Part shown: one piece after another, positions 1 through 64,000 of the stretch
How positions within the stretch are numbered: position 1 is the first letter of the stretch
Layout of the letters: every line of letters starts with the position of its first letter
DNA from: a virus
Taxonomy: Duplodnaviria > Heunggongvirae > Uroviricota > Caudoviricetes
Reading direction: 5' to 3' (one strand)
IMG/VR virus record: IMGVR_UViG_3300014204_000107
Coordinates: 43,468 to 107,467 of that record
Length of the DNA stretch: 64,000 nt
Notes under the pieces: generated by a model
What the model was told of the DNA's origin: nothing
What the model saw: the letters and a program-made list of their open reading frames with translations, nothing else
The model's database searches: none
Made by a program: the position numbers and the translations under genes

Positions 1-12
1 ACAGGAGAACTA

Positions 13-258
13 ATGGTATATATTGACACCGCAGACAAGCGTGGTTGGTCACATTTAATTGCCACCTCAATAGAAGAATTGCATAAATTTGCAATTGGTA
101 TAGGACTTAAACGAGAATGGTTTCAAGATAAACCAGGACATCCGCATTACGATGTTGGAAGAACATTGAGAAAAATAGCAATTACTAATGGTGCTAAATC
201 TATTTCTAAGAAAGAATTAGTTTTGGTACTTGAACAATATTATGCATTGCAAAATTAA
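13..258 (+). CDS. DUF4031-like phage protein (GWSHL...ELH.FA..IGL...WFQ...HYDV motif)
   Basis: ORF track; motif pattern recalled for the DUF4031 family; start may lie upstream of the window. Confidence 0.4.
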   Translation: MVYIDTADKRGWSHLIATSIEELHKFAIGIGLKREWFQDKPGHPHYDVGRTLRKIAITNGAKSISKKELVLVLEQYYALQN

Positions 259-289
259 TTAATGGAGGTGAAAACAACTGCAATACCGG

Positions 290-470
290 GTGCGCAACTG
301 GTATAGTGATTAGTTTAAAGTCAAAGCGGGAGTGGCTACCCTTGTAGGTTAAAATCCTACATCACGTGCAGAAGTATTAATTAATTGCAATGTGTTTTGG
401 TCTCGATTACAGTGGTCTGGCATTATACAATGTTGGGGTTCGAATCCCTCTATCGAGCAAAGTTAATGGT
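290..470 (+). ncRNA. tRNA-like elements: element 1 has a T-arm (GTAGG-TTAAAAT-CCTAC, 344-360) plus acceptor-3'-like tail; element 2 (402-458) has acceptor (CTCGATT/TATCGAG), D-arm and T-arm (GGGGTTCGAATCCCT) but only a 9-nt linker where the anticodon arm should be
   Basis: Manual folding; ORF-free 230-nt gap; neither element folds into a complete cloverleaf. Confidence 0.3.
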
Positions 471-489
471 TACAAATTAAATTATCAAA

Positions 490-1854
490 ATGACAAAAAG
501 AGAGCAGTATGCTCATCTTATAATGGATGAGTATCGTAAAGAAACGGCGGATCAAACGTCTTTCTTATCAATTTTTATTAAATCAACAATAGGATATAGC
601 CATTTAGTTGATTTATTAAGAAACAAACGCATTGCAAAGTTCGAAATGATTAATGCTAAATTGCCCATTTATATGAGTGGTGCAGGATTTGTATTTGAAG
701 ATGCAAAAGTAGTAACAAAAAAGAAAGCAGCTATTGCGTCATTAAAAAGCAATAAAAAAAGCAAAAGTTACCGTAGGTTTTGTATTCAAAACAAAACCGG
801 ACTATTTAAAGTAGAATTGCTTACTGGCGAAGTTATTATATGGGTAAGCTACTATTGGGGCATGGGTAAGATAGAAGAGTTGGAATGTATTTTATGTGGC
901 AAGGAAAAGGATGTACAAAAGCTATATACAATTATAGATAAACAACGAGACAGGCAAAAGAAGCCAAAAGTTGGCGTACATTATGCATATTCTGATAGTG
1001 CAGGCATAGTACATTATGATGAATTAGATTATCCGCTAACACCAGTTATTCACCCAATATGCAAAGATGTAGCACAGCATATTGATTTCTATTTTAACAA
1101 TGTTGAAAAATATTGCATTAACAATAGGGCAGGAAATAAAAACGTATTAATATATGGTGAGCAAGGAACTGGTAAATCATCATTGTTATACCGGATTGCC
1201 GACAAATATAAAAATACACATTCAGTTGTGTTTTGCGGAGATATTGTAGCAGTATATAAACATTGTAAATTATGTGCAAAATATAAAGTACCCACTATAA
1301 TCATATTTGAAGACGCTGAAGGTGCGCTTAGTGATAACAATAGTGCTATTAAGAATTTCTTATCGGGAGTTGATACACCACGCAATATTGCTGGATGCTA
1401 TACTATTTTTACATCTAACTACCCAAAGAAAATTGAAGGAACAATTATTAAACGCAAGGGGCGTATTGATAGGTTATTTGAAATGGGTAAATTAGGTGGT
1501 AAATTTCTTGAAAAATGTATTAGGCTATATTTTGACCCATATGTAAATGACGAATATAGGGAAGAAATTTATGGATATTTAATGGAAAAGACATTAAGTG
1601 GCAGTGAAATAATGGTATTAGCTGAAGAATCTCTAACGTCAGCAGCAAAGGATGGTATTTCTACAATAGAACCAAAGCATGTTAAAGAAATGTATGCAAC
1701 TTGGGTGGATGAATTTGAAAAACTTAAAAATACTAAAGACGACGCATCTGATTTGGATAGCGGAAATAAACGCAAATTAGGGTTCGCAACAAATGCGTCT
1801 AGCATGCATATGACAGCAGCAGATGATTATTTTGCAGATGTTGAGGCATTTTAA
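490..1854 (+). CDS. AAA+ family ATPase (Walker A GEQGTGKSS, Walker B IIIFEDAE)
   Basis: Walker A/B motifs in translation. Confidence 0.6.
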   Translation: MTKREQYAHLIMDEYRKETADQTSFLSIFIKSTIGYSHLVDLLRNKRIAKFEMINAKLPIYMSGAGFVFEDAKVVTKKKAAIASLKSNKKSKSYRRFCIQNKTGLFKVELLTGEVIIWVSYYWGMGKIEELECILCGKEKDVQKLYTIIDKQRDRQKKPKVGVHYAYSDSAGIVHYDELDYPLTPVIHPICKDVAQHIDFYFNNVEKYCINNRAGNKNVLIYGEQGTGKSSLLYRIADKYKNTHSVVFCGDIVAVYKHCKLCAKYKVPTIIIFEDAEGALSDNNSAIKNFLSGVDTPRNIAGCYTIFTSNYPKKIEGTIIKRKGRIDRLFEMGKLGGKFLEKCIRLYFDPYVNDEYREEIYGYLMEKTLSGSEIMVLAEESLTSAAKDGISTIEPKHVKEMYATWVDEFEKLKNTKDDASDLDSGNKRKLGFATNASSMHMTAADDYFADVEAF

Positions 1855-1945
1855 TATTAATAATTCGATTTTTTTAGATAATTTAATACTTATTTGTTTA
1901 ACCATCACAGGAAAATATATGTATTAAACAATTTGGAGAAATTGA

Positions 1946-2497
1946 ATGAAAAGAGCAACATTAATGGGAAACAAGATTCCCTACGAATATTTCATTACCA
2001 AAGGAAAAGGTGAAAGTGATATCACAACCCACGCTGGATCTTATCATCTAGCGTTGAAAGAAGCTGGTATAGAAAAATTTAATATAATGACTTATTCGTC
2101 AATATTACCCAAACAAGCAAAACAAATTCCTAATTGCCCAAGATGGTTAACATTTGGCGCTGTAATGGATACCATAATGGCATGTGCAAATGGAACTAAA
2201 GGTGAAACTATTAGTGCTGGCATTATTACTGGCTGGTTATATGATACTAAGGATGTTAAATATGGCGGATTAGTATGTGAACACAATGGTAATATAGAAC
2301 CAGATAAATTGCGTACTAATCTTTATGCAAGTTTAATGGAATTATATGAAAATGGGTTCAAGCAAAAGGGTTATAATCTAAAGTATATAGATACAATGGT
2401 AGAATCAACAACAATAACAAAAGAATATGGTACGGTTTTATGTGCTATATGCTTTGTAAATTACTTATATCCAGTCTTTAAAAAAGAATTGGAATAG
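1946..2497 (+). CDS. pdaD: pyruvoyl-dependent arginine decarboxylase-like (PvlArgDC fold; self-cleavage-type NIMTYSSILP serine pair)
   Basis: HAGSYHLALKEAGIEKFNIMTYSSILP closely parallels the archaeal PdaD cleavage-site region (…AGIGNVNLIRISSIMP). Confidence 0.55.
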   Translation: MKRATLMGNKIPYEYFITKGKGESDITTHAGSYHLALKEAGIEKFNIMTYSSILPKQAKQIPNCPRWLTFGAVMDTIMACANGTKGETISAGIITGWLYDTKDVKYGGLVCEHNGNIEPDKLRTNLYASLMELYENGFKQKGYNLKYIDTMVESTTITKEYGTVLCAICFVNYLYPVFKKELE

Positions 2498-2513
2498 ATA
2501 TACGATTAAAATA

Positions 2514-2546
2514 AATGGTTGCATAATTATATATGCAACCATTTTT
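2514..2546 (+). terminator. rho-independent terminator (ATGGTTGCATA-loop-TATGCAACCAT + T5)
   Basis: 10-bp perfect stem followed by T-run directly after the stop at 2497. Confidence 0.6.
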
Positions 2547-2553
2547 GTGACTG

Positions 2554-3000
2554 ATGATTGAAGATAAAAATATAAACATTCACCGCAGCAGACTGGACTC
2601 TAAATTTACCGTCGGTATAATTTATAGGGGGCACGAGGACTATAAAATTGTCAAGCAACAATTTAATAAATATGGTCTGGCAGCAATGGATACGGAGCAT
2701 AGAATTATATTCATTGATGGTGAAGCTATTAAAGGATTAACACAAGGTCATTTATACTTTATTGAGGCACATGAAATTGTACATTATAAATTAAACCATA
2801 CAAATCCAATGACAAAAGAAAAGGAAATGGAAGCTGATTTTGGTGCATGTTTATTATGTAAGCATAAACAGTTAATTGATGCATATAATATTGGTATTAG
2901 CCAATTTTATTTAAGAAATAATGTTATGTACGGCACATATAATAAATTATATGGTAAAAATATTAGAAAAAAACTTAATTTTGCGGAGAATATGATATGA
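2554..3000 (+). CDS. hypothetical protein with HExxH motif (EAHEIVHYKLNH), possible small metallopeptidase
   Basis: HExxH in translation. Confidence 0.4.
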   Translation: MIEDKNINIHRSRLDSKFTVGIIYRGHEDYKIVKQQFNKYGLAAMDTEHRIIFIDGEAIKGLTQGHLYFIEAHEIVHYKLNHTNPMTKEKEMEADFGACLLCKHKQLIDAYNIGISQFYLRNNVMYGTYNKLYGKNIRKKLNFAENMI

Positions 3001-3323
3001 ACGAATTAGATGATGCTTTAGATAAATTATATACTATAACTGAAGATGAACAAACTAATCAAATTAAGCAACAACCAATTAAAATTGGAACTGCTAATTT
3101 TACAGTAATGGTGGTTATTAGTGATAGCAAAAAATTAGTAATGCAGTTTATACCGCAAACATCCATGGACTTAGATAATGCAAATAAAAATCCAGCAATG
3201 TTTTCTGCCATATCACAGAAACTTAAAGAAAGGGGGTTAGTAAACTATTATCTTAAACATGCTGATAGTGCCGGGTATGCATTTGAAATAGATTTGTACC
3301 AGTTACCTAACATATTGAGATAG
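2997..3323 (+). CDS. hypothetical protein
   Basis: ORF, overlapping start/stop with neighbours (ATGA). Confidence 0.4.
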   Translation: MNELDDALDKLYTITEDEQTNQIKQQPIKIGTANFTVMVVISDSKKLVMQFIPQTSMDLDNANKNPAMFSAISQKLKERGLVNYYLKHADSAGYAFEIDLYQLPNILR

Positions 3324-3325
3324 AT

Positions 3326-3829
3326 ATGAGTAAACTATATTGCTTTGACTTCGATGACTCAATTGCTACTACAGACGCAAGAATTAAATTAACAAATAAA
3401 AATAAGTCGCGCTATTTAACACCCCATGAATTTGCAGATTATAAGCAACAGCCAGGTGACGTATTTGATTATAGTGAATTCCGTGGTGAGTTACGCAATC
3501 CACAAATAATTGAAAAGTATTTTGAAGTATTTAAAAAGATATTTAAAGCAGTTGGTGATAAGTTAGTAATATTAACTGCCAGGGGAGATGCAGCACCAAT
3601 ACATAAATTTCTTGCTTTGCACGGACTAACAGGTATTAATATTGTAGCATTGGGTGCTTCAAATTCACCACAAGAAAAGAAAGATTGGATTGAAAAGCAA
3701 ATTATAAACGGGACGGATGACATATTATTTATGGATGATTCAATTGAAAATGTTATGGCAGTGCGGAGTTTAAAAGAAAAATATCCAAAAATAAAATTAG
3801 ATGCGCGAGTTATAAAACAAAAACATTAA
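3326..3829 (+). CDS. HAD-superfamily hydrolase (motif I FDFDDSIATT, motif IV FMDDSIEN)
   Basis: DxDx(T/S) and DD motifs. Confidence 0.55.
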   Translation: MSKLYCFDFDDSIATTDARIKLTNKNKSRYLTPHEFADYKQQPGDVFDYSEFRGELRNPQIIEKYFEVFKKIFKAVGDKLVILTARGDAAPIHKFLALHGLTGINIVALGASNSPQEKKDWIEKQIINGTDDILFMDDSIENVMAVRSLKEKYPKIKLDARVIKQKH

Positions 3830-3831
3830 TA

Positions 3832-4143
3832 ATGGAAAAGGAATTTAGAAAAGAAAAATTTACAGTAGCATTGCTTACATTAGATAAAGTAGGAGACCAT
3901 ATTAATGTGTCATATGATATATTTTATAATAAAGTAAACATTGGTCATGCAACATTTGCATCCCATAAAGATGGTCCAATTAGTGGCAGAAACATAATAG
4001 AAATAAAATTAGATAAAGAAGCATTTGAATTTGATACATTACATTTTGTTCACCCAATAATTAAACGGCAAGGCGTATCTTTCACAGAAGATAATATTAA
4101 ACAATATATAGAAAGCATACTATTAGATGAAAACAATTCTTAG
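3832..4143 (+). CDS. hypothetical protein
   Basis: ORF in operonic context. Confidence 0.4.
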   Translation: MEKEFRKEKFTVALLTLDKVGDHINVSYDIFYNKVNIGHATFASHKDGPISGRNIIEIKLDKEAFEFDTLHFVHPIIKRQGVSFTEDNIKQYIESILLDENNS

Positions 4144-4708
4144 TTATTCAATTATTGAGCAAGCATTAAAGAAAACTAATTCAGTTACTGCGGCAGCTCG
4201 ACTATTAAATGTATCATACAATACAATAAAAAAGCATACTAAAGCATTGGTTGATTCAAATAATATTAGTTTATTTGATAAGTATAAAAATAAGACTGGC
4301 AAAGGCATACCACATAATAAAAAAACATACAAACTTAAAATTGAACAAGTTTTAACAAACCAAATAAAAGATTATCCGTTGTGGTTGCTTAAGAAACAAT
4401 TAATAAGACTTGGCATGTTTAAGGAAGAATGTGAATTATGCGGATTTGATGAAAAAAGATTTACAGATGGTGAAATTCCCCTACTACTTTGCCAGAAAGA
4501 TGGTGATAAAAATAATTATCAAATAGATAATTTAGAGTTACTTTGCTATAATTGCTATTTTTTAACAGTTGGTAATATTTTTGGCAAAGGTATAACAAGA
4601 AAAAATGCAACAATAGCGCAACTTGAACATAAATTAGATAGTGCAATCGAGGATATTGATTTTGACCCTCGCAGAGATATTAATTGGGAGACGATTGACG
4701 ATGAGTAA
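4127..4708 (+). CDS. putative DNA-binding protein with N-terminal HTH-like segment and C-terminal Cys cluster (CELCG...LLCQKDGDKNNYQIDNLELLCYNCY; HNH-like fold lacking His)
   Basis: Motif inspection. Confidence 0.4.
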   Translation: MKTILSYSIIEQALKKTNSVTAAARLLNVSYNTIKKHTKALVDSNNISLFDKYKNKTGKGIPHNKKTYKLKIEQVLTNQIKDYPLWLLKKQLIRLGMFKEECELCGFDEKRFTDGEIPLLLCQKDGDKNNYQIDNLELLCYNCYFLTVGNIFGKGITRKNATIAQLEHKLDSAIEDIDFDPRRDINWETIDDE

Positions 4709-4985
4709 ACAATATGATGAATTAATGAAAGAGTATTTTAGAAGCAATGTTGAATTTAAAAAAACTCAATTTGATACATTGCAAGCTAAATGGGAAAACA
4801 CCCACCACCCGGAAAATCCTGTGTTTGCACAAAGAGTATTCTGGATTGCATTTTGTACTAAAGAAGGCAATTTATCTGTTGGGTTTAAATTAGATCTTCG
4901 GCGACCACCATACTGGATATTACATAAGCAAATTGACCCAAAAAAATTTAGAAGCGAAATATTTGAAATATGGAAAAAACAATAA
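4701..4985 (+). CDS. hypothetical protein
   Basis: ORF; start moved to ATG overlapping upstream stop. Confidence 0.4.
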   Translation: MSKQYDELMKEYFRSNVEFKKTQFDTLQAKWENTHHPENPVFAQRVFWIAFCTKEGNLSVGFKLDLRRPPYWILHKQIDPKKFRSEIFEIWKKQ

Positions 4986-4986
4986 T

Positions 4987-5328
4987 ATGGCAAAGAAAGT
5001 TAAACAACAATTAAAGAAAATACTACATAAGGGCCCCGAAGACTTAATTAAAAATGTCTTCACAGAATCAAATATAGATGTTGCAAGTATAATGCTTGAG
5101 TCAATTGAATTTGCAATTGAACATGAATTAGATGTTGCCCCACTATTTGAATTATGTTTCACTAAAGATGGCAAAACTGCATATGACGATATGCCTGTTC
5201 AATTTTATTGCATCAACAGTGAATGGAAAGATGGATTAAAATACCTTAATAATATATTTTTAACACAGGAGCAGTATGAGTATTGCGGAAAAGTTAATAC
5301 ATTATTATCTAAATTGGAGAATAAATAA
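4987..5328 (+). CDS. hypothetical protein
   Basis: ORF. Confidence 0.4.
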   Translation: MAKKVKQQLKKILHKGPEDLIKNVFTESNIDVASIMLESIEFAIEHELDVAPLFELCFTKDGKTAYDDMPVQFYCINSEWKDGLKYLNNIFLTQEQYEYCGKVNTLLSKLENK

Positions 5329-5876
5329 TGGCATCACAGGGTCCGTACTCCCCAGGTAGCACGTTTGTTGAGTCTGCATTAGGATCGGTGGTGTGGGACA
5401 GCCCGGATAATGTAAAAGTAGATGATACTAATTATGCAACAGCATCTTCCGCGGTCAGTGGGTTTACAAAAATATTAAAAGCATATAATTTTGGCTTTTC
5501 AATACCATCGGACAGCAGGATATCCGGCATTAAAGCCGAGGTTAAAAAAAAAGCAGAGACGGAGAATGTTACTGATTCATGGGTGATATTAACTGGCGGG
5601 TCGAATTTGTCTACTGGTGCTGAATGGCCTGCAGTGGAACAATATGTGACGTATGGTGGTGAAACGGAATTATGGGGAGCAAGCTACGCGCCAGAATATA
5701 TTAATGACCCGAGGTTTGGATTTAGGTGTGGTGCATTGTTAGGCATAAATGCCACGGCATCTATTAATCACATACGATTAACAGTATATTATACATCTAC
5801 TAAATATGTTGTATATGATGATCCAGATATGCAATATGTTGAATTTGAAAACCAATATGTGATATATGATGATTAA
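5328..5876 (+). CDS. hypothetical protein
   Basis: ORF. Confidence 0.4.
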   Translation: MASQGPYSPGSTFVESALGSVVWDSPDNVKVDDTNYATASSAVSGFTKILKAYNFGFSIPSDSRISGIKAEVKKKAETENVTDSWVILTGGSNLSTGAEWPAVEQYVTYGGETELWGASYAPEYINDPRFGFRCGALLGINATASINHIRLTVYYTSTKYVVYDDPDMQYVEFENQYVIYDD

Positions 5877-6421
5877 AATGGGTTTTCATACGACCCATTC
5901 ACATCCCCGAAGCAAAGAACGGGTATGTTTTTCACCACATCAGCACTACTCATAGTAACTATTCTATTCCCATAACACCAATCTCCTGCTGGAAACTCAG
6001 TGACCATCCCAGTAAATCGTTGGGTAACCAATAGACTGTCATTGCTATTGATAATTCCATTTGCATCCACGTCCGCCGCTGCTATTTGTAATGGTGTTGT
6101 AAGAACGCTGGAGGTTCCTCCGACATACTGCTGTATCACTATTGCATCAGTACTATTAACTCCTCCCCACGAACAAGTAATATTAAAATTAATATTATAA
6201 TACCCATCCTTTACATTATTAAAAATATAATAACCGCTACTGTCTGTATTTGCCATTGATGATGTTTGGCTACCAGTTATTAATAATATCTGCTGGTTTG
6301 CATAAGAAGTACTTACTTCGTTTTCATAATATATTTGGCCAGAAATATTATGGGCTGAGTATGTTAGCCAATAGCTTCCGCTATGAATAGTTATACCGTT
6401 GTATGTGATGTAATATTCCAT
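5873..6421 (-). CDS. secreted/surface protein with dockerin-like Ca-binding repeats (DVDANGIINSNDSLLV; GDVNGSYENP)
   Basis: Dockerin/EF-hand-like DxDxNGxIN repeats; convergent with upstream gene, divergent from the fibre gene. Confidence 0.45.
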   Translation of the reverse strand: MEYYITYNGITIHSGSYWLTYSAHNISGQIYYENEVSTSYANQQILLITGSQTSSMANTDSSGYYIFNNVKDGYYNINFNITCSWGGVNSTDAIVIQQYVGGTSSVLTTPLQIAAADVDANGIINSNDSLLVTQRFTGMVTEFPAGDWCYGNRIVTMSSADVVKNIPVLCFGDVNGSYENPF

Positions 6422-6492
6422 GAATTCGTTATTTATAATAAATATATTGATTTAGAATTTATAATGAGATCAGGTGAATTTAAATAATTATT

Positions 6493-7902
6493 TTGTACTT
6501 TTACCATATATATTTATTAAAATCACAAACTGGATCATTTGCAACCACAGCATCAAATTCTTTTACAGGAAATCAAATTGTCAATGGCAATATAATATCT
6601 ACTGGCTCAATATCAATGTCTGGTAGCTTAAATTTAGTTGGTAATGCAAATATTAATGGCACACTTACATATGTTGGTAAATTAATGCATAGAATTGTTG
6701 TCAGCCCATCTGGAAGTTTCACTACACTAAAGGATGCAGTTGATTACTTTAATGCATCAGCCGCATCTGATACAGAAATATTATTAGATGCTGGGATCCA
6801 CTTAATTACTGATACTGTAACTGTTAATAATTCTAGCTATTCATTGCAAATACGAGGTCTTAGTTATGGGGTGACAGCCTTACATGCTGCTACCGGTTTA
6901 ACTAATAAACCAATGTTTAATATAAGAAGTCACTGTGATATCAATAAAATAACAGCATCTGGGGCATCATTACTAAATTATGGGACTGCCCCGACTGAAA
7001 ACTTTATTAATTTTGATACCACCAATGCAATATATTCAGAAGTTACAGATATTTTTATTGATACTTTTAATATAGCAATATATGATACTGCAGGTACCAA
7101 TATATTTATATTTAATTTTGCCATGTCTGACTGTACTACTGCCGGAATCAGAATTAATACTGCAAATAGTAATGCATATTTGGATTGTGAAGTCGGTTCT
7201 TTTGCAAACAATGCAATTTCTATAGATCTATTGAAAGCAAACACTGGCGGGTTTTTAATCGATACATCAACATTTAATAATAGTAGTGGGCAAACATCAA
7301 TAAAATATACGGGAGGGGCTGGTAATTATATTAATGCTGGTGTATGCCAAATTACTGGCTGTTCGTATAATGGTGTAGGAACATTTATCACCGGTTTTGA
7401 TTTTTCTCTTACAACTGGCAGGGATGCCAACATTATAGTTATGTATAATACTGGTGAAGAAAATAAAAACCCACATGCAAAAATAAATGTTTTAAATAAT
7501 TCTTCATCCGTTGTCATTCCTGGCAATAATATATTTATCAAATCAAATTTCACGGCGTCATCAACTTATACTACAAAGTGGACGATAGAAAATAATAGGG
7601 CAATCTACCAACCATCAAATGTAAGGGATGCATTGATGTGGATCAATGCAAATGTTATTTGCACCAATCAAAATAATAGAAACATTGATATTGGAATCGT
7701 TAAAAATTCATTGACTTCTTCTGGTATATTTGGTCAAATGACTTGTAGAGCAGCAAATTCAGCTGAAACATATCCAATTAGTACAAATGTATACCTTGAA
7801 GATTGTACAAGTGGAAGTTATTATGAAATATGGGTTTCAAGTGCTAATGCAGCTGATCAAATAATATTACAAGATATTAATTGGTTAATTGAAGCAAGAT
7901 AG
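6493..7902 (+). CDS. tail fibre / receptor-binding protein, predicted right-handed beta-helix (N/T/S/G-rich repeats)
   Basis: Composition and repetitive NxT/SxS pattern typical of pectate-lyase-fold fibres. Confidence 0.5.
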   Translation: MYFYHIYLLKSQTGSFATTASNSFTGNQIVNGNIISTGSISMSGSLNLVGNANINGTLTYVGKLMHRIVVSPSGSFTTLKDAVDYFNASAASDTEILLDAGIHLITDTVTVNNSSYSLQIRGLSYGVTALHAATGLTNKPMFNIRSHCDINKITASGASLLNYGTAPTENFINFDTTNAIYSEVTDIFIDTFNIAIYDTAGTNIFIFNFAMSDCTTAGIRINTANSNAYLDCEVGSFANNAISIDLLKANTGGFLIDTSTFNNSSGQTSIKYTGGAGNYINAGVCQITGCSYNGVGTFITGFDFSLTTGRDANIIVMYNTGEENKNPHAKINVLNNSSSVVIPGNNIFIKSNFTASSTYTTKWTIENNRAIYQPSNVRDALMWINANVICTNQNNRNIDIGIVKNSLTSSGIFGQMTCRAANSAETYPISTNVYLEDCTSGSYYEIWVSSANAADQIILQDINWLIEAR

Positions 7903-7916
7903 AATTTTAAAATAAA

Positions 7917-7945
7917 AAAAAAAGCCTGCAACAGCAGGCTTTTAT
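7917..7945. terminator. bidirectional terminator (A-run, GCCTGC-AACA-GCAGGC, T-run) between convergent genes
   Basis: Perfect hairpin flanked by A10 and T4. Confidence 0.6.
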
Positions 7946-7962
7946 TTTATAGAATGTTTATA

Positions 7963-8466
7963 TTAATTAGATCGAATTACAGTATTTGCTGCATCTGCTA
8001 ATGCATTTGCAACGACATCAGGCACTCCGTGTGCTTTGCAATATTCAATAACAGCATCCGCAAATACGTCTTGGTCCACCATATAATCTAATGCAGTATT
8101 CCAATTATCAGTCACAGCAAACTCATCATTGCCAGCAAAAGCATTTATTGCATCTTCTTCACTTTCAAAATCTTCAGCATCAAATCCTAAACTAACTTCC
8201 CATGCCTCACCTGTACCGTCTTCTTCTACAATAGACATTTTACGCATTGACGGTTGTTTCATGCTGTTGGGGTCTTGTGCATCTACTGCATCCTCAGTAT
8301 TTAATTTTTGTATGTCTTCTTTAGTAAGAGGCTTGATATATTCTCTCCCCGTAAGCATGCTTACTCCTTGTGGAATATGAAACCCAAGGGATGCATTTTG
8401 ACTAATAACTGAGTTACATAACTCAAATGCTTCTTTTAATATTTTTTTAGTGTCTGGTGTTGGCAT
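7963..8466 (-). CDS. acidic hypothetical protein
   Basis: ORF; ends before the bidirectional terminator. Confidence 0.45.
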   Translation of the reverse strand: MPTPDTKKILKEAFELCNSVISQNASLGFHIPQGVSMLTGREYIKPLTKEDIQKLNTEDAVDAQDPNSMKQPSMRKMSIVEEDGTGEAWEVSLGFDAEDFESEEDAINAFAGNDEFAVTDNWNTALDYMVDQDVFADAVIEYCKAHGVPDVVANALADAANTVIRSN

Positions 8467-8544
8467 TGTATGCTCCTTTTATATTATACGAAAAATAAAT
8501 TTGGATAAGTGAAAATTTATACTTACATTTACTCGTAAATATAT

Positions 8545-9327
8545 ATGGTTAGGATGAAAATTAATCGATTTTTAAAGCCAATAGTAAGATTAACAAACAA
8601 TGAAAGTGCTCCAACAGATCCTCTTTTGGATGCCCAAATTGAAGAATTCTTATTTATTCACCATAAACATAACAAACTATTAAAAGAAATACGAAAGAAA
8701 AAAATTATTCGTTTCTTTAAATACTATAAGATTTATACATTGAGAATTTTATTGTATTTAGCTGTTGTTGTTTTTTTGGCTTGGCTAGCAATTATTAAAG
8801 TATATCAACCAATTATTATTCGTGAACAAGCAAAAACATATACAAGAGAAATATTTATGGCAAATTTAAAGCCATTTATACAATTAAAAAAAGAGGCGCG
8901 CGCGAGGGAATCATCTGGCAATTATAATAAGATTCGATACAATGATGTAGGAGTTCCAACTGCTTGGGGTGGGTACCAATTTACTATTAGTGGATTTGGT
9001 GCTTGCAGAAAAGCCGGACTGGATATAGGAAAAATAGGGTTAGCATTCTTTATGGAACACCCAGAAATGCAAGATATATACTTTATGAAATTGCTTGAAC
9101 TAAATAGTAAATCCCCTAATTTAATACCAATTATAAATAGGTGGCACATGAAAGAAAGATCTGGCATTAGTGGTACTATTACTGAAAGTGGTATATTAAT
9201 GGGGGCACATTTAGCGGGTGAGCAAGCAGTAATTGATTACTTTAATAAAGGCATTAATAGTACAGATGGTAATGGAACTCATGTATCATCATATATAGAG
9301 CAATTTTCAGGTTATAGATTAAATTAA
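8545..9327 (+). CDS. membrane-anchored hypothetical protein
   Basis: ORF with hydrophobic segment. Confidence 0.4.
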   Translation: MVRMKINRFLKPIVRLTNNESAPTDPLLDAQIEEFLFIHHKHNKLLKEIRKKKIIRFFKYYKIYTLRILLYLAVVVFLAWLAIIKVYQPIIIREQAKTYTREIFMANLKPFIQLKKEARARESSGNYNKIRYNDVGVPTAWGGYQFTISGFGACRKAGLDIGKIGLAFFMEHPEMQDIYFMKLLELNSKSPNLIPIINRWHMKERSGISGTITESGILMGAHLAGEQAVIDYFNKGINSTDGNGTHVSSYIEQFSGYRLN

Positions 9328-9332
9328 ACAAA

Positions 9333-9734
9333 ATGAATAAAGTTACTAACGAAAACATTACAGAGTTGCAGCCAAATGAAATATTTGTATTTGGTTCTAA
9401 TTTGGGGGGAAGACATGGTGCGGGGGCAGCAAGATTAGCTATGCAATGGGGCGCAGAATACGGAAATGGTGTTGGATTGCAAGGGCAAACTTATGCAATA
9501 CCAACATTAGACGATGATTTATATCAGTTAGACTTAGCTATTATGGCGAAATTTATAAATCAATTCTTAGATTTTGCCTATGGCAATCCTAATTTAACAT
9601 TTTTTGTAACTCAAATAGGTTGTGGGTTAGCAGGGTTTACTCCATGTGATATTGCGCCAATGTTTGAAGATGCAATGTATATGGATAACGTCATGCTCCC
9701 TCAGTGCTTTATTGAAGTAATTGAGAACATATAA
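9333..9734 (+). CDS. hypothetical protein with Gly-rich Rossmann-like motif (FVFGSNLGGRHGAGAARLA...GQTYAIPT)
   Basis: Motif only; family not identified. Confidence 0.4.
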   Translation: MNKVTNENITELQPNEIFVFGSNLGGRHGAGAARLAMQWGAEYGNGVGLQGQTYAIPTLDDDLYQLDLAIMAKFINQFLDFAYGNPNLTFFVTQIGCGLAGFTPCDIAPMFEDAMYMDNVMLPQCFIEVIENI

Positions 9735-9806
9735 GAAAAAATCGAATTGACTTCACTATATATATATTACAGCAAACAACGTACAAATAAAAATATAATA
9801 TTGAAT

Positions 9807-10193
9807 ATGATATACGCTGCAATTGATTTTGATGGGACTTGCGTGATGCACGAATACCCTAGACTGGGCGCAGACGTTCCTGATGCAGTTAGAGTATTAA
9901 AGCGCATGGTAGATGCTGGGAGCGAACTTATTTTAAATACTATGCGTTCTGGCGATGAGTTACAAGTAGCGGTGCATTGGTTTGATGAAAGGGGTATTCC
10001 ATTATACGGCACACAAAAGAATCCAACACAAAAGCATTGGACATCCAGCCCCAAATGTTATGCAAATTTATATATTGACGATGCTGGAATCAATTGCCCC
10101 CTTATACATGGTAAACATGCTCGTGCGTATGCGGATTGGAATAAAATTGAACAGATATTAATTGAAAATAACATATTAAATGGAGTTAGCTGA
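9807..10193 (+). CDS. HAD-like hydrolase (AIDFDGT motif I)
   Basis: DxDGT motif; start placed at internal Met. Confidence 0.45.
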   Translation: MIYAAIDFDGTCVMHEYPRLGADVPDAVRVLKRMVDAGSELILNTMRSGDELQVAVHWFDERGIPLYGTQKNPTQKHWTSSPKCYANLYIDDAGINCPLIHGKHARAYADWNKIEQILIENNILNGVS

Positions 10194-10458
10194 TGGTATA
10201 TATACTGAGTTGTGCACACTTAATCAAATGGCAGAGACAGAAAAGGCAATTTTAGTTGATGTTACAGAAGTACTTATAGCTGTGTTTGCAGAAAATACAT
10301 GCTCTTATGTTAAAGAATATTATATGTGGGCCACACACCAAGATTGGATTCCAAAATCATTAATACTTGATGCGATAGAAGACTATTTTGGGGGTAAGGT
10401 TTATTTTATGCCACAATGGTTTGGCGAACTTTTAATTAAAAAATATAAAGAACAATGA
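10180..10458 (+). CDS. small protein of the TEKA…W[IF]PKS family
   Basis: Shares TEKAIL…WIPKS motif with 36653, 36952, 39424, 40348, 41017, 41510. Confidence 0.4.
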   Translation: MELADGIYTELCTLNQMAETEKAILVDVTEVLIAVFAENTCSYVKEYYMWATHQDWIPKSLILDAIEDYFGGKVYFMPQWFGELLIKKYKEQ

Positions 10459-10724
10459 GTGAATTAATAGGGCAAAGAGTAATGTTTATGGATAGCATGT
10501 TTCGTCAACGATATGGCTCTATTAAAGAGAGTGTTATTGCAGTTGAAAGATATAAAGAAGAAACGTGGTCTCCGCAAGGGATTCTTGCAAAAGTATTAAA
10601 GTGCATGCCAACTACACACTACTTGGTTATGGCGGATGGTGAAGTTAATAAAGTAGAATTAGTGCCTGTCAGCGCAATTAAATATATTGGATTAGATTTA
10701 AACCAGCAAATAAAGGATATATAA
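10455..10724 (+). CDS. hypothetical protein
   Basis: ORF. Confidence 0.4.
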   Translation: MSELIGQRVMFMDSMFRQRYGSIKESVIAVERYKEETWSPQGILAKVLKCMPTTHYLVMADGEVNKVELVPVSAIKYIGLDLNQQIKDI

Positions 10725-11023
10725 TGGTGAAAGCAAATTTTGAATGGTCATTAGTGAAATTAGACCCATTGGGTATATATTTGAAGATTATAGACCTATA
10801 CAGTCCCAGCAATCCAACTATGTCTGTCACCAACGATATTGAAAATGTATTAATATATATAAAAGAGCAGGAAGGATTTTTGCCTGATCATATTATGTAT
10901 ATGGATACTGATGGCGTTTGGGATGGTGTTACAGTAAATGAGCTTAATGAACTTATATCATTTATTCCATTGTCGGTTAAAGATGAAAAAATTGCAGTAA
11001 AGTTATTATTCAAAAAAATATAA
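10724..11023 (+). CDS. hypothetical protein
   Basis: ORF. Confidence 0.4.
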   Translation: MVKANFEWSLVKLDPLGIYLKIIDLYSPSNPTMSVTNDIENVLIYIKEQEGFLPDHIMYMDTDGVWDGVTVNELNELISFIPLSVKDEKIAVKLLFKKI

Positions 11024-11025
11024 TT

Positions 11026-11433
11026 ATGTCACGACCAAAAGGTTCTAAAAACAAAAAAACTAAAGGTGTTGCGGTAAATAAGGTGAAAACATCCAAATTA
11101 CCTAATGTTAGCAAAGTAAAAGCACAAAAGGTAAAAGAATCTATATCAGGCCAACCACTAATGCTTGTATATTATTATCATCCAAATACATTAGTGATGC
11201 ATGGCAATCAATGGATAGATTCCATAATGGAAGAAGCCGATAGAGTCAAAAAACTCAATTTAGATAAATACGCCACAGGATTGGTGCAGTTTTTTGTACC
11301 AAATAGTGATATATCTCTTGAAACATTAAAGATTGAGTGCATTAACCCAGTGCAAGCAGATAATAAAACATATGATGATATAATAAAAATGCTTACTGAG
11401 TTGCAAAAACAAAATGATAAACTTTTAAAATGA
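11026..11433 (+). CDS. hypothetical protein with basic K-rich N-terminus
   Basis: ORF. Confidence 0.4.
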   Translation: MSRPKGSKNKKTKGVAVNKVKTSKLPNVSKVKAQKVKESISGQPLMLVYYYHPNTLVMHGNQWIDSIMEEADRVKKLNLDKYATGLVQFFVPNSDISLETLKIECINPVQADNKTYDDIIKMLTELQKQNDKLLK

Positions 11434-11622
11434 TTGAGTATGAGTTCAAGCAAACAACGTAATAGCATAGGATTAGGAACAATCTTATTTATTGTATTCT
11501 TAGTCTTAAAATTAACGCACGTAATTGATTGGTCATGGTGGTGGGTAACTGCCCCGTTATGGATTCCGATTGGAATAATGTTATTAATTATTGCATTAGT
11601 ATTAATATTTTTAAAACATTAA
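11434..11622 (+). CDS. small membrane protein
   Basis: ORF, two hydrophobic helices. Confidence 0.35.
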   Translation: MSMSSSKQRNSIGLGTILFIVFLVLKLTHVIDWSWWWVTAPLWIPIGIMLLIIALVLIFLKH

Positions 11623-11633
11623 GGAGAAATAAA

Positions 11634-12476
11634 ATGATAGAATTTCAAAGAGATAAAGATAGTTTGCTTGAATATCAATTTATTAAGAAATTAGATTTAA
11701 ACAAACCGCAATTAATAGTGGATTTACACTGCGTCTTGCAAGGTGAAGGCAAATTTATGGGCGTACCCCATATACTTATCAGATTTTCTGGTTGTAATAT
11801 GAACTGCATGTTTTCAGATTGGCTATGTGACACCAGTTATGCTTCGTGGCACGCAGAAGGTACAAAATATTCTATAAATGATGTAATAGAATTGCTATAT
11901 GCAAACCCGCATATTGATCACATAATGATTACTGGCGGAGAGCCTTTTCTTAATAAATCATTATTGCACACTATCACGCATTTAATAAAGACAATTGATA
12001 CACGGTATTGGATAACAGTTGAAACCAATGGTACCATGGGTTATTTTGATAGCAAAAACGAAGAGAATTTGCCAATCATAGACTTTATATCAATGTCACC
12101 AAAGCTGAAAAATTCAGTTCCTATTCCAGGTACTACTGCAATTGATCCATACGTCAGCAGAACAATTACCGAGCAAGACAAAATAAGGCACGAAGAATGG
12201 CGAACAAACTATAAAAACATGAATGAGATACTTGACCATTGTGCTGACTTTCAATTAAAGTTCGTTGTTACTACTGAAGACCAAATTGAAGAAATAGAAA
12301 CAGTGCGCCAAGCACTTGGTGTAGATATGGAAGATACTTATTTAATGCCAGAAGGAGTTACTGCTAACCAACTTGCTAAGAGAAGGCAATGGGTAATGGA
12401 AAAATGTATTGAAAAAGGTTATAAGTATAGTGACAGATTACATATTGTTTGCTACGGAAATGCTAGAACTGCTTAA
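11634..12476 (+). CDS. queE: QueE-like radical-SAM enzyme (7-carboxy-7-deazaguanine synthase family) with atypical Cx3Cx6C cluster motif followed by CDTSYASW and ITGGEPF
   Basis: GCNMNCMFSDWLCDT and ITGGEPFLN motifs; GGAG-like RBS upstream of the internal Met chosen as start. Confidence 0.5.
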   Translation: MIEFQRDKDSLLEYQFIKKLDLNKPQLIVDLHCVLQGEGKFMGVPHILIRFSGCNMNCMFSDWLCDTSYASWHAEGTKYSINDVIELLYANPHIDHIMITGGEPFLNKSLLHTITHLIKTIDTRYWITVETNGTMGYFDSKNEENLPIIDFISMSPKLKNSVPIPGTTAIDPYVSRTITEQDKIRHEEWRTNYKNMNEILDHCADFQLKFVVTTEDQIEEIETVRQALGVDMEDTYLMPEGVTANQLAKRRQWVMEKCIEKGYKYSDRLHIVCYGNARTA

Positions 12477-12488
12477 TACGCGTAAACA

Positions 12489-13298
12489 ATGGAAGTCTTT
12501 ATACCAGAATTAAAAAAACAATACACTATTGCTAGAGATTGGCATATATTATTATATCCATTTAATGGAATGCCACAATGGGTGTATGGGCAAAGCAAGT
12601 ATGATTACATTCAATTAGATGAAGAACATCCTATTTATACAACTACTCTTTATGCTGAAAGTAAAGCAAACTTACAAGTTATAACCGATGTAAAATGCAT
12701 AAAATTTATTGATAATAAATCATTTTGGCAACAAGATAGCCATAAAGTATATGATTATTTTTTAGTGACAGATAAAGACTTTGCTTTTGTTGAACATCTT
12801 ATTAATAGCCCCTTTGATTTAATGGGGTTGGACAACGATGATAATATATATCTTATTGTCTCTGACCCCATTCATAGAGTAAATGTTGAATTTAAATTAT
12901 TTTGTGCAGAGGAATTCAAAAGAAATTATGATTGGTACCCTAATAAAGCTGAAAGAAACTATTGGAATTCGATAAAAACAATATCTAGATTTGCACATTC
13001 AGTAGATGAACGATTTAAAGTGTATGAAGATTGCAAGCTTGAAATAATTGACTATTATAACAAAGTATTAGCCAGCGCAATTAAGCTTAATCCGTTATTT
13101 GATCCAGCAGTTAAGAATTATAGGTACTATGTGCCAATTAATTATACAATTAAATCCGGCAACTCAATTAAGATTAAAAAACTTGGTGTAAAACCAACAG
13201 GCAGAAGTAAATCAAAAGTACAATATGCTGAAATTGAAATCGGTGAATTTTCGCTAATTGTATTAATGTCCGATATTAATAATTTAATTTTAGTATAA
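12489..13298 (+). CDS. hypothetical protein
   Basis: ORF. Confidence 0.45.
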   Translation: MEVFIPELKKQYTIARDWHILLYPFNGMPQWVYGQSKYDYIQLDEEHPIYTTTLYAESKANLQVITDVKCIKFIDNKSFWQQDSHKVYDYFLVTDKDFAFVEHLINSPFDLMGLDNDDNIYLIVSDPIHRVNVEFKLFCAEEFKRNYDWYPNKAERNYWNSIKTISRFAHSVDERFKVYEDCKLEIIDYYNKVLASAIKLNPLFDPAVKNYRYYVPINYTIKSGNSIKIKKLGVKPTGRSKSKVQYAEIEIGEFSLIVLMSDINNLILV

Positions 13299-13299
13299 T

Positions 13300-13482
13300 A
13301 TGGTAGCAGTAATTAAAGAAGAAATATATGAATTAGGGGAAGATGAACAGGTAGAACCTGCAGTCTATCTTGCTAAACAAATAAATAATAACGGTTGGGA
13401 AGCTATGCATGTTAGTGAAGTTAGATATAATATTATCAATGGCAAGCGCAATGTAACAATAAGATATATATCAAAAGATTAG
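13300..13482 (+). CDS. small hypothetical protein
   Basis: ORF. Confidence 0.35.
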   Translation: MVAVIKEEIYELGEDEQVEPAVYLAKQINNNGWEAMHVSEVRYNIINGKRNVTIRYISKD

Positions 13483-13483
13483 T

Positions 13484-13729
13484 ATGAAGACCGCAAAAAC
13501 TATATTATCTTGCATTAAAGATTCTGATGGTTGGATGTCTCTTGCACATGAATTAAAGTTCGAACAATTCAAATCATGCAACCCTGAATTAAGTGAAGAA
13601 GATGTATCAGAGAAATTTTATACTGAAGTTGTGTGTAAGATGTTTGAATATGGGGAATATGCAAATATAGAGCTTGAGATAGATGAAAACTTTAATATTG
13701 TTGGCGGCCGCATTATGCCTAATGAATAA
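13484..13729 (+). CDS. small hypothetical protein
   Basis: ORF. Confidence 0.35.
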   Translation: MKTAKTILSCIKDSDGWMSLAHELKFEQFKSCNPELSEEDVSEKFYTEVVCKMFEYGEYANIELEIDENFNIVGGRIMPNE

Positions 13730-13730
13730 T

Positions 13731-13895
13731 ATGAAAAAAAGAATATTTAATTTTAAACATAAATTCAAGCAAATCAAGCTTGATCCTAATAATCCAGAAG
13801 TTAAAAGACTTATAGACCGCACTATTAAGGAGCAAGAAAAAACAATGTTATTAAAATATCCAGACAAAGAAACGCTTGAAATGGTTATAAATTAA
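13731..13895 (+). CDS. small hypothetical protein
   Basis: ORF, start at internal Met after upstream stop. Confidence 0.3.
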   Translation: MKKRIFNFKHKFKQIKLDPNNPEVKRLIDRTIKEQEKTMLLKYPDKETLEMVIN

Positions 13896-13901
13896 AGTAA
13901 T

Positions 13902-14171
13902 ATGACAGCAGAAGACATTATTAAAAAAGTTGATGAAATCGAACAGACCGATTTTGTGACACCAACTTTCGGAAGACATTGGCCGGATCACGTAAAGAAA
14001 CATAATGACATTGATGCGATAATTCATATCGCCCACAAACAAGGCAGAAGAGCCATATTACTCGAAAGAGCAATTGGTGATTTGGTTGCTGAGATCGAAC
14101 GGTTGAATCATAGAATAAAAGGACTTGAAGGAAGTATTGCCGGAATTTATAATAACACAAGATCATTATGA
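13902..14171 (+). CDS. small hypothetical protein
   Basis: ORF. Confidence 0.35.
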   Translation: MTAEDIIKKVDEIEQTDFVTPTFGRHWPDHVKKHNDIDAIIHIAHKQGRRAILLERAIGDLVAEIERLNHRIKGLEGSIAGIYNNTRSL

Positions 14172-14392
14172 CGGCAGAAGAATATTATAGAGCAATAATG
14201 CTTGAAGATATTAAAAATCTCAAGAAAAGAAGCAAGCTCACACATAGGCAAGTCATTCATATTATGCTGTTGTACAATGATATGAAGAAAAATGAATATC
14301 TCGAAGAAATAAATGCATTGAAAGCTGAAATTGAGAATTTAAAGTTAAATATAGATAATGAATATGCAGTAATTACTACCAATATATTATAA
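14168..14392 (+). CDS. small coiled-coil protein
   Basis: ORF. Confidence 0.35.
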   Translation: MTAEEYYRAIMLEDIKNLKKRSKLTHRQVIHIMLLYNDMKKNEYLEEINALKAEIENLKLNIDNEYAVITTNIL

Positions 14393-14680
14393 ATGACAGA
14401 ATACGAAATAATTAGAAAGAATATACCTAACGGAATAGTGAATATAAAGGCTATTGGAAAAGGAAATGGAAAACCACAAAAGCAAGCAGAGGATGATATA
14501 ATAGCTAAATGTATGAGGGATTTTGCTAACCAGGAAACTGATGAATTAGTTAAAAAAATTGAAGCATTACAGCGATTTAAATATAATTTATCTGAAGAGG
14601 TTGCTACTTTAAGGCAACGATTAATGGATGCAGGACTTGAAAAACCAGCAATAATAACAGATTTCAGTCATACTGCATAG
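14393..14680 (+). CDS. small hypothetical protein
   Basis: ORF. Confidence 0.35.
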   Translation: MTEYEIIRKNIPNGIVNIKAIGKGNGKPQKQAEDDIIAKCMRDFANQETDELVKKIEALQRFKYNLSEEVATLRQRLMDAGLEKPAIITDFSHTA

Positions 14681-14739
14681 TAAAAAATGAAAATATAGTT
14701 GATTAGTTTAACCGCCCATCCGGGCAAAAAACACAAAAC

Positions 14740-15198
14740 ATGAAAACATTACAAATAAACGAACAGGATGCAAGACGATTGTATCCTACTTCTTCTCCTG
14801 AAATGAAGGAAATATTTGAACAGACATTCGGTAAAGACTTTTTAATTGAAAAAATTATTGATCGGATTAAAACATTCGAGGATGCCTGTGATGCATTGAA
14901 CTATGATCCGAAACTTTTCATTTTTACCACAGACGAACCGGACGTAGTTGCCTATAAAAAGCTTAAAGTCATTGTAAAAGCCCTCAACGAGGGATGGACC
15001 CCGGACTGGAATGATGGAGATCAGAAGAAATGGTGGCCATACTTCCTAATGTCTTCCAGGTTCGGCTTTTCGCGTTCGGCTTACGGCTGTACGTATTCGT
15101 ACTCGGGTGTCGGCTCTCGCCTATGCTTCCGCACAGAAGAACTTTCAAACTATGCTGCTCTGCAATTCAGTGAAGTCTACAAGGACTTCTTAACATAA
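14740..15198 (+). CDS. hypothetical protein (GC-rich island)
   Basis: ORF; composition shift. Confidence 0.4.
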   Translation: MKTLQINEQDARRLYPTSSPEMKEIFEQTFGKDFLIEKIIDRIKTFEDACDALNYDPKLFIFTTDEPDVVAYKKLKVIVKALNEGWTPDWNDGDQKKWWPYFLMSSRFGFSRSAYGCTYSYSGVGSRLCFRTEELSNYAALQFSEVYKDFLT

Positions 15199-15211
15199 AA
15201 AAACAAACGAT

Positions 15212-15685
15212 ATGAATGATTTTGATGATAAACTAACCAACATTTTACAAGAATTATTTCTTGAACATTTGTATGTGCAAAATGCAGCAAATCTAATCAA
15301 GGATTTAATTCCCGAAACCGCCGCCCTGCAAGCGCAGGTAGAGGAACTGACGAAAGAACGGGACGGATTAAAACTCAAATTACAATGTCCAGCGGCTGAT
15401 TTGGAAAACGCCAGAGAACAGAATCAAAGGATGAGAATATGGTTTGCAGACAGAACCGGACTTGAAAGCACAATGCTATCCGACCACATGAAGGTTATTG
15501 ACGAAATGTTGAATGACAATACCGCACCCGAACCCTCTCTCCTGGAGATTGCAAAAGATATTTTTATAAAACTATATGAGGTTTTGCAGGATGAAAAGGT
15601 TGAGGTCGGAAGCACAATGAAAATTTCAATTAAATATGCCAAAGACTTCATTCAGTACGTCCGGGACGCAGAAAAACAATCTTAA
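15212..15685 (+). CDS. hypothetical coiled-coil protein (GC-rich island)
   Basis: ORF. Confidence 0.4.
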   Translation: MNDFDDKLTNILQELFLEHLYVQNAANLIKDLIPETAALQAQVEELTKERDGLKLKLQCPAADLENAREQNQRMRIWFADRTGLESTMLSDHMKVIDEMLNDNTAPEPSLLEIAKDIFIKLYEVLQDEKVEVGSTMKISIKYAKDFIQYVRDAEKQS

Positions 15686-15697
15686 AAACATAGAACC

Positions 15698-16201
15698 ATG
15701 AAAACATACACCAAAGAAGAATTAGATGAAATTTTAAAAAACCATTCTCTGTGGTTGGTTGATAGTACCACAGGAGAAAGAGCCAACCTCAGTTCTGCCA
15801 ACCTCCGTTCTGCCGACCTCAGTTATGCCGACCTCCGTTCTGCCAACCTCCGTTCTGCCGACCTCAGTTATGCCGACCTCCGTTCTGCCAACCTCCGTTA
15901 TGCCGACCTCAGTTATGCCAACCTCAGTTATGCCAACCTCCGTTCTGCCAACCTCAGTTATGCCGACCTCGACTTTTCGTGTTGGTCGCTGTCGTGTGAT
16001 TCCCTAAACGTAAATGTTGATGAAAAGCTGTTCTATCAATTGCTTTTTCATACCCTTTCGCTCAAAGGACTTTCCCAAAGCGAAGACTTCCGCAAGGTTT
16101 ACAAGACTTGTAAGGACATTGCCAACAAGTTTCATCGTACAGAAATAGCAAGATTGGAAGATTTGCCCGACCAGGCAGAAGCCGAAAGGGGGCAGAAATG
16201 A
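15698..16201 (+). CDS. pentapeptide-repeat protein (A[DN]L[SR]xA[DN]L tandem repeats) with C-terminal non-repeat domain
   Basis: About 19 consecutive pentapeptide repeats; N-terminus EL.EILKNHSLWL shared with 38275. Confidence 0.65.
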   Translation: MKTYTKEELDEILKNHSLWLVDSTTGERANLSSANLRSADLSYADLRSANLRSADLSYADLRSANLRYADLSYANLSYANLRSANLSYADLDFSCWSLSCDSLNVNVDEKLFYQLLFHTLSLKGLSQSEDFRKVYKTCKDIANKFHRTEIARLEDLPDQAEAERGQK

Positions 16202-16413
16202 ACGATTCGGATAAGAAATACTATGAGAACAGGGAGAGGGAAAGACAATCTCATATGCGTGCAATATCAAAGGCAAAGAACAGGGGCGAGGCATCTGTTA
16301 AGTGGCACGAAACAAATAAATTAACACCGGAAACATTAAGCGATTTCAAAAAAGCAATGAAACAGGCAGACAAAGAATGGGAACAGGCAATCAAAGAAGG
16401 GAGGCAGAAATGA
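16198..16413 (+). CDS. small basic hypothetical protein
   Basis: ORF. Confidence 0.35.
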   Translation: MNDSDKKYYENRERERQSHMRAISKAKNRGEASVKWHETNKLTPETLSDFKKAMKQADKEWEQAIKEGRQK

Positions 16414-16871
16414 AAGCCAAACAAATATTAGATGAGGTTGCTATAAGTCACGGGTGGGCGAATTGGTCCAGCCTGATTAAAATGGAGAGTATGCCTAATA
16501 TTCTTAATAGTACAATACAGGCAATGACATTATTTTCCACCCAGCAGAACGCCGAACTGGTGGACAAAAATCAAGACCTTAATATGGAACTATCCGGAGC
16601 GTATGCGGCAATGGATGCGAACAATAAAATCACGGAATCTTTACGGGCCGAGGTCGAAAGGCTGAATCGTTTCAACCAAGTTCAACAGGACGAACTTGTA
16701 CAAAGAATTGCGTTTTATAAAGCCGAACTCGAACGGCTGAAGGCGGAAAGGAAAAAAGAACTTATTGATGCAGTAATCAGTCAACAGACCTCGGATATGC
16801 GTACGGCAATAAAATATGCAAATAAATGGTATGAACATACCTACCCCGAAGGAAAGGAGAAAAAAGGATGA
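16410..16871 (+). CDS. coiled-coil protein (EVERLNRFNQVQ...ELERLKAERKKEL)
   Basis: ORF; paralogous segment in 17074-17325. Confidence 0.4.
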   Translation: MKAKQILDEVAISHGWANWSSLIKMESMPNILNSTIQAMTLFSTQQNAELVDKNQDLNMELSGAYAAMDANNKITESLRAEVERLNRFNQVQQDELVQRIAFYKAELERLKAERKKELIDAVISQQTSDMRTAIKYANKWYEHTYPEGKEKKG

Positions 16872-17077
16872 AAATGAAATCAAAAACAGTACATGTTGCA
16901 GTTCTTGATAAAACAAAGTGTAAAGGGTCGGACGGTTGCGGAAATACAACAGAGAACGAAGTTGCTACTGAAATATTAGGCTGGTATAATGGCATTGGTG
17001 GTGGATTACATCACAAAATGATAGAAGCCAAAATTACGGTAACTGTTGAATTTCTTGAAGGAAAGGAGGATAAATGA
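16868..17077 (+). CDS. small hypothetical protein
   Basis: ORF. Confidence 0.3.
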   Translation: MKMKSKTVHVAVLDKTKCKGSDGCGNTTENEVATEILGWYNGIGGGLHHKMIEAKITVTVEFLEGKEDK

Positions 17078-17325
17078 CAAAACTTGATTGTCTATATATC
17101 GAAGTGGATAGGTCTGTTGCTGGCGGTGCAAACGAAAAAGTAATGGCGGCAATTGATGAATTCACCACCGAGGTCGAAAGGCTGAACCGCTTCAATGAAG
17201 TACAGAAACGTGAACTCATTGAAAGGATTAGTAATTACAAGTCCGAGGTCGAAAGGCTGAAGGCGGAAATGAAAGAACAACTTAAAAAGGCTTATGATGT
17301 TGGTTATGAAAGGGAGTTGATTTAA
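17074..17325 (+). CDS. small coiled-coil protein, paralogue of 16410-16871 C-terminus
   Basis: Shared EVERLNRFNEVQ...EVERLKAEMKEQL. Confidence 0.35.
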   Translation: MTKLDCLYIEVDRSVAGGANEKVMAAIDEFTTEVERLNRFNEVQKRELIERISNYKSEVERLKAEMKEQLKKAYDVGYERELI

Positions 17326-17398
17326 GTTCTTTAAAGACGTTTGAAAATTCAGATGAATTTAAGGCTCGAAAAATTGAAATATTAAATTCTAAAAAATA

Positions 17399-17776
17399 TT
17401 GGTAATGGAAAAAGAACATATTTGCAGAAGTTGCAGACAGGATACTAATATAGAATGCCCGTATTATAAAAAAGATTATGCTTGCTGGGAAGACACCCCG
17501 CTTAAAACTAAGTTTATTATGCTAAATTTAGCAGCAATACACAAATTAATGGCAGATAATGGGTTTAATTATTTTACGGGTGGTAGCAATTATAATAGCA
17601 TTCATGTAGATTTCTCTACTAACCACAATGGTAGAGGAATAGCAATAGAAGTAACAGACTATGGTAATGGATTTATTTGGGCTAGATGGGGATTTGATTT
17701 GCCAATGATAAATAGTAAAGCAATATATGCGGAAGAAGAATTATTAAAAATCATTAATAGCGCTAAATCTTTATGA
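17399..17776 (+). CDS. hypothetical protein with N-terminal Cys4 cluster
   Basis: ORF. Confidence 0.4.
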   Translation: MVMEKEHICRSCRQDTNIECPYYKKDYACWEDTPLKTKFIMLNLAAIHKLMADNGFNYFTGGSNYNSIHVDFSTNHNGRGIAIEVTDYGNGFIWARWGFDLPMINSKAIYAEEELLKIINSAKSL

Positions 17777-18180
17777 CACAAGAAAAAGAAGAATATTTAG
17801 TTAGCAAATATCCTAAAATATTTAGAGATATCAATGAAGATATGACTGTTACCGCAATGTGCTGGGGCGTGGAGTGCAGAGATGGCTGGCTCTGGATATT
17901 AGATCAACTATGCGATTGCATACAAGGATATATAGATGCTAACCCGCATCTTGAAATACCGCAAGTAATAGCAACTCAAGTCAAAGAAAAATATGGTGAT
18001 TTGCGTTTCTATTATAATGGTGGTGATAGTACAATACATGGTATGGTTTGGCTTGCTGAACATATGTCGTGGAATACTTGTGAAGACTGCGGCAGTACTG
18101 AAGATATAGAACATACTGAGGGTTGGGTGCATACTTGGTGTAAGAAATGCGCTAATAAAGCTAAAAATAAAACAGAATAA
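17773..18180 (+). CDS. hypothetical protein with Cys-rich C-terminus
   Basis: ORF. Confidence 0.4.
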   Translation: MTQEKEEYLVSKYPKIFRDINEDMTVTAMCWGVECRDGWLWILDQLCDCIQGYIDANPHLEIPQVIATQVKEKYGDLRFYYNGGDSTIHGMVWLAEHMSWNTCEDCGSTEDIEHTEGWVHTWCKKCANKAKNKTE

Positions 18181-18182
18181 TT

Positions 18183-18956
18183 ATGCTGGGAGCAATTTGC
18201 GGAGATATTATAGGTTCCAGATTTGAATGGAACCGCATTAAGACAACGGAGTTTGATTTATTTGCACCCGAATGCAAATTTACAGATGATACAGTATTAA
18301 CAGTAGCAGTTGCTGATAGCATAATGAGCAAGTTTGCCCCGGAAGATGTGTATAGGTATTGGTGCTTGACTAATTTAAACCGCGGCTATGGTGGTATGTT
18401 TAAGCATTGGATATATGGTATGATTGCAAAACCATATAATTCATTTGGTAATGGTAGTGCAATGCGCACATCTGCTGTTGGATGGTTTTATAATGATATT
18501 GATACTGTTATGGAACGCGCAGAGTATTTTGCTGCAATCACACATAACCACCCAGAAGGCATTAAAGGTGCACAAGCCGTATCAGTTGCTATATTTAAAG
18601 CAAGAACTGGTAGCACAAAGGATGAAATCAAGCAATACATAGAAGAACTATTTAACTATGATTTATCCAGAACAGTTGATAGTATAAGGTCCGATTATAA
18701 GTTTGATGAAACATGCCAAGGTTCGGTACCTGAATCTATAATTTGCTTTCTTGAAAGTACTGATTATGAAAGTGCGGTTAGGCTTGCCATTTCATTAGGT
18801 GGTGATGCAGATACTCAAGCAGCAATTGCTGGTAGTATTGCTGAAGCATTTTATGGCGGTGTGCCAAGGGATATAATTGCCAATGCTGCTGAATACCTAA
18901 CAGATGACATGAAGTACTTGATCAAAGAGTTTTATAAAACAATAAAAGAGAATTAA
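18183..18956 (+). CDS. ADP-ribosylglycohydrolase family protein (DraG/ARH3-like)
   Basis: N-terminal GAICGDIIGSRFE, TDDT, and C-terminal GGDADTQAAIAGSIAEAFYG motifs. Confidence 0.7.
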   Translation: MLGAICGDIIGSRFEWNRIKTTEFDLFAPECKFTDDTVLTVAVADSIMSKFAPEDVYRYWCLTNLNRGYGGMFKHWIYGMIAKPYNSFGNGSAMRTSAVGWFYNDIDTVMERAEYFAAITHNHPEGIKGAQAVSVAIFKARTGSTKDEIKQYIEELFNYDLSRTVDSIRSDYKFDETCQGSVPESIICFLESTDYESAVRLAISLGGDADTQAAIAGSIAEAFYGGVPRDIIANAAEYLTDDMKYLIKEFYKTIKEN

Positions 18957-19058
18957 TGCTAATAATGCCATATTTATTTGTAGTAAAAAAATAGATTTGG
19001 AAAATACGCAAATAATTTGTATATTTAATAAAAATTAATAAAAATTAATACTAATATT

Positions 19059-28212: not shown

Positions 28213-29550
28213 ATGATAACAATTAAATTACCATATAATACAACTGATAAGTTTTATACAAAATTATTAGAATTGCGTAAGCAACAATCATCTGTGGTTA
28301 GGTTTAGCTTTAATAGATACCATGACGGAGTTAAACAAAAAGAAATTCGTAATAGATGCAAAAAATTAAATAATTTTGATAAATTAAATTCGTGGCTATT
28401 ACAATGTGGCATCATGGAAGGTGCACAATTATATACGAGATTTAAACATAAACCAAATATCATATTTGGTAGTAAATTTAATTTCAATCAGCGCATTAAA
28501 AATAAAATTACAAAAGAAGAATATCAATTAACTCGGTTATTACCGTTAAATGTTCAAGGAGCCACGTCATGTGGTAATAGAAATTTTGAATTAAATATTA
28601 TTGATGAAAATTTTATTTTATTTAAACCAAATAGGAAAGAACATTATATTTTACATTTACCTAAACTACGCAGCAACATTAAAAAACAATTATTTAAACT
28701 TCAAGAATTAGTAGAATTAAAACAATTGTCATACTCAATTAAATTGTCTGATAAATATGTTGCAATTTCATTTAATTTACCAAATGATAATACAATTAAA
28801 AATAATAAAACTTGTTATATTGGTATAGATTTAAATCCAGATAATATTGGGATTAGCATTTGTAATTATGAAAATGATAATCATAAAATAATCTGTACTA
28901 AAATGTTTGATATATCCCAAATATTTAATAAATTTGTTGCATTAAATGAACCATCTTATTCAATTAAATCAAAATATTATCAAAATAAATTGCAATTTGA
29001 AACTATTGAAATATCAAAACAAATAATTAAATTAGCAAAACAATATAAAGTAAGCAATATATTTATTGAAAAATTAGATTTTAATGCTAAAGTTGCAAAT
29101 ACATTTAATAATATTGGTAATAGAAAATGCAAAAACATATGGAAAAGAGAATTATTTATAGAACAATTAAGTAAGAGATGCAAGATCAATAGTATTGCAA
29201 TAAACAAAATACGCCCGGCATATACGAGTTTTATAGGAAATATACAATATAATTATGCTGATTCAATCAATGCAAGCATTGAAATTGGTAGAAGAGGATA
29301 TGAATTAAAAATAAATAACAATACTGATAGATTTTATCCAGCTATTGTAGCAAAACACCAATGGAAGGAAATGGCTGCTACTGCAAGTACTTGGAAGAGT
29401 TTATTTAGTAAAATAAAAAACTTGAAATTGAAATATCGAGTTCAGCTTGAAGATGCACTTTCAGTGCATAAACATGCTGTTTTTAGTTTAAATCATGCAA
29501 TAAAAAGCAAAGTCAAAGTTTATAATTTTGATAATGTATTGATGATTTAG
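28213..29550 (+). CDS. TnpB-like (IS200/IS605 OrfB / Cas12-like) RuvC nuclease lacking the canonical CxxC…CxxC zinc finger
   Basis: RuvC-I CYIGIDLNPDNIGIS, RuvC-II NIFIEKLDFN, TSF plus RuvC-III ADSINASIEIGRRG; extreme AT/Asn-Lys richness unlike neighbours. Confidence 0.55.
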   Translation: MITIKLPYNTTDKFYTKLLELRKQQSSVVRFSFNRYHDGVKQKEIRNRCKKLNNFDKLNSWLLQCGIMEGAQLYTRFKHKPNIIFGSKFNFNQRIKNKITKEEYQLTRLLPLNVQGATSCGNRNFELNIIDENFILFKPNRKEHYILHLPKLRSNIKKQLFKLQELVELKQLSYSIKLSDKYVAISFNLPNDNTIKNNKTCYIGIDLNPDNIGISICNYENDNHKIICTKMFDISQIFNKFVALNEPSYSIKSKYYQNKLQFETIEISKQIIKLAKQYKVSNIFIEKLDFNAKVANTFNNIGNRKCKNIWKRELFIEQLSKRCKINSIAINKIRPAYTSFIGNIQYNYADSINASIEIGRRGYELKINNNTDRFYPAIVAKHQWKEMAATASTWKSLFSKIKNLKLKYRVQLEDALSVHKHAVFSLNHAIKSKVKVYNFDNVLMI

Positions 29551-29945
29551 ATATTTTAGCAAGATCAAAAGTTTTGAATATTATTGTATAGCATCAAAAT
29601 TTAAATTAAAAATGAAATATGTGCAGGAAGAGAACTATTTGCAGCATTCAACAAAAATGTTGCATTTAGTTCTTTTTTTTATGAATATTTTTTTGTATGT
29701 TTGTGGTAATTAATCCATTAAAATCAAATTAAATGAATCCAGCCATTGGGGTGAAAGTCTTCACCGTAAGTACCAGTCCTTCCAACGATGATCTGGGGAT
29801 GAACTAACAAGTGCAATTAAAATATGGAGTGAAGCACACCCAGAGTTCTATATTCTTGACGTTCAGTGTGCAACTTCTAAATTTTTGTGCATAGTCACTA
29901 TCAAATATGAAATGCCTTATTAAAATAAACCAATAAAAACAAACA
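29551..29945 (+). ncRNA. ORF-free structured region downstream of the TnpB-like gene; candidate omega-RNA/reRNA scaffold plus guide
   Basis: Multiple local hairpins (e.g. GTGAA-AGTC-TTCAC); position expected for TnpB right-end RNA. Confidence 0.3.
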
Positions 29946-30365
29946 ATGTCAACAAATTTTAACAATGATTACAGCGACGATGTTCGCGATGGATTCAAAC
30001 CATTTAAGAAAATTATTTGGTGGGTTATCGGAGTAGTAATATTAGCATCTGCTATAGGATGGGTTACTACGAGAAGCAGCAGAACAATAGATACTGCGTT
30101 TACTCAATATGAGGAATTCCAAACCTTATATAATACTTGTCAAAAGCTCAATACAGACTTATGTAATATGCGAGAATTGCCAGAGAAAGATCAAATGTTT
30201 GAACAATTCTCGAAAGCACAGCGCATTAATACTTTAAAAACTCAACTTAACAGGTGGGTTGAAGACTATAACGCAAAGTCTAAGATGTGGAACAGAGATT
30301 TATGGAAGTCCAAAACACTACCATACCAATTATCTGTTGATGAATTTAAATGTTACGCAAATTAA
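29946..30365 (+). CDS. membrane-anchored protein (N-terminal TM)
   Basis: ORF. Confidence 0.4.
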   Translation: MSTNFNNDYSDDVRDGFKPFKKIIWWVIGVVILASAIGWVTTRSSRTIDTAFTQYEEFQTLYNTCQKLNTDLCNMRELPEKDQMFEQFSKAQRINTLKTQLNRWVEDYNAKSKMWNRDLWKSKTLPYQLSVDEFKCYAN

Positions 30366-30397
30366 TTAATAATCAAATAAAAACAAAACAAATCAAA

Positions 30398-31006
30398 ATG
30401 AAAAAAGTAATTTTTATGGCACTTTTAGCAGTGCTGTTTATGTACGGATGTGGACCCAGAAATGCTTCTCGTGCCACCGTTGAAAACAACACATCGGCAC
30501 TTGATGAGCAAGCAAGATGCGAAGAAAACCAAAAACGATTAACAAAAGTGCAACCATCACCAATGTTAGATTGGTCTCTTGAACGGGATAATCTCACTAA
30601 ACGATTTCTTTTACAGAATGACCGCACGGTTATGTTTTATATGTATATTTTCAATGAAGGCGTGGCAGACCCAATTGGTTATTACCAAGTAAATAAGGTA
30701 TCTTCCGTTAATAGCCAGCTTACTAATACTGAACAAATTATAAGCCTTAGCTCAACAGCTCACGTATATGTAACAGTTCCATCACCAGCGGAAGACAGGT
30801 CTTATGGAACTAATGGTGATGGCGTATTTGGATTCACTCCAGAAGATGTTTATATTGAGCACAATATGCATTATATTGTAGCAACTGTACCATTAACATT
30901 TAGATCGCCGGCCATCAAGCTTTACAATATTAATGTAAAAGATGCAGCATCATTAAAGGTATTGATGGATAAAATAGACGCAGCTGCCGCAAAACTTAAT
31001 AAGTAA
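30398..31006 (+). CDS. lipoprotein (MKKVIFMALLAVLFMYGCG)
   Basis: Signal peptide with lipobox Cys. Confidence 0.5.
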   Translation: MKKVIFMALLAVLFMYGCGPRNASRATVENNTSALDEQARCEENQKRLTKVQPSPMLDWSLERDNLTKRFLLQNDRTVMFYMYIFNEGVADPIGYYQVNKVSSVNSQLTNTEQIISLSSTAHVYVTVPSPAEDRSYGTNGDGVFGFTPEDVYIEHNMHYIVATVPLTFRSPAIKLYNINVKDAASLKVLMDKIDAAAAKLNK

Positions 31007-31054
31007 TTCGAAACATCATAATTAACATATATATTAACTAAAACAAGCAAACAA

Positions 31055-32983
31055 ATGGTATTATCAATGTTAGCAAGTGTTCTGTTAGCTTTTGCTTTAA
31101 CAGCAGCACAAATTAAAATCACAGCAATTATTGTAGGATTAATCTTACTTGCAGTGTGTTACAAATGGGTCTTTTGGCTATTTGGTATAATTTTTGTACC
31201 AGAAACCAAGCGTGCATTAGTGACAAAGAAATGGGTTCTTTTCGGCACCGATAAGAGCTTGAAGTCTGGACAGGTTTTTGCAACCGGTAAACAGGCGGGT
31301 ATCCATGCAGAACTTTTACCTCCTGGTATGAAAGTTGGATATTGGCCGTGGCAATACAAAATTGAATTCCTTGACCCTGTAATTGTGCCGACTGGCAAAT
31401 TAGGTGTGGTTACAGCACGAGATGGTAAGCAACTTCCTGATGGTGTATTCTTGGCACCATATGTAGAATGCAACGACTATCAAGATGCAATTACGTTCTT
31501 AGATAATGGCGGATATCGTGGTAAACAAACCAGGATGCTATTACCAAAGACATATATTATTAATACACGAGTATTTGATGTTAGAGTTGTCGATATGGTT
31601 GTAATTCCTGAAGGCAAAGTTGGTATTGTTACCACGCAAGCAGGAACACCAATGCCAACCGGAGAAATTGCAGGCCCTATTGTGGGTGGCCACAACAGAT
31701 TCCAATTAGTGGATGAATTCACGAGATCTGGTGGTATTAAGGGTTTGCAAGAAGAAGTGCTCACGCCAGGTACATATTTGATTCATCCTGAATTTGCAAC
31801 CGTTGAAACGGTAGATATGACTCTTATTCCTGTTGGTTGGGCGGGGGTTGTTATTTCTTATGTAGGTAAGAAAGGTAATGACACATCCGGTGATGAATTC
31901 AAACATGGTAATATCGTCCTTGAAGGAGAAAAGGGTGTATGGTCAACAACTAAAGATCCGGGTAGGTATGCAATTAATCCAAAGACTACATCAGTCGTTC
32001 CTGTTCCAACTACAAACATCGTATTGAATTGGGCAGATGCGCGCACGGAGTCACATAAACTTGACCAAAACTTGTGCACCATTACAGTACGTTCAAAGGA
32101 CGGTTTTAAATTTAATTTGGACGTGTCGCAGATTATCAACATTTCAAATGTTGAAGCACCTAAGGTAATTGCACGGTTTGGAACTATTCAAAACCTTGTT
32201 ACACAGGTACTTGAACCTACAATTGGTAACTATTTCCGTAATAGTGCACAGAACTCAGATGCTATTGATTTCTTAACATCACGCGCAGAAAGGCAAATGC
32301 AAGCAAAAGAACACATCAACGCAGTACTTGACAACTATAATGTGGTTGGTGTTGATACACTTATTGGGGACATTAACCCACCGCAGGATCTTATGGATAC
32401 GTTAACTAAACGTAAGATTGCTGAACAGGAAAAAATTACATTTGGAATGCAGAAGCAGGCACAGGCAGAACGCCAAGCATATGAAAGTGCCAAATCCAAT
32501 GCAGACATGCAACCACAGATTGTGCAGGCAGAAAGAGGTGTTGATATTGCAGAAAAAATTGCTAATGCAAAAGTAAAGACTGCAACAGGGGATGCTGATT
32601 CAAAGACTATTAATGCTAAGGCAGATGCTAATGTAAGAACAGTTAATGCTGAAGCAGAAGCTACAGCTACACTTGTTGTAGGTAATGCAAAGGCAGAGGT
32701 TACAAGTAAAGTTGGTACTGCAGAAGCCGAAGTTGCAAAGAAGAAAGTCGATGCAATGGGTGAACAGAACTATGCTGGAGTATTGAAAGTTCAGTACTTT
32801 AGTGAAGCTATTAAAAGCGGTAATGTTGCTATTGTACCTAAAATCTTAGTCAATAGTGGAAATGATGGTAATGGTGGTACGGGCGATCTTGTTACTGCAT
32901 TACTTGGTGCTAAAGCCCTTGAGAGTATGGTGGATGACACCGTTGAGATTGCTGACGTTAAAGAAAAGAAATCTTCCAAATAG
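31055..32983 (+). CDS. flotillin-like SPFH/band-7 domain membrane protein with long coiled-coil/Ala-Glu-Lys-rich C-terminus
   Basis: N-terminal TM, SPFH-like core, EA-rich repeats (AEAEATATLVVGNAKAEV...). Confidence 0.45.
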   Translation: MVLSMLASVLLAFALTAAQIKITAIIVGLILLAVCYKWVFWLFGIIFVPETKRALVTKKWVLFGTDKSLKSGQVFATGKQAGIHAELLPPGMKVGYWPWQYKIEFLDPVIVPTGKLGVVTARDGKQLPDGVFLAPYVECNDYQDAITFLDNGGYRGKQTRMLLPKTYIINTRVFDVRVVDMVVIPEGKVGIVTTQAGTPMPTGEIAGPIVGGHNRFQLVDEFTRSGGIKGLQEEVLTPGTYLIHPEFATVETVDMTLIPVGWAGVVISYVGKKGNDTSGDEFKHGNIVLEGEKGVWSTTKDPGRYAINPKTTSVVPVPTTNIVLNWADARTESHKLDQNLCTITVRSKDGFKFNLDVSQIINISNVEAPKVIARFGTIQNLVTQVLEPTIGNYFRNSAQNSDAIDFLTSRAERQMQAKEHINAVLDNYNVVGVDTLIGDINPPQDLMDTLTKRKIAEQEKITFGMQKQAQAERQAYESAKSNADMQPQIVQAERGVDIAEKIANAKVKTATGDADSKTINAKADANVRTVNAEAEATATLVVGNAKAEVTSKVGTAEAEVAKKKVDAMGEQNYAGVLKVQYFSEAIKSGNVAIVPKILVNSGNDGNGGTGDLVTALLGAKALESMVDDTVEIADVKEKKSSK

Positions 32984-33034
32984 TCTTAATCCTATCTGAT
33001 TAAGTGGTGGAGGCCAGAAACAGCCCCAACGGTA

Positions 33035-33107
33035 GCATAGGTAGATTTAATTGGTAAAATCCCTTCATTTTAGGAGGAAGATGGTGGTTCGATTCCACCT
33101 CTATGCA
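33035..33107 (+). tRNA. tRNA-Lys (anticodon UUU), no encoded CCA
   Basis: 7-bp acceptor (GCATAGG/TCTATGC), D-arm GATT/AATC with GG loop, anticodon loop AUUUUAG (U33, A37), T-arm GGTGG-TTCGATT-CCACC; N26 register ambiguous. Confidence 0.55.
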
Positions 33108-33136
33108 CAAACAATAAACAATTTAAAAACTGCACG

Positions 33137-33355
33137 ATGAAAAAATGTAAAATATTTTTGAGGTCAGATTCAACTATAATACAAGATGATATTAATAAAT
33201 GGATTAGTGCAAACAATATTGATATTGATAGTTGTGAAGTGCTTCAAAGTTGCATGGCAAATTATATTGTCATTTCAATTTGGTATAATTACTACAAGCA
33301 GGATGTTAAATTAGAAGTAATGTGCGACACAGAAGCATTTCCAAACCTTTCATAA
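33137..33355 (+). CDS. small hypothetical protein
   Basis: ORF. Confidence 0.35.
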   Translation: MKKCKIFLRSDSTIIQDDINKWISANNIDIDSCEVLQSCMANYIVISIWYNYYKQDVKLEVMCDTEAFPNLS

Positions 33356-33372
33356 CAACCAATTACGCTTAA

Positions 33373-33588
33373 CTAACGGTAAATATAATTAAAATGCGTT
33401 GTGTCGCCAACTAAATGCACACTATCAATATCTAATTGATTCATGGGTATGTATGGAATATGCATGTTATAATGATAATCATATACATAGATTGAGCTGG
33501 GCAATGGCTTTTTGCAATATACAATGTATAATTTATCAGAACAGGATGTGAATAATAGCAGTAATATTAAAATATATTTTTTTATCAT
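33373..33588 (-). CDS. possible small lipoprotein (MIKKYILILLLLFTSC)
   Basis: Signal/lipobox-like N-terminus; isolated minus-strand ORF in AT-rich gap. Confidence 0.25.
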   Translation of the reverse strand: MIKKYILILLLLFTSCSDKLYIVYCKKPLPSSIYVYDYHYNMHIPYIPMNQLDIDSVHLVGDTTHFNYIYR

Positions 33589-33768
33589 AAGTTTCTAACA
33601 ATATGTATATCAATATTAAAATTAATTATAATATTGCGTTGATCAGCAAAACTTAATTAGACGTATTTTAACACGATCTGACAAGCTCAAAATAGAAGAT
33701 GATACCTAATACTTATTCAAATAGAACGTCGAGCATATCTAACCAAACAGTCCCAAAATCAAATTGAA

Positions 33769-34065
33769 ATGGAATTATATTACATAGATTACGAAACCAA
33801 GATTTATCCTTGTACTTGCCATGACTGTGCGTTAATGGTAGATACCTTTGAAGTTGGAGGAATTAAGGAGGTTGAGTTTACATTCATGAAAACAACCAAC
33901 AATGAATACAAAGAAGGTTGGCTGAAAAGAGTTAAATCAATTATTAAGTATTTGCGTACAGGAAAGCTGGAAGGACCGGTTGTTAGTCTCACGTGCGAGA
34001 AAGCTGAAGAATTAAATAAACAATTACAGCAGTTCATTGAATGTAAAGTAACTACTGTAAAATAG
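33769..34065 (+). CDS. hypothetical protein
   Basis: ORF. Confidence 0.4.
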   Translation: MELYYIDYETKIYPCTCHDCALMVDTFEVGGIKEVEFTFMKTTNNEYKEGWLKRVKSIIKYLRTGKLEGPVVSLTCEKAEELNKQLQQFIECKVTTVK

Positions 34066-34365
34066 CATGATAATCATACTATTTCACAGTCGTACGGTGA
34101 TTGTGCTTGAATATCATATAATTTAACAATAAAATTGCGATGCTATCAAGTTTAATTGCATTGTTATTATTGTAAATATTAGAACAAATTATGAGGGCAG
34201 ATTTAAACCTAGCATCTGTTAACAGCAAGAAAAATATGCATTATAATTTAAGAATACGTGATGCTAAGTGTGGTTATTCTTTAAATATTATCTAAATTGT
34301 TTGGAAATGTCGGAAAAATTTCGTACTTTGCTTCCAAATATAATACTAACCTAAAAAGAATAAAT

Positions 34366-34671
34366 ATGAAAAATTATCCAAACATTGTAACAGCAATTCA
34401 TGAACATTTAAAAAATGAACGTTCAGTTTATAAAGTATGCAAAGCAACAATTACTAACCAAATTGGTAAGCAAGTATATAGATTTTATCTAGATACTGAT
34501 TGTTCTGCAAGAACTTTATTTAGAATTAAGAAACGAATAATGAATAAATTCGGAAATGCTGCTGGCACTGTAAACTTTACTTGGGCATCAGCATCACCAT
34601 GGCCTGATTGTGTATATGTGCATTCATATAAAGGGCAATTTGAAGGTCCAGCCTTTGATCTTTATATTTAA
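34366..34671 (+). CDS. hypothetical protein
   Basis: ORF; start at internal Met MKNYPNI. Confidence 0.4.
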   Translation: MKNYPNIVTAIHEHLKNERSVYKVCKATITNQIGKQVYRFYLDTDCSARTLFRIKKRIMNKFGNAAGTVNFTWASASPWPDCVYVHSYKGQFEGPAFDLYI

Positions 34672-34707
34672 TAGTTTTAAAATTGCGTAAATTATAAATA
34701 AAATATT

Positions 34708-35112
34708 ATGTGTTTCACAGTACATTTTGACCACCAAGAGGCATTAACTGCTACTAAAAATATAGTTTGCTATAAAACTGGCCTTAAAAAAGGCTCAAAG
34801 TTTGAATCATATTGGAACGAGCATATTTATATTAAAAGAAAATTACAACCACATATTGAATTAGCAACCAATGTGCTTTCTATCATCCACGGGTACCATT
34901 CATTTACAACAAAAAAACGAGCTGTTGCGCAACTAGCTGTTGCGCAACTAGCAACAACTGAAATACTTGTTAAATGCGTTATACCGAAAGGTGCATTATA
35001 TTATTATAACCCAGATGCAAATGAATATGTATCAAGCACAATTATCTTTAAAAGATTCTTAAAAATAGCAATGTTATTAAATAAAATAGAGAATTATTTA
35101 AAAAGGAAATAA
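34708..35112 (+). CDS. hypothetical protein, paralogue of 39908-40348
   Basis: Shared GYH(S/A)(F/Y)TT and (V/I)IPKGA(L/E)YY(Y/H)NP…EYV motifs. Confidence 0.4.
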   Translation: MCFTVHFDHQEALTATKNIVCYKTGLKKGSKFESYWNEHIYIKRKLQPHIELATNVLSIIHGYHSFTTKKRAVAQLAVAQLATTEILVKCVIPKGALYYYNPDANEYVSSTIIFKRFLKIAMLLNKIENYLKRK

Positions 35113-35421
35113 TTGGCATCGCACAGACAATATAATCACAAAAGACCACTTTCTGATTTTTGTGGTGCACTATGCGAAATTCAAATGGCTGGGTTTAACC
35201 CTATTGCGGTAACACAGCTATATTTTGAAGATACTTTTGTATTTAGCACAGATGTGGAAGCATTAAATGCATATAAAGAAATGGAAGAGAACAAGGCAAG
35301 ACCGCGATATAAAAGAGTTGTTGGGTGGTGGCTTGGGTTAAAGGATTTTAAAGAATCAGTTAGAATATATGAAACAATGTCTTCGTTTGCACCAATTAAA
35401 GTAAAAATATATTGGCTATGA
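35113..35421 (+). CDS. hypothetical protein
   Basis: ORF. Confidence 0.4.
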   Translation: MASHRQYNHKRPLSDFCGALCEIQMAGFNPIAVTQLYFEDTFVFSTDVEALNAYKEMEENKARPRYKRVVGWWLGLKDFKESVRIYETMSSFAPIKVKIYWL

Positions 35422-35705
35422 TTGCAACTAACAATGATACAGCGGCAATTGACACGTGGATTACTTGGCGAACTACTGCAACAACAGACTCAACTCCAAC
35501 AGATTATGCAGATACATCAAGTGATTGGCAAACTCAATATGTTTATGAAACCATACAGTATGCGATTGATCAAACGTTGCTACTTTATAAAGATAAAATT
35601 AATAAACCGCAGCAATGCATAGCAAAACTGCAAGATACTAAATATAAACAAGTTATTCCAAAAAGAATACTGCGAATGCATAAAAGACCATTTAATAAAA
35701 ATTAA
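35412..35705 (+). CDS. hypothetical protein
   Basis: ORF. Confidence 0.35.
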   Translation: MAMIATNNDTAAIDTWITWRTTATTDSTPTDYADTSSDWQTQYVYETIQYAIDQTLLLYKDKINKPQQCIAKLQDTKYKQVIPKRILRMHKRPFNKN

Positions 35706-35915
35706 ATATGCCATACAAACTTAAAGAAAAAAACTATACTGCAAAAGAAATATATGTAGTAATCAATGCAAATATTAAGTATCTTACATATAAGCAATTT
35801 ATTATTTTGCATTGGTGGGTATTGTTTAATAAGCGCAGGGCAAATAAATTTGTTGCAAAAATAAATAATGGCATGGCTGCAAACTTTGCATTCAAATTTG
35901 CTAAAAAGTTTTAAT

Positions 35916-36224
35916 ATGAGAAAGCGCAGAGAAAAAATACATAAGCATTTAGTTGAGCCTGAAGAGCCGAAAGGTTTTTATTGGGAACGTGATTTGCCCG
36001 CAGATATTGTCAAATGGGCCAAAGACAAATTAGATTATATCGTATCACCAGAAGGGCTTGATTTAGAATGTGTTGATAACTTTAGGGTGTGCAAAGTTGG
36101 CGTACCTGAACAGGAAGAATCATATAATAACCAAGTCAAAGATGGCTGTTGTGGCTCATTTGATAATGAGTTTCTTGGCCCGGATGGCTGGTATTATATG
36201 ATTGGATGTAACTATGGTCACTAA
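35916..36224 (+). CDS. hypothetical Cys-rich protein
   Basis: ORF, start at internal Met. Confidence 0.4.
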   Translation: MRKRREKIHKHLVEPEEPKGFYWERDLPADIVKWAKDKLDYIVSPEGLDLECVDNFRVCKVGVPEQEESYNNQVKDGCCGSFDNEFLGPDGWYYMIGCNYGH

Positions 36225-36638
36225 TTATTCTATATTAGCATTATCTGGAGTAATTGGCTTAATACTATCTAACCAAGCTTTATCAAACGCAATAGTTGTT
36301 TCATCATCTATTGTGGCTTCTGTTGGAGTGGCTGGTTTTAATTCATCTAATAATTGAATACTAATGGATACTGCTGGAACTTCTTTTGCTGATTTAGTTT
36401 CGCCACCGTTGTTACTAAAAGAAATATTCGAAATGAATACTAAACTTGCAATTAATAATACTTTTTTCATAACTTTTTGTTTTTTGTGTTTATAAATTAT
36501 TTTATTACTATGGCTAGAACAAGTATCATACCAAAAATGATAATATGCAAATATAGCAATAAGACAAGAAGATTTTGCTATGAAATTGTACGTTAAAATA
36601 TCGAAGTGTACATTATCGTACGCAACACATAATCCCAA
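36225..36638 (-). CDS. secreted protein (signal peptide MKKVLLIASLVFISNISFS)
   Basis: Clear signal peptide; minus strand. Confidence 0.45.
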   Translation of the reverse strand: MGLCVAYDNVHFDILTYNFIAKSSCLIAIFAYYHFWYDTCSSHSNKIIYKHKKQKVMKKVLLIASLVFISNISFSNNGGETKSAKEVPAVSISIQLLDELKPATPTEATIDDETTIAFDKAWLDSIKPITPDNANIE

Positions 36639-36652
36639 AAATCCACAAATTT

Positions 36653-36952
36653 ATGGATGAACAGGAATATAACCAATGGTGCCAAGATAATGGATATAGT
36701 AGAGATGATGTATGTACTGTTAGCGGTCACTTATTAAATGAAACTGAAAAAGCTTATTTATTAAATGCAATGTTAATATATTATGAAAATAAATTATATA
36801 TGGTTAATGATGTGTGGCTTCCAAAATCAGTAGTTTTATTAAATTATAGTTGGGAAGAATACTTCATAGCAACATCTGTTGCGTTCATTATTAAACGATA
36901 TTGGATAGATTTAATTGCCAACGATTCAAAAACTATTAAAGTGCAAATATAA
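36653..36952 (+). CDS. small protein of the TEKA…WLPKS family
   Basis: TEKAYLLNAML…DVWLPKSVV. Confidence 0.4.
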   Translation: MDEQEYNQWCQDNGYSRDDVCTVSGHLLNETEKAYLLNAMLIYYENKLYMVNDVWLPKSVVLLNYSWEEYFIATSVAFIIKRYWIDLIANDSKTIKVQI

Positions 36953-37284
36953 TGGCACACATTCAATTTATAGCAGAAAAAGAAACAGATAAAGCATATG
37001 GTGGATATGAATTAACAGTAACATTTGATGGTTCATGCTATTATGTAACACCCGAAGGGAATGATAAATTAGTTTGGGTTGCTAAAAGCTTGTTGCCAAA
37101 TATGGTATTAGCATCACCACTTATAATAGCTGATATTGCTGATTGGATTGCCGAACAAATAGTAGAAAAGCATAAATTAGTAGTATGGAAACAATCCGAT
37201 ACAATATGGTCTATTAATAAAGCAACATATGATGAATTAATGGATGAAATAAATAATGAGTTGGAAGATGAAACAACTAAATAA
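36952..37284 (+). CDS. small protein, TDKAY…VWVAKSLL variant of the same family
   Basis: Motif similarity. Confidence 0.4.
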   Translation: MAHIQFIAEKETDKAYGGYELTVTFDGSCYYVTPEGNDKLVWVAKSLLPNMVLASPLIIADIADWIAEQIVEKHKLVVWKQSDTIWSINKATYDELMDEINNELEDETTK

Positions 37285-37546
37285 CGAACAAATAGCTGAA
37301 TTAGAGCAGTTAAAAGAGGAGCTTGAAGAGTTAGAATATTGGATAACGCAACCAATAGAACGAATACTTAAAGAAGCCCCATTAAGAATGCTTGAAACCT
37401 TTTTACAAAGTTGTATTGATGATGCGGAATATGAAATATGTGCACCCATAAGTAAAGCAATTAATTATAGAAAAGAAGGCAAGCCGTTTACAGTAACAGC
37501 AAAAGAAAATAAGCACGAATATGAAGTATCAACCGTTGTTTCTTAG
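37268..37546 (+). CDS. small hypothetical protein
   Basis: ORF. Confidence 0.35.
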   Translation: MKQLNNEQIAELEQLKEELEELEYWITQPIERILKEAPLRMLETFLQSCIDDAEYEICAPISKAINYRKEGKPFTVTAKENKHEYEVSTVVS

Positions 37547-37928
37547 CTTTAAACAAAGCAGAAAAGCATATAATTTAATAGATTTTCTTATTAAAGATAT
37601 GGAATCTGATATATGGTACTATTCAAAATGGAATGGTATTCCGGATTGCCGGGTATCTAAAAGCTGGATAGATAATGAACTGCAAGGCAGTTATAAAAAG
37701 ATAAAATTTAGCTTTTGGCCGCCGACTAAAATGGAAATATTAGCACGGGAATTAAATAATATGCTTAAAATAGAAGATATGAAAATATTTAGAAAAATAG
37801 TATTTGATGATCATCATGAAATGATCAAATGGGTAAATAACAATATTGCAACCGTGCAAATAGTGCAAATAATAAGAACATATCACAATTATGAATATGA
37901 ATTATTTTATTATGAACTACCGCAATAA
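37521..37928 (+). CDS. hypothetical protein
   Basis: ORF. Confidence 0.4.
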   Translation: MKYQPLFLSFKQSRKAYNLIDFLIKDMESDIWYYSKWNGIPDCRVSKSWIDNELQGSYKKIKFSFWPPTKMEILARELNNMLKIEDMKIFRKIVFDDHHEMIKWVNNNIATVQIVQIIRTYHNYEYELFYYELPQ

Positions 37929-38036
37929 ATAACAATATGGGAACATTCATTGTCGTAATACTTGTATTAATACTGCTAATAATATTAGGTCCAGATATAT
38001 CAGATTCATTTCCAGATAAACCAAAAAATAGATAAT

Positions 38037-38255
38037 ATGAACGAACCAATAACATATAGTGACTTGCTAATAGGCATAATAGCAATTGTATTAGTGTGTG
38101 TTGCAACTTGGTTTGCAGCCAAATATTATGATAAGTATCTACAATGGAAAAGGCATAATTATATGAGTAGACTATGCCAATGCAAGAATAAAGAGATATG
38201 GAGAGAATCTAGAACTGGCAGAGGAGTATGTGCTAAGTGTGGAAGATATGTTTAA
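38037..38255 (+). CDS. small membrane protein with C-terminal CxxC…CxxC
   Basis: ORF. Confidence 0.35.
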   Translation: MNEPITYSDLLIGIIAIVLVCVATWFAAKYYDKYLQWKRHNYMSRLCQCKNKEIWRESRTGRGVCAKCGRYV

Positions 38256-38274
38256 TAAATAATTAATAAAAAAT

Positions 38275-39180
38275 ATGACAACAACAGAATTAAAAACTAT
38301 TTTATCTAATCATAAATTATGGTTAAATGGTAAAAAAAATGGAGTTTGTGCCGATTTAGGAGGTGTTGATTTAAGCGGTGCTAATTTAAGCAATGCTAAT
38401 TTAAGATATGCTAATTTACGCGGTGCTAATTTAAGCTATGCTAATTTAAGATGTGCTAATTTAAGCGGTGCTAATTTAAGCGGTGCTAATTTAAGCAATG
38501 CTAATTTACGCGGTGCTAATTTAAGCAATGCTAATTTAAGCAATGCTAATTTACGCGGTGCTGATTTAAGCGGTGCTGATTTAAGCGATGCTGATTTAAG
38601 CAATGCTGATTTAAGCAATGCTGATTTAAGCAATGCTGATTTAAGCAATGCTGATTTAAGCAATGCTGATTTAAGCAATGCTGATTTAAGCAATGCTAAT
38701 TTAAGCGGTGCTAATTTAAGCGGTGCTAATTTAGGCGGTGCTGATTTAAGCGGTGCTAATTTACGCGGTGCTAATTTACGCGGTGCTAATTTAAGATATA
38801 CTAATTTAAGCGGTGCTAATTTAAGCAATGCTAATTTACAAAATATTTTAATTAATGAATTATCAGCGTTCATACCATTATCGTGCCCCGAGGAAGGAAG
38901 TTTTATTGCATTTAAAACCGCGCAGAATCATATTATTAAATTATTAATACCAGAAGACGCAAAACGGAGTTCGGCAACATCATATAAATGTAGAGCATCA
39001 AAGGCAAAAGTACTTGAAATTAGTGATGAACTATCAAGCATACAATCTGATTATGATAACAACTTTGTCTATGCTGTTGGTGAAACAATTGAAGTAGATA
39101 ATTTTGATGAGTGTAGATGGAATGAATGCTCAACTGGAATACACTTTTTTATGTCTAAAGAACTTGCAAGGCAATATTAA
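38275..39180 (+). CDS. pentapeptide-repeat protein (about 35 A[ND]L[SR]xA repeats) with C-terminal globular domain
   Basis: Tandem pentapeptide repeats; N-terminal [13 protein letters not shown] shared with 15698. Confidence 0.65.
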
Positions 39181-39185
39181 TAACA

Positions 39186-39424
39186 TGGAATACAACGTAG
39201 ACGAACAAGGTATTAAATATAATAGTGAAATGGTTTGCGCCGAGTCATTATTTAAGAATGGTAAAAGCATAAGAAAGGCAAGTGTAATGTATTTGGAAGA
39301 TAATGTGATATGTGATTGTTGTGATGAAATAGCAACCTGCGCTATTATGAGTCCATTAGGACATTATACAATGCATATATGTGCAAATTGCTGCCAAGCA
39401 ATAATAAATCTAATAAATGAATAA
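39186..39424 (+). CDS. small Cys-rich protein
   Basis: ORF, start after upstream stop. Confidence 0.4.
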
Positions 39425-39642
39425 TGATTACAGAATTACAATTGATATGCGGCAAACTTGTAAAAGAAACAGATAACGCATGGTGTGTTGAAGATTTTAA
39501 AGTATATGCTCAAAGCTTTGATACAGTAATATTAATATCAAAACAAGCATGGTTTCCTAAATCAGTATGTTACCCGCATCCTTCGAAGGATGATATGATA
39601 ATTTTAATGGTGCCTGATTGGCTAATTCAAAAATTAATATAA
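39424..39642 (+). CDS. small protein of TEKA/W[IF]PKS family (TDNAW…AWFPKSV)
   Basis: Motif. Confidence 0.4.
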   Translation: MITELQLICGKLVKETDNAWCVEDFKVYAQSFDTVILISKQAWFPKSVCYPHPSKDDMIILMVPDWLIQKLI

Positions 39643-39654
39643 TGAATAATTAAT

Positions 39655-39885
39655 ATGAAAAGATACAGAATATCAAAAGACACATTCGCAGATAATCACG
39701 CAGAATATATAGCAGAATGCCAATCAGTGCCAACTGATATAGATTTATGGGAGCCAGTTCCACTAATTCATGGACATACGAGCAATCCAAAAACATATGA
39801 ATATTGCTTAGCACAAATAGAAATGGATAAGGCAGAAACATTAGCAAAGACCCGCATCAGTACAGAAATTATTGAAATAGTATGA
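39655..39885 (+). CDS. small hypothetical protein
   Basis: ORF. Confidence 0.4.
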   Translation: MKRYRISKDTFADNHAEYIAECQSVPTDIDLWEPVPLIHGHTSNPKTYEYCLAQIEMDKAETLAKTRISTEIIEIV

Positions 39886-39907
39886 TAACAATTAAAAACA
39901 AATAAAT

Positions 39908-40348
39908 ATGTGCTTTTTCATACCAAAAAATGCAACCAAGCAAATAGCAATTCAAGATATTGAATGCTATAAATATGGATATTATTATAAACAAAACAAC
40001 CCAGAACTGTATAAACATGCATTTCTAACTCGGCCATTCTGGAGATATGTAAAGGGAATCAGCAAACAAATAGAAGTATTTGATTCACCTGTATTTGATC
40101 ATATATGGTTTAAGAATAAACTGCAACCAACGGTTAAGCTTAATATTGATATAAAAGATAATGTAATATTGGATGGATACCATGCATATACTACATATGA
40201 TAATGTAGTGGTAGCGTATGGGACATGCCCGCGGGTTAATATTAAAATCGGAAAATTTATAATACCCAAAGGAGCAGAATATTACCACAATCCAGAAATA
40301 GAACAATATGTGGCAACCCAAATGATATTTATAGATTTTATAGAATAA
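39908..40348 (+). CDS. hypothetical protein, paralogue of 34708-35112
   Basis: Shared motifs. Confidence 0.4.
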   Translation: MCFFIPKNATKQIAIQDIECYKYGYYYKQNNPELYKHAFLTRPFWRYVKGISKQIEVFDSPVFDHIWFKNKLQPTVKLNIDIKDNVILDGYHAYTTYDNVVVAYGTCPRVNIKIGKFIIPKGAEYYHNPEIEQYVATQMIFIDFIE

Positions 40349-40665
40349 TGGTAAAAGCAGAGCTACATGGTGAGTTAATAACACAAACAGAAAAAGCAAT
40401 CCTGTTTGAAATAGCAATGATTTCATATTGTAATTATAGTGAAGATGCATTACATATTATAAGTATGGATACATGTCATATATATCTTGCACCACAATGG
40501 ATAGCACTCAAACTATTAGATGACCATACGCTATTTAAATTAGAATTTTTTAAAACCCACCCAAAATTTCTTATAGATTGCAATCTTAATATATGGCCAG
40601 AAGTACCAATATGGTTTGCAGACCAACTATTAAATAAAAACAATAAACAACAAAACAATGGATAA
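40348..40665 (+). CDS. small protein of TEKA family (TEKAILFEIAMISY)
   Basis: Motif. Confidence 0.4.
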   Translation: MVKAELHGELITQTEKAILFEIAMISYCNYSEDALHIISMDTCHIYLAPQWIALKLLDDHTLFKLEFFKTHPKFLIDCNLNIWPEVPIWFADQLLNKNNKQQNNG

Positions 40666-41014
40666 ATTTATATTAGTCGGCAATAGTGACATTATTAATT
40701 GTAATCACATTCGCAGATATTCTTTTAATAGTAAAGATAAAAATAAATTACAATTAACAGTATATTATACTGCAGATACATCTGATAATATCAATATACG
40801 GCAAGGCATACCAAAAGACTTATGGATTAAACACCTAATAAGGTTCTTAACTGGCGGGGATTCTTCTAAAATATATGATGTTGGTTGTGCAGCAGACGAA
40901 CTATTAAAGACTGTTAACATGATGGAAGGCCCGCCAAAAGAAACAAAACCAATAATAGCTGATACGCAAAACATAGCAGAAACCTATGTACCTGACGTAC
41001 CTATTGTGCATTAA
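40658..41014 (+). CDS. hypothetical protein
   Basis: ORF. Confidence 0.4.
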   Translation: MDKFILVGNSDIINCNHIRRYSFNSKDKNKLQLTVYYTADTSDNINIRQGIPKDLWIKHLIRFLTGGDSSKIYDVGCAADELLKTVNMMEGPPKETKPIIADTQNIAETYVPDVPIVH

Positions 41015-41016
41015 TA

Positions 41017-41268
41017 TTGCAACCGAGCATGCCACTAATACAATTTGATTTTGATAGAGTATCAGACAAGGCATTTCACGTATGTAATAATATAATATTG
41101 CATTATGTCCATGAAGTTTATTTAATGACAGTCGGCAATCGCAGAAATGATATATGGGTGCCAATAAGCCAATTGCAAGATATTAATATTTGGATGATTA
41201 ATGAACTATCAGCAGACATATCAGCTTGGCTAGCAGAAAGGCTTATAAAGAATATACCACTAATTTAA
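41017..41268 (+). CDS. small protein of TEKA/WxPxSQL family (SDKAF…DIWVPISQLQDIN…WLAERLI)
   Basis: Motif shared with 41510. Confidence 0.4.
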   Translation: MQPSMPLIQFDFDRVSDKAFHVCNNIILHYVHEVYLMTVGNRRNDIWVPISQLQDINIWMINELSADISAWLAERLIKNIPLI

Positions 41269-41281
41269 ATCAAGCAAACAT

Positions 41282-41488
41282 ATGTACAATAACGTAAAAT
41301 TAGGGCTAACGGAAGTGCAAGCAGCAAATATCCTAAAGAATATGGGATATAAAATAGAAATATATAAATATCCTAATGCGGAAAACCATTATGTATTTAA
41401 AGACTCTAATGGTGAAGAGCATACAGTGCAAACACTATTCGATAAAGTATTCTATAATTTCCTGCTTAACAATATGAAAGCAGAATAG
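41282..41488 (+). CDS. small hypothetical protein
   Basis: ORF. Confidence 0.35.
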   Translation: MYNNVKLGLTEVQAANILKNMGYKIEIYKYPNAENHYVFKDSNGEEHTVQTLFDKVFYNFLLNNMKAE

Positions 41489-41509
41489 CAATCGAGCAGA
41501 CCTAACATT

Positions 41510-41758
41510 ATGGCATACATAACTATTAATTATAGTATAGAAACGGACCTGGCATATAAAGTATATACTAGCATCTTTGTATTTATTAAAAAAGCAACCT
41601 ATTTTAAATATTTATTGCCAAACCACGAAGATATATGGATACCCAAAAGCCAATTAAAAAATATAAATACGTCTAATGAAGCAAAAATAATTCAAGCAAT
41701 AATAACAGATTGGTTGGCAGAAAAGCTAATAGCAGATTATAACCTTGCAGCAAAATAG
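41510..41758 (+). CDS. small protein of TEKA/WxPKSQL family (ETDLAY…DIWIPKSQLKNIN…WLAEKLI)
   Basis: Motif. Confidence 0.4.
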   Translation: MAYITINYSIETDLAYKVYTSIFVFIKKATYFKYLLPNHEDIWIPKSQLKNINTSNEAKIIQAIITDWLAEKLIADYNLAAK

Positions 41759-41809
41759 CTTATGATTGTCAAGCAGAAATTGCAACCAAGCAATCCTAAT
41801 AACTAATAT

Positions 41810-42103
41810 ATGCAATGGTTTGTTTATATAGTAGAATGCAATGATAATACCTTATATACAGGTATAACTAACAATATAGAGCTGCGCATACAAAAGCATA
41901 ATACAAAAAAAGGAGCAAAATATACGAAAGCAAGACTGCCAGTCAAACTAATATATAATCAAGAGTGTGCAAGCAAATCGGCAGCCCTAAAAGAAGAATA
42001 TAGAATCAAGCAACTAACAAAAAAGGAAAAGCTAGAATTAATAAGAAATTGCAACCAAACAACCCCAATATATGAACAAGGCAGTACAAATAACAATTAT
42101 TGA
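41810..42103 (+). CDS. GIY-YIG nuclease-domain protein (small stand-alone, YIVECNDNTLYTGITNN…R…H…KGAKYT)
   Basis: GIY…YIG core with conserved R, H, and KGAKYT. Confidence 0.55.
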   Translation: MQWFVYIVECNDNTLYTGITNNIELRIQKHNTKKGAKYTKARLPVKLIYNQECASKSAALKEEYRIKQLTKKEKLELIRNCNQTTPIYEQGSTNNNY

Positions 42104-42290
42104 AACAGAAGACTGGACATCCAGCACTCCAATAGGTAGGTATATTGTTATAGTAAAAGTAACACCAGAATTTATGCAGGAGCCAGAACATATTGTGAGC
42201 CACAGTGAAAAGGCAGAATATATAGCGCAAGAAATTAAAGAAGAATTCTTAAAGAAATTGCAACCGAGCAAGCCAACTACCACATATTAA
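42072..42290 (+). CDS. small hypothetical protein
   Basis: ORF. Confidence 0.35.
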   Translation: MNKAVQITIIETEDWTSSTPIGRYIVIVKVTPEFMQEPEHIVSHSEKAEYIAQEIKEEFLKKLQPSKPTTTY

Positions 42291-43005
42291 TAAAAACCTA
42301 GAAATTGCAACCAAACTATATAATTTGGAAATTGCAACCAATTACCTAATATACAATAAGGTAATAATATTATAGCAAATAACTAAATACCAAGAAATTG
42401 CAACCAACAAGAATTTGCAACCAACCAACTAATCCATACCGTATAAATGACAGTAGGTAAATAGTACAAATAGCCTGCTCCAGAAATTGCAACCAACGTA
42501 AAAATCAATAGGTTGGGGAGACGGAGGACGGTGTCTGGCTTGACTGTGCATCTTTATTCAAGCGTCTACCTAATAAGACCACGACCGACCTAACCATTTA
42601 AATTGCATAACCAGTTTTAGCTGTTACGCATATAGCGGTAACCACATAGCAATAATGTCGCGGATGCATATTATTCTTCCAGCCTAATTGCAGTAGGTAG
42701 CTCGTGTTTCTTCCATATGTTATATTATACGCTATATCTATTACACTAAATAGAACGTAATAGTTTGCGTTATTGCTATAGGTGTCCTGCACCCATCCCG
42801 GAATAGATTATTCCTCGGTGTCTGCACATTGCGTTAAGTTGCTTTAATTGTGTTAGAAAACTGCGTCTTTCATACTGTTGTTCTATTGTATAAGGTAAAG
42901 GTAGGAAGAATAGTTGAGATACACAAATTTAATTTTATGCTTCGTTAGTGTTGCTTGGTGTAGGTTTATATAGTGCTATAGAAGCATAGCAGATAGATTT
43001 GGTAG

Positions 43006-43045
43006 AGTGGTATATTATTCCTATATTTGTATATAACAAAATTAA
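43006..43045 (+). promoter_or_regulatory. variant of the recurring TTTGGTAG…TTT…TATAACAA promoter/leader motif
   Basis: Motif similarity; precedes ATG 43054. Confidence 0.35.
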
Positions 43046-43053
43046 CCAAACAA

Positions 43054-43293
43054 ATGAAAGTAAAAGTTGAAGAAACGGGTAAACCCGTATTGATCCCAAT
43101 GTGTGATATGGAACCTGGGCAAATGGCAGTTGTTGTTGACGATATGGCCGGCGACAATAACAGAGACTCTATTATACTGCGCACAGAGAAAGCAATAGCT
43201 GACTTTATGGACCCTTTGCTCGATTGGGAAATAGACTGTGAATTCAAAGTGAGAATCCTTCCCAAAGGCACCAAGATTGAAATTACTGCATAA
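43054..43293 (+). CDS. small protein, tandem paralogue family member 1 (MKVKVEETGKPVLIPM…ILRTEKAIADF…LPKGTKIEITA)
   Basis: Four tandem paralogues. Confidence 0.4.
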   Translation: MKVKVEETGKPVLIPMCDMEPGQMAVVVDDMAGDNNRDSIILRTEKAIADFMDPLLDWEIDCEFKVRILPKGTKIEITA

Positions 43294-43310
43294 CAAATTA
43301 ACCCAAACAA

Positions 43311-43550
43311 ATGAAAGTAAAAATTAAAGGAGAGGCTAAACCCGCATTGATCCCAATGTATGAAATGGTGCGTGGCCAGATCGCTAGAATTGTTGATACG
43401 TGCGCCGATAGTTATAACGGTTCTATCGTATTACGCAGTGAGAAAACTATTGTCGATTTAAAATCTCATCACGTAGATTGGTGCATGACATGCACTTATA
43501 AAGTAGAACTGTTGCCAGCCGGCACGGTCATTGAATTAACCGTTGAATAA
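43311..43550 (+). CDS. tandem paralogue 2
   Basis: Shared MKVKIKGEAKPALIPM…VLRSEKTIVDL…LLPAGTVIELTV. Confidence 0.4.
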   Translation: MKVKIKGEAKPALIPMYEMVRGQIARIVDTCADSYNGSIVLRSEKTIVDLKSHHVDWCMTCTYKVELLPAGTVIELTVE

Positions 43551-43558
43551 AAAAAAAT

Positions 43559-43798
43559 ATGAAAGCAAAAATAGTAAAAGAGGCTGCGCCTGCAGTCATG
43601 AAGATGAATGAACTTAAACCAGGACAGGTCGCTAAGATCAATGACCCTGATATTGGCCCCCACCATATGGGCAAAGTTATACTACGGACACAGCATTCAT
43701 TGGTTGATTTAGATGATCCAATTATAGATTTCTGCTTAGGAGCCGGTTGGGATGTAGAATTGCTCCCCGCTGGGACGGTTATCAAAATTACAGTCTAA
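43559..43798 (+). CDS. tandem paralogue 3
   Basis: Shared motifs. Confidence 0.4.
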   Translation: MKAKIVKEAAPAVMKMNELKPGQVAKINDPDIGPHHMGKVILRTQHSLVDLDDPIIDFCLGAGWDVELLPAGTVIKITV

Positions 43799-43866
43799 CT
43801 GATAAACGCAAGAAAAATGAATACAATCAAAGTTAAAAGACCCAAGGAACTTGTGCGGGACAAAAA

Positions 43867-44064
43867 ATGAAAATTGGCAAATTTGGCCAGATTAAAGAGG
43901 GATTTTATAAAGACCATATTGTATTGCGTGCTGATAGCAGCATATGGATTGATTTGACAGACCCGGAATACAATTGGACTAATGGCATTACATATCCTGT
44001 TGACGCACGGATATTGCTGGTTGGCACCACACTTGAGTTGGTTATTGGTAATAGTGCCATCTAA
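43867..44064 (+). CDS. tandem paralogue 4 (divergent, shorter)
   Basis: HIVLRADSSIWIDL…LLVGTTLELVIG resembles the family C-terminus. Confidence 0.35.
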   Translation: MKIGKFGQIKEGFYKDHIVLRADSSIWIDLTDPEYNWTNGITYPVDARILLVGTTLELVIGNSAI

Positions 44065-45034
44065 GCATTAGTGCTAATTCGATTTTTTATTTTTGGAAGA
44101 CTATATATTATAGAATAGGGTATCTGTGGTATTATACCAGCGCACCTTAATGCTAAGCTATCGTTAAGGGTTAATGCGGGTACATAAAGAGGCTAGCGAA
44201 TGCCATTACGCTATATTAATGTTGCCGTAACAGCGGGTGCGTTAGTCCTGCTCGGGCCGTTGGTAGACAGGCGAAACGTTTTTTGTAGTGTGGCGGCTAT
44301 AAATCGTATGGGGCCAGACTTAGATACGCTGGTTGCAGATCTAAGCATATACCACATTTAATGGGTGGCTTTATTATTTGGTAAGCAGGGTTGCCAGCCT
44401 TGTATGTTGCATATAATCATTGAAATATGCTAGTGTAACTCATGCAAGCAATGAGGTTTAGGTATAGCATGGCTACCAACTGTGTATGTTGCGCGTATAA
44501 CATTTATAAAACGTGATAGTTTGCATGTTTGCTCGATAAAACATTGCATATACATTGCGCTAGCTGCATGAATTTTGAATCATCGGCTAGATATTTCTGT
44601 CTTTGGTCGTTGCATAATATGCTATAAAATACTATACACAATAGATTTATAGTTTAGAAGGGGTATTGGATATATTTTCGGCAAAATTTCTTAAAAAATA
44701 TGATAATAAAAACTCAGGGCGCGCGGATATTTTTACTCATATAAGATAGTTCCTATGCTCGATTTGAATAGTATTTAGTGTGCGCATATAGCCGATATGG
44801 GAAAATAATCAAATAATTTCATTTCGCGGGATTTTTAATACTGTTGGTATATGTGCTTCGGTATTTGCTGGATTGCTACAGATATTTAGAAAAGTTTGAT
44901 AAAAAAATGCCATGGTCGATAAAAATTAATTCGAGCGTTCTTATTGCGTTATATAATAGAATCGAAGTTATGGTTGGCGCGTGGCTGTATGCGTACGCAT
45001 GTGCGTGTACATATAATATAGGTGCACCAAAAAT

Positions 45035-45085
45035 AATTTGGTATTCTGGTATAATTTACTTACCTTTATTCTATAACAATAAAAG
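45035..45085 (+). promoter_or_regulatory. recurring promoter/leader motif (TTTGGTAT…CTTACCTTTATTCTATAACAATAAA)
   Basis: Motif; precedes ATG 45095. Confidence 0.45.
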
Positions 45086-45094
45086 ACAATTTAA

Positions 45095-45341
45095 TATGAA
45101 AACAAATTTTAGACCTATTTACGAAATTGCTCGCGAGATAAGGAGTGATTGGAAAAACGTATATTATGGCGCCGTGCCATATTTGGATGCTATGCGTTCC
45201 ATAACAAACATAACCGATGCTTATTATGCTGACTCAGCAAAAAGCGTTGTGTTGTATTTCCTTGCCAATGCCAATACCTGGAAAGGTGAGGTTGCTCGCA
45301 GAATTAAGAAAGAATTAAATGATATGTGCAAATACAGGTAA
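45095..45341 (+). CDS. small hypothetical protein
   Basis: Start chosen downstream of promoter motif (ORF-track ORF begins 44844). Confidence 0.35.
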
Positions 45342-45412
45342 TTAGATCTGCTCGACGTTCTTTTTATAACTATATTGGTATATAAACAAGTATGAACGTC
45401 GAGCAGATCTAA
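45342..45412 (+). repeat. 19-bp perfect inverted repeat (TTAGATCTGCTCGACGTTC / GAACGTCGAGCAGATCTAA) with 33-nt loop; the right arm matches the 21-nt motif GAACGTCGAGCAGATCTAACC
   Basis: Read directly; starts one base after stop codon of 45095-45341. Confidence 0.6.
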
Positions 45413-45447
45413 CCTTATCAAGCTAAATTTTTAAAATAATAAATATC

Positions 45448-45630
45448 ATGACAAAGAAAGAATTTAATGCATTAGCATTTGCTAACGGTTACGAACCCCG
45501 CTACAACGGAAAAGAAGGTACTATGTACTTAACTGCTAAGCCGGCAAGAAGGGTTACTGTGAATGCAAACTTTAAGAAGGAAGTAAAGGCACTTGACCTG
45601 GCTTTTACAGTAAAGTTTGAAACTGAATAG
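45448..45630 (+). CDS. small hypothetical protein
   Basis: ORF. Confidence 0.4.
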   Translation: MTKKEFNALAFANGYEPRYNGKEGTMYLTAKPARRVTVNANFKKEVKALDLAFTVKFETE

Positions 45631-45653
45631 TGGCATTATTGGCATATAAAATA

Positions 45654-45703
45654 AATTAGGTAGGTTGAGAATTTCTTCCTACCTTTATCTTGTAACAATA
45701 AAT
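45654..45703 (+). promoter_or_regulatory. recurring promoter/leader motif
   Basis: TTAGGTAGGTTGAGAATTTCTTCCTACCTTTATCTTGTAACAATAAA before ATG 45715. Confidence 0.45.
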
Positions 45704-45714
45704 AAATAAAAAAC

Positions 45715-46698
45715 ATGAAAACAAATTCAGTTAACGATTACGTTAGCTTTCTTCGCAAGAATGCTCCAACTTCCTTTTCGGAACGTGCGCTCAATAAGTA
45801 TGTATATGGAATTGAAATTGCAGATGGCGGCACGTACAAGAAATATAAAGAATTGTTAAGACGTGCAGTAAGTAAGGGATTGGTTGAAGTTATTCATGTT
45901 ACCGGAAAACGCCACAGGCTCGAATATAAATTTTCGACACAACCTTTGATCATGCCCAATTTTAGACACAGGGTGATGGAAATCCTTGGACTCAGGTATG
46001 GCGCGTATCTCAGTGTGTTTTCAGACCGGCGCAAGGGCAACAGGTTCCGTGTTAAGTTTTGGAATGAAGATGCTACTCCTGCACAAATGAACGAAATTGA
46101 GAAGTTAAGCAAGCATGTTAAGAAAGTCTATAGGTACAGTGGTTCGCTGTGTATCGTGCTTGATTGCAGAATGCGTGACTTAATTAATTACAATGATACA
46201 TATATTACGCGTCTGGAACTGAGGGCAATGGTAACATACATTCCTGGTAATTGTTCACCTCTCCCGGCAAAGAAAGCTGAACCTGTAGATAAATTTGACT
46301 TTTTGAAGAAAGCACATGCAGAAGGCAAAACCATTGAACTGTATTTTGGAGAAAAATGGCAAACCATTCTAAACCCATTATTTGATGATGACTTCTGCAA
46401 CTATCGCATTAAGTCAGATGATAAATTTGCTGACTTACAGAAAGCGTATGATGCCGGGGATAAAATTGAAGTTTTGCTCTTAGATGGTACTTGGTGTGAT
46501 ATTGTAGAACCAGGTTGGTCGCCAGAATACAAATATCGTGTTAAGACAGCACCAAAAAACATGCCTAAATCCGTTGCTAAAAGCAAAGAAAGCATCCTTG
46601 AAGAAATTGAACTGTTGGTAAAACAATTGCCAAAAGGCACTACTTGCAGACTGGTTCTCCCCGTTACTACAATTGCAACATATAATTATACATCATAA
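45715..46698 (+). CDS. hypothetical protein; C-terminus paralogous to 46907-47473
   Basis: Shared …EI(E/K)…VK(Q/R)LP(K/V)GTT… C-terminal block. Confidence 0.45.
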   Translation: MKTNSVNDYVSFLRKNAPTSFSERALNKYVYGIEIADGGTYKKYKELLRRAVSKGLVEVIHVTGKRHRLEYKFSTQPLIMPNFRHRVMEILGLRYGAYLSVFSDRRKGNRFRVKFWNEDATPAQMNEIEKLSKHVKKVYRYSGSLCIVLDCRMRDLINYNDTYITRLELRAMVTYIPGNCSPLPAKKAEPVDKFDFLKKAHAEGKTIELYFGEKWQTILNPLFDDDFCNYRIKSDDKFADLQKAYDAGDKIEVLLLDGTWCDIVEPGWSPEYKYRVKTAPKNMPKSVAKSKESILEEIELLVKQLPKGTTCRLVLPVTTIATYNYTS

Positions 46699-46906
46699 TA
46701 GCATTAGCCACTCTATAATATGCAAATAGAGCAAAGGTAAGTAAAATTTTCGATATTATGTTAATGGTGTTGAATTTTTACTTACCTTTATATTATGGCA
46801 TTGAAGGTTACAATAAAATGTAACCGTCCGTGGGGATAACGCGAAAATAATAACGCTGGAAAGTTCAATTCTTTCCCTTGCCACAAAGAACAAAATAAAA
46901 TAAAAT

Positions 46907-47473
46907 ATGAAATCAGATTTAACACGCGCCGTAGAGAAAATTCTTAAAGCTAATAACAGTCCTTACTTTAGCATTCGTTATACGAATACTCCATGCTGGA
47001 CTGGCAGACTTGGTGTTCATTACAGTATTGACCCCAATTGCAAGCCAATAATGCCACTTAATTTAATTGCTGCAAGGATTGCTGAATTATCCAGGGGCAT
47101 TCACCACGCAGTTCAATCGAATCCGTTTACTATATCAGTTTATGTTGGCGAAGATTCTGGCTATCATATCGTTGACGAAGTAGCAATTGATGCTGGCAAA
47201 CACTTCTTAATATTAGATACATTGCGAGCAGTAAGGGCTGCAGAAACAAGGAATGAACGCATTGTTACAGAAGGACTCGTAATTCCCAAAAAGAAAATAT
47301 CTGGCGTAAGTACTGAAAAAGATGTGGTGGTTGAGGTGCAGAGTGGATTAGAAAGCTTTGACAATGCTATTAATGAAATTAAAGCTATTGTAAAACGGCT
47401 TCCGGTAGGAACTACTGTTAATATGGTTATCCCATATACTCAGCGGTTGAAGATTAACATTGAATGTAAATAA
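46907..47473 (+). CDS. hypothetical protein
   Basis: ORF. Confidence 0.45.
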   Translation: MKSDLTRAVEKILKANNSPYFSIRYTNTPCWTGRLGVHYSIDPNCKPIMPLNLIAARIAELSRGIHHAVQSNPFTISVYVGEDSGYHIVDEVAIDAGKHFLILDTLRAVRAAETRNERIVTEGLVIPKKKISGVSTEKDVVVEVQSGLESFDNAINEIKAIVKRLPVGTTVNMVIPYTQRLKINIECK

Positions 47474-47521
47474 TAGAGCATCAAACAAAGACAGCTTGCT
47501 TAAATAGCACAAAGAAAAATA

Positions 47522-47575
47522 AATTTGGTAGATTGAGAAAATGTTCTTATATTTACTTACCGTTTAACACAAACA
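47522..47575 (+). promoter_or_regulatory. recurring promoter/leader motif (variant)
   Basis: TTTGGTAGATTGAGAAAATGTTCTTATATTTACTTACCGTTTAACAC before ATG 47601. Confidence 0.4.
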
Positions 47576-47600
47576 AATAATTAAACAAATCCCATAACAA

Positions 47601-48029
47601 ATGGAAAACACTGAAAGAGAAGCTGTAACCAGCACCGAAACTGTTGAAGCAACAGTTGAAACCAAAGTATCAACCCCGAAGGCACCTAAAGCCCCTAAGG
47701 CACCGAAAGCCATTGCTCCTGTTGCTGAAGTCATTGATACTCCTGCGGCAGTTGAAGCTGAAGCCCCGGCAAAGAAAAGGCGTGGAAAAACCCCAACCAA
47801 AGCACAGATCCATTCTGTTGCCGATGTCATTGCCTTTGTGAAAAACACTGCTGATGAAAAGGCCGTTGCCAAAAGGCTCAAGGAAGTCTTTTCCAGCAAG
47901 TTCACTGAACAGAAAGAACTGATCATTGAAGCGCTGCACCCGGAAATGAATTCTGCCACGCCTAAGAGGCAGGAATGGTACAAAGCCGTTGGGTCGAAGA
48001 TCCGCAATGCCCGCAAACCGAAGTTCTAG
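47601..48029 (+). CDS. Lys/Ala/Pro-rich basic protein (KAPKAPKAPKA repeats), histone H1-like / nucleoid-associated candidate
   Basis: Composition; GC-rich relative to surroundings. Confidence 0.45.
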   Translation: MENTEREAVTSTETVEATVETKVSTPKAPKAPKAPKAIAPVAEVIDTPAAVEAEAPAKKRRGKTPTKAQIHSVADVIAFVKNTADEKAVAKRLKEVFSSKFTEQKELIIEALHPEMNSATPKRQEWYKAVGSKIRNARKPKF

Positions 48030-48279
48030 GAACTGCCACCGTTAGGGTGGAATGAGTAAAGGCCGCCGGTTATGCAGTTTGCAGCCGGTGGCCCTTTTAA
48101 TAAAGCAGCTTATAAGATAATAGAACATTTGCTCTTCGCCAGAGAAGCAGCAAATCCCTGGGTGGATCGGGGTATAAGCACAATTAAAAATAATAAGATA
48201 ATGCTGTTACAGCAGGTTCATGTTTCTTCTTATTGTTATAGAGTGTGCCGGCTTCGCGCCGGCATTTCTCTGATATTTT

Positions 48280-48326
48280 ATTTGTTGGTTAGAGAAATTC
48301 TTCCTACCTTTATTCTATAACAATAC
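48280..48326 (+). promoter_or_regulatory. recurring promoter/leader motif
   Basis: TTGGTTAGAGAAATTCTTCCTACCTTTATTCTATAACAATA before ATG 48331. Confidence 0.45.
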
Positions 48327-48330
48327 GAAC

Positions 48331-50958
48331 ATGAACAATCCTATCACAAAGAAAGGTACCTTTAAGTACGCAATTTCTGACTTTTGGTTATCCGAAAGCA
48401 CAAAGCGTATTTTAGAAGACTATGAACCGAAGGAGCATGCCTTTTATGTACGGGGTATGATTAAGAAAGCGGTGGAAGACTTTATTCGTATTATCAATAA
48501 CGGTGATGGCTCCGTGAAGGTTACATATAGGACTGATGGCAGTGAAACGTCATACAGTTCGGCCAACGCTATTGAATGTAAGAGTGTATGCGTCCAGTCT
48601 GATATATTTGACTTAGATGTTACCGTAGGTCTTGCTTTACATGAGGCAATGCACATCCGTGATACTATCTTTGTCACTATCAACCCATTGTTCCAATCCT
48701 TTCTTTTAAAGCATGATTGTAGTGATTTAATTATTGCTCATTTAGTTGATGCATATATCGACTTCCTGCATGATGAAATGATGTATGACTATGCTTATAT
48801 TGCAAGGAAGCTGACTGGGCAGTCAATGTCATATTTTGACATTACCAATGCAGTTACTGCCGCAATTACCAAGCACACTAATAAAGTTACTTTAAATAGC
48901 ATGTTCCAGAGTAGTGGTTATGTAAGAATGCGTAACTGTTACGAAAGAATAAACAAGCTTTCCAATGGCAAAGAGCTGTTGCCAAAGATTCTTAAAATAA
49001 CTGGCGGCATACTTAATTGGATCGAGGATCGTAGGATTGACCATAAAGCTAGTGTTATTGCTCCCGGCTATGTTGGCTATTATGATGCATTATACGATAA
49101 GTATTTCTTTGCACCAAACATGCGTGATATTGTAAAAAATAACATTACAAACGTGCCAACCCTTAAGCATTACGAATTATACATCACAAACTTATGGGAA
49201 TCGCAGAAATATGTTAACGAAGTCCCAGCATTAGGTGATATTGTTAAAGCCATTGATCTTCCGAATATTGGCAGGCTTGAAGACACTATTGATTCATTAG
49301 CTCTCACCTTCGAAGTAATGGCAATCATTCTCGAAGAAATGCTTTCACGTAAGAAGAAAGAAGAACAGGAGCCTGCAGAAAAAGAAACGAAGAAAGATAA
49401 GCTTGGAGAAAGCAAAGATGGCAAACGTGAAGAGAACGACAGTAATGACAATACTGAAATCGATAACGAAAATAGCGAAGACGGCCCTTCTAAAGAAGAT
49501 GATGACGAAAGCGAACCAAGCAATAAAGACAACAAATTCGATACAGAGATTGAAGAAGCTGGCGATGACAATGTTACTGCTGACGAGTTTGACGAAAACA
49601 ACGAAGACGCCCCAGAAGATAACTACGAAGACGCCCCAGAAGATAACTACGAAGATAACTACGAAGGTAACGACGAAAGTCCCGACCATACAGAAAACGA
49701 TGGTAGTGAGGTAGAACATACTGATGATGATACTTCTGGCACTGAAACTGCTGAAGACGATATTACTGATGCAGTAGTTCCCGACAATGATACTGAAAAT
49801 AGCAATACTACTGAAGGAGACAACGGCGATGAATCAAATAGTGCCGGTTCCAATGGTGGTAATGATTTAGACAGTTTTCCTGCTGAAGACAACAATATCA
49901 TTGATGACGAAGCAGACAAAATGCTTGGAGAGCAAAAGAAATTTGCTGAAGGTGATATCGAGCGTTCTGACGTTAATGAAATGGAGGAGAAGATTATTAA
50001 TGCTACCGCTACTGGCGATGTGGATTTGAGAGTATCAAAGGATGGTGCCAACCGCAATGTTAGTTATGTTTGCAATAACTTTAACAAGCAGAACGTAGAG
50101 ATGCTCAGTAATATGTGCGAATGTGTTAGTATGTGGACAACAGAAGACTCACGCGAGCAGCAAAATATCCTGAAAGCGCTGAAATATGGTGAAAAACTTG
50201 CACAGTTGATTACTATTCGCAACGAAGACAGGGAACTGGTTAATCCTAACCAGGAAAGCGGTAAAGTATTCAAAAGGCACCTTTACAAAATTGCTGGACA
50301 TAATAGTAAGGTTTTCTATAGCGTTCTCAGTGAAAACTTTGAACCCGTAACTATGCACATTTCAATTGACGCAAGTGGTTCAATGGCCTCTGGGTCAAGC
50401 TTTAGCAATGCTATTTTTATGGCCGTTGCTTTAGCAGTAGTTGCTGACAAGACTAAGAATGTTGAAGTTGTTATTTCATTCCGCGGTGAATCTTCTGGTA
50501 AATACAGAAGCGCATTTACTTCGGGTGCTGAATACAGCACTAAAGGAAAGATTCCTTTTATGTTGATTGCATATGATAGCCGCGTTGATAAACTTTCTAA
50601 AATCAAGCAAGTATTTAGGTATATCCATGCTAACAGTTACACTCCTGAAGGACTTTGTTTTGCCGCCATTTTGGAAGAACTCATTGAATACAGCAAAGAT
50701 TCAAGGTCTTACTTTATCAACATTAGTGATGGTATGCCGTGTTTCTACGAATATGCTGGGCAGAAGGCGTTAGAACATACAAGGAAACAAGTCGATAAAA
50801 TGCGCAAGGCAGGCATCAATATTATGGCATTTTTTATTGGCAATGAATATGGGCTTTCTAATTTTAAATATATGTATGGTAAGGATGCTACCAATATAGA
50901 CGTTACAAATTTGAGAAGACTTGCTAATAACATTAACCAATTATTATTGAAAAAATAG
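48331..50958 (+). CDS. CobT-like protein: N-terminal domain, long acidic low-complexity linker (EDAPEDNYEDAPEDNYEDNYE), C-terminal vWA with MIDAS (ISIDASGSM)
   Basis: Architecture typical of cobaltochelatase CobT-like vWA partners of MoxR/CobS AAA+ ATPases. Confidence 0.5.
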   Translation: MNNPITKKGTFKYAISDFWLSESTKRILEDYEPKEHAFYVRGMIKKAVEDFIRIINNGDGSVKVTYRTDGSETSYSSANAIECKSVCVQSDIFDLDVTVGLALHEAMHIRDTIFVTINPLFQSFLLKHDCSDLIIAHLVDAYIDFLHDEMMYDYAYIARKLTGQSMSYFDITNAVTAAITKHTNKVTLNSMFQSSGYVRMRNCYERINKLSNGKELLPKILKITGGILNWIEDRRIDHKASVIAPGYVGYYDALYDKYFFAPNMRDIVKNNITNVPTLKHYELYITNLWESQKYVNEVPALGDIVKAIDLPNIGRLEDTIDSLALTFEVMAIILEEMLSRKKKEEQEPAEKETKKDKLGESKDGKREENDSNDNTEIDNENSEDGPSKEDDDESEPSNKDNKFDTEIEEAGDDNVTADEFDENNEDAPEDNYEDAPEDNYEDNYEGNDESPDHTENDGSEVEHTDDDTSGTETAEDDITDAVVPDNDTENSNTTEGDNGDESNSAGSNGGNDLDSFPAEDNNIIDDEADKMLGEQKKFAEGDIERSDVNEMEEKIINATATGDVDLRVSKDGANRNVSYVCNNFNKQNVEMLSNMCECVSMWTTEDSREQQNILKALKYGEKLAQLITIRNEDRELVNPNQESGKVFKRHLYKIAGHNSKVFYSVLSENFEPVTMHISIDASGSMASGSSFSNAIFMAVALAVVADKTKNVEVVISFRGESSGKYRSAFTSGAEYSTKGKIPFMLIAYDSRVDKLSKIKQVFRYIHANSYTPEGLCFAAILEELIEYSKDSRSYFINISDGMPCFYEYAGQKALEHTRKQVDKMRKAGINIMAFFIGNEYGLSNFKYMYGKDATNIDVTNLRRLANNINQLLLKK

Positions 50959-50965
50959 CAAATAT

Positions 50966-51012
50966 ATTTGGTGAGCTTATTATTTCTTCCTACCTTTATT
51001 TTGTAACAATTA
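50966..51012 (+). promoter_or_regulatory. recurring promoter/leader motif
   Basis: ATTTGGTGAGC…TTCTTCCTACCTTTATTTTGTAACAATTAAA before ATG 51024. Confidence 0.45.
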
Positions 51013-51023
51013 AATAAAACACC

Positions 51024-52514
51024 ATGTCAAAAGAATCAACATTAGTATTTCCTGTATCAACGGGTAATGCTGTATGGTTTATAAGCGACGACAGAAAAAC
51101 TATATTAGATGTCGTTGATCCCGGACAACAGAGAAAAGCAAAAGCCGCCGAGGCAGCTGGACAAGTTGGAATACTTGGGTGGCGCGGAAAAGTTGAAAGA
51201 GAAGTTAAAGTTAAATACATTGACAGAAGCGATCTTCGATTGTATTGGTGTGAAAATTTCACTGATTGGTTTTCGGCCATTTCATCTGATGCTGCATTAC
51301 TCTCTAATTTTAATAACAAATACAGCATTGCCAACTATTTAACTGACGGTGATGTTGATACGATGCTTAAGTTGGTTGACAACCATACAGCGGTAGTTGT
51401 ATCAGGGTTATCCGGCAATTCACAGCCGAAATCACAGAAAAAAGGTAGACCTGCTAAGAAAGCAAAGGTTTCAAATTCTGCCGGTACTGCTGCACAGATG
51501 AGAAATCAAGTGGCTGTAAGTGCTACAGTAAGTCCCGAAGATACAGCAACAGAAACTGAAGAGCTGGCGGAAGTAGCTCCTGCAGAACCGGCCAAGGCTA
51601 TCGACGTTGACTTAAGCTGTGAGAACATGGCTCAGCGACTTGCAAATTTTGCAATGGTAAAGCCCGAAGAGCTTATCATTAGCGATCTTAAATGGAAATT
51701 TTTAATCCGTTCGGTATTACGCGGAAAAAACATATTGGTAACTGGCCAGTCTGGCACAGGGAAGACCAAATCGATTAATTCAGTTGCAAAGCTGATGGTT
51801 GAAGATCACCCGTTATTCATTATTCCTTGCGGAAATACAACTGATGCAAAGAGTATTTTATTGGGCAATACCAAATACAGCCCCGAGAGAGGCACTTACC
51901 TTAGCGAATCTGAATTTGTGAAAGCAATCCAGACGCCCAATGCAATTGTATATCTTGACGAGTTTACGCGTTTACACCCGGATGGGCAGAATATATTAAT
52001 GACAGTGCTTGACCACACACAGAGGGAACTCGTATTGGACGAAGCTGAGGGATGTCCTACTATTAAAGTAGCACCTGGAGTGTGTTTCATGGCTACGGCA
52101 AATATTGGGAAACAGTATAGCGCTACAAGATCCATTGACCGTGCATTGTTAGACAGATTCAATGTTACTTTCGAAATGGAGCCATTAGAGATCATGCAGG
52201 AACTTGAACTTATCTTCATGGAATACGGCAAGCCCGCTATTAAGATGAGGAATGAAATTTGCAAGGTGCTTGACGTTATCGACTCCATTAGGAAAGACTA
52301 CAATAACGAAAATACTGAGCTTACAACCTTTATTAGCACAAGGCCAGTGCTTGAAATTGCTGGACTGTTGCTTGATGGGTTTAGCCCTCTTGAATGCATT
52401 GAAGTATGTATTTATCCGTTATACAGCGACGATGGTGGAACCGAAAGTGAACGTGCATTGGTAAAGAAGATAGTACAAAAAGCAGGCTTTGCTCCTGCTG
52501 ATCAAACGATATAA
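51024..52514 (+). CDS. CobS/MoxR-like AAA+ ATPase (Walker A GQSGTGKTKS, Walker B YLDEFTRLHPDGQNILMTVLD) with ~200-aa N-terminal extension
   Basis: AAA_5/MoxR-type motifs; adjacent to vWA partner. Confidence 0.55.
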   Translation: MSKESTLVFPVSTGNAVWFISDDRKTILDVVDPGQQRKAKAAEAAGQVGILGWRGKVEREVKVKYIDRSDLRLYWCENFTDWFSAISSDAALLSNFNNKYSIANYLTDGDVDTMLKLVDNHTAVVVSGLSGNSQPKSQKKGRPAKKAKVSNSAGTAAQMRNQVAVSATVSPEDTATETEELAEVAPAEPAKAIDVDLSCENMAQRLANFAMVKPEELIISDLKWKFLIRSVLRGKNILVTGQSGTGKTKSINSVAKLMVEDHPLFIIPCGNTTDAKSILLGNTKYSPERGTYLSESEFVKAIQTPNAIVYLDEFTRLHPDGQNILMTVLDHTQRELVLDEAEGCPTIKVAPGVCFMATANIGKQYSATRSIDRALLDRFNVTFEMEPLEIMQELELIFMEYGKPAIKMRNEICKVLDVIDSIRKDYNNENTELTTFISTRPVLEIAGLLLDGFSPLECIEVCIYPLYSDDGGTESERALVKKIVQKAGFAPADQTI

Positions 52515-52586
52515 TTAGTGTTTACTAATTGTTACGTGCAAGCGCTGGCTAGACTTTATTGTTTAGCCGGCGTAAGCATGACCAGA

Positions 52587-52622
52587 CATTTGGTAGGTAG
52601 AGAAATTATACTTACCTTTATT
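52587..52622 (+). promoter_or_regulatory. recurring promoter/leader motif
   Basis: TTTGGTAGGTAGAGAAATTATACTTACCTTTATTATATG. Confidence 0.4.
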
Positions 52623-52624
52623 AT

Positions 52625-52780
52625 ATGAAAAACACGAAGTTGACCATATCCAAAGAACAGGCATATATTGCCCACAAGACTGCTTCCCGCAGAGTTGAAA
52701 TGGAAGAAGGACTTCGTAGACCTACACATTCTGTGCATAAAAATATGAAAGCTTATTCACGCAAAATTAAACATAAATAA
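52625..52780 (+). CDS. small basic protein (51 aa, below ORF-track cut-off)
   Basis: ATG 3 nt after promoter/leader motif; Lys/Arg rich. Confidence 0.3.
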   Translation: MKNTKLTISKEQAYIAHKTASRRVEMEEGLRRPTHSVHKNMKAYSRKIKHK

Positions 52781-52921
52781 ATATTGATATGAAAGGAAAT
52801 ATTAATGCTAAAATAAAATGCCCCCTCTGCGGTAAAAAAATCCACGTAAATAATTACCAAATGCATGTTAAATCTGATAAATGTAAAAGTAGTAGAAACG
52901 AACTTAAAAAACTCTTATAAT

Positions 52922-53260
52922 ATGGCAGAATACAATTTCCGCGACCAGGCAGACATAGTTGCTCTCGCACAAGAATGTGCAGTATCATTATCGGCACAAC
53001 CGTTAATTGATTACTTTGAACGCACTACCGTCGAAAAAGAAAAAGAAGAACTGCGAACCATGGTGTTTGAAGACATAAATGAAATTCATGAAGTGGATGT
53101 CGAGCAAGCATACAAGGATAACAAATTTGTCAAAGAAGCAGTTGACGAGTTAGTTGACAACCTATATGATGGTGGCGGATTCAACAATGACAATATTGAC
53201 TATTGGATGGAATACAATGAAAGCGCAGTTGAGAATATTCTCAGCGAAGTTGAAGACTAA
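52922..53260 (+). CDS. acidic hypothetical protein
   Basis: ORF; internal Met start. Confidence 0.4.
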   Translation: MAEYNFRDQADIVALAQECAVSLSAQPLIDYFERTTVEKEKEELRTMVFEDINEIHEVDVEQAYKDNKFVKEAVDELVDNLYDGGGFNNDNIDYWMEYNESAVENILSEVED

Positions 53261-53375
53261 AATAAGCAAAGCCGGCAGGAAAAAAGGTTTATAGTACTTT
53301 GGTAGAAATCTGAAACCTTGCAATACCCATTAAGATCGACAGTAGCTACCAACAGCCGGCTATGCATTATAATAA

Positions 53376-53425
53376 ATTTGTTTGCCCGGTATAAATTACT
53401 TACCTTTATTCTATAACAATAAATA
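53376..53425 (+). promoter_or_regulatory. recurring promoter/leader motif
   Basis: TTTGTTTGCCCGGTATAAATTACTTACCTTTATTCTATAACAATAAA; followed by a 40-aa membrane mini-ORF (53432-53554). Confidence 0.4.
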
Positions 53426-53564
53426 AAAGAAATGTGTCCAACAATTTTAGGAATTACCATTGGAGTATTTGTATGCATTCTAGCAGTAGGTCTTGCTGTT
53501 TGGTTTACACGGAAATTGGAAGATGAATGTGACGATGATATAATGATTTTTTAACAATAAGAAC

Positions 53565-53819
53565 ATGATAAAAAGAGTATTAGCGTTTGACACGGAATCT
53601 ATGTCGGGCGACCCGTGTGAATTTATATTTGATTCTGAAAAAGGAATTGCCAAGCAAATAATGGATGACAGCATTGAAGATGGTGAACCAGTTACCTTTG
53701 AGGAAGCAGTTGCATGGTGGATTGAAAATCCTGCCCCAGAAGATGAAAACTTCATCTTCTTGACAGACGAACAGATGGAAGACGCGTATACCCTGTTAAA
53801 GAGCATCCTTGGCAAATAA
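53565..53819 (+). CDS. small acidic protein
   Basis: ORF. Confidence 0.4.
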   Translation: MIKRVLAFDTESMSGDPCEFIFDSEKGIAKQIMDDSIEDGEPVTFEEAVAWWIENPAPEDENFIFLTDEQMEDAYTLLKSILGK

Positions 53820-53843
53820 AGCAATAAAAATATTCTTTAAGGT

Positions 53844-53885
53844 ATTTGGTGGTTTGAGAAATTATTCCTAACTTTACCTTGTTGT
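53844..53885 (+). promoter_or_regulatory. recurring promoter motif (variant) with no ORF downstream; faces the 53.9-54.75 kb ORF-free island
   Basis: TTTGGTGGTTTGAGAAATTATTCCTAACTTTACCTTG. Confidence 0.4.
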
Positions 53886-53889
53886 TTTG

Positions 53890-54720
53890 GACGAAATACT
53901 GTCCAGAACCTATAATCCCGGAAAAGGCAATATTGCCGCAAAACTTAGATTGTTTATACACCATTTAAAAGGAGGACGCAATGGAACCACCCGGTTAGTT
54001 TAGCTTTATATATTATTATTTTATTTTGATCTTTGACATCTTGTGAATTAGTAGGTTACCATGTAGTGCTCATACTTGAATGCTTTACATACGTCCCTCG
54101 CCTCCCTGTTGTATCGTGGTTTGACCGCCATTGTTGGCCACTTTGGTTCCGATAACTGTATGAACTTCATAGACGCATACGCTTTCTGTTGTCCATAGTT
54201 CTTGGCACGCATGGAAATAACCTATTAGCTTGGATTGGCGCTGTTACTATTCCGAAATGGTAACGGGGCCTTAACAAGCACCAGTGCATAATATGCGCGT
54301 TCTCGTAAGTGCAGCCATTTATTTTCCGCCGGCCGCTCTACATTAGTAGCATGGGACCGAGCTCCGTGGCCGAATCGAGTTAAATAGCTACGCATATATG
54401 TATTGCCAGAGTGGCTGGTACCCCACTCACTCAGTTTGCTTGTAGGGAAGTAAAACCTGCAAGGTACCACATTCCGAGAAAAGGCAATACACACTGGTTT
54501 TCACGAGTGTTGATACATCTAACCCTGCCGGGGCCTAATAAAGTGGCCTTTGGTGGGGTTTTCTGTTTTAGATCGATTCTTATGACTATTTTATAGTAGA
54601 TGATGTCAGGTATGTGGTTTATATGAACGTCGAGCAGACCTCACCATTTTGATTCAAATCCAACTTTACAGATATTGGTTAGAACCAAATACTACAAACA
54701 GTATTGCAATCTAAGCAATA
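53890..54720 (+). ncRNA. ORF-free GC-elevated island directly downstream of a promoter motif; candidate large structured ncRNA
   Basis: No + strand ORF of 60 aa or more in 830 nt of an otherwise gene-dense genome; only short - strand junk ORFs; local GC clearly above flanks. Confidence 0.3.
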
Positions 54721-54725
54721 AAATA

Positions 54726-54772
54726 TATTTGGTAGTTTGATATAATTTACTTACCTTTACATATAAACAATA
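54726..54772 (+). promoter_or_regulatory. recurring promoter/leader motif
   Basis: TTTGGTAGTTTGATATAATTTACTTACCTTTACATATAAACAATAA before ATG 54779. Confidence 0.45.
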
Positions 54773-54778
54773 ACAGGC

Positions 54779-54955
54779 ATGATTTTAAAAATTGAATTTG
54801 GTGACGAAGACCTTGCTTCCTTAGCGGAAGAAAATGGACTGTCAATTGCCGACATGGTAACGGTTCTTGAGGAAATTGCAATGGATGCACTGTCTGATGA
54901 TTATGGCATTGCAGAAGCAGCAAGTGGTTATGCTGAACGAATTAAAGAAGAATAA
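54779..54955 (+). CDS. small acidic protein (58 aa, below ORF-track cut-off)
   Basis: ATG right after promoter/leader motif. Confidence 0.3.
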   Translation: MILKIEFGDEDLASLAEENGLSIADMVTVLEEIAMDALSDDYGIAEAASGYAERIKEE

Positions 54956-54956
54956 A

Positions 54957-55202
54957 ATGAACAAACCAACAACAGGAAACAGAAAAGCCAATGCGCTGAT
55001 CAATCAATTCATTGAAGAATCCGATTGCAAGCCAGAACTTAAAGATAATCTTTACGAGGCTTTGGTTGAGGCAGTGATCGAAGATTACAGTGACGAACCA
55101 AACAATATTAAGCTAATTGAAATGCAAGATATTTACGAAATAGTAGATTCCTGCATCCCAATGGAAGATTACGAACCGCAAGAAGACGAAGATGAAGAAT
55201 AA
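54957..55202 (+). CDS. small acidic protein
   Basis: ORF, internal Met start after upstream stop. Confidence 0.4.
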   Translation: MNKPTTGNRKANALINQFIEESDCKPELKDNLYEALVEAVIEDYSDEPNNIKLIEMQDIYEIVDSCIPMEDYEPQEDEDEE

Positions 55203-55392
55203 GACATACAAGGATTGGATTATATGGGGCAAAAAGGTTACAGATAAGTATATTGCTGGCAAGCAATTCATCCCCGATCCCAGTGAATACAAGGACATGG
55301 TAATTGATGCCGTTTTGGAGGAGTTGCCAAGTGTTGATAACCTTACCTATAGCGAGCTGTCAAAGGCTTATAACGAGCTAAACAGGCAATAA
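55192..55392 (+). CDS. small hypothetical protein
   Basis: ORF. Confidence 0.35.
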   Translation: MKNKTYKDWIIWGKKVTDKYIAGKQFIPDPSEYKDMVIDAVLEELPSVDNLTYSELSKAYNELNRQ

Positions 55393-55397
55393 AACTG

Positions 55398-55448
55398 ATT
55401 TGGTAGGTAGAGAAATTATACTTACCTTTATTCTATAACAATAAACAA
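55398..55448 (+). promoter_or_regulatory. recurring promoter/leader motif
   Basis: TTTGGTAGGTAGAGAAATTATACTTACCTTTATTCTATAACAATAAA before ATG 55457. Confidence 0.45.
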
Positions 55449-55456
55449 ATAACAAA

Positions 55457-55642
55457 ATGGAAGATTTAACAATTAGCATTACCCTTGATGGGGACAGCGT
55501 TGAAAATTGGTGTGAAAACTATGGCTTAACTCGCGAAGAACTTGCCAGTAAATTTGAAGACTTTATTTACGAATGGTGCCTTGGGAACGAAGACCGCGAT
55601 GGCAGTAGCTTTGATTGCTATCTTGATTCATTCTGTCATTAA
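55457..55642 (+). CDS. small acidic protein
   Basis: ORF. Confidence 0.35.
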   Translation: MEDLTISITLDGDSVENWCENYGLTREELASKFEDFIYEWCLGNEDRDGSSFDCYLDSFCH

Positions 55643-55663
55643 TAACGCAAACAAATAAATAAA

Positions 55664-55849
55664 ATGAAAATTACAGTAGAAGTAAATGATGACAGAATTG
55701 CCGAAATGGCAGAACAGTATGATTTAACTGTGGATGAAATGGAAGCCGCGGTTGAAGATCTGTTTGACTGGATTGCTGGCAGCAACCTTGAAGAATCTAT
55801 TGAAGGCGAAGGTAGCTTTGACCCGGAATCGTACAGAGGAGAACGGTGA
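55664..55849 (+). CDS. small acidic protein
   Basis: ORF. Confidence 0.35.
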   Translation: MKITVEVNDDRIAEMAEQYDLTVDEMEAAVEDLFDWIAGSNLEESIEGEGSFDPESYRGER

Positions 55850-56163
55850 GAAAGCTACGTCTATATCTGGATGACCAGCGGCCATTACCAGATGATGGGT
55901 TTGATTTCCTTATTCGCACCGTAGAGGATGCCATTAAATATATCAACCAAAATGCAGTTGAGTTCATATCACTTGACAATGATTTAGGAGTTGGCTATAC
56001 TGAAGGTTATAAGGTGGCCGACTACATCGAGCATGCCTACATCTGTGGTGATATTGAGTTTGTTGACTTCATGCCGCACACTAATAACCCAGGTGCAGCT
56101 AGACGAATGTGGCAAGCACGTGAAAATGTGTACAAACATAAAGCTGCATTAGAAGCATTATAA
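55846..56163 (+). CDS. hypothetical protein
   Basis: ORF. Confidence 0.4.
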   Translation: MRKLRLYLDDQRPLPDDGFDFLIRTVEDAIKYINQNAVEFISLDNDLGVGYTEGYKVADYIEHAYICGDIEFVDFMPHTNNPGAARRMWQARENVYKHKAALEAL

Positions 56164-56246
56164 TAATATTAGGATATTAAGGAATTATTTCATAACTTTG
56201 TACTTGTGGAATAGTTCTTTTTTTATGACTATTAATTAACAACTAT

Positions 56247-56438
56247 ATGGGAGACCTCTTAACATCAATACTACTGCTAGTTTTACTATTTATTGCTATG
56301 GCCAATACTAAAAAAGTAATACAGTACAGCGGAATACTTGGTGCAATTCTAATGTATGCATTTATAATCGCATGTATTATTGGCAAGTTCATGCAATACT
56401 TGGGAATAATCCCATCAATCCTTAACTACAGCAACTAA
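56247..56438 (+). CDS. small membrane protein
   Basis: ORF, hydrophobic. Confidence 0.35.
   Translation: MGDLLTSILLLVLLFIAMANTKKVIQYSGILGAILMYAFIIACIIGKFMQYLGIIPSILNYSN

Positions 56439-64000: not shown

What the first reader, a model, noticed from the sequence alone, without database searches (positions are those of the whole stretch)
1946..2497. Phage-encoded pyruvoyl-dependent arginine decarboxylase-like gene
The translation carries the PvlArgDC hallmark …AGIEKFNIMTYSS|ILP, a Ser-Ser self-cleavage site generating the pyruvoyl group. It aligns well with the archaeal PdaD segment. Agmatine/polyamine synthesis by phages is rare. It may serve DNA packaging (polyamine counter-ions) or acid resistance modulation of the host. 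An AAA+ ATPase sits immediately upstream.
Basis: partly seen in the sequence, partly recalled or inferred. Interest (0 to 1): 0.5.

Follow-up and report, generated by a model that had tools for sequence, protein, structure and literature searches.

The report
Huge-phage pyruvoyl arginine decarboxylase gene
A probable ~300-kb bacteriophage carries an intact copy of a self-cleaving arginine decarboxylase of the archaeal/Bacteroidales type, most likely to make agmatine that host enzymes turn into polyamines; phages are already known to do this kind of thing, but not with this enzyme family.

Summary
Window 1946-2497 (+) encodes a 183-aa protein that matches Pfam PF01862 (PvlArgDC) over its full length (E 5.6e-30). 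An AlphaFold model (pLDDT 93) matches only the M. jannaschii PvlArgDC structures. The protein keeps the Ser51|Ser52 self-cleavage site, Asn46 and Glu112. It belongs to a large, uncharacterised subfamily found mainly in Bacteroidales MAGs, DPANN archaea and CPR bacteria. This subfamily has His where the archaeal enzyme has Asp35 and scores below NCBI's equivalog cutoffs. In about 50 of 56 bacterial genomes the subfamily gene lies next to speB-like and/or speY-like genes, the agmatine-dependent homospermidine pathway, so agmatine production is the best-supported activity. The phage copy stands alone: about 86 scanned ORFs and 79 kb of DNA show no partner enzyme. It keeps 60 of 64 near-invariant positions, has the phage's base composition, and is nucleotide-identical in four assemblies. 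The contig (299 kb) looks like a huge phage, although no structural gene lies in the window. No PF01862 relative exists in 50,697 GenBank phages. At least 8 distinct homologs occur in IMG/VR, mostly on large contigs. A 2023 survey of viral polyamine enzymes did not report this fold. Verdict: a new member of a known kind, of moderate interest.

The parts
1946..2497 (+). Gene for the 183-aa PvlArgDC-family proenzyme (20.6 kDa). Predicted products are a beta chain, residues 1-51 (5.8 kDa), and an alpha chain, residues 52-183 (14.9 kDa), carrying an N-terminal pyruvoyl group.
   Evidence: ORF; Pfam PF01862 E 5.6e-30; AF2 pLDDT 93.4; Foldseek finds only MjPvlArgDC, TM 0.72/0.82; masses.
2096..2101 (+). 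Codons TCG TCA for Ser51-Ser52, the predicted serinolysis site. Ser52 would become the pyruvoyl cofactor.
   Evidence: Aligns to Mj Ser52-Ser53 (S53A in 1n2m). Invariant in 54 clade members and kept in all 8 distinct viral homologs.
2081..2083 (+). Codon for Asn46, the equivalent of Mj Asn47 (mutated to Ala in PDB entry 2qqd).
   Evidence: Alignment; invariant in the clade. A role in self-processing is recalled from the structural literature and was not verified here.
2279..2281 (+). Codon for Glu112, the equivalent of Mj Glu109, whose carboxylate facilitates cleavage.
   Evidence: Alignment; role stated in PMC2720952; invariant in the clade.
2045..2047 (+). Codon for His34, which aligns with Mj Asp35. 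His is found here throughout the clade (motif HAGSYHLAL).
   Evidence: The giant-virus MAG homolog L024 keeps Asp.
2153..2155 (+). Codon for Phe70. At least 95% of 80 cellular clade members have His here. Phe is shared by 4 of the 8 distinct viral homologs.
1935..1938 (+). GGAG, 7 nt upstream of the ATG, within a 91-nt AT-rich intergenic spacer (1855-1945).
   Evidence: Read directly from the sequence. Its significance is doubtful because such motifs are not enriched upstream of genes in this window.
2513..2544 (.). A 13-bp-stem hairpin 16 nt after the stop codon, with T-rich sequence on both sides. It looks like a bidirectional terminator.
   Evidence: One search lists it on the minus strand. 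On the plus strand the stem is followed by TTTTTGTG if the terminal A-T pairs are counted as tail.
490..1854 (+). Upstream neighbour, a 454-aa AAA+ ATPase. It is context only and is not shown to be functionally linked.
   Evidence: PF00004 E 1.7e-7; phrog_7485; best phage relative is crAss-like cr10_1; absent beside PvlArgDC in other viral loci.

Best explanation
The gene encodes a functional pyruvoyl-dependent L-arginine decarboxylase carried as an auxiliary metabolic gene by a large (~299 kb) phage, possibly one that infects Bacteroidota. Shown here: the sequence, the fold and the catalytic residues. Inferred by homology: the 20.6-kDa proenzyme cleaves itself between Ser51 and Ser52, helped by Asn46 and Glu112, giving a 5.8-kDa beta chain and a 14.9-kDa alpha chain whose N-terminal Ser52 becomes a pyruvoyl group; the enzyme assembles as an (alpha-beta)3 trimer; arginine forms a Schiff base with the pyruvoyl group and loses CO2 to give agmatine. 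Inferred from the gene context of cellular relatives and from the literature: the phage encodes no downstream enzyme in the 79 kb examined, so agmatine is handed to host enzymes. In Bacteroidales-type hosts these would be SpeY and SpeB, which convert agmatine through bis-guanidino-homospermidine to homospermidine. The effect would be to raise polyamine supply at the committed step during infection, for phage translation, replication and neutralisation of a very large packaged genome.
For: Family and fold: PF01862 at full length, E 5.6e-30. The AF2 model has pLDDT 93.4, and its only significant PDB matches are MjPvlArgDC chains. Catalytic residues Asn46, Ser51-Ser52 and Glu112 align to Mj Asn47, Ser52-Ser53 and Glu109. 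Constraint: 60 of 64 positions that are at least 95% conserved in 80 cellular homologs are retained. Gene GC and GC3 match the phage, and the gene is nucleotide-identical in 4 assemblies. Clade function: speB-like and/or speY-like genes lie within 3 kb in about 50 of 56 bacterial loci, and SpeY/SpeB clusters with an ADC of any fold, including pylADC, make homospermidine from agmatine (PMC13625781). Phage context: PHROG and phage matches; no partner enzymes. Precedent: phage ADCs are thought to feed host agmatine-to-putrescine enzymes (PMC9992855).
Against: No member of this His34 subfamily has, to my knowledge, been assayed. The whole clade scores below the NCBIfam equivalog cutoffs. Mj Asp35, which I recall as a contact for the substrate guanidinium but could not verify, is His here. 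The phage copy also has Phe at a position where at least 95% of cellular members have His. The host is unknown, so the presence of host SpeY/SpeB or any other agmatine-using enzyme is assumed. Only 79 kb of the 299-kb contig could be examined for partner genes or structural genes.
Confidence: 0.65

Rival explanations
1. The enzyme is an active arginine decarboxylase, but agmatine, arginine depletion or proton consumption is the end in itself. Agmatine could serve directly as a divalent counter-ion for the packaged genome, or the reaction could buffer cytoplasmic pH as in the Chlamydia AaxABC and E. coli AdiAC systems, or drain host arginine.
For: The gene is solo in the window and in all other viral loci. 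It is also solo in 21 of 24 DPANN/CPR/'Methanosarcinales' loci, so the enzyme can be useful without adjacent speB or speY. PF01862 enzymes serve acid resistance in Chlamydia (PMC2720952).
Against: No arginine:agmatine antiporter, porin or any transporter family was found among about 86 scanned ORFs. The closest bacterial relatives are almost always clustered with biosynthetic genes, not with antiporters.
Confidence: 0.17
2. The viral copies have changed function and decarboxylate a different substrate, such as ornithine, lysine or an amino-acid moiety attached to a macromolecule. Phage AdoMetDC homologs are known to have made this kind of change.
For: His70 to Phe, at a position at least 95% conserved in cells, is shared by 4 of 8 viral lineages. 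His replaces Mj Asp35 throughout the clade. Pyruvoyl decarboxylases have demonstrably switched substrate in phages (PMC9992855; PMC10407285). Operon context has been lost.
Against: Sixty of 64 near-invariant positions are retained, including the whole HAGSYHLAL, NIMTYSSILP and GGLVCEHNG blocks. Other viral lineages (L015-L017, L022) keep His70. Mj has Met at that position, so it is not a family-wide catalytic residue.
Confidence: 0.1
3. The gene is not phage-encoded: the contig is cellular or plasmid DNA, or an assembly chimera. Alternatively, the gene is a decaying pseudo-enzyme.
For: No capsid, portal, terminase or tail gene was found in the 64-kb window or its flanks. The contig is not in IMG/VR.
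Against: The gene and its flanks are at least 99.9% identical in four independent assemblies. Nearly all genes are small, on one strand and without Pfam hits. Many match PHROGs (endonuclease VII, DUF3310, DUF932, DUF4031, NAMPT plus PRPP synthetase), with best matches in crAss-like and 190-484-kb phages. Composition is uniform. All catalytic residues are intact.
Confidence: 0.05

Closest known systems
Methanocaldococcus jannaschii PdaD (PvlArgDC; PDB 1mt1, 1n13, 1n2m, 2qqc, 2qqd)
   Same: Same Pfam family and same fold (TM 0.72/0.82, rmsd 2.8 A over about 162 columns). Same Ser-Ser cleavage site, Asn and Glu.
   Different: Only 25-27% identity. Below the TIGR00286 and NF009064 equivalog cutoffs. 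His34 in place of Asp35 and Phe70 in place of Met69. Phage-borne.
Bacteroidales/Cloacimonadota/DPANN-type 'pylADC' linked to speB-speY (agmatine-dependent homospermidine pathway; Li et al., JBC 2026, PMC13625781)
   Same: 56-65% identity. Shares 60 of 64 near-invariant positions and all signature motifs. This is the subfamily the phage protein belongs to.
   Different: The phage gene has no speB or speY neighbour, lacks the ~20-aa N-terminal extension of Bacteroidales proteins, and carries H70F. Its donor lineage is unresolved.
Phage and virus arginine decarboxylases described by Li et al., PNAS 2023 (PMC9992855): AdoMetDC-derived pyruvoyl ADC of pelagiphage HTVC201P, and ODC-derived PLP ADC of chlorovirus PBCV-1
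   Same: Same proposed role: a virus-encoded ADC that makes agmatine for host (pelagiphage) or viral (PBCV-1) downstream enzymes. The pelagiphage enzyme also uses a pyruvoyl cofactor.
   Different: Unrelated folds (SpeD/AdoMetDC fold and alanine-racemase fold). The PF01862 fold was not reported in that survey and is absent from 50,697 GenBank phages.
Chlamydia AaxB (PF01862 arginine decarboxylase of the AaxABC acid-resistance system)
   Same: A bacterial member of the same Pfam family that self-cleaves and decarboxylates arginine (PMC2720952).
   Different: AaxB works with the AaxC antiporter and AaxA porin encoded in the same operon. No such genes are in the window. From memory, AaxB cleaves at Thr-Ser; this was not checked here.

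Membership tests
Pfam PF01862 (PvlArgDC superfamily) | Profile match above the gathering threshold over the whole domain | tested here: met
   104.8 bits against a 22.7-bit cutoff, profile 1-161 of 161.
Pfam PF01862 (PvlArgDC superfamily) | The PvlArgDC fold as in 1n2m and 1mt1 | tested here: met
   AF2 pLDDT 93.4, pTM 0.87. In Foldseek against the PDB, all 12 hits with E<=0.001 are MjPvlArgDC chains, and nothing else is significant.
Pfam PF01862 (PvlArgDC superfamily) | Internal Ser-Ser (or Thr-Ser) serinolysis site aligned with Mj Ser52-Ser53 | tested here: met
   Ser51-Ser52; invariant in the clade.
Pfam PF01862 (PvlArgDC superfamily) | Equivalents of Mj Asn47 and Glu109 | tested here: met
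   Asn46 and Glu112. The role of Glu109 is stated in PMC2720952.
Pfam PF01862 (PvlArgDC superfamily) | Actual self-cleavage to a pyruvoyl enzyme, and L-arginine decarboxylase activity | not testable with these tools
   Needs expression, SDS-PAGE or mass spectrometry, and an enzyme assay.
Archaeal PdaD equivalog (NCBIfam TIGR00286 / NF009064) | Score above the curated equivalog cutoff | tested here: not met
   64.3 against 106.95 and 49.3 against 207. Seven other clade members, six cellular and one viral (P0106), also fail at 33-63 bits. I therefore do not file it as a PdaD equivalog.
Archaeal PdaD equivalog (NCBIfam TIGR00286 / NF009064) | Asp at Mj position 35 (recalled as a contact for the substrate guanidinium; not verified) | tested here: not met
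   His34 in the query and throughout the clade. L024 and Mj have Asp.
Bacteroidales/DPANN-type pylADC subfamily | Signature blocks GESDITxHAGSYHLAL, NIMTYSSILP and GGLVCEHNG, and the near-invariant positions | tested here: met
   60 of 64 positions at least 95% conserved in 80 cellular members are retained; 56-65% identity.
Bacteroidales/DPANN-type pylADC subfamily | Clustering with speB (Arginase family) and/or speY (DS family) | tested here: not met
   About 50 of 56 bacterial loci have such a neighbour. None was found in the window plus flanks (~79 kb) or in the viral loci. This describes the bacterial operon and is not a feature of the protein family; DPANN and CPR members are also solo.
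Virus-encoded AdoMetDC-derived pyruvoyl ADC (Li et al. 2023) | SpeD/AdoMetDC fold | tested here: not met
   The only Pfam hit is PF01862, and the fold search finds only PvlArgDC.
AaxABC/AdiAC-type acid-resistance module | Arginine:agmatine antiporter encoded alongside the decarboxylase | tested here: not met
   No permease or transporter family among the scanned window ORFs or in the precomputed Pfam annotation.
Bacteriophage genome (Caudoviricetes, huge phage) | Virion and packaging hallmark genes (major capsid, portal, terminase, tail) | tested here: inconclusive
   None in the window or flanks, but only about 79 of 299 kb was accessible. Indirect support comes from PHROG matches, strand bias, many ORFs without any family, and relatives in crAss-like and 190-484-kb phages.

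The most novel reading that the evidence does not exclude
The PF01862 copies carried by huge phages may form a virus-adapted lineage, marked by loss of operon context and by the recurrent His70-to-Phe change at a position almost invariant in cells. Their substrate or purpose may differ from host polyamine biosynthesis. They might decarboxylate another amino acid or an amino-acid adduct, or supply agmatine as a dedicated counter-ion or as a building block for a nucleic-acid modification in very large genomes.
Probability: 0.1. Interest if true: 0.7.

Novelty: new member of a known kind. Interest (0 to 1): 0.38.

Why it matters
Phage-encoded polyamine enzymes are an established class of auxiliary metabolic genes. 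The arginine decarboxylases known from viruses come from two other folds, AdoMetDC-derived and ODC-derived. This finding would add the PdaD/PF01862 fold as a third, independent route by which viruses have acquired arginine decarboxylation. It appears mostly on very large phage genomes, is missing from deposited phage genomes, and was not reported in the 2023 systematic survey. It also draws attention to a large, biochemically untested His34 subfamily of PF01862 that appears to be the agmatine source for the recently described SpeY/SpeB homospermidine pathway in Bacteroidales. The phage protein is small and easy to express, which makes it a convenient representative to characterise. The conceptual advance is modest, because it extends a known theme rather than opening a new one.

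Tried and rejected
1. DNA similarity of window 1-8000 to GenBank phages found no match, so the phage could not be identified by nucleotide similarity.

2. An exact 44-mer from the gene was searched in IMG/VR and found nothing, so the contig is not in that collection.

3. I tried to verify the Mj substrate-binding residues (Asp35) in the literature. Searches for PvlArgDC, Glu109 and Asp35 returned nothing relevant, and the structural papers (PubMed 18391404, 12623016; a guessed PMC id) are not held. The role of Asp35 therefore stays a recollection.

4. Phylogenetic placement: NJ trees with 200 bootstraps on two datasets did not resolve the donor lineage or a phage clade (best groupings 38/200 and 13/200). 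A first Biopython attempt timed out.

5. A functional link between the AAA+ ATPase and PvlArgDC was rejected, because no AAA+ homolog lies beside the gene in any other viral locus.

6. Prophage or host-operon carry-over was rejected, because speB, speY, CN-hydrolase and PLP-decarboxylase homologs are absent from all viral loci and the gene's composition matches the phage.

7. A look-up of window protein 38275-39177 found no record, so the 30-48 kb stretch was annotated by direct Pfam and PHROG scans instead.

8. The Bacteroidota -7 promoter motif TAnnTTTG is only modestly enriched in intergenic DNA (16 of 55 occurrences in 18% of the bases) and has no exact match upstream of this gene. I treat it as a weak hint about the host.

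Full report

Window 1946-2497 (+) is an ATG-initiated ORF of 183 codons whose product contains ...AGIEKFNIMTYSSILP.... It matches Pfam PF01862 (PvlArgDC) at E 5.6e-30 and 104.8 bits (cutoff 22.7), over profile positions 1-161 of 161.

Against PDB sequences, the best hits are the M. jannaschii PvlArgDC chains (E 3e-8). In that alignment query Asn46, Ser51-Ser52 and Glu112 fall on Mj Asn47, Ser52-Ser53 and Glu109. Glu109 is described as the carboxylate that facilitates cleavage in this family (PMC2720952).

An AlphaFold2 model built on 54 homologs has mean pLDDT 93.4 and pTM 0.87. In a Foldseek search of the PDB, its only significant matches (12 chains, E<=1e-5) are MjPvlArgDC structures, with TM 0.72/0.82 and rmsd 2.8 A over about 162 columns.

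The only correction is that cleavage is predicted between the two serines (TYS|SILP), not after them. The predicted products are a beta chain, residues 1-51 (5.8 kDa), and an alpha chain, residues 52-183 (14.9 kDa).

**2. Which part of the family does it belong to?**

The protein scores below both NCBIfam equivalog models for pyruvoyl-dependent ArgDC (64.3 against 106.95, and 49.3 against 207). It is only about 27% identical to Mj PdaD.

A search of the 5.8-billion-protein collection returned 1,500 hits. One is an identical protein on a ~299-kb contig. All others listed are 54-63% identical, and those that carry a source name are labelled Bacteroidetes/Bacteroidales, Marinilabiliales, Cloacimonadales, Bacteriovoracaceae, Woesearchaeota or Pacearchaeota.

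These proteins share the blocks GESDITxHAGSYHLAL, NIMTYSSILP and GGLVCEHNG. Throughout the clade, His occupies the position of Mj Asp35. I recall Asp35 as a contact for the substrate guanidinium but could not verify this.

Seven other clade members, six cellular and the viral P0106, also fall below the equivalog cutoffs at 33-63 bits. The low score is therefore a property of an un-modelled subfamily and not a defect of the phage copy.

In a scan of 185,579 species-representative genomes, 328 carry a relative. The best 80 are mostly Bacteroidales MAGs, plus DPANN archaea, CPR bacteria, Cloacimonadota and a few others.

**3. What does the subfamily do in cells?**

In three of four cellular contexts examined with precomputed Pfam annotation, the gene is directly followed by an Arginase-family gene and/or a deoxyhypusine-synthase-family (DS) gene.

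Across the 80 genome loci, a speB-like and/or speY-like gene lies within 3 kb in about 50 of 56 bacterial (non-CPR) loci. This is true of only 3 of 24 DPANN, CPR or 'Methanosarcinales' loci.

This is the cluster described by Li et al. (JBC 2026, PMC13625781). SpeY, a DHS homolog, condenses agmatine to N1,N9-bis(guanidino)homospermidine. A SpeB homolog then hydrolyses that to homospermidine. [quoted passage not shown]

Gene context therefore supports agmatine production as the physiological activity of this subfamily. To my knowledge, no member of it has been assayed.

**4. Is the phage copy intact and at home?**

- Of 64 alignment columns at least 95% conserved among the 80 cellular proteins, the window protein keeps 60. 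The differences are R10K, H70F, E75D and V166C.
- Its GC (32.2%) and GC3 (22.8%) lie within the range of the window's other ORFs (35 +/- 5% and 28 +/- 8%).
- The gene is nucleotide-identical, with flanks at least 99.9% identical, in four independent assemblies: ENA ERZ27247350, Logan SRR6484787 and SRR18595299, and JGI 3300035208.
- It is preceded by a 91-nt AT-rich spacer and followed by a 13-bp-stem hairpin at 2513-2544.

This is a long-resident, constrained gene. It is not a recent capture, a chimera or a pseudogene.

**5. Is the surrounding DNA a phage?**

The window maps to the middle of a 299,185-bp contig. Nearly all genes are on one strand, most are small, and most have no Pfam family.

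Those with matches are typical of the accessory regions of large phages:
- DUF4031, DUF932 and DUF3310
- endonuclease VII and GIY-YIG
- NAMPT plus a PRPP-synthetase-like gene
- ADP-ribosylglycohydrolase
- a QueE-like radical SAM enzyme
- a Ro60/TROVE protein, an SPFH protein and MoxR-like AAA ATPases

The closest GenBank phage relatives of three window proteins are crAss-like phages, a 484-kb uncultured phage (LR756508) and a 190-kb Microcystis phage.

No capsid, portal, terminase or tail gene lies in the window or in the accessible flanks, and the contig is not in IMG/VR. The phage assignment is therefore well supported but indirect.

Shine-Dalgarno-like motifs are not enriched upstream of genes (7 of 74 against a 9% background). 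Together with the crAss-like matches and the Bacteroidales relatives, this hints at a Bacteroidota host. The -7 promoter motif is only weakly enriched.

**6. Does the phage carry partner genes?**

No. tblastn with cellular SpeB, SpeY, CN-hydrolase and PLP-decarboxylase sequences found nothing in the window plus flanks (~79 kb) or in any viral locus.

Pfam scans of about 86 window ORFs returned no polyamine-pathway or transporter family. The upstream AAA+ ATPase is real, but it is not found beside PvlArgDC in any other viral locus.

**7. How unusual is this in viruses?**

tblastn with three queries found nothing in 50,697 GenBank phage records. The queries were the window protein, the Mj PdaD fragment and a divergent viral homolog. 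There is no PHROG for the protein.

A scan of IMG/VR (2.9 million contigs), limited to exact peptide patterns, found 11 loci encoding 8 distinct homologs. They lie on contigs of 676, 349, 208, 156, 86, 59, 48, 38, 20 and 6 kb, plus one giant-virus MAG.

The 676-kb contig's copy is 57% identical to the window protein. It lies near a T4 gp13-like neck gene and an Acb1-like gene, and it occurs in the same samples as the window's phage.

Neighbours in the other viral loci are phage-like: ParB-PAPS reductase, thymidylate synthase, endonuclease VII, T4 RNA ligase, RadC, DUF932 and ribosomal L7/L12. No polyamine family appears among the 25 families listed, out of 33 matched.

All viral homologs keep the YSS site and the catalytic Glu. 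Four of the eight share His70 to Phe. NJ trees do not resolve whether they form one lineage.

The systematic survey by Li et al. (PNAS 2023, PMC9992855) reported phage pyruvoyl ADCs derived from AdoMetDC and the chlorovirus ODC-derived ADC. It found no AR-fold or AAT-fold ADCs in viruses and did not mention the PF01862 fold. Full-text searches found no other report.

**8. Most likely mechanism**

- Shown: sequence, fold, catalytic residues, constraint, and the solo phage context.
- Inferred by homology: self-cleavage at Ser51|Ser52 to give a pyruvoyl enzyme, trimer assembly, and Schiff-base decarboxylation of L-arginine to agmatine.
- Inferred from cellular synteny and the literature: agmatine is handed to host enzymes (SpeY/SpeB to homospermidine in Bacteroidales-type hosts). 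This would raise polyamine supply for phage translation, replication and neutralisation of a very large packaged genome.

Confidence in this explanation is about 0.65.

The rivals are:
- agmatine, arginine depletion or pH effects as the end in itself (0.17)
- a change of substrate in the viral copies (0.10)
- a non-phage origin or an inactive gene (0.05)

**9. Verdict**

It is a new member of a known kind. A known enzyme family, in a divergent and untested subfamily, is playing a known type of viral role (a polyamine auxiliary metabolic gene). The combination has apparently not been described, and it recurs on very large phage genomes. Interest is moderate, at 0.38.

Noticed in passing
window 2153-2155 (Phe70); L014, L018, L019-L023: His70 is at least 95% conserved in 80 cellular clade members but is Phe in 4 of the 8 distinct viral homologs, including the window protein and the copies on the 676-kb and 349-kb contigs. 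This could reflect common descent among huge phages or a convergent viral adaptation. The role of the residue is unknown.
   Followed up: partly
L001/L014/L025 (IMGVR_UViG_3300035208_009193, 675,678 bp; also ENA ERZ27247350 k141_1026434): A second, much larger putative phage carries its own solo PvlArgDC (P0106, 57% identical). It occurs in the same three datasets as the window's phage (ERZ27247350, JGI 3300035208, SRR18595299). The gene lies near a T4 gp13-like neck gene and an Acb1-like 2',5'-ligase-fold gene.
   Followed up: partly
window 33035-33107 (+): The only tRNA gene in the window (Rfam RF00005, 42.6 bits). ARAGORN cannot assign an anticodon and reads a 6-nt anticodon loop (ATTTTA) with a two-base 'tt' anticodon. 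It may be a degenerate or unusual (frameshift- or suppressor-type) tRNA.
   Followed up: no
window 26670-28118 (+): A Ro60/TROVE plus vWA protein (PF05731 E 3e-19; phrog_850). Rfam found no Y-RNA-like partner at gathering threshold anywhere in the window.
   Followed up: no
window 57163-58095, 58502-59152, 59149-60687 (+): An NAD-salvage pair, a PRPP-synthetase-like gene (Pribosyltran_N; PHROG 'ribose-phosphate pyrophosphokinase') and NAMPT (phrog_448, E 1e-163), with an endonuclease VII gene between them.
   Followed up: no
window 11529-12476 (+): A QueE-like radical SAM protein (phrog_2076, E 4e-43). No QueC, QueD, FolE or DpdA partner was seen among the neighbouring ORFs scanned.
   Followed up: no
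window 5873-6421 (-); L002 6644-7801: A dockerin type I domain protein on the minus strand, and a faint cohesin hit on a 385-aa protein about 1.4 kb upstream of the window start. This may be a cohesin-dockerin pair in a phage.
   Followed up: no
window 15698-16201 (+) compared with L012 6685-7143: A pentapeptide-repeat gene differs by exactly 45 bp (15 aa) between the window (167 aa) and the ENA assembly (152 aa). This is copy-number variation in an internal repeat between otherwise 99.9% identical genomes. A second pentapeptide plus DUF5758 protein lies at 38275-39180.
   Followed up: no
whole window: Shine-Dalgarno-like 4-mers are not enriched upstream of ORFs (7 of 74 against a 9.2% background). 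The best phage relatives of the AAA+ and DUF932 proteins are crAss-like phages. Both points suggest a Bacteroidota host. TAnnTTTG is only 1.6-fold enriched in intergenic DNA.
   Followed up: partly
genome loci L027-L106: Within the subfamily, bacterial members are almost always clustered with speB and/or speY, while DPANN, CPR and 'Methanosarcinales'-labelled MAG members are almost always solo (3 of 24 have a partner). Agmatine probably has a different fate in those small-genome organisms.
   Followed up: no

What the first reader, a model, noticed from the sequence alone, without database searches (positions are those of the whole stretch)
11634..12476. Lone QueE-like radical-SAM gene with non-canonical Cx3Cx6C cluster motif
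GCNMNCMFSDWLCDTSYASW followed by ITGGEPFLN matches QueE (CxxxCxxCDT…) except for a 4-residue insertion (FSDW) between the second and third Cys. QueE in phages usually belongs to 7-deazaguanine DNA-modification clusters (FolE/QueD/QueC/DpdA). None of those is visible within +/-10 kb here. Either the rest of the pathway is elsewhere, supplied by the host, or this enzyme has a different substrate.
Basis: partly seen in the sequence, partly recalled or inferred. Interest (0 to 1): 0.5.

Follow-up and report, generated by a model that had tools for sequence, protein, structure and literature searches.

The report
Ordinary phage QueE, pathway partners unseen
This gene is an intact copy of QueE, the enzyme that builds the 7-deazaguanine ring phages use to disguise their DNA; its odd cysteine spacing is normal for its branch of the family, and its isolation from partner genes has a precedent in another giant phage.

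Summary
Window 11634-12476 (+) encodes a 280-aa radical-SAM protein with GCNMNCMFSDWLCDT, i.e. Cx3Cx6C. It is QueE-like by every test: the top five NCBIfam hits are QueE models, PHROG 2076 matches full length (2.8e-43), the only PDB sequence hits at E <= 0.001 are the three QueE structures, and an AF2 model (pLDDT 91) matches B. subtilis QueE best. All known QueE catalytic residues are kept.

The motif is not special. 118 of the 120 closest homologues have Cx3Cx6C. Cellulophaga phi13:1 and Flavobacterium immuto QueE have Cx3Cx7C, and Vibrio phage phi-Grn1 QueE has Cx3Cx40C. All three phages carry deazaguanine-modified DNA.

The isolation is real and unusual. No QueD, FolE, QueC, QueF or DpdA lies within 21 kb upstream or 62 kb downstream. 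In contrast, 75 of 80 IMG/VR loci of this clade have QueD or FolE within 10 kb.

The window is 64 kb of a ~299-kb jumbo-phage contig, and 216 kb could not be read. In phi-Grn1, QueE sits at least 77 kb from its QueD-FolE-QueF-QueC cluster.

Most likely this is a working CDG synthase whose partners lie elsewhere in the genome, or less likely are supplied by the host. It is a new member of a known kind, of low to moderate interest.

The parts
11634..12476 (+). QueE-like radical-SAM CDS (280 aa plus stop); predicted 7-carboxy-7-deazaguanine (CDG) synthase
   Evidence: ORF and sequence. PHROG 2076 'QueE-like' at 2.8e-43 over residues 34-278. Top five NCBIfam hits are all QueE models. PDB phmmer hits at E <= 0.001 are the three QueE structures only. 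AF2 model pLDDT 91, with best Foldseek match B. subtilis QueE 5th5 at E 9.7e-12.
11621..11627 (+). Shine-Dalgarno-like AAGGAGA, 6 nt upstream of the ATG; it overlaps the stop codon of the preceding 62-aa ORF
   Evidence: Read directly from the sequence.
11739..11750 (+). Q36-G37-E38-G39, the QGEG substrate-binding motif (Q13/E15 of E. coli and B. multivorans QueE)
   Evidence: Invariant in a 62-sequence family alignment. Residue roles come from PMC11142719 and PMC8124187.
11790..11834 (+). Cluster-binding loop G53-C54-NMN-C58-MFSDWL-C65-D66-T67 (Cx3Cx6C followed by the QueE-type Asp-Thr; Thr is the Mg ligand position)
   Evidence: C54, C58, C65 and D66 are invariant in the family. 118 of 120 closest homologues have the same spacing. 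A 4-residue gap against B. subtilis QueE falls exactly here.
11931..11945 (+). T100-G101-G102-E103-P104, the SAM-binding GGE motif
   Evidence: G101 and G102 are invariant; T100 and P104 are nearly invariant. G94 of E. coli QueE, a predicted SAM-binding residue, is assigned to this motif from my own recall of the E. coli sequence, not from an alignment run here (residue role).
12021..12032 (+). E130-T-N-G133; E130 aligns with B. multivorans QueE Glu116 of the proposed proton relay
   Evidence: Aligned to 'iETNGs' of 4njg. E130 and G133 are invariant. Residue role from PMC8124187.

Best explanation
The gene encodes a functional QueE (7-carboxy-7-deazaguanine synthase). It belongs to a clade found mainly in phages, especially flavobacterial phages, and in some Bacteroidota and Ignavibacteria genomes.

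The three cysteines C54, C58 and C65 hold a [4Fe-4S] cluster that reductively cleaves SAM. The resulting 5'-deoxyadenosyl radical drives the Mg-dependent ring contraction of 6-carboxy-tetrahydropterin (CPH4) to CDG. The four extra residues between Cys2 and Cys3 are a clade-typical lengthening of the cluster-binding loop. They do not mark a different chemistry.

The gene sits in a ~299-kb jumbo-phage genome. I infer that it works in a 7-deazaguanine pathway that ends in modified phage DNA, which protects against restriction. I also infer that the genes supplying CPH4 (FolE, QueD) and using CDG (QueC or DpdL, DpdA) lie outside the 83 kb I could read, as they do in the jumbo Vibrio phage phi-Grn1.

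Shown here: family, fold, conserved catalytic residues, clade-wide motif, and absence of partners in 83 kb. Inferred: enzymatic activity, partners elsewhere, and DNA as the final target.
For: Identity as QueE:
- The top five NCBIfam hits are the five QueE models.
- PHROG 2076 'QueE-like' matches full length at 2.8e-43.
- The only PDB sequence hits at E <= 0.001 are the three QueE structures, 6nhl, 5tgs and 4njg; the remaining four hits up to E = 1 have E of 0.045-0.067.
- An AF2 model (pLDDT 91, pTM 0.89) finds QueE chains as its top five Foldseek hits. The best is 5th5 at E 9.7e-12 with TM 0.71. The next family, PFL-AE, is at 9.6e-7.

Catalytic residues:
- Q36, E38, R50, T67 and E130 correspond to Q13, E15, R27, T40 (Mg) and Bm-E116.
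- C54, C58, C65, the TGGEP motif and the SPK motif are also present.
- All 24 invariant and 31 near-invariant family positions are kept.

The motif is clade-typical:
- 118 of the 120 closest homologues have x6 spacing.
- Among 80 IMG/VR loci, 30 have x6, 43 have x7 and 2 have x2.
- phi13:1 and immuto QueE have x7, and phi-Grn1 QueE has x40.
- These phages carry dDG, fdPreQ1 and dPreQ1 DNA respectively (PMC10516641).

Genomic context of relatives:
- The nearest homologues, P0006 and P0002 (53-54% identity), lie in QueD-QueE-FolE clusters. MazG and a DUF5591 (ArcS2-type) gene accompany the P0006 cluster, and QueF the P0002 cluster.

Precedent for scattered genes:
- In phi-Grn1 (248.6 kb), QueE is at 11.6 kb. 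QueD, FolE, QueF and QueC are at 178.6-183.3 kb. That is 166 kb away, or about 77 kb across the genome ends.

Not a recent insertion:
- Gene GC is 34.8% and GC3 is 29.2%, equal to the window means of 34.9% and 28.1%.
Against: - No partner gene was found in 83 kb. The rest of the genome was never seen, so 'partners elsewhere' is inference from one precedent.
- In this clade, isolation is rare. 75 of 80 IMG/VR loci have QueD or FolE within 10 kb, and the other 5 are cut within 2.4 kb of a contig end.
- A database search with the closest relative's QueD listed no hit from a 299-kb contig. Only the top 120 hits (over 51% identity) are shown, so this is weak evidence.
- Scores against every curated QueE model are far below cut-off (61 bits against 300), so no curated rule would name it QueE.
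- The E. coli Q189 (SAM-binding) position may be Met in this clade. This rests on my own reading of the LMPEG motif, not on an alignment run here.
- No activity has been measured for any member with x6 spacing.
Confidence: 0.6

Rival explanations
1. True orphan. The phage encodes only the radical-SAM step. It relies on the host's FolE and QueD for CPH4 and on the host's QueC and later enzymes. This would raise flux to preQ0 and queuosine-tRNA, or feed a phage transglycosylase that cannot be recognised by homology.
For: - No partner gene in 83 kb, and none from this contig in the QueD database search.
- The gene is fully conserved and matches the genome in composition, so it is maintained.
- Hutinet et al. 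describe 48 phages with preQ0-pathway genes but no DpdA. They propose these phages boost host Q, and note that the hosts all have the full Q pathway (PMC6884629).
- Bacteria carry this QueE clade unlinked to other que genes (P0096 context).
Against: - 72% of the genome is unseen.
- No fully flanked IMG/VR locus of this clade lacks both QueD and FolE.
- In phi-Grn1 an equally 'lone' QueE belongs to a complete pathway.
- There is no evidence that QueE is the limiting step in any host.
Confidence: 0.28
2. Neofunctionalised enzyme. The lengthened cluster loop and the solitary position mark a QueE-derived radical-SAM enzyme that acts on another pterin- or purine-like substrate.
For: - Scores are below every curated QueE cut-off.
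- There are small lineage-specific insertions at residues 123-124 and 140-144, and an N-terminal extension.
- The gene is isolated from QueD and FolE.
Against: - Every residue known to bind CPH4, Mg or act in the proton relay is conserved, and all family-invariant positions are kept.
- The same loop length occurs in QueEs embedded in QueD-QueE-FolE clusters.
- Relatives with canonical spacing also score below the curated cut-offs, so low scores reflect the divergence of the clade, not of this gene.
Confidence: 0.07
3. It is a glycyl-radical-enzyme activase (NrdG or PFL-AE type), not a QueE.
For: NrdG2 is the sixth NCBIfam hit (37.5 bits, 1.4e-9), close behind the weakest QueE model. PFL-AE is the sixth Foldseek hit.
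Against: - Scores are 37.5 bits against a cut-off of 131 for NrdG2, and 18.8 against 126 for NrdG.
- Those matches cover only the N-terminal cluster region (residues 41-136). The QueE-like PHROG covers residues 34-278.
- QueE-specific motifs are present: QGEG, CDT, ETNG, SPK and the C-terminal RLH.
- No Pfam family of a glycyl-radical enzyme (NrdD or PFL) was listed for any called gene in the parts of the 83 kb that have Pfam listings; no dedicated search for one was run.
Confidence: 0.02
4. A moonlighting role like that of E. coli QueE, which blocks cell division when overproduced. Here it would be used by the phage to arrest the host.
For: E. coli QueE inhibits septation independently of catalysis (PMC11142719).
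Against: That function maps to an E45-W67 two-helix region specific to enterobacterial QueE. [quoted passage not shown] Nothing equivalent is seen here; the region after C65 is short. Full conservation of the catalytic residues argues for selection on catalysis.
Confidence: 0.02

Closest known systems
[quoted passage not shown]
   Same: These are the best GenBank phage matches (32% identity, 92-98% coverage). They fall in the same clade with the same C-terminal motifs and also have a lengthened Cys2-Cys3 loop, Cx3Cx7C. Their virion DNA is fully substituted with dDG or fdPreQ1, so these QueEs work in vivo (PMC10516641).
   Different: Their QueE sits directly between QueD and FolE; here it stands alone. 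Their loop is one residue longer. Their genomes are 77 and 160 kb, against ~299 kb here.
Uncultured-phage QueEs P0002, P0003 and P0006 (metagenomic, 53-54% identity)
   Same: These are the closest sequences overall, with the identical Cx3Cx6C motif (GCNMNCQFSDW[VI]CDT).
   Different: P0002 and P0006 are embedded in QueD-QueE-FolE clusters; MazG and a DUF5591 (ArcS2-type) gene accompany the P0006 cluster and QueF the P0002 cluster. The P0003 context was not examined.
QueE of Vibrio phage phi-Grn1 (Schizotequatrovirus, 248.6 kb)
   Same: It is a jumbo phage whose QueE lies far from the rest of the pathway, at 11.6 kb against 178.6-183.3 kb. It also has an insertion between Cys2 and Cys3. Its DNA contains dPreQ1 and mdPreQ1.
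   Different: Identity is only 26%, and the insertion is 38 residues longer than canonical (Cx3Cx40C). Its full pathway is known; ours is not.
Structurally characterised QueE: B. subtilis (5th5/5tgs), E. coli (6nhl), B. multivorans (4njg)
   Same: Same fold (Foldseek E 1e-11 to 3e-6). Same substrate, Mg and SAM residues.
   Different: Identity is about 20%. B. subtilis and E. coli QueE have Cx3Cx2C. B. multivorans has its extension between Cys1 and Cys2 (Cx14Cx2C; PMC4389238), whereas here the extension is between Cys2 and Cys3. No NCBIfam QueE model reaches its cut-off.

Membership tests
QueE (7-carboxy-7-deazaguanine synthase, EC 4.3.99.3) | Three-Cys radical-SAM [4Fe-4S] motif near the N-terminus | tested here: met
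   C54, C58 and C65 are invariant across the family. The spacing is Cx3Cx6C rather than Cx3Cx2C. Pfam Radical_SAM scores 29.9 bits against a cut-off of 29.5.
QueE (7-carboxy-7-deazaguanine synthase, EC 4.3.99.3) | CPH4-binding residues (Q13, E15, R27 in E. coli numbering) | tested here: met
   Q36, E38 and R50 are present and invariant. Residue roles come from PMC11142719.
QueE (7-carboxy-7-deazaguanine synthase, EC 4.3.99.3) | Mg-binding Thr immediately after Cys3-Asp (the 'CDT' motif), and the Glu of the ETxG proton relay (Bm E116) | tested here: met
   C65-D66-T67 and E130-T-N-G are present.
QueE (7-carboxy-7-deazaguanine synthase, EC 4.3.99.3) | QueE-type minimal radical-SAM fold | tested here: met
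   The AF2 model has pLDDT 91. Its top five Foldseek PDB hits are QueE chains, with 5th5 at E 9.7e-12 and TM 0.71.
QueE (7-carboxy-7-deazaguanine synthase, EC 4.3.99.3) | Score above a curated equivalog cut-off (TIGR04349, TIGR03963, TIGR04322, TIGR03365, TIGR04508) | tested here: not met
   Scores are 61.4, 59.4, 52.9, 44.4 and 39.0 bits against cut-offs of 300, 260, 200, 206 and 240. The same is true of all eight clade relatives tested, including phi13:1 QueE. So the clade lies outside the curated models, rather than this gene being aberrant.
QueE (7-carboxy-7-deazaguanine synthase, EC 4.3.99.3) | Genomic association with QueD, FolE, QueC or DpdA | tested here: inconclusive
   Absent in the 83 kb read. 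Present around the closest homologues and in 75 of 80 IMG/VR loci. 216 kb of this genome was not readable.
QueE (7-carboxy-7-deazaguanine synthase, EC 4.3.99.3) | Conversion of CPH4 to CDG | not testable with these tools
   This needs an enzyme assay or complementation of a queE deletion.
NrdG / PFL-AE glycyl-radical activases | Match to an activase model above cut-off, and a partner glycyl-radical enzyme | tested here: not met
   NrdG2 scores 37.5 bits against 131, NrdG 18.8 against 126, and PFLA 25.2 against 232. All matches cover only the N-terminal region. No Pfam family of NrdD or PFL was listed for any called gene in the parts of the 83 kb with Pfam listings; no dedicated search was run.

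The most novel reading that the evidence does not exclude
The phage really has only QueE. A jumbo phage would then keep a single, fully conserved radical-SAM step. It would draw CPH4 from the host's folate and queuosine enzymes and hand CDG either to host enzymes or to a phage transglycosylase or decarboxylase that cannot be recognised by homology. That would be a one-gene hijack of deazaguanine metabolism, not described in the phage surveys read here.
Probability: 0.25. Interest if true: 0.5.

Novelty: new member of a known kind. Interest (0 to 1): 0.25.

Why it matters
As it stands, this is one more phage QueE, so it matters little for the biology of deazaguanine DNA. Two modest points go beyond the single gene.

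First, the Cys2-Cys3 segment of the QueE cluster loop varies naturally. Spacings of 2, 6, 7 and 40 residues were seen here, in enzymes from phages with proven modified DNA. The only loop variant named in the papers I read is B. multivorans Cx14Cx2C, which lies between Cys1 and Cys2. None of the five NCBIfam QueE models captures this clade. Annotation pipelines will therefore under-call it, and motif-based radical-SAM screens that require CxxxCxxC will miss it.

Second, in jumbo phages a pathway gene can lie 77 kb or more from its partners. 'Lone gene' calls made from a window are therefore unreliable.

If the whole genome turns out to lack QueD, FolE and DpdA, the gene would become a more interesting single-step metabolic hijack.

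Tried and rejected
1. I looked for the rest of the pathway in the unseen 216 kb. Four routes failed.
- A database search with the closest relative's QueD, looking for a hit whose longest contig is 299 kb. The list stops at 120 hits, all over 51% identical, and none was from this contig. Inconclusive.
- A scan of the JGI metagenome collection with a 27-nt promoter-like motif that occurs 5 times in the window, hoping to pull in many loci of the same contig. It returned 21 unrelated contigs, so the 299-kb contig is not in that collection.
- A fused query of 16 window paralogues, to find paralogues elsewhere on the contig as anchors for look-ups. It returned nothing at all, not even self-hits. The search was wasted.
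- Walking along the contig. Look-ups are allowed only for window proteins, so I gained just 10 kb at each end.

2. IMG/VR holds no close relative of this phage's QueE or of the downstream 269-aa ORF, so synteny in relatives could not be examined.

3. The downstream ORF (12489-13298) as a hidden partner. It has no Pfam or PHROG hit and no match to any DpdA, QueC or QueD profile. Rejected for lack of evidence.

4. QueD hit P0238, from a 296-kb contig, as a possible sister phage. It is a bacterial chromosome with a canonical Cx3Cx2C QueE of another clade.

5. A Bacteroidota-type promoter consensus (TTTG-N18-20-TAnnTTTG) as a host clue. There are 6 matches against 2.5 expected, and 4 of 100 shuffles reach 6. 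Not significant.

6. Sigma-70 promoter and terminator scans around the gene gave no more promoter-like sites than shuffled sequence and no informative signal.

7. The Dowling 2014 QueE structure paper and the 2024 MMBR review are not held in the library. Residue roles were taken from other papers.

Full report
**What is there.** Window 11634-12476 (+) is an open reading frame of 280 codons. Its ATG is preceded by AAGGAGA, and it lies in a long run of tightly packed genes on the same strand. Public gene callers start it 99 nt upstream (313 aa, P0001). That start overlaps the preceding ORF, and homologues begin near residue 20-28, so 11634 is preferred. The protein contains G-C54-NMN-C58-MFSDWL-C65-D-T, i.e. 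Cx3Cx6C, followed by ITGGEPFLN.

**Which family.**
- Pfam recognises only a borderline Radical_SAM domain, at 29.9 bits against a cut-off of 29.5.
- In NCBIfam the five best hits are the five QueE models (61-39 bits). Next come NrdG2 (37.5) and many other radical-SAM families that match only the N-terminal cluster region. None reaches its curated cut-off.
- PHROG 2076, 'QueE-like radical SAM domain', matches residues 34-278 at 2.8e-43.
- Against all PDB sequences, the only hits at E <= 0.001 are the three solved QueEs from E. coli, B. subtilis and B. multivorans. Four further hits up to E = 1 (7wzv and four YydG/EpeE entries) have E of 0.045-0.067. The B. subtilis alignment puts a 4-residue gap exactly between Cys2 and Cys3.
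- An AlphaFold2 model built on 62 family sequences is confident (pLDDT 91, pTM 0.89). Its lowest confidence is in the block holding the insertion.
- The model's five best Foldseek matches in the PDB are QueE chains, led by B. subtilis 5th5 at E 9.7e-12 and TM 0.71. PFL-activase follows five orders of magnitude behind.

**Catalytic residues.** Published work assigns these roles in E. coli QueE: Q13, E15 and R27 bind substrate; C31, C35 and C38 bind the cluster; T40 binds Mg; G94, S136 and Q189 bind SAM (PMC11142719). E15 and E116 form a proton relay in the B. multivorans enzyme (PMC8124187). The window protein has Q36, E38, R50, C54, C58, C65, T67, the TGGEP motif, S155 in SPK, and E130 in ETNG. 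It keeps all 24 invariant and all 31 nearly invariant positions of its family. One possible departure is a clade-wide Met at the Q189 position; this is my own reading of the LMPEG motif and was not checked by an alignment here. I see no sign of decay or of a reshaped substrate pocket.

**The 'non-canonical' motif is the clade's norm.**
- Of the 120 closest database proteins, 118 have Cx3Cx6C, one has Cx3Cx7C and one has the canonical Cx3Cx2C. The consensus is C-x3-C-[QM]-F-x-[DN]-[SW]-[FIL]-C-D-T.
- Among 80 IMG/VR loci of this clade, 30 have x6, 43 have x7 and 2 have x2.
- The QueEs of Cellulophaga phage phi13:1 and Flavobacterium phage immuto_2-6A have x7. Vibrio phage phi-Grn1 QueE has 40 residues between Cys2 and Cys3.
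- The DNA of these phages contains dDG (all G replaced), fdPreQ1 and dPreQ1/mdPreQ1 respectively (PMC10516641). Long Cys2-Cys3 loops are therefore compatible with QueE function in vivo.
- In cellular genomes the clade appears in Ignavibacteria (x7, on contigs up to 624 kb) and in one Omnitrophota bin (x6). More distant relatives with canonical spacing occur in Verrucomicrobiota, Novosphingobium, Hyphomonas and Bacteroidota.
- One x6 homologue, P0096 (44% identity), sits among housekeeping genes on a 264-kb bacterial contig.
- All eight relatives tested also score below the NCBIfam QueE cut-offs, so the clade is simply not covered by the curated models.
- The only cluster-loop variant I found named in the literature is B. 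multivorans Cx14Cx2C, an extension between Cys1 and Cys2 (PMC4389238).

**Is it really alone?** The window is part of a ~299-kb contig (ENA ERZ27247350 k141_2421633, 299,185 bp; a near-identical 299,351-bp copy exists), evidently a jumbo phage. I extended the view by 10 kb at each end, giving 83,468 bp: 21 kb upstream and 62 kb downstream of the gene.
- Single-sequence searches used QueD, FolE, QueC, Gat-QueC, DpdA, QueF, MazG and ArcS2 from phi13:1, immuto, phiSM, 9g and two metagenomic relatives.
- Profile HMMs were then built from these plus IMG/VR hits and run without filters.
- Neither approach found anything better than E = 0.1.
- Precomputed and fresh Pfam hits for genes in this span list none of the relevant families.

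This isolation is unusual for the clade. The two closest homologues examined sit in QueD-QueE-FolE clusters. 75 of 80 IMG/VR loci have QueD (73) or FolE (69) within 10 kb. The five exceptions are all cut within 2.4 kb of a contig end. The gene's GC and GC3 equal the window averages, so it is not a fresh insertion.

**Why I still favour 'partners elsewhere'.** In the 248.6-kb Vibrio phage phi-Grn1, QueE lies at 11.6-12.5 kb with nothing related nearby. My profiles found no partner in 1-24.4 kb or 198.6-248.6 kb, and the record's annotation lists none in 24.4-74.4 kb. QueD, FolE, QueF and QueC form a cluster at 178.6-183.3 kb. That is 166 kb away, or about 77 kb across the genome ends, which is farther than I could see here. 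Only 28% of the present genome was readable. All attempts to reach the rest failed. The orphan alternative remains open at roughly one chance in four. It has literature support as a concept: phages with preQ0-pathway genes but no DpdA have been proposed to boost host Q-tRNA, and their hosts have the full pathway (PMC6884629).

**Verdict.** This is a bona fide, intact QueE of a phage-rich clade. Its extended Cys2-Cys3 spacing is ordinary for that clade. Its solitary position is uncommon but has a precedent in jumbo phages, and it cannot be interpreted without the rest of the genome. It is a new member of a known kind. Interest is low to moderate. It would rise if the full contig proves to lack QueD, FolE and DpdA.

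Noticed in passing
window 57163-58095 and 59149-60687 (with 58502-59152 between): A ribose-phosphate-pyrophosphokinase-like gene (PHROG 619, 8e-73) and a NAMPT-family gene (Pfam NAMPT_N and NAPRTase) flank an endonuclease VII gene. From my own knowledge, this pairing resembles the phage NAD+-reconstitution pathway NARP1 (Adps plus Namat), which counters NAD-depleting defence systems. An ADP-ribosylglycohydrolase lies at 18183-18956, and a PARP-domain gene lies just past the window end.
   Followed up: partly
window 1946-2497; locus L005 11421-16227: The phage encodes a pyruvoyl-dependent arginine decarboxylase (PF01862). In a related metagenomic phage, arginase, deoxyhypusine synthase, a PS-decarboxylase-like gene and agmatine deiminase lie directly after its QueD-QueE-FolE cluster. 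This is a polyamine module next to DNA-modification genes, which could mean polyamine-type DNA hypermodification or polyamine supply.
   Followed up: no
window 26670-28118 and 33035-33108: A Ro60/TROVE plus vWA protein (Pfam TROVE 3e-19; PHROG 850 'RNA-binding protein'). About 5 kb downstream is a tRNA-like gene that ARAGORN calls with an abnormal two-base anticodon and Rfam calls tRNA (42.6 bits). It could be a Y-RNA-like partner of Ro60.
   Followed up: no
window 45012-45100, 46734-46820, 52564-52650, 53352-53440, 54703-54790, 55374-55460, 58078-58165: Seven copies of a ~45-nt conserved element (ATTTGGTAnnnnGnnAWWWW-TACTTACCTTTA-ttCTATAACAATAA), all on the + strand just upstream of genes and confined to 45-58 kb. 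It is probably a phage promoter plus leader for one temporal gene class. It loosely resembles the Bacteroidota TTTG/TAnnTTTG promoter, but the strict consensus is not enriched in the window.
   Followed up: partly
window 41776-42495: Seven direct copies of GAAATTGCAACC within ~720 bp of mostly non-coding DNA, next to a GIY-YIG gene (41810-42103). The array looks like iterons; it could be a replication origin or a regulator-binding array.
   Followed up: no
window 43054-43798: Three tandem paralogous 79-aa genes (35-49% identical to one another) of unknown function. Other dispersed paralogue sets include 34708-35112 and 39908-40348, and 61681-62265 and 63580-63957.
   Followed up: no
window 15698-16201 and 38275-39180: Two pentapeptide-repeat proteins. 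The second also carries DUF5758. Their repeats cause the most frequent 12-16-mers in the window.
   Followed up: no
locus L194 11567-12451 (Vibrio phage phi-Grn1 QueE): This annotated QueE has about 40 residues between the second and third cluster cysteines (Cx3Cx40C), a very large cluster-loop insertion. I found no comment on it in the papers read here.
   Followed up: partly
window 48331-52514: An 875-aa protein with no Pfam hit is followed by a MoxR/CbbQ-like AAA+ ATPase (AAA_5). The 875-aa protein's only GenBank phage relatives (28-29% identity) are in Microcystis phage Mel-JY01 and a 484-kb uncultured phage.
   Followed up: no

What the first reader, a model, noticed from the sequence alone, without database searches (positions are those of the whole stretch)
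15698..16201. Two pentapeptide-repeat proteins sharing an N-terminal leader but with opposite codon usage; one sits in a GC-rich island (14.7-17.3 kb)
15698-16201 and 38275-39180 both begin M(K/T)T.T(K/E)EEL..IL.NH.LWL and then run into A(D/N)L(S/R)xA(N/D)L repeats. The first uses GC-rich codons (GCCAACCTCCGTTCTGCCGACCTC); the second uses AT-rich codons (GCTAATTTAAGCGGTGCTAAT). The whole 14.7-17.3 kb block is visibly GC-richer than the rest, so it is probably a recent lateral acquisition. Pentapeptide-repeat proteins form DNA-mimicking beta-helices (Qnr, MfpA). In a phage they are plausible anti-restriction or topoisomerase-modulating factors.
Basis: partly seen in the sequence, partly recalled or inferred. 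Interest (0 to 1): 0.55.

Follow-up and report, generated by a model that had tools for sequence, protein, structure and literature searches.

The report
Imported phage pentapeptide-repeat gene with unstable repeats
A large phage carries two unrelated copies of a common but uncharacterised phage repeat protein; one arrived in a small block of foreign, GC-richer DNA, and the repeat tracts of both are nearly the only places where two otherwise identical genome assemblies differ.

Summary
ORFs 15698-16201 (PRP1, 167 aa) and 38275-39180 (PRP2, 301 aa) are pentapeptide-repeat proteins with a similar N-terminal helix and opposite codon choice. Seven genes at 14740-17325 form the window's highest-GC3 block (0.42, against 0.24 for the rest of 1-42 kb).

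The interpretation needs three corrections.

1. The shared leader is a generic N-terminal cap. It occurs on phage repeat proteins with at least five different C-terminal domains, and 72 of 102 unrelated proteins match PRP1's leader better than PRP2 does. The two C-termini are unrelated (an unnamed helical domain against DUF5758).

2. Each repeat tract is a DNA tandem repeat of one 15-nt unit, so the opposite codon usage is two founder units, not dozens of independent choices. Repeat GC3 tracks genome GC across the family. This places PRP1's origin in a genome of about 45% GC and makes PRP2 native.

3. Foreign origin is supported. "Recent" is not shown, and no donor was found.

Across 41 kb compared with a second assembly of the same ~299-kb phage, the only differences are one SNP and three in-frame repeat-number changes, two of them in these genes.

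Function is unknown. Neither protein meets the Qnr or MfpA models. This is an ordinary phage mosaic with a modest new twist.

The parts
14740..17325 (+). GC-rich seven-gene block (the island); composite, probably of foreign origin
   Evidence: GC 0.416 and GC3 0.422, against 0.331 and 0.244 in the rest of 1-42 kb, with GC2 unchanged. Highest-GC3 seven-gene block of the window. Edges fall in the intergenic gaps 14681-14739 and 17326-17398. No flanking repeats.
14740..15198 (+). 152-aa gene of a large phage and prophage family (phrog_11581)
   Evidence: PHROG match E 2.4e-30. 2687 homologues, the best non-self ones 50-58% identical, including Agriterribacter and Porphyromonadaceae genome records. 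The two homologue loci examined lie among phage-type genes such as RecT and have GC 0.39-0.44 and gene GC3 0.40-0.50. Homologues at 26-28% identity in Bacteroides phages.
15212..15685 (+). 157-aa gene, nearly an orphan, directly upstream of PRP1
   Evidence: Only two versions among 5.8 billion proteins: its own and an 81-85% identical one on L092.
15698..16201 (+). PRP1, a 167-aa pentapeptide-repeat protein: N-terminal cap helix, four-sided beta-helix, C-terminal helical domain
   Evidence: Pfam PF00805 E 3.4e-20. AlphaFold2 model with mean pLDDT 84.8: helix 6-22, beta-helix 29 to about 105, helices 109-121 and 129-142. Foldseek finds only generic pentapeptide-repeat proteins. Belongs to a family of 136-281 aa proteins with the same three parts.
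15782..15976 (+). PRP1 repeat tract: 13 units of the 15-nt unit GCC-RAC-CTC-MGT-TMT; copy number differs between assemblies
   Evidence: TRF: period 15, 12.6 copies; period 45 at 93% matches. Unit table. A clean 45-nt in-frame difference with no mismatches against ENA contig k141_2421633.
15977..16201 (+). PRP1 C-terminal domain (residues 94-167), a divergent member of an uncurated domain family
   Evidence: No Pfam match. In the family alignment D92, S94, C100, Q114 and H118 are invariant. PRP1 lacks the near-invariant P97, W99, G101 and C150. One homologue among GenBank phages, in Blautia phage Montmirail.
16198..16413 (+). 71-aa gene overlapping the PRP1 stop codon by ATGA; absent, like PRP1, from relative L092
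   Evidence: ORF list. ATGA overlap. L092 lacks 15698-16413. No family match.
16377..16871 (+). 164-aa coiled-coil gene (more likely starts at 16410, overlapping the preceding stop)
   Evidence: ORF list. GGAGG plus ATGA at 16410. 33% identical homologue directly follows the 157-aa gene in L092.
16868..17077 (+). 69-aa gene; the one island gene with low GC3 (0.26)
   Evidence: AAGGAG ribosome-binding site and ATGA overlap.
17074..17325 (+). 83-aa gene, a partial paralogue of the 164-aa gene
   Evidence: 54% identity over 56 aa. 117-nt DNA repeat 16648-16764 / 17168-17284 at 74%.
38275..39180 (+). PRP2, a 301-aa pentapeptide-repeat protein with a C-terminal DUF5758 domain; composition matches the genome
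38369..38838 (+). PRP2 repeat tract, 31 copies of a 15-nt unit; copy number differs between assemblies
   Evidence: TRF: period 15, 31.3 copies, 89% matches. The ENA assembly has 276 aa, lacking five of seven identical NADLS units.
25801..25869 (+). 30-nt tandem repeat inside the 83-aa gene 25667-25918; the third and last length difference between the assemblies
   Evidence: TRF: 2.3 copies, 100% matches. 30-nt indel at 25818-25847. The unit encodes IKDVVEEIAP.

Best explanation
PRP1 and PRP2 are two independent members of a large, modular family of phage pentapeptide-repeat proteins.

Architecture. Each has three parts: a conserved N-terminal cap helix (ELxxILxxHxxWL...GERAxL), a four-sided beta-helix of variable length, and an interchangeable C-terminal domain. 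In PRP1 that domain is a helical module with no curated family. In PRP2 it is DUF5758.

Repeat tracts. In both genes the beta-helix is encoded by a DNA tandem repeat derived from a single 15-nt unit. The tract gains and loses whole units in frame, by replication slippage or unequal recombination (inferred). This keeps it to one codon per residue and makes it the fastest-changing site in the genome.

Codon contrast. The contrast reflects two founder units. PRP1's unit (GCC-RAC-CTC...) was shaped in a genome of about 45% GC. PRP2's unit (GCT-AAT-TTA...) was shaped in an AT-rich genome like the present one.

Origin of the island. PRP1 lies in a 2.6-kb, seven-gene block (14740-17325) that entered this AT-rich, ~299-kb phage from the GC-richer phage and prophage gene pool, by ordinary recombination at gene boundaries. 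The phage probably infects Bacteroidota (inferred). The block is itself a mosaic: a relative has the two upstream genes but not PRP1 or the 71-aa gene.

Function (inferred, low confidence). PRP1 is a small cytoplasmic accessory protein, probably made early in infection. Its rigid beta-helix and C-terminal module bind a host or phage protein or a nucleic-acid enzyme. Repeat number sets the length of the helix and the rotational position of the C-terminal domain.
For: Shown:
- Domain make-up and predicted folds.
- The leader occurs with at least five C-terminal types, and 72 of 102 unrelated proteins have a leader closer to PRP1's than PRP2's is.
- Both tracts are period-15 DNA repeats using a single codon per residue.
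- The same holds family-wide. Of the 20 scorable PRP1-type genes on IMG/VR contigs, 16 use a single Ala codon and 13 a single Leu codon.
- Repeat GC3 tracks genome GC (Spearman 0.80, p 2e-5). Regression predicts 0.447 +/- 0.039 for PRP1 and 0.336 for PRP2, against a window GC of 0.346.
- Island GC3 is 0.42 against 0.24, with GC2 unchanged, p 1.3e-4.
- Three of seven island genes have a ribosome-binding site of 5 nt or more, against 6 of 97 elsewhere (p 0.013). Four consecutive gene junctions overlap by ATGA.
- The first island gene's family includes Bacteroidota genome records; the two homologue loci examined lie among phage-type genes and match the island in GC.
- L092 is 94% identical over 14840-15558. 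Its homology ends at the PRP1 start codon, and PRP1 and the 71-aa gene are missing.
- Against ENA contig k141_2421633, over 41 kb, the only differences are one SNP and three in-frame tandem-repeat indels of 45, 75 and 30 nt. These 150 nt account for most of the 166-nt difference in length between the 299,351-nt and 299,185-nt contigs.

For an early or accessory role: family members on phage contigs lie next to HNH endonucleases, DNA methyltransferases and replication genes, and just downstream of the excisionase/transcriptional-regulator gene in Blautia phage Montmirail.
Against: - No donor was found. The best non-self relatives are about 55% identical for PRP1 and 50-58% for the 152-aa gene.
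- The island has no integrase, transposase or flanking repeats.
- The two assemblies that span the island are identical across it apart from the repeat number, so the transfer cannot be dated.
- 42-64 kb of the window is also GC-richer (GC3 0.35), so patchy composition is normal here, and an origin within the same genome cannot be excluded.
- L092 is only 1186 nt long, so PRP1's absence there could be a loss rather than a gain here.
- The repeat-number differences rest on short-read assemblies. Logan contigs break inside both tracts, and repeats are a known cause of fragmented assemblies (PMC9238414). The PRP2 difference lies in a 110-nt run of identical units and is the least secure.
- Function has no direct evidence: no conserved gene neighbourhood, no PADLOC match and no literature on this family or on DUF5758.
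Confidence: 0.68

Rival explanations
1. PRP1 and PRP2 are specifically related paralogues, marked by a shared leader. PRP1 was acquired recently by lateral transfer. Both act as DNA-mimicking beta-helices that block restriction enzymes or modulate topoisomerases.
For: - Leader and repeats align at 59% identity.
- The island's composition is foreign.
- Gyrase-binding repeat proteins are acidic DNA mimics (PMC10886550).
Against: - The leader is generic, and the two C-termini are unrelated.
- Against the NCBIfam models, PRP1 scores 20.3 (Qnr cut-off 240) and 26 (MfpA cut-off 360). PRP2 scores 64.6 and 63.4 against the same cut-offs.
- PRP1's helix is about four coils, roughly half the length of MfpA's, and carries net charge only -2. 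The family's median net charge is -1, ranging from -15 to +10.
- PRP2 ends in a DUF5758 domain rather than the dimerising helix.
- "Recent" is not demonstrated.
Confidence: 0.15
2. The island is native. Its higher GC3 reflects local selection or mutation bias, for example a differently timed or translated transcription unit, rather than import.
For: - The genome is patchy in composition; 42-64 kb has GC3 0.35.
- No mobility signature at the edges.
- The island is present in both assemblies that span it.
Against: - GC3 steps from 0.19 to 0.43 and from 0.42 to 0.25 across single intergenic gaps.
- Different use of ribosome-binding sites.
- The first gene belongs to a GC-matched prophage family.
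- PRP1's repeat GC3 lies 2.6 residual standard deviations above the value expected for a 35% GC genome.
- A mosaic relative exists in a GC 0.43 context.
Confidence: 0.15
3. The repeat-number differences between assemblies are assembly artefacts (collapsed or expanded tandem repeats), not real variation.
For: - Logan contigs end inside both tracts.
- Pentapeptide-repeat genes are 26-fold under-represented in short-read viral assemblies because repeats break assemblies (PMC9238414).
- The PRP2 difference lies in a run of seven identical units.
Against: - The longest exact repeat in PRP1's tract is 63 nt at an offset of 45, spanning 108 nt. That is shorter than the k=141 implied by the ENA contig's name, so that assembler should have resolved it (the k value is inferred from the name).
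- The 13-unit form is on record on two JGI contigs: the 2336-nt L001 and a 299,351-nt one.
- All three differences are clean, in frame and whole-unit.
Confidence: 0.3

Closest known systems
Pentapeptide-repeat proteins in general (Pfam PF00805; structures Np275/Np276, Rfr23, alr5209)
   Same: A(D/N)LXX repeats forming a right-handed four-sided beta-helix with an N-terminal cap helix. Foldseek matches at E 2e-5 to 1.4e-4. Pfam score well above the cut-off.
   Different: The repeats are far more regular and are homogeneous at the DNA level. The proteins are phage-borne, with a conserved leader and an interchangeable C-terminal domain.
Topoisomerase-protecting repeat proteins: Qnr, MfpA, AlbG/McbG, EfsQnr
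   Different: Neither reaches the NCBIfam Qnr or MfpA cut-offs. PRP1's helix is about half as long. Neither model shows a Qnr-type loop. PRP2 carries DUF5758 in place of the C-terminal dimerisation helix. No gyrase link is evident in the gene neighbourhood.
PHROG 7713 and DUF5758-bearing repeat proteins of phages
   Same: Both window proteins match phrog_7713 over the leader and first repeats (E 2.7e-30 and 5.5e-53). PRP2 matches DUF5758 at 118.8 bits against a cut-off of 26.9.
   Different: Both families have no known function. PRP1's C-terminal domain is in neither, and no paper in the searched library mentions DUF5758.
Blautia phage Montmirail 'pentapeptide repeat family protein' (WAK79216.1)
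   Same: The only GenBank phage with a PRP1-type C-terminal domain (41% identity to the family consensus, E 5e-9). It lies among small genes just downstream of the excisionase/transcriptional-regulator gene.
   Different: Only 97 aa with few repeats. Temperate 46-kb phage of a Firmicutes host.
Variable-number tandem repeats and contingency loci in bacterial genes
   Same: In-frame gain and loss of whole repeat units is almost the only difference between otherwise identical genomes.
   Different: Here the repeats are in phage genes encoding a beta-helix. No phenotype or selective advantage has been shown.

Membership tests
Pentapeptide-repeat family (Pfam PF00805) | Score above the Pfam gathering cut-off of 20.2 bits | tested here: met
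   PRP1 71.7 bits, PRP2 242.2 bits.
Pentapeptide-repeat family (Pfam PF00805) | Right-handed four-sided beta-helix fold | tested here: met
   AlphaFold2 models with mean pLDDT 84.8 and 88.7, showing one short strand every five residues. Best structural matches are solved pentapeptide-repeat proteins. These are predictions, not solved structures.
Qnr family (NCBIfam NF033086) | Score above the curated cut-off of 240 bits | tested here: not met
   PRP1 20.3 bits, PRP2 64.6 bits.
MfpA (NCBIfam NF000349) | Score above the curated cut-off of 360 bits | tested here: not met
   PRP1 26 bits, PRP2 63.4 bits.
Topoisomerase-protecting repeat proteins (Qnr, MfpA, AlbG) | Beta-helix of about 8-9 coils per monomer | tested here: not met
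   For PRP1: residues 29 to about 105, roughly 15 units or four coils. PRP2 does meet this feature, with 33-34 units and 182 residues superposed on AlbG.
Topoisomerase-protecting repeat proteins (Qnr, MfpA, AlbG) | Dimer formed through a C-terminal helix; strongly negative DNA-like surface (PMC10886550) | tested here: inconclusive
   PRP1 has C-terminal helices, but no oligomer was modelled. Net charge is -4 overall and -2 on the helix. PRP2 ends in a beta-rich DUF5758 domain and has net charge -8.
Topoisomerase-protecting repeat proteins (Qnr, MfpA, AlbG) | Binds gyrase or topoisomerase IV and protects against poisons | not testable with these tools
   Needs biochemistry or genetics.
DUF5758 (Pfam PF19062) | Score above the gathering cut-off of 26.9 bits | tested here: met
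   PRP2 residues 202-296, 118.8 bits. PRP1 has no match.
PRP1-type C-terminal domain family (uncurated; motif DLDFSxFPLWCG...QLxYH...ANxFHRVxECG) | Invariant D92, S94, C100, Q114 and H118, plus near-invariant P97, W99, G101, F145, H146, R147 and C150 | tested here: inconclusive
   PRP1 keeps all five invariant residues and F145-H146-R147, but lacks P97, W99, G101 and C150. It is a divergent member.
Horizontally acquired genomic island | Deviation at synonymous sites with sharp edges | tested here: met
   GC3 0.42 against 0.24 with GC2 unchanged; the steps fall in single intergenic gaps.
Horizontally acquired genomic island | Mobility genes or flanking direct repeats | tested here: not met
   No flanking repeats and no integrase or transposase match.
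Horizontally acquired genomic island | Present in some relatives and absent from others | tested here: inconclusive
   PRP1 and the 71-aa gene are absent from the 1186-nt relative L092. For the whole block, no sufficiently diverged relative was found.
Horizontally acquired genomic island | Identifiable donor lineage | tested here: not met
   Best non-self identities are about 55% for PRP1 and 58% for the 152-aa gene.

The most novel reading that the evidence does not exclude
The repeat tracts of phage pentapeptide-repeat genes may act as contingency loci. Family-wide, each tract uses one codon per residue and is kept homogeneous at the DNA level. This lets the beta-helix change length one unit at a time (about a quarter-turn and 1.2 A per unit), so a phage population always holds variants that differ in helix length and in the position of the C-terminal effector domain. 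Such variation could retune binding to a fast-evolving host target or help evade a host sensor. Here, two such tracts and one other repeat account for all length variation between two otherwise identical ~299-kb genomes.
Probability: 0.2. Interest if true: 0.6.

Novelty: new member of a known kind. Interest (0 to 1): 0.35.

Why it matters
Pentapeptide-repeat genes are very common in phage genomes. More than 566 IMG/VR loci matched this one query, yet no phage member has a demonstrated function. Three points from this case are useful to others:

- The shared N-terminal leader is a generic cap on a modular architecture. It should not be read as evidence that two genes are paralogues.
- Codon usage inside such tracts reflects a single amplified unit. 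It must not be counted as many independent observations, although its GC3 still records the GC content of the genome where the tract formed.
- The tracts are the most changeable sites in an otherwise clonal jumbo-phage genome. That matters for strain typing, for assembly quality, and possibly for how these proteins adapt.

Taken on its own, the island is ordinary phage mosaicism.

Tried and rejected
Searches that found nothing useful:
- Megablast of 14000-18000 against 50,697 phage records: no match.
- More diverged relatives of the phage, sought through flanking genes in IMG/VR: none for the ADP-ribosylglycohydrolase or the 269-aa gene. Only 39-42% identical DUF932 hits in unrelated contigs.
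- Both scans of the JGI metagenome contig collection (157-aa protein; an exact 24-mer): no confirmed relative. That collection evidently lacks these samples.
- Conserved gene neighbourhood of the 21 PRP1-type genes found on IMG/VR contigs: no recurrent partner. Only scattered HNH endonuclease, methyltransferase and replication genes.
- L029 as a possible donor (similar ADLSY unit, and a homologue of the 152-aa gene three genes away): rejected, only 35% identity over 69 aa.
- PADLOC: no match for any island protein other than a marginal hit (E 0.0057) for the 83-aa gene.
- NCBIfam: generic sub-threshold repeat hits only, apart from PRP2 passing the Alr5209 model (147.5 bits against 125) through three summed repeat stretches.
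- Literature: phage pentapeptide-repeat proteins appear only as annotations, and no paper mentions DUF5758.

Ideas considered and rejected:
- The island's GC is an artefact of the Ala-rich repeat. Rejected, because the non-repeat genes share the high GC3.
- The tract is a non-coding DNA repeat. Rejected, because of family-wide protein conservation on both sides of it, strictly whole-unit in-frame indels and a confident predicted fold.
- Promoter and terminator scans at the island edges were uninformative, with counts near those of shuffled sequence.

The fold searches were dominated by the beta-helix, so the folds of the two C-terminal domains were not assessed separately.
Full report
**1. Context**

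The window has 34.6% GC and is packed with small genes, almost all on the + strand. The same sequence occurs in several public assemblies:

- ENA contig ERZ27247350 k141_2421633, 299,185 nt, about 99.6% identical by BLAST over the two 20-kb stretches compared; nearly all the difference is repeat-tract indels.
- A JGI contig of 299,351 nt, not retrieved here.
- Short contigs from JGI 3300035208, SRR6484787 and SRR18595299.

Recognisable genes include:

- a TROVE/Ro-like protein, an ADP-ribosylglycohydrolase, DUF932 and DUF3310 proteins;
- a GIY-YIG nuclease, a radical-SAM protein, AAA ATPases;
- a PRPP-synthetase-like protein next to a nicotinamide phosphoribosyltransferase.

The 875-aa protein's only relatives among GenBank phages are in Microcystis phage Mel-JY01 and a 484-kb uncultured phage, at 28-29% identity. 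I infer a jumbo phage of about 299 kb.

Two things point to a Bacteroidota host, by inference only. Ribosome-binding sites are rare (6 of 97 genes outside the island have a match of 5 nt or more). The best-populated island gene family includes Bacteroides phages and Bacteroidota genome records.

**2. Checking the observation**

Both ORFs exist and both are pentapeptide-repeat proteins. They align at 59% identity over the leader and the first 12 repeats. The quoted DNA strings are present.

| | PRP1 repeats | PRP2 repeats |
|---|---|---|
| Ala | GCC 13/13 | GCT 30/31 |
| Leu | CTC 13/13 | TTA 34/34 |
| Asn | AAC 7/7 | AAT 34/34 |
| Asp | GAC 7/7 | GAT 13/13 |
| GC3 | 0.62 | 0.17 |

(All.)

The seven genes at 14740-17325 compare with the rest of the window as follows:

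| Gene set | GC | GC2 | GC3 |
|---|---|---|---|
| Island, 7 genes | 0.416 | 0.337 | 0.422 |
| Rest of 1-42 kb, 68 genes | 0.331 | 0.326 | 0.244 |
| 42-64 kb, 29 genes | 0.384 | 0.337 | 0.352 |

- Island against the rest of 1-42 kb: p = 1.3e-4. Island against 42-64 kb: p = 0.015.
- The island is the highest-GC3 seven-gene block in the window.
- The shift is not a by-product of the repeat. PRP1's non-repeat part has GC3 0.43, and five of the six other island genes have GC3 0.40-0.44.

The one caveat is that the genome is patchy in composition.

**3. The leader is generic**

PRP1 retrieved 3,916 proteins. I examined the best 120.

- 78 of them match a strict leader pattern, (E/Q/K/D)-(L/I/V/M)-x-x-(I/V/L/M)-(I/L/V/M)-x-x-H-x-x-W-(L/I/V); 102 contain the looser core H-x-x-(W/F/Y)-(L/I/V/M).
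- The leader is joined to several different C-terminal domains: the PRP1 type, DUF5758, a Listeria prophage gp51 type, an IGCxxH...EW...FDD type, a GDTPE type, and others.
- In local alignment of the leader alone, 72 of 102 of these proteins score higher against PRP1 than PRP2 does. The two best are DUF5758-type proteins.
- Both window proteins match phrog_7713 over the leader and first repeats.

The leader is therefore a family-wide N-terminal cap. The AlphaFold2 models show it as helix 6-22 in PRP1 and helix 3-17 in PRP2, at the start of the beta-helix. PRP1 and PRP2 are related only through the cap and the repeats. Their C-termini are unrelated.

**4. What PRP1 is**

About 56 of the top 120 hits share PRP1's full architecture. 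Their consensus C-terminal domain reads DLDFSAFPLWCGGL.V.IDDKQA.QLLYHL.RNV..SKNTSK..K..C..KSL.K.ANKFHRV.ECG.I.

- PRP1 keeps the invariant D92, S94, C100, Q114 and H118, and the near-invariant F145-H146-R147.
- It lacks the near-invariant P97, W99, G101 and C150, so it is a divergent member.
- The domain has no Pfam, NCBIfam or PHROG model.

The model (mean pLDDT 84.8) shows the N-terminal cap helix, a beta-helix from residue 29 to about 105 (roughly four coils), and helices at 109-121 and 129-142. Foldseek against the PDB returns only generic pentapeptide-repeat proteins, including MfpA at TM about 0.5.

More than 566 IMG/VR loci contain related repeat proteins. I identified 21 PRP1-type genes among the 80 loci kept, on contigs mostly of about 10-65 kb with locus GC 0.29-0.52.

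- Their neighbours are HNH endonucleases, DNA methyltransferases, helicase loaders, primases and further repeat proteins. No partner recurs.
- The single homologue in GenBank phages, in Blautia phage Montmirail, lies among small genes just downstream of the excisionase/transcriptional-regulator gene.

**5. The repeat tracts are DNA tandem repeats**

Tandem Repeats Finder reports these arrays:

| Tract | Coordinates | Period | Copies | Matches |
|---|---|---|---|---|
| PRP1 | 15782-15970 | 15 | 12.6 | 87% |
| PRP1 | 15782-15970 | 45 | 4.2 | 93% |
| PRP2 | 38369-38838 | 15 | 31.3 | 89% |

PRP1's unit is GCC-RAC-CTC-MGT-TMT, with three variable positions.

- If codons were drawn independently, thirteen GCC in a row would be vastly improbable (0.23^13, using the island's own GCC frequency). 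The codons are copies, not choices.
- The property is family-wide. Of the 20 scorable PRP1-type genes on IMG/VR contigs, 16 use one Ala codon throughout and 13 use one Leu codon.
- Which codons are used depends on the genome. Repeat GC3 correlates with locus GC (Spearman 0.80, p 2e-5).
- A linear fit predicts a home genome of GC 0.447 +/- 0.039 for PRP1's tract and 0.336 for PRP2's. The window is 0.346.

The opposite codon usage therefore reduces to two founder units. It still carries a real historical signal: PRP1's tract was formed in a GC-richer genome, and PRP2's in one like the present genome.

**6. The tracts are where the genome varies**

I compared window 5698-26231 and 27521-48003 with the ENA contig. 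Over 41 kb the differences are:

- one SNP, at 6174;
- a 45-nt indel in PRP1 (three units, no mismatches once placed correctly, giving 152 aa against 167 aa);
- a 75-nt indel in PRP2 (five of seven identical NADLS units, giving 276 aa against 301 aa);
- a 30-nt indel in a perfect 30-nt repeat inside the 83-aa gene 25667-25918.

Together these make 150 nt, close to the 166-nt length difference between the two near-complete contigs.

Caveats:

- These are short-read assemblies.
- Logan contigs end inside both tracts.
- Repeats are known to break assemblies (PMC9238414).

PRP1's longest exact internal repeat spans 108 nt. That is shorter than the k=141 implied by the ENA contig's name, so I consider that difference probably real. 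The PRP2 difference is less secure.

**7. Origin of the island**

For import:

- The GC3 step occurs across single intergenic gaps.
- Codons that are rare elsewhere are enriched (CTG, CTC, GCC, GCG, TCG, CGG).
- The right half has four consecutive ATGA-overlapping junctions, three of them with a ribosome-binding site of 5-7 nt (3 of 7 against 6 of 97, p 0.013).
- The 152-aa gene belongs to a family of 2,687 proteins. Named members include Agriterribacter and Porphyromonadaceae genome records. The two homologue loci examined lie among phage-type genes, have GC 0.39-0.44 and gene GC3 0.40-0.50, and are 54-57% identical to the island gene.
- Contig L092 (JGI 3300037067, GC 0.43) carries the 152-aa and 157-aa genes at 94% nucleotide identity, with perfect blocks of 170 and 312 nt. 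Its homology runs to the PRP1 start codon and then stops. The next gene there is a 33% identical homologue of the 164-aa coiled-coil gene. PRP1 and the overlapping 71-aa gene are absent.

The block is thus itself a mosaic assembled by recombination at gene boundaries.

Against "recent":

- The two assemblies that span the island are identical across it apart from the repeat number.
- No donor was found.
- There is no mobility machinery.

**8. Function**

No direct evidence exists.

- PRP1 fails the Qnr and MfpA models (20 bits against 240; 26 against 360). It is about half their length, and its helix carries net charge only -2. The family's median net charge is -1.

My best guess is that these are early or accessory proteins. 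The rigid helix would present a C-terminal module to a host or phage partner, with repeat number setting its length and rotational position. I put this at about 0.25. A DNA-mimic role is more plausible for PRP2 than for PRP1.

**9. Verdict**

The leader and codon arguments were over-read, and the functional proposal remains speculation. The new elements are modest:

- an uncurated C-terminal domain family;
- family-wide single-codon repeat tracts whose GC3 records the genome of origin;
- repeat-number change as nearly the only variation between two otherwise identical jumbo-phage assemblies.

Noticed in passing
window 28213-29550 (+): A 445-aa gene with the lowest GC in the window (0.239, GC3 0.15), sitting between GC-richer neighbours. 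It is an AT-rich counterpart to the GC-rich island. It has no Pfam or PHROG match in my scans; the precomputed annotation gives a weak SSO2105_N hit.
   Followed up: partly
window 26670-28118 (+): A TROVE (Ro60-like) protein gene. Cellular Ro proteins pair with Y RNAs, but Rfam at gathering thresholds found no Y RNA anywhere in the window.
   Followed up: partly
window 33035-33108 (+): The only tRNA-like gene in the window. Rfam scores it as tRNA at 42.6 bits, but ARAGORN cannot assign an anticodon (reported as 'tRNA-???', anticodon 'tt').
   Followed up: no
window about 42300: Gene GC3 steps from about 0.24 (1-42 kb) to about 0.35 (42-64 kb), p = 4e-11. This large-scale boundary in composition is unrelated to the island.
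   Followed up: partly
window 25801-25869, inside gene 25667-25918: A perfect 30-nt tandem repeat encoding IKDVVEEIAP. Its copy number differs between the two assemblies. It is the only length difference found outside the repeat-protein genes.
   Followed up: yes
window 16648-16764 and 17168-17284: A 117-nt duplication within the island (74% at DNA level, 54% at protein level) links the coiled-coil regions of the 164-aa and 83-aa genes. The 3' ends of PRP1 and the 71-aa gene also share a similar junction (...GGCAGAAATGAA).
   Followed up: partly
L090 6001-8721 and L091 6001-8600: In two Bacteroidota prophages, the homologue of the island's 152-aa gene lies three genes upstream of a reverse transcriptase (RVT_1), with two 124-144-aa genes between. 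This layout is reminiscent of a diversity-generating retroelement. The window has no reverse transcriptase nearby.
   Followed up: no
window 57163-60687 (+): A PRPP-synthetase-like gene and a nicotinamide phosphoribosyltransferase, about 1 kb apart with two small genes between. This is an NAD-salvage pair of the kind carried by large phages. The NAMPT gene is GC-rich (0.427).
   Followed up: no
whole window: Ribosome-binding sites are rare (6 of 97 genes outside the island have a match of 5 nt or more) and the regions upstream of start codons are A-rich. This fits a Bacteroidota-type host but was not tested further.
   Followed up: partly
window 49597-49677, inside the 875-aa gene: An in-frame tandem repeat of period 12 or 24 nt (2.5-5 copies), encoding an acidic N-Y-E-D-rich stretch. 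It lies outside the stretches compared with the second assembly.
   Followed up: no

What the first reader, a model, noticed from the sequence alone, without database searches (positions are those of the whole stretch)
28213..29945. Zinc-finger-less TnpB-like RuvC nuclease with extreme AT bias and a 400-nt ORF-free structured 3' tail (omega-RNA candidate), inserted next to the Ro60 locus
All three RuvC motifs are present: GIDLN (D), FIEKLDFN (E), ADSINASIEIGRRG (D). The CxxC…CxxC zinc finger that normally sits between RuvC-II and RuvC-III in TnpB/Cas12 is missing; only two lone Cys remain. The gene is far more AT- and Asn/Lys-rich than its neighbours, as expected for a recently acquired element. 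It is followed by about 400 nt with no ORF but several hairpins. TnpB guide RNAs are encoded exactly there, at the 3' end and downstream flank. It could be an active RNA-guided nuclease hitch-hiking in the phage (IS1341-like) or a domesticated Cas12-like effector. A ZnF-less active-site-intact variant would be of interest for miniature genome editors.
Basis: partly seen in the sequence, partly recalled or inferred. Interest (0 to 1): 0.75.

Follow-up and report, generated by a model that had tools for sequence, protein, structure and literature searches.

The report
Phage TnpB-like mobile nuclease, guide-RNA inside gene
This is a solo copy of a small selfish DNA element that spreads among large AT-rich phages. 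It encodes a zinc-finger-less relative of the RNA-guided nuclease TnpB, and its probable guide-RNA scaffold lies inside the last 140 nt of the gene, not in the 400-nt tail downstream.

Summary
ORF 28213-29550 (445 aa) is a real, very AT-rich gene with an invariant D206/E286/D350 triad and no CxxC zinc finger. It belongs to the TnpB/Cas12 superfamily by fold (Foldseek E 6.6e-10 to Cas12f, 2.4e-7 and 3e-6 to TnpBs) and by sub-threshold NCBIfam TnpB profiles. Pfam OrfB models and HMMER searches of PDB sequences miss it.

It is a member of an already named family. It is 34% identical over its full length to the TnpB of ISCaje4 in Campylobacter phage CP220. Relatives are multicopy in huge phages, and some still carry an IS607-type serine recombinase. 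The window copy has none.

The "400-nt omega-RNA tail" is wrong. All copies lose homology right after a conserved "TATTTTA", which in the window ends at 29558, 8 nt past the stop codon. The tail is flanking phage DNA with one terminator (29626-29678) and an unstructured spacer.

A conserved structured RNA lies at 29414-29558. 91% of pair cells are paired, 37 of 47 pairs show compensatory changes, and G·U pairs outnumber A·C 150 to 18. In CP220 the same model ends exactly at the right end defined by empty sites in sister phages.

The most likely function is an RNA-guided homing nuclease whose guide is read from 29559 onward. This is a new member of a known kind, of moderate interest.

The parts
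28156..28212 (+). Putative left end and promoter region of the element. The boundary is tentative. It starts with TAAAATTTTCG..., resembling the TAAAAATTAAC left end of relatives, and contains a TATATATA box.
   Evidence: It lies directly after the Ro60 terminator at 28121-28148. Relatives have a left end starting TAAAAATTAACAATAATTT and TATATA boxes upstream of the ATG. It is not alignable to the closest homologues, so this part is inferred.
28213..29550 (+). TnpB-like RuvC nuclease gene, 445 aa, without a zinc finger (ISCaje4-TnpB family; precomputed Pfam label PF27229 SSO2105_N).
28828..28830 (+). RuvC-I catalytic Asp206 (GIDLNP), at the end of strand beta-1.
   Evidence: Invariant in 59 sequences. 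Position; secondary structure.
29068..29070 (+). RuvC-II catalytic Glu286 (IEKL), at the end of strand beta-4.
   Evidence: Invariant. Positions.
29215..29259 (+). The stretch where canonical TnpB carries its C4 zinc finger. Here it is a 15-residue linker, PAYTSFIGNIQYNYA, containing one short helix and no Cys.
   Evidence: Alignments A1 and A2. The model shows helix 338-345 between beta-5 (329-333) and the RuvC-III helix.
29260..29262 (+). RuvC-III catalytic Asp350 (DSINASIEIGRRG), at the N-terminus of helix 350-367.
   Evidence: Invariant. Positions.
29365..29505 (+). Codons 385-431, which show excess conservation of synonymous sites. This marks an overlapping nucleotide-level function.
   Evidence: Pairwise codon identity is 0.80-0.84 observed against 0.54-0.63 expected.
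29414..29558 (+). Candidate omega-RNA (reRNA) scaffold: 137 nt inside the ORF plus 8 nt beyond the stop codon.
- Stem S1: 29419-29425 with 29436-29442.
- Hairpin A: 29443-29479.
- Long-range stem: 29486-29496 with 29542-29552.
- Inner hairpin: 29498-29540.
   Evidence: The covariance model R1 hits at 49 bits, E 4e-7, covering the full model. The window's own minimum-free-energy fold has the same architecture, with z = -4.11. G·U pairs far outnumber A·C.
29552..29558 (+). Right-end terminus TATTTTA. It is the last sequence shared by family copies.
   Evidence: Alignments of 29 copies diverge immediately after this motif. In CP220 the equivalent point is the insertion junction defined by empty sites.
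29559..29580 (+). Putative guide segment, GCAAGATCAAAAGTTTTGAATA: flanking phage DNA that would be transcribed as the 3' end of the omega-RNA. Its length is assumed.
   Evidence: Inferred from the TnpB paradigm (PMC8612924, PMC10690162) and from the position of the right end. Not tested.
29626..29678 (+). Intrinsic terminator: a long hairpin followed by a T8 run. It probably ends the tnpB/omega-RNA transcript. It lies in the flank, not in the element.

Best explanation
Window ~28156-29558 is a solo (transposase-less) copy of an IS607-derived mobile element. This element family is confined almost entirely to large, AT-rich phages. Its named relative is ISCaje4 of Campylobacter phage CP220.

The single gene encodes a divergent TnpB-superfamily nuclease. 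It has the WED/REC-like N-terminal half and a RuvC domain with an intact D206-E286-D350 triad. The C4 zinc-finger insert is replaced by a 15-residue linker, and a conserved ~75-residue C-terminal domain follows.

The last ~140 nt of the gene, plus 8 nt beyond the stop codon, double as a structured RNA that ends exactly at the element's right end (TATTTTA, 29558). By analogy with TnpB, read-through into the adjacent phage DNA (29559 onward) would give this RNA a 3' guide. The RNA-protein complex would then cut genomes that carry the same site without the insertion, for example a co-infecting sister phage. Recombinational repair from the element-bearing genome would copy the element in. This is RNA-guided homing, or retention of the element.

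What is shown:
- fold and family membership;
- the conserved triad and the absence of the zinc finger;
- mobility and multicopy status of the family;
- the right-end boundary;
- a covarying sense-strand RNA structure that ends at that boundary.

What is inferred:
- that the RNA is bound as a guide;
- the TAM;
- DNA cleavage;
- homing.
For: Protein:
- The AF2 model has pLDDT 88 and pTM 0.75.
- Foldseek against PDB gives near full-length matches at probability 1.0: Cas12f (E 6.6e-10), ISFba1 TnpB (2.4e-7), Cas12k, ISDra2 TnpB (3e-6) and Fanzor2.
- NCBIfam TIGR01766 hits 52 of 59 family members (best E 5e-9), tspaseT_teng_N 49 of 59, and guided_TnpB 6 of 59 (best 1.9e-7).
- D206, E286 and D350 are invariant.

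Mobility:
- At least 4 copies sit in one 292-kb phage, with unrelated neighbours. Several other contigs hold 2-3 copies, and Lak phages hold 1-5.
- Full Resolvase+HTH TnpA genes lie directly upstream in L051, L032, L072, L050 and L061, with decayed fragments elsewhere.
- The CP220 copy is annotated as ISCaje4.
- Its joined flanks are contiguous in about 10 sister phages, which defines a 1715-bp insertion with TA...TA junctions.
- A 95%-identical copy sits at a different locus in phage F379.
- The window copy has the largest GC deficit of 38 copies.

RNA:
- Synonymous sites are over-conserved in codons 385-431.
- Hairpin A forms in nearly every copy from different sequences.
- On 31 sequences, 91.2% of pair cells are paired against 77% in shuffles, 37 of 47 pairs have double-sided changes against 17, and sliding the partners gives 30-53% paired.
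- There are 150 G·U cells against 18 A·C cells.
- The window fold has z = -4.11.
- The model's 3' end coincides with the point where homology is lost in all copies. In CP220 it coincides with the empirically defined junction, 2901|2902.
Against: - There is no experimental or transcript evidence.
- The TAM could not be derived. Left flanks show only a weak ...RT|TA pattern.
- No empty-site allele of the window locus was found.
- The window's left end is only tentative.
- Pfam OrfB_IS605 and OrfB_Zn_ribbon, and HMMER searches against PDB sequences, do not detect the family.
- The zinc-finger/TNB insert present in characterised TnpBs is absent. It is unknown whether the C-terminal domain substitutes for it.
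- The covariation counts come from an alignment fitted to the model, and part of the structure lies in coding sequence.
- I could not inspect the model's coordinates to measure the active-site geometry.
Confidence: 0.7

Rival explanations
1. The protein is a RuvC-fold nuclease that does not use a guide RNA, for example a protein-directed homing endonuclease or a junction resolvase. On this reading the conserved structure at the 3' end of the gene is a cis element: an mRNA stability or translation signal, or a recombinase or packaging site.
For: - The zinc-finger/TNB insert found in characterised TnpBs is missing.
- PHROGs gives a faint Holliday-junction-resolvase hit.
- The F379 copy moved with only ~19 nt of upstream sequence, so it did not move by two-ended transposition.
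Against: - The fold match to TnpB and Cas12f covers nearly the full length, including the N-terminal half, and is not limited to the RuvC core.
- TnpB-specific NCBIfam profiles hit most family members.
- The structure ends exactly at the element boundary.
- It is strand-specific, with 150 G·U cells against 18 A·C cells.
- It has the multi-helix architecture and the position typical of omega-RNAs.
- IS607-type TnpA is a serine recombinase, which acts on duplex DNA (established knowledge), so it would not need hairpins at the ends.
Confidence: 0.15
2. One reading: the guide-RNA scaffold is encoded in the ~400-nt ORF-free tail (29551-29945), which is part of the element.
For: - The whole tail folds slightly better than shuffles on the + strand (z = -2.58).
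- TnpB guide RNAs do extend past the stop codon in known systems.
Against: - Family copies share nothing beyond TATTTTA, 8 nt after the stop. In other copies the next gene starts 50-190 nt downstream.
- The fold signal of the tail comes from one terminator hairpin.
- 29685-29945 gives z +0.35 and -0.60.
- There is no Rfam hit, no similarity in related loci, and no significant hit of the covariance model there.
Confidence: 0.03
3. The gene is a domesticated, immobile phage gene, for example a nuclease-dead-like regulator, an anti-defence factor or a Cas12-like effector, rather than a selfish element.
For: - The window copy has no transposase.
- It sits in a same-strand gene row and may have its own promoter (the TATATATA box is only tentatively assigned).
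- Every contig found that carries the identical Ro60 or p139 protein also carries the insertion.
Against: - The catalytic triad is intact.
- Contexts are non-syntenic and multicopy.
- Insertion/empty-site polymorphism is seen among Campylobacter phages.
- No synteny was seen in the related Ro60 locus (one, L005) or the 17 related p139 loci.
- There is a strong compositional offset.
- No CRISPR array or repeat is present nearby.
Confidence: 0.07

Closest known systems
ISCaje4 of Campylobacter phage CP220 (Timms et al. 2010, PMC2853527; record NC_027997.1, annotated 128167-129880)
   Same: - It is the same protein family: 34% identity over the full length, E 5e-56, with the same D/E/D positions and the same zinc-finger-less PxYSSFIGN linker.
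- It also has a phage host.
- The same 3' RNA model hits it (51.6 bits) and ends at its right end.
- It has TA-bounded ends.
   Different: - ISCaje4 keeps an 80-aa resolvase-like TnpA remnant upstream. The window copy has none.
- The two are only 34% identical.
- ISCaje4 was filed under IS200/IS605 (subgroup IS608) in 2010, without any RNA or nuclease analysis.
- Its annotated ends differ from the empty-site-defined ends by 27-29 nt.
IS607-family TnpB / OMEGA systems (e.g. ISFba1 TnpB with RAGATH-18-derived reRNA, PDB 8iaz, PMC11061315; ISDra2 TnpB, PDB 8exa/8h1j, PMC8612924, PMC10097598)
   Same: - The overall fold matches.
- It has the RuvC triad.
- Relatives are associated with a serine-recombinase TnpA.
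- A structured RNA overlaps the 3' end of the gene and ends at the right end, with the guide expected from the flank.
   Different: - It has no C4 zinc finger.
- It has an extra conserved C-terminal domain (aa ~368-440).
- Pfam OrfB models do not recognise it.
- The RNA does not match RAGATH-18 or any other Rfam family.
- The distribution is almost only in phages.
TnpB major clade RIIIr-4 of Altae-Tran et al. 2023 (PMC10691335)
   Same: It is described as lacking the C4 zinc finger and as enriched in viruses.
   Different: In RIIIr-4 the RuvC-III aspartate is replaced by histidine. Here an aspartate (D350) is invariant, although it sits 3 residues rather than 2 before the conserved N-A motif. 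Membership could not be tested, because the paper's supplement and tree are not available.
Free-standing homing endonuclease genes of T4-like and jumbo phages
   Same: It is a selfish nuclease gene inserted between phage genes. It may carry its own promoter (inferred from TATATA boxes). It is variably present among close relatives. Spread by cleavage and repair during co-infection is expected (PMC10448857, PMC11620839).
   Different: Target recognition is presumably by RNA rather than protein, and the fold is RuvC/TnpB rather than GIY-YIG, HNH or LAGLIDADG.

Membership tests
TnpB superfamily (OMEGA RNA-guided nucleases) | RNase-H/RuvC domain with a D-E-D catalytic triad split into motifs I-III | tested here: met
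TnpB superfamily (OMEGA RNA-guided nucleases) | Full-length architecture: an N-terminal WED/REC-like half followed by RuvC | tested here: met
   Foldseek alignments of 420-470 columns to Cas12f, ISFba1 TnpB, ISDra2 TnpB and Fanzor2, all at probability 1.0. The NCBIfam N-terminal model tspaseT_teng_N hits 49 of 59 members. Global TM-scores are low (~0.3), as expected when an apo model is compared with RNA-bound structures.
TnpB superfamily (OMEGA RNA-guided nucleases) | C4 zinc finger (OrfB_Zn_ribbon / TNB) between RuvC-II and RuvC-III | tested here: not met
   No CxxC occurs in any of 59 members. A 15-residue linker stands in its place. PMC10691335 reports that some large TnpB branches have lost the zinc finger, so it is typical but not universal.
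TnpB superfamily (OMEGA RNA-guided nucleases) | Recognition by curated sequence profiles | tested here: inconclusive
   Pfam OrfB_IS605 and OrfB_Zn_ribbon give no hit in 59 members. HMMER against PDB gives none. NCBIfam TIGR01766 hits 52 of 59 (best E 5e-9; the window protein scores 6e-4, 20.2 bits, against a cutoff of 32) and guided_TnpB hits 6 of 59.
TnpB superfamily (OMEGA RNA-guided nucleases) | A structured omega/reRNA overlapping the 3' end of the gene and ending at the transposon right end, with the guide taken from the flank | tested here: met
   The structure and its end point are met in silico. Actual binding and guide use cannot be tested with these tools.
IS607 family (serine-recombinase TnpA plus TnpB) | An adjacent TnpA with HTH and Resolvase catalytic domains | tested here: not met
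   It is absent from the window copy: tblastn finds one gene only, and the upstream neighbour is Ro60. It is present in relatives L051, L032, L072, L050/L044 and L061, with Resolvase PF00239 E 3e-21 plus HTH_17. Remnants occur in L025, L033, L028, L034, L036 and ISCaje4.
IS607 family (serine-recombinase TnpA plus TnpB) | Defined ends with a shared crossover dinucleotide and no long target duplication | tested here: inconclusive
   The CP220 versus CPt10 empty-site comparison shows TA|element|TA with a single TA in the empty site. Main-subfamily left ends start with TA and right ends finish with TA. The window's left end is not defined. L046 shows an unexplained ~52-nt flanking repeat.
   No Y1 transposase lies next to any copy examined; the transposases found are serine recombinases. 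No left-end hairpin is conserved. The right-end structures show a G·U bias, which argues for RNA.
Type V CRISPR-Cas (Cas12) | An adjacent CRISPR array and/or adaptation genes | tested here: not met
   No repeats or array lie around the gene. The neighbours are Ro60, a 139-aa membrane protein and an SPFH protein.

The most novel reading that the evidence does not exclude
This could be a phage-restricted, zinc-finger-less TnpB clade. A conserved C-terminal domain would replace the TNB/zinc-finger module, and that domain would be dual-coded with its own guide-RNA scaffold, with only 8 nt of the scaffold non-coding. The whole unit would be ~1.4 kb. It would work as an RNA-guided homing endonuclease between co-infecting large phages and would spread even without its serine recombinase, as the solo copy in F379, which retains only ~19 nt upstream of the ATG, suggests.
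Probability: 0.45. Interest if true: 0.55.

Novelty: new member of a known kind. Interest (0 to 1): 0.4.

Why it matters
If the model is right, it extends RNA-guided "homing" by TnpB from bacterial chromosomes to competition between co-infecting phages, a role so far assigned to protein-guided homing endonucleases.

It also offers a culturable test system. ISCaje4 in CP220 can be tested against the empty site in CPt10, CP21 and CP20.

It would show a TnpB that works without the zinc-finger/TNB insert, and whose guide-RNA scaffold is almost wholly embedded in coding sequence. That is useful for understanding the minimal requirements of Cas12 ancestors.

As an editor scaffold it has no size advantage at 445 aa.

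For annotation, the lesson is practical. The family is missed by Pfam OrfB models, and the ISCaje4 ends in the public record are 27-29 nt off.

Tried and rejected
1. Pfam, PHROGs and HMMER against PDB with the single protein and with the family profile gave no TnpB hit. I therefore relied on fold search and NCBIfam.
2. Rfam at gathering and at E<=10 gave no family in the gene's 3' end or in the tail, and no Y RNA near Ro60.
3. I looked for a second copy in the window and found none.
4. I looked for synteny in relatives through Ro60 and the 139-aa downstream gene. The p139-p218 pair is conserved in 17 loci, but none has Ro60, the TnpB-like gene or a similar upstream spacer.
5. A plain MAFFT plus RNAalifold run on all tails found only stem S1, because the variable-length hairpins were misaligned. 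Per-sequence folding and a covariance model solved this.
6. I searched for an empty-site allele of the window locus. Exact flank patterns are absent from the viral and metagenome collections. Contigs with identical Ro60 or p139 all carry the insertion. An apparent 13-nt indel in L083 is a run of N.
7. I tried to derive the TAM from nine left junctions and found only a weak R-T|TA pattern. I rejected it as not conclusive.
8. The closest homologues (P0002, P0003, P0006) share no upstream similarity with the window, so its left end stays undefined.
9. The literature search for SSO2105 (the Pfam family name) returned nothing. The supplement of PMC10691335 is not held. The afdb50 fold library was unavailable.
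10. I considered clade RIIIr-4 as the home of this family and did not adopt it, because that clade has His at RuvC-III.
Full report
**1. What is there**

The window is a low-GC (0.346) stretch of a ~299-kb phage contig. ORF 28213-29550 (+) encodes 445 aa.

The gene is strongly AT-biased. Its GC is 0.239 and its GC3 is 0.152, against 0.32-0.40 for its neighbours. Asn+Lys make up 23.6% of its residues, against 13-17% in the neighbours.

Upstream lies a TROVE/Ro60 + vWA gene (26670-28118; Pfam TROVE 3e-19, PHROG 850 "RNA-binding protein" 1e-38) with its own terminator at 28121-28148. Downstream come a 139-aa membrane protein, a 218-aa lipoprotein-like protein and an SPFH protein. The window holds only one copy of the gene.

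**2. The protein is a divergent TnpB**

Curated sequence models largely miss it:
- Pfam gives no OrfB_IS605 or OrfB_Zn_ribbon hit, either for the protein or for any of 59 relatives.
- HMMER against all PDB sequences finds nothing, with the single sequence or with the family profile.

NCBIfam does see it. TIGR01766 ("TnpB-related") gives E 6e-4 for the window protein, which is below the cutoff. It hits 52 of 59 relatives (best 5e-9). The N-terminal model tspaseT_teng_N hits 49 of 59, and guided_TnpB hits 6 of 59 (best 1.9e-7).

An AlphaFold2 model built on 59 homologues is confident (pLDDT 88, pTM 0.75).
- Foldseek against PDB returns near full-length matches at probability 1.0 to Cas12f (E 6.6e-10), ISFba1 TnpB (2.4e-7), Cas12k, ISDra2 TnpB (3e-6) and mimivirus Fanzor2.

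D206, E286 and D350 are invariant in the family. In the model they sit at the end of beta-1, the end of beta-4 and the start of a helix, which are the RNase-H-fold positions.

The zinc finger really is absent. After the TnpB-like "PAYTS" motif there are only ~10 residues (FIGNIQYNYA) before D350. No member has a CxxC, and the window's C306 and C323 are not conserved. A conserved C-terminal domain follows, covering aa ~368-440 and including W384, K385, W394, Y408 and R409.

I could not measure the active-site geometry, because the model's coordinates are not exposed.

**3. The family is known, mobile and almost confined to phages**

The family is large: 414 hits in the 90%-identity protein database and 1581 clusters at 50% identity. 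Some sources label members "IS605 OrfB family transposase". The precomputed Pfam label is PF27229 "SSO2105_N", for which I found no literature.

In annotated phage genomes it occurs in Campylobacter Firehammervirus phages (CP220, F379, CJLB-13, WX1), in Lak megaphages (1-5 copies each) and in uncultured huge phages.

The CP220 copy is annotated as insertion sequence ISCaje4, with a resolvase-like TnpA remnant plus "TnpB". It was named by Timms et al. 2010 without functional study. It is 34% identical to the window protein over its full length (E 5e-56), with the same triad and the same zinc-finger-less linker.

A motif scan of one genome from each of 185,579 bacterial and archaeal species found only two hits, both on short MAG contigs. 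The scan is pattern-based, so distant cellular relatives could have been missed.

Mobility is well supported:
- One 292-kb phage holds at least 4 copies among unrelated neighbours. Other contigs hold 2-3.
- Several copies have a complete HTH + Resolvase serine recombinase directly upstream, overlapping the TnpB start (Pfam Resolvase 3e-21). This is the IS607 arrangement. Others keep only N- or C-terminal fragments of it.
- The joined flanks of CP220's ISCaje4 are contiguous (about 88-92% identity) in CPt10, CP20, CP21, F379, CJLB-12/13, WX1 and CC_R7. That defines a 1715-bp insertion. The empty site reads ...GTTTATTA|TATAACTAGT.... The occupied site reads ...TTTA|ATAGAAAGG...TATCTTA|TATAACTAGT..., that is, TA at both junctions.
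- Phage F379 carries a 95%-identical copy at a different locus.

The family's GC stays at 0.19-0.29 whatever the host's GC. The window copy shows the largest deficit of 38 copies (-0.12). This fits a fairly recent arrival in a GC-richer phage.

**4. Where the element ends, and what the "tail" is**

Alignment of paralogues and of 29 distinct copies shows that similarity stops immediately after a terminal motif, consensus (TTGAATTTTG)TATTTTA. In the window this is ATATTTTA at 29551-29558, directly after the TAG stop codon. In other copies the next gene starts 50-190 nt further on. The 400-nt tail is therefore flanking phage DNA.

Within the tail:
- The only convincing structure is a long hairpin followed by T8 at 29626-29678, an intrinsic terminator.
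- 29685-29945 folds no better than shuffles (z +0.35 and -0.60).
- It has no Rfam match.
- It has no counterpart upstream of the homologous downstream gene in 17 related loci.

**5. The structured RNA is inside the gene**

Synonymous sites are over-conserved in codons 385-431: pairwise codon identity is 0.80-0.84 against an expected 0.54-0.63.

Between two invariant nucleotide blocks (GAAATATCGAGTTTC and GTTTTT), nearly every copy forms a closed hairpin from different sequences:
- window: CAGC..ATGCACT TTC AGTGCAT..GCTG
- L032: CATTAAATGAATGT AA ACATTCATTTAATG
- L028: CTTTAGAAGATT GTAAAA AATCTTTTAGAG

The mean z-score is -2.6 even with several segments cut short.

RNAalifold on the main subfamily predicts, in order:
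- a stem S1;
- this hairpin A;
- a long-range stem pairing an internal ORF segment with the last bases before TATTTTA;
- two inner hairpins.

A covariance model of these 148 positions finds every copy on the sense strand. That includes the window at 29414-29558 (49 bits, E 4e-7, full model).

On 31 sequences:
- 91.2% of pair cells are standard pairs, against 77.0% in shuffles (0 of 500 reach the observed value).
- 37 of 47 pairs show changes on both sides, against 17.0 in shuffles.
- The covariation score is 0.276 against 0.111.
- Sliding the partners by 1-3 columns drops pairing to 30-53%.

G·U cells outnumber A·C cells 150 to 18. This argues for a sense-strand RNA rather than duplex or antisense signals.

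The window segment on its own folds into the same architecture, with the minimum-free-energy structure equal to the centroid (-37.3 kcal/mol, z -4.11).

Caveats: the alignment was fitted to the model, and most of the RNA is also coding sequence.

An independent check comes from CP220, which was not used to build the model. There the hit spans L078 2768-2901. The empty-site comparison puts the right junction at 2901|2902.

**6. Mechanism proposed**

The anatomy matches the TnpB/OMEGA paradigm (PMC8612924, PMC10097598, PMC10690162): a TnpB-fold nuclease, and a scaffold RNA that overlaps the gene's 3' end and stops at the right end. A guide would be supplied by read-through into the flank, here 29559 onward, with the transcript ending at the 29626-29678 terminator.

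The complex would cut alleles that lack the insertion. In a phage, that means a co-infecting relative. Recombinational repair would then copy the element in.

Spread without a transposase is suggested by the solo copies, which keep only ~20-100 nt upstream of the ATG.

RNA binding, the TAM, cleavage and homing are all inferred. I put 0.7 on this model. The rivals are listed with their evidence in the rival-explanations section.

**7. Comparison with known systems, and novelty**

The element is a new, solo member of the ISCaje4-like IS607-type family. It differs from characterised TnpBs in several ways:
- it has no zinc finger;
- it has a conserved C-terminal domain;
- its RNA is unrelated to RAGATH-18 or any other Rfam family;
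- its distribution is almost phage-only.

Zinc-finger loss in large TnpB branches, and virus-enriched branches, were already reported (PMC10691335). The one such clade described in the text (RIIIr-4) has His at RuvC-III, unlike this family.

My verdict on novelty is "new member of a known kind". Interest is moderate (0.4). The most useful outcomes are the relocated RNA, the corrected ISCaje4 ends and a culturable system for testing RNA-guided homing between phages.

Noticed in passing
window 26160-26600 (+), upstream of the Ro60/TROVE gene at 26670-28118: Four tandem units of ~85-115 nt start at 26166, 26249, 26343 and 26458. Each begins TATTT..GTGGCAA/GTAGCAA..GAGTTACTTCAA, and their 5' and 3' ends can pair (AAATGAG...CTCATTT). 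Unit 3 contains a tRNA T-arm-like GGTTCAACTCC, and a terminator follows at ~26540-26578. The whole 751-nt spacer folds with z = -4.07. This looks like a cluster of Y-RNA (YrlA-like) genes next to the phage Ro60, but Rfam finds no match.
   Followed up: partly
window 33035-33108 (+): A tRNA gene (Rfam 42.6 bits) whose anticodon ARAGORN cannot assign ("tRNA-???", anticodon given as "tt"). It probably has an unusual anticodon loop.
   Followed up: no
L046 (IMGVR_UViG_3300002898_000188), about 270-341 and 1658-1710: The TnpB-like gene is flanked by an imperfect ~52-nt direct repeat (GATGG[T/A]CAAAA..TTGCGTAATTTGATTTATTAAAAAATTTATATATATA). The repeat comprises the last 11 codons of the upstream gene plus a TATATATA promoter-like box. 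The second copy starts immediately after the right-end TATTTTA. This is far too long for a transposase target duplication and remains unexplained.
   Followed up: partly
L078 = Campylobacter phage CP220 NC_027997.1, 126953-131335: The annotated ISCaje4 repeat_region (locus 1215-2928) does not match the insertion defined by empty sites in sister phages (locus 1187-2901). The last ~29 nt of the element resemble the left flank of the target (18 of 29 identical to CPt10), which may bear on target choice.
   Followed up: partly
L087 = Campylobacter phage F379 MT932329.1, 139389-140806: The family member is annotated as two overlapping "putative endonuclease" ORFs (F379_161 and F379_162), so it is probably a frameshifted or split copy. 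It is 95% identical in DNA to the CP220 element but sits next to an RNA ligase A gene.
   Followed up: no
L028 versus L034 (two IMG/VR contigs): The two contigs carry the same element copy and an identical right flank, but unrelated sequence to the left of the left end. The element sits at a breakpoint of genetic exchange between related phages.
   Followed up: no
L064-L066, L069, L070, L073 (IMG/VR loci): A longer subfamily of 525-547 aa, ~30% identical to the window protein. It keeps the C-terminal RuvC motifs (xDPxNASIEIGRRG) and the zinc-finger-less linker, and has an extra ~90-residue coiled-coil-like insert near the N-terminus. The RNA model gives only weak hits there (22-25 bits).
   Followed up: no
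window 24747-25631 (+): A glycoside hydrolase family 16 gene (Pfam E 4e-18) lies in the same gene row as Ro60. This is an unusual cargo gene for a phage.
   Followed up: no

What the first reader, a model, noticed from the sequence alone, without database searches (positions are those of the whole stretch)
36653..41758. Expanded family of small (70-110 aa) proteins with a TEKA(I/Y)L … W(I/F/L)PKS motif (at least 7 paralogues)
Members are 10180-10458 (TEKAILVDV…WIPKSLIL), 36653-36952 (TEKAYLLNA…WLPKSVVL), 36952-37284 (TDKAYGGYE…VWVAKSLL), 39424-39642 (TDNAWCVED…AWFPKSVC), 40348-40665 (TEKAILFEI…), 41017-41268 (SDKAFHVCN…IWVPISQLQDIN…WLAERLI) and 41510-41758 (TDLAYKVYT…IWIPKSQLKNIN…WLAEKLI). Most cluster in the 36.6-41.8 kb region that ends in the iteron cluster. 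A diversifying small-protein family next to iterons could be DNA-binding regulators, immunity or anti-defence proteins. I do not recognise the motif as a named domain.
Basis: seen in the sequence. Interest (0 to 1): 0.55.

Follow-up and report, generated by a model that had tools for sequence, protein, structure and literature searches.

The report
Seven-copy phage small beta-barrel family
Seven small genes in this giant uncultured phage are true relatives of one another and belong to a very common but never-studied phage protein family, a tiny beta-barrel usually encoded next to DNA-replication genes; they show no tie to the nearby DNA repeats.

Summary
All seven ORFs exist as described. Leave-one-out profiles recover each copy (E 4e-4 to 3e-12; best non-member 0.037). 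A profile built only from 91 outside homologues ranks them as the top 7 of 462 window ORFs.

The family is not private to this genome. At least 4,681 protein clusters share the tripartite signature ETEKA(I/Y)L … VW(I/L)PKSQI … (I/V)PxWLAxxKGL. They include Yuavirus PAE1 Orf58 and fall in PHROGs 8389, 37067 and 12732, all of unknown function. No Pfam or NCBIfam family, solved structure or functional paper was found.

Relatives are normally single-copy. They sit in replication and nucleotide-metabolism modules. One is fused to an SF2 helicase, and some occur as tandem doublets or triplets.

The window copies have an enlarged beta2-beta3 hairpin and relaxed motifs, are mostly acidic, and lie among ORFans.

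The most likely role is a nucleic-acid- or replisome-partner-binding module that has diversified here. That role is inferred, not shown. The iteron link is unsupported. These are new members of a catalogued, uncharacterised family, of moderate interest.

The parts
10180..10458 (+). Paralogue 1 (92 aa). Canonical TEKA and WIPKS motifs, longest beta2-beta3 hairpin (T-to-W spacing 36), pI 4.4. Lies 26 kb from the other six copies.
   Evidence: leave-one-out E 1.2e-6; external HMM E 3.7e-10; AF2 pLDDT 78.8
36653..36952 (+). Paralogue 2 (99 aa). TEKA and WLPKS motifs, N-terminal extension of about 25 aa. Its stop overlaps the start of paralogue 3.
   Evidence: leave-one-out E 2.3e-7; E 5.7e-10
36952..37284 (+). 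Paralogue 3 (110 aa). TDKA and WVAKS motifs, acidic C-terminal tail, pI 4.4. Belongs to the local triplet with 41017 and 41510.
   Evidence: leave-one-out E 4.6e-10; E 2.2e-3
39424..39642 (+). Paralogue 4 (72 aa, the most compact). TDNA and WFPKS motifs; ends in WLIQKLI.
   Evidence: leave-one-out E 2.7e-5; E 6.7e-12, the best match to the outside family
40348..40665 (+). Paralogue 5 (105 aa, the most divergent). TEKA is kept but WIALK replaces WxPKS. Has an insertion before the C-terminal WFADQLL helix.
   Evidence: leave-one-out E 4.1e-4; E 1.8e-4
41017..41268 (+). Paralogue 6 (83 aa from TTG; more likely 79 aa from the ATG at 41029). SDKA and WVPIS motifs.
   Evidence: leave-one-out E 1.7e-9; P0003, 79 aa; E 3.8e-6
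41510..41758 (+). Paralogue 7 (82 aa). TDLA and WIPKS motifs, pI 7.9. This is the copy modelled: strands 2-11, 15-26, 29-34, 42-45, a short 3-10 turn at KSQ, strands 50-55 and 60-65, then helix 67-77.
   Evidence: phrog_8389 E 4e-5; leave-one-out E 2.9e-12; pLDDT 94.7, pTM 0.82; E 5.2e-11

Best explanation
The seven ORFs are real, expressed-looking paralogues of a very abundant phage protein family that has never been characterised. I call it the 'TEKA/WxPKS' family; it corresponds to PHROGs 8389, 37067 and 12732. The unit is a domain of about 60 residues: a small beta-barrel of the OB/S1-Sm/SH3 assemblage capped by a C-terminal amphipathic helix.

What is shown:
- homology of the seven copies to each other and to the outside family;
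- the predicted fold;
- the family's wide distribution;
- the genomic context of its relatives.

What is inferred:
- The ancestral module is a binding domain that works with the phage DNA-replication and nucleotide-metabolism machinery.
- It binds single-stranded nucleic acid and/or a replisome partner such as a helicase or family-A polymerase.
- Binding uses the conserved patch formed by the TEKA turn, the WxPKS strand and 3-10 turn, and the Trp of the helix.
- It probably acts as a dimer or higher oligomer, because natural tandem doublets and triplets exist.

In this jumbo phage the module is present in seven deeply diverged copies of at most 33% identity. One local triplet arose by duplication. 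The other four are older or separately acquired lineages. All have an enlarged beta2-beta3 hairpin, five depart from the consensus motifs, and all lie among ORFans away from replication genes. The likeliest reading is sub- or neo-functionalised adaptors that keep the scaffold but recognise different targets. They are not dedicated binders of the neighbouring GAAATTGCAACCAA repeats.

The confidence of 0.45 refers to the inferred mechanism. Family identity and fold I hold at about 0.95.
For: Family membership: (13 outside hits at E < 1e-3 in an exhaustive search of 1.84 billion proteins).

Abundance: 348 clusters; at least 4,681 clusters. Cultured-phage members are listed.

Leads toward RNA- or ssDNA-binding barrels:
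- PAE1 Orf58 passes the Pfam S1_2 threshold (25.8 against 21.8 bits).
- Sporadic S1, S1_2 and Rpp29 hits occur among family members.
- 2 of the top 120 hits carry a precomputed PF13509 assignment.
- A GenBank submitter named the Sphaerotilus phage SN1 member an S1-like RNA-binding protein.

Context of relatives:
- One member is fused to the C-terminus of an SF2 helicase (ResIII + Helicase_C) at L027:1786-3162.
- In Stenotrophomonas phage DLP_3 the member's reading frame overlaps the start of an SF2 helicase gene by 4 nt.
- Members sit directly beside family-A DNA polymerase in PAE1, Mel-JY34 and a 349-kb contig.
- A DNA polymerase lies within 3 kb in 7 of 27 non-redundant loci.
- The Pfam tally of neighbours is dominated by PolA, ThyX, DNA methylase, UvrD/SF1 helicase, UDG, dCMP deaminase, RecA, SSB, PNKP and a resolvase.

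Oligomer hint: tandem doublets and one triplet.

Divergence of the window copies: T-to-W spacing of 24-36 against a family median of 15, motif departures, and nearest-neighbour analysis.
Against: - No binding activity or partner has been shown for any member.
- Six of the seven window copies, and 64% of the 98 aligned family sequences (which include the seven), are acidic. That is unusual, though not disqualifying, for nucleic-acid binders.
- No window copy matches S1, S1_2 or LSM models.
- hhalign of the family profile against two S1 sequences gave no signal.
- The window copies are not in a replication module. All ten neighbours tested are ORFans.
- Three relatives lie near anti-defence genes: Tad3, an Acb2/Tad1 hairpin protein and a Tad2-like protein. 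That fits the rival explanation.
- The conserved polar residues could be purely structural.
Confidence: 0.45

Rival explanations
1. Host-takeover or anti-defence inhibitors. The barrel is a stable scaffold, and the variable beta2-beta3 hairpin and the tails bind and block different host proteins. The seven copies would reflect an arms race.
For: - The proteins are small and mostly acidic.
- The copies are highly diverged, with variable hairpin lengths.
- They lie in an ORFan-rich region that holds other paralogue sets and a pentapeptide-repeat protein.
- Some relatives lie within two genes of Tad3 or an Acb2/Tad1-hairpin gene. A Tad2-like gene is among the neighbours.
Against: - The strictly conserved motif across phages of unrelated hosts (Pseudomonas, Bordetella, Microcystis, metagenomes) argues for a universal ligand rather than host-specific targets.
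- The dominant context is replication genes, and one member is fused to a helicase.
- There is no match to any Pfam anti-defence family.
- The PADLOC library was not searched; it holds defence proteins, not anti-defence proteins.
Confidence: 0.25
2. Nucleotide-signal sponges. Oligomers of the barrel sequester cyclic-nucleotide immune messengers, using the conserved Trp, Lys, Thr and Ser residues as a ligand pocket.
For: - The size, the hints of oligomerisation (tandem repeats) and the conserved Trp/Lys/Ser/Thr residues resemble the general logic of known sponges. This comparison rests on my own knowledge of Tad1, Tad2 and Acb2.
- Members are occasionally near Tad3, Tad2-like or Acb2-like genes.
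Against: - There is no sequence or fold match to any known sponge family.
- Most neighbours are replication genes.
- Five of the seven window copies have lost part of the putative pocket.
- The idea is purely speculative.
Confidence: 0.06
3. One reading: sequence-specific DNA-binding regulators or initiators that recognise the adjacent GAAATTGCAACCAA iterons.
For: - The last copy ends 18 nt before the first of 8 same-strand repeats.
- A degenerate repeat, TTGCAACCGAGC, overlaps the start of 41017/41029.
- Small beta-barrels can bind DNA.
Against: - The repeat is absent from all loci of relatives in other phages, while the protein motif is conserved there.
- One copy is 26 kb from the repeats, and six of the seven are acidic.
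- No HTH, wHTH or other sequence-reading module is present.
- Two exact repeat copies start 27 and 34 nt upstream of the start codons of the next two genes. That is also compatible with a promoter or leader element.
Confidence: 0.05
4. The shared residues are chance matches or the ORFs are non-coding.
For: Several pairwise comparisons among the seven are not significant on their own.
Against: - Leave-one-out and external-only profiles recover all seven.
- There are thousands of outside homologues.
- The fold is predicted confidently from the alignment.
- Identical proteins are called in independent assemblies.
Confidence: 0.01

Closest known systems
PHROG phrog_8389 (with phrog_37067 and phrog_12732). 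Examples: Pseudomonas phage PAE1 Orf58 (ALF51557.1, annotated 'putative DNA primase'), M6 ORF063, the Bordetella Vojvodinavirus homologues and Microcystis phage Mel-JY34 XAI96476.1.
   Same: - The same three motifs in the same order, at a similar size.
- 66 of the 98 aligned family members hit phrog_8389.
- Window copy 41510-41758 hits it at E 4e-5, and three other copies hit it weakly.
- An HMM built from outside proteins recovers all seven window copies.
   Different: - The catalogued members are 65-104 aa and were seen as one copy per locus in the flanks examined. They have a short beta2-beta3 hairpin (T-to-W spacing about 15) and sit next to PolA, dCMP deaminase or a helicase.
- The window has seven copies with 24-36-residue spacing and relaxed motifs, set among ORFans.
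- The PHROG has no assigned function. The 'DNA primase' label appears to be an unsupported, propagated annotation: a 65-aa protein with no primase domain.
Sm/LSm/Hfq small beta-barrels
   Different: - There is no N-terminal helix; the helix is C-terminal.
- There are no Sm1/Sm2 motifs and no LSM Pfam hit.
- Ring formation is untested.
S1 / S1_2 (CvfB-type) OB-fold RNA-binding domains
   Same: - PAE1 Orf58 and a few other members reach the Pfam S1_2 threshold.
- Canonical members have five strands with a short helical turn after the third.
- From my own recall, 'W-I-P-K-S-Q-I' resembles the S1 'G-(F/L)-(L/V)-(H/P)-x-(S/K)-(E/Q)-(I/L)' stretch.
   Different: - No window copy matches S1 models.
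- hhalign against two S1 sequences gave no signal.
- The last S1 strand is replaced by a helix.
Sac7d/Sso7d-type 7-kDa chromatin proteins (SH3-like barrel plus C-terminal helix)
   Same: The same overall architecture and size. This comparison is from my own knowledge of that family.

Membership tests
TEKA/WxPKS phage small-beta-barrel family (phrog_8389 / 37067 / 12732; function unknown) | Significant match to a profile built from members in other genomes | tested here: met
   An external-only HMM of 91 sequences ranks the seven ORFs as the top 7 of 462 window ORFs, at E 6.7e-12 to 2.2e-3, with the next ORF at 0.36. phrog_8389 itself matches 41510-41758 at E 4e-5, matches 36653, 39424 and 41017 only at E 0.02-0.15, and does not match the other three.
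TEKA/WxPKS phage small-beta-barrel family (phrog_8389 / 37067 / 12732; function unknown) | Three motifs in order: (T/S)(E/D)KA, W-x-P-K-S, and (I/V)-P-x-W-(L/F/I)-A | tested here: met
   All seven align at the three motifs. Two copies are fully canonical (10180, 36653). Five carry one to three substitutions (TDNA, TDLA, SDKA, WVAKS, WVPIS, WIALK).
TEKA/WxPKS phage small-beta-barrel family (phrog_8389 / 37067 / 12732; function unknown) | Predicted small beta-barrel followed by a C-terminal helix | tested here: met
   AF2 of 41510-41755 gives pLDDT 94.7. AF2 of 10180-10455 gives pLDDT 78.8 with the same order of elements. The other five copies were not modelled.
S1 domain (Pfam PF00575 / PF13509 S1_2) | Score above the Pfam gathering threshold | tested here: not met
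   No S1 or S1_2 hit for any window copy, even at E <= 10. The threshold is met only by some outside members, such as PAE1 Orf58 (25.8 against 21.8 bits).
S1 domain (Pfam PF00575 / PF13509 S1_2) | Profile-level homology to bona fide S1 domains | tested here: inconclusive
The test is underpowered because each S1 side was a single sequence.
Sm/LSm/Hfq | N-terminal helix plus five bent strands, with Sm1/Sm2 motifs | tested here: not met
Sm/LSm/Hfq | Assembly into hexameric or heptameric rings | not testable with these tools
   No multimer prediction was available. Tandem doublets and triplets in relatives only hint at oligomers.
Iteron-binding initiators or regulators | A sequence-reading DNA-binding module (wHTH, HTH or RHH) and co-occurrence with cognate repeats in relatives | tested here: not met
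   No such domain was found. The repeat is absent from all relatives' loci.
Known anti-defence sponge families (Tad1, Tad2/DUF2829, Tad3, Acb2) | Match to the family's Pfam model | tested here: not met
   No hits for the seven copies or for the 98 family members. These families appear only as occasional neighbours.

The most novel reading that the evidence does not exclude
The TEKA/WxPKS barrel is an Sm-like ring-forming nucleic-acid chaperone of phage replisomes. In this jumbo phage its seven diverged paralogues would assemble into a hetero-oligomeric ring, analogous to eukaryotic LSm1-7. That would be a viral, independently evolved heteromeric Sm-type complex.
Probability: 0.04. Interest if true: 0.8.

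Novelty: new member of a known kind. Interest (0 to 1): 0.36.

Why it matters
The family is among the abundant 'dark matter' of phage genomes. It has at least 4,681 clusters at 90% identity and is present in therapeutic-candidate Pseudomonas Yuaviruses. Yet it has no Pfam entry, no structure and no known function, and it is sometimes mislabelled 'DNA primase'.

This work gives it three things:
- a sequence definition;
- a confident fold;
- a testable functional hypothesis, based on the helicase fusion, adjacency to PolA, and the tandem repeats that hint at oligomers.

These could justify a new domain entry and a simple experiment in a tractable phage. The seven-copy set in one jumbo phage offers a natural series of variants, differing in hairpin length and motif substitutions, for separating scaffold from specificity. 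The result also removes a tempting but unsupported link to the neighbouring repeat cluster.

Tried and rejected
- **Pfam, NCBIfam and PHROGs on the seven copies.** No curated family was found; only weak phrog_8389 hits.
- **DNA similarity to cultured phages.** Only the pentapeptide-repeat gene matched. The first attempt failed because the query was one base too long.
- **Word-indexed protein search with the seven-copy alignment.** Only self hits came back. The exhaustive search, or adding outside sequences, was needed.
- **PDB sequence searches with the family profiles.** Nothing was found.
- **BFVD.** Only uncharacterised phage proteins.
- **afdb50.** The library was not available.
- **The search for related loci with alignment A1.** With the single protein it found one locus.
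- **hhalign against S1 sequences.** No signal.
- **Cluster names.** Only 'hypothetical protein', 'putative DNA primase' and one 'RNase P/MRP p29'.
- **Literature.** Searches for the motif strings returned only plant WIPK/MPK kinase papers. Searches for small beta-barrel phage paralogues, for Yuavirus Orf58 and for helicase accessory barrels found no study of this protein.
- **Promoter and terminator scan of 36-43.2 kb.** Counts were at chance level.
- **Rfam over the window.** Only one tRNA.
- **First neighbour-gene tally.** Discarded because the both-strand greedy ORF calling picked antisense ORFs in GC-rich loci. It was redone on the same strand only. That version still under-counts downstream genes whose longest ORF overlaps the member, so DNA polymerases were counted separately by tblastn.
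- **SF2 helicases of L027 and DLP_3.** They are not detectably similar to each other, so I count them as two independent associations.

Full report
**Setting.** The window has 34.6% G+C, and nearly all long ORFs are on the + strand. The seven proteins are found in public assemblies on near-identical contigs of 299,351 and 299,185 bp. Larger genes in the window encode AAA ATPases, a Ro60/TROVE protein, an SPFH protein, NAMPT and a DUF932 protein. The largest ORF has only distant relatives, in Microcystis phage Mel-JY01 and in an uncultured 484-kb phage. This is therefore an accessory region of an uncultured jumbo phage. None of the seven genes has a Shine-Dalgarno sequence upstream.

Pairwise similarity is clear only within 36952/41017/41510 (E 1e-7 to 1e-8) and marginal elsewhere. 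Profiles settle the matter:
- In leave-one-out tests every omitted copy is recovered at E 4e-4 to 3e-12. The best non-member among 286 window ORFs scores 0.037 or worse.
- A profile built only from 91 homologues of other genomes places the seven as the top 7 of 462 window ORFs (E 6.7e-12 to 2.2e-3; next 0.36).

The two motifs co-occur in 6 ORFs against 0.001 expected in shuffles, although that regex was chosen after the fact. The alignment shows a third shared motif, (I/V)PxW(L/F/I)AExL(I/L). No further copy exists in the window or in about 18 kb of flanking contig. About 217 kb of the contig was not examined.

**What the family is.** No Pfam or NCBIfam model matches any copy. PHROG phrog_8389, of unknown function, matches 41510-41758 at E 4e-5 and three others weakly.

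An exhaustive HMMER search of 1.84 billion representatives found 13 outside proteins at E < 1e-3. All carry the same three motifs. Adding them to the query gave 348 clusters. A profile of the canonical subfamily gave at least 4,681 clusters, a count limited by the tool's candidate cap. Almost all are 57-124 aa and unnamed. Only 2 of the top 120 carry a precomputed Pfam assignment, S1_2.

The family consensus is …ETEKAiLv…(hairpin)…vWiPKSQi…eiPeWLAekKGL. Members in cultured phages include:
- the Pseudomonas Yuaviruses (PAE1 Orf58, labelled 'putative DNA primase'; M6 ORF063);
- the Bordetella Vojvodinaviruses;
- Sphaerotilus phage SN1 (labelled 'S1-like RNA-binding');
- Stenotrophomonas phage DLP_3;
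- Microcystis phage Mel-JY34.

Of the 98 aligned members, 66 hit phrog_8389, 29 hit phrog_37067 and 19 hit phrog_12732, all of unknown function. I found no solved structure by sequence and no paper dealing with the protein.

**Fold.** With a 98-sequence alignment, AlphaFold2 models 41510-41755 at pLDDT 94.7 and pTM 0.82. The model has six strands, a 3-10 turn exactly at K-S-Q of the WxPKS motif, and a C-terminal helix that starts at the conserved Trp. The 10180 copy, modelled from only seven sequences, gives the same order of elements at pLDDT 78.8.

Sporadic sub-threshold or threshold Pfam hits among family members are all to small beta-barrel families: S1_2, S1, Rpp29, SH3b. The family is thus a small beta-barrel of the OB/S1-Sm/SH3 assemblage whose exact superfamily is unresolved. 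hhalign against two S1 sequences gave nothing, and the window copies do not meet S1 or Sm membership criteria.

**Context and architectures of relatives.** In 26 non-redundant loci, the annotated neighbours within three same-strand ORFs were tallied:
- three loci each: family-A DNA polymerase, ThyX, DNA methylase, UvrD/SF1 helicase;
- two each: UDG, dCMP deaminase, ParB_N, HTH;
- one each: RecA, SSB, PNKP phosphatase, a Holliday-junction resolvase-like nuclease, and others including Tad2-like and Tad3.

A DNA polymerase lies within 3 kb in 7 of 27 non-redundant loci. The member is directly adjacent to PolA in PAE1, Mel-JY34 and a 349-kb contig.

In one IMG/VR contig the module forms the C-terminus of a 458-aa SF2 helicase with ResIII and Helicase_C domains. 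In phage DLP_3 it overlaps by 4 nt the start of an unrelated SF2 helicase gene. Tandem doublets (P0010, P0013, P0036, P0060, P0079) and one triplet (L030) exist, which suggests that the unit works as an oligomer. A minority of relatives lie near anti-defence genes: Tad3 and an Acb2/Tad1 hairpin protein.

**What is special about the window copies.** In the flanks examined, which were only 3-10 kb wide, relatives were single-copy. This phage has seven.

Only 36952, 41017 and 41510 are each other's closest relatives, which points to local duplication. The other four are closer to proteins from other genomes than to any window copy. The set therefore mixes old lineages with one recent expansion, and all pairs are at most 33% identical.

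The distance from the TEKA Thr to the WxPKS Trp is 24-36 residues, against a family median of 15. In the model the extra residues form a long beta2-beta3 hairpin. Five copies depart from the near-invariant residues (TDNA, TDLA, SDKA, WVAKS, WVPIS, WIALK). Six are acidic, with pI 4.4-5.4.

They sit among ORFans: none of ten neighbours tested has a Pfam hit. The same stretch holds other paralogue sets and a pentapeptide-repeat protein.

**The iteron link.** Eight same-strand copies of GAAATTGCAACCAA (exact or with one mismatch) lie at 41776-42496, against 1.7 matches expected by chance at two mismatches over the whole window. The first starts 18 nt after the stop of the last paralogue. The repeat is absent from every relative's locus outside this phage. 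The protein motif is conserved across thousands of genomes that lack the repeat. One copy is 26 kb away. Two exact repeat copies start 34 and 27 nt upstream of the start codons of the next two genes, a GIY-YIG gene and a 72-aa ORF. A degenerate copy overlaps the start of 41017/41029. I see no evidence that the family and the repeats are functionally coupled. I cannot exclude it for the single adjacent copy.

**Mechanism.** Homology, fold, distribution and context are shown. The following is inferred. The ancestral module is a binding domain serving phage DNA replication or nucleotide metabolism. It contacts single-stranded nucleic acid and/or a replisome protein through the conserved TEKA/WxPKS/Trp surface, probably as an oligomer. 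The seven jumbo-phage copies keep the scaffold but have diversified the hairpin and relaxed the motif, so they probably act on different targets. I put this at about 0.45.

The main rival is host-protein inhibitors or anti-defence factors built on a stable barrel, at about 0.25. It is favoured by the acidity, the divergence and the ORFan context. It is disfavoured by the cross-host conservation of the motif and by the replication context. A nucleotide-sponge role (about 0.06) and iteron-specific regulation (about 0.05) are not excluded. Chance resemblance is excluded.

**Verdict.** It consists of new members, in unusual copy number and form, of a family that is catalogued only as PHROGs of unknown function. 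It is not a new kind of system, and its function remains open. Interest is moderate, because the family is very abundant, wholly uncharacterised and now has a concrete, cheap experimental path.

Noticed in passing
window 41776-42496 (and 42290-43027): Eight same-strand copies of (A)GAAATTGCAACCAA, exact or with one mismatch. Two exact copies start 34 and 27 nt upstream of the ATGs of the GIY-YIG gene (41810-42103) and of the 42072-42290 ORF. The others lie in an ORF-poor stretch of about 740 nt. A degenerate copy (TTGCAACCGAGC) overlaps the start of 41017/41029. Among all fetched loci, the motif occurs only in contigs of this same phage. It could be a phage-specific promoter or leader element rather than origin iterons.
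   Followed up: partly
window 43027-43798 (and possibly 43867-44064): A tandem trio of paralogous genes of 79-88 aa (blastp E 1e-15 to 1e-22) with no Pfam hit for the one tested. A fourth ORF downstream looks similar by eye but is not significant by blastp.
   Followed up: partly
window 34708-35112 and 39908-40348: Another paralogue pair (36% identity over 101 aa, E 1e-15) with no Pfam hit. The second member directly precedes TEKA-family copy 40348-40665.
   Followed up: partly
window 26670-28118 and 33035-33108: A Ro60/TROVE + vWA protein, with an odd tRNA-like gene 5 kb downstream. ARAGORN could not assign an amino acid to its anticodon 'tt'; Rfam scores it as tRNA at 42.6 bits. Bacterial Ro60 partners with Y RNAs that carry a tRNA-like module, so this could be a phage Ro60/Y-RNA pair.
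   Followed up: no
window 38275-39180: A pentapeptide-repeat protein of 301 aa in the window but 276 aa in the near-identical contig L008, which indicates repeat-number variation between assemblies. Its C-terminus carries DUF5758. It was the only part of 36.5-42.5 kb with DNA similarity to cultured (Staphylococcus and Listeria) phages.
   Followed up: partly
window, upstream of all seven family genes: No Shine-Dalgarno-like sequence lies in the 30 nt before any start codon, and several genes overlap by 1-4 nt. Together with relatives in Flavobacterium phages and a CHU_C-domain neighbour in L003, this hints at a Bacteroidota-type host.
   Followed up: no
L027:1786-3162 (IMGVR_UViG_3300010346_000524): A 458-aa SF2 helicase (ResIII + Helicase_C) carrying a C-terminal TEKA/WxPKS module. 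It is the only multidomain architecture found for the family.
   Followed up: partly
L001:2465-2662 (Pseudomonas phage PAE1 Orf58) and homologues in other Yuavirus and Vojvodinavirus records: The 65-aa protein is annotated 'putative DNA primase' (or 'DNA primate') in several GenBank records, although it has no primase domain. This looks like a propagated misannotation.
   Followed up: partly
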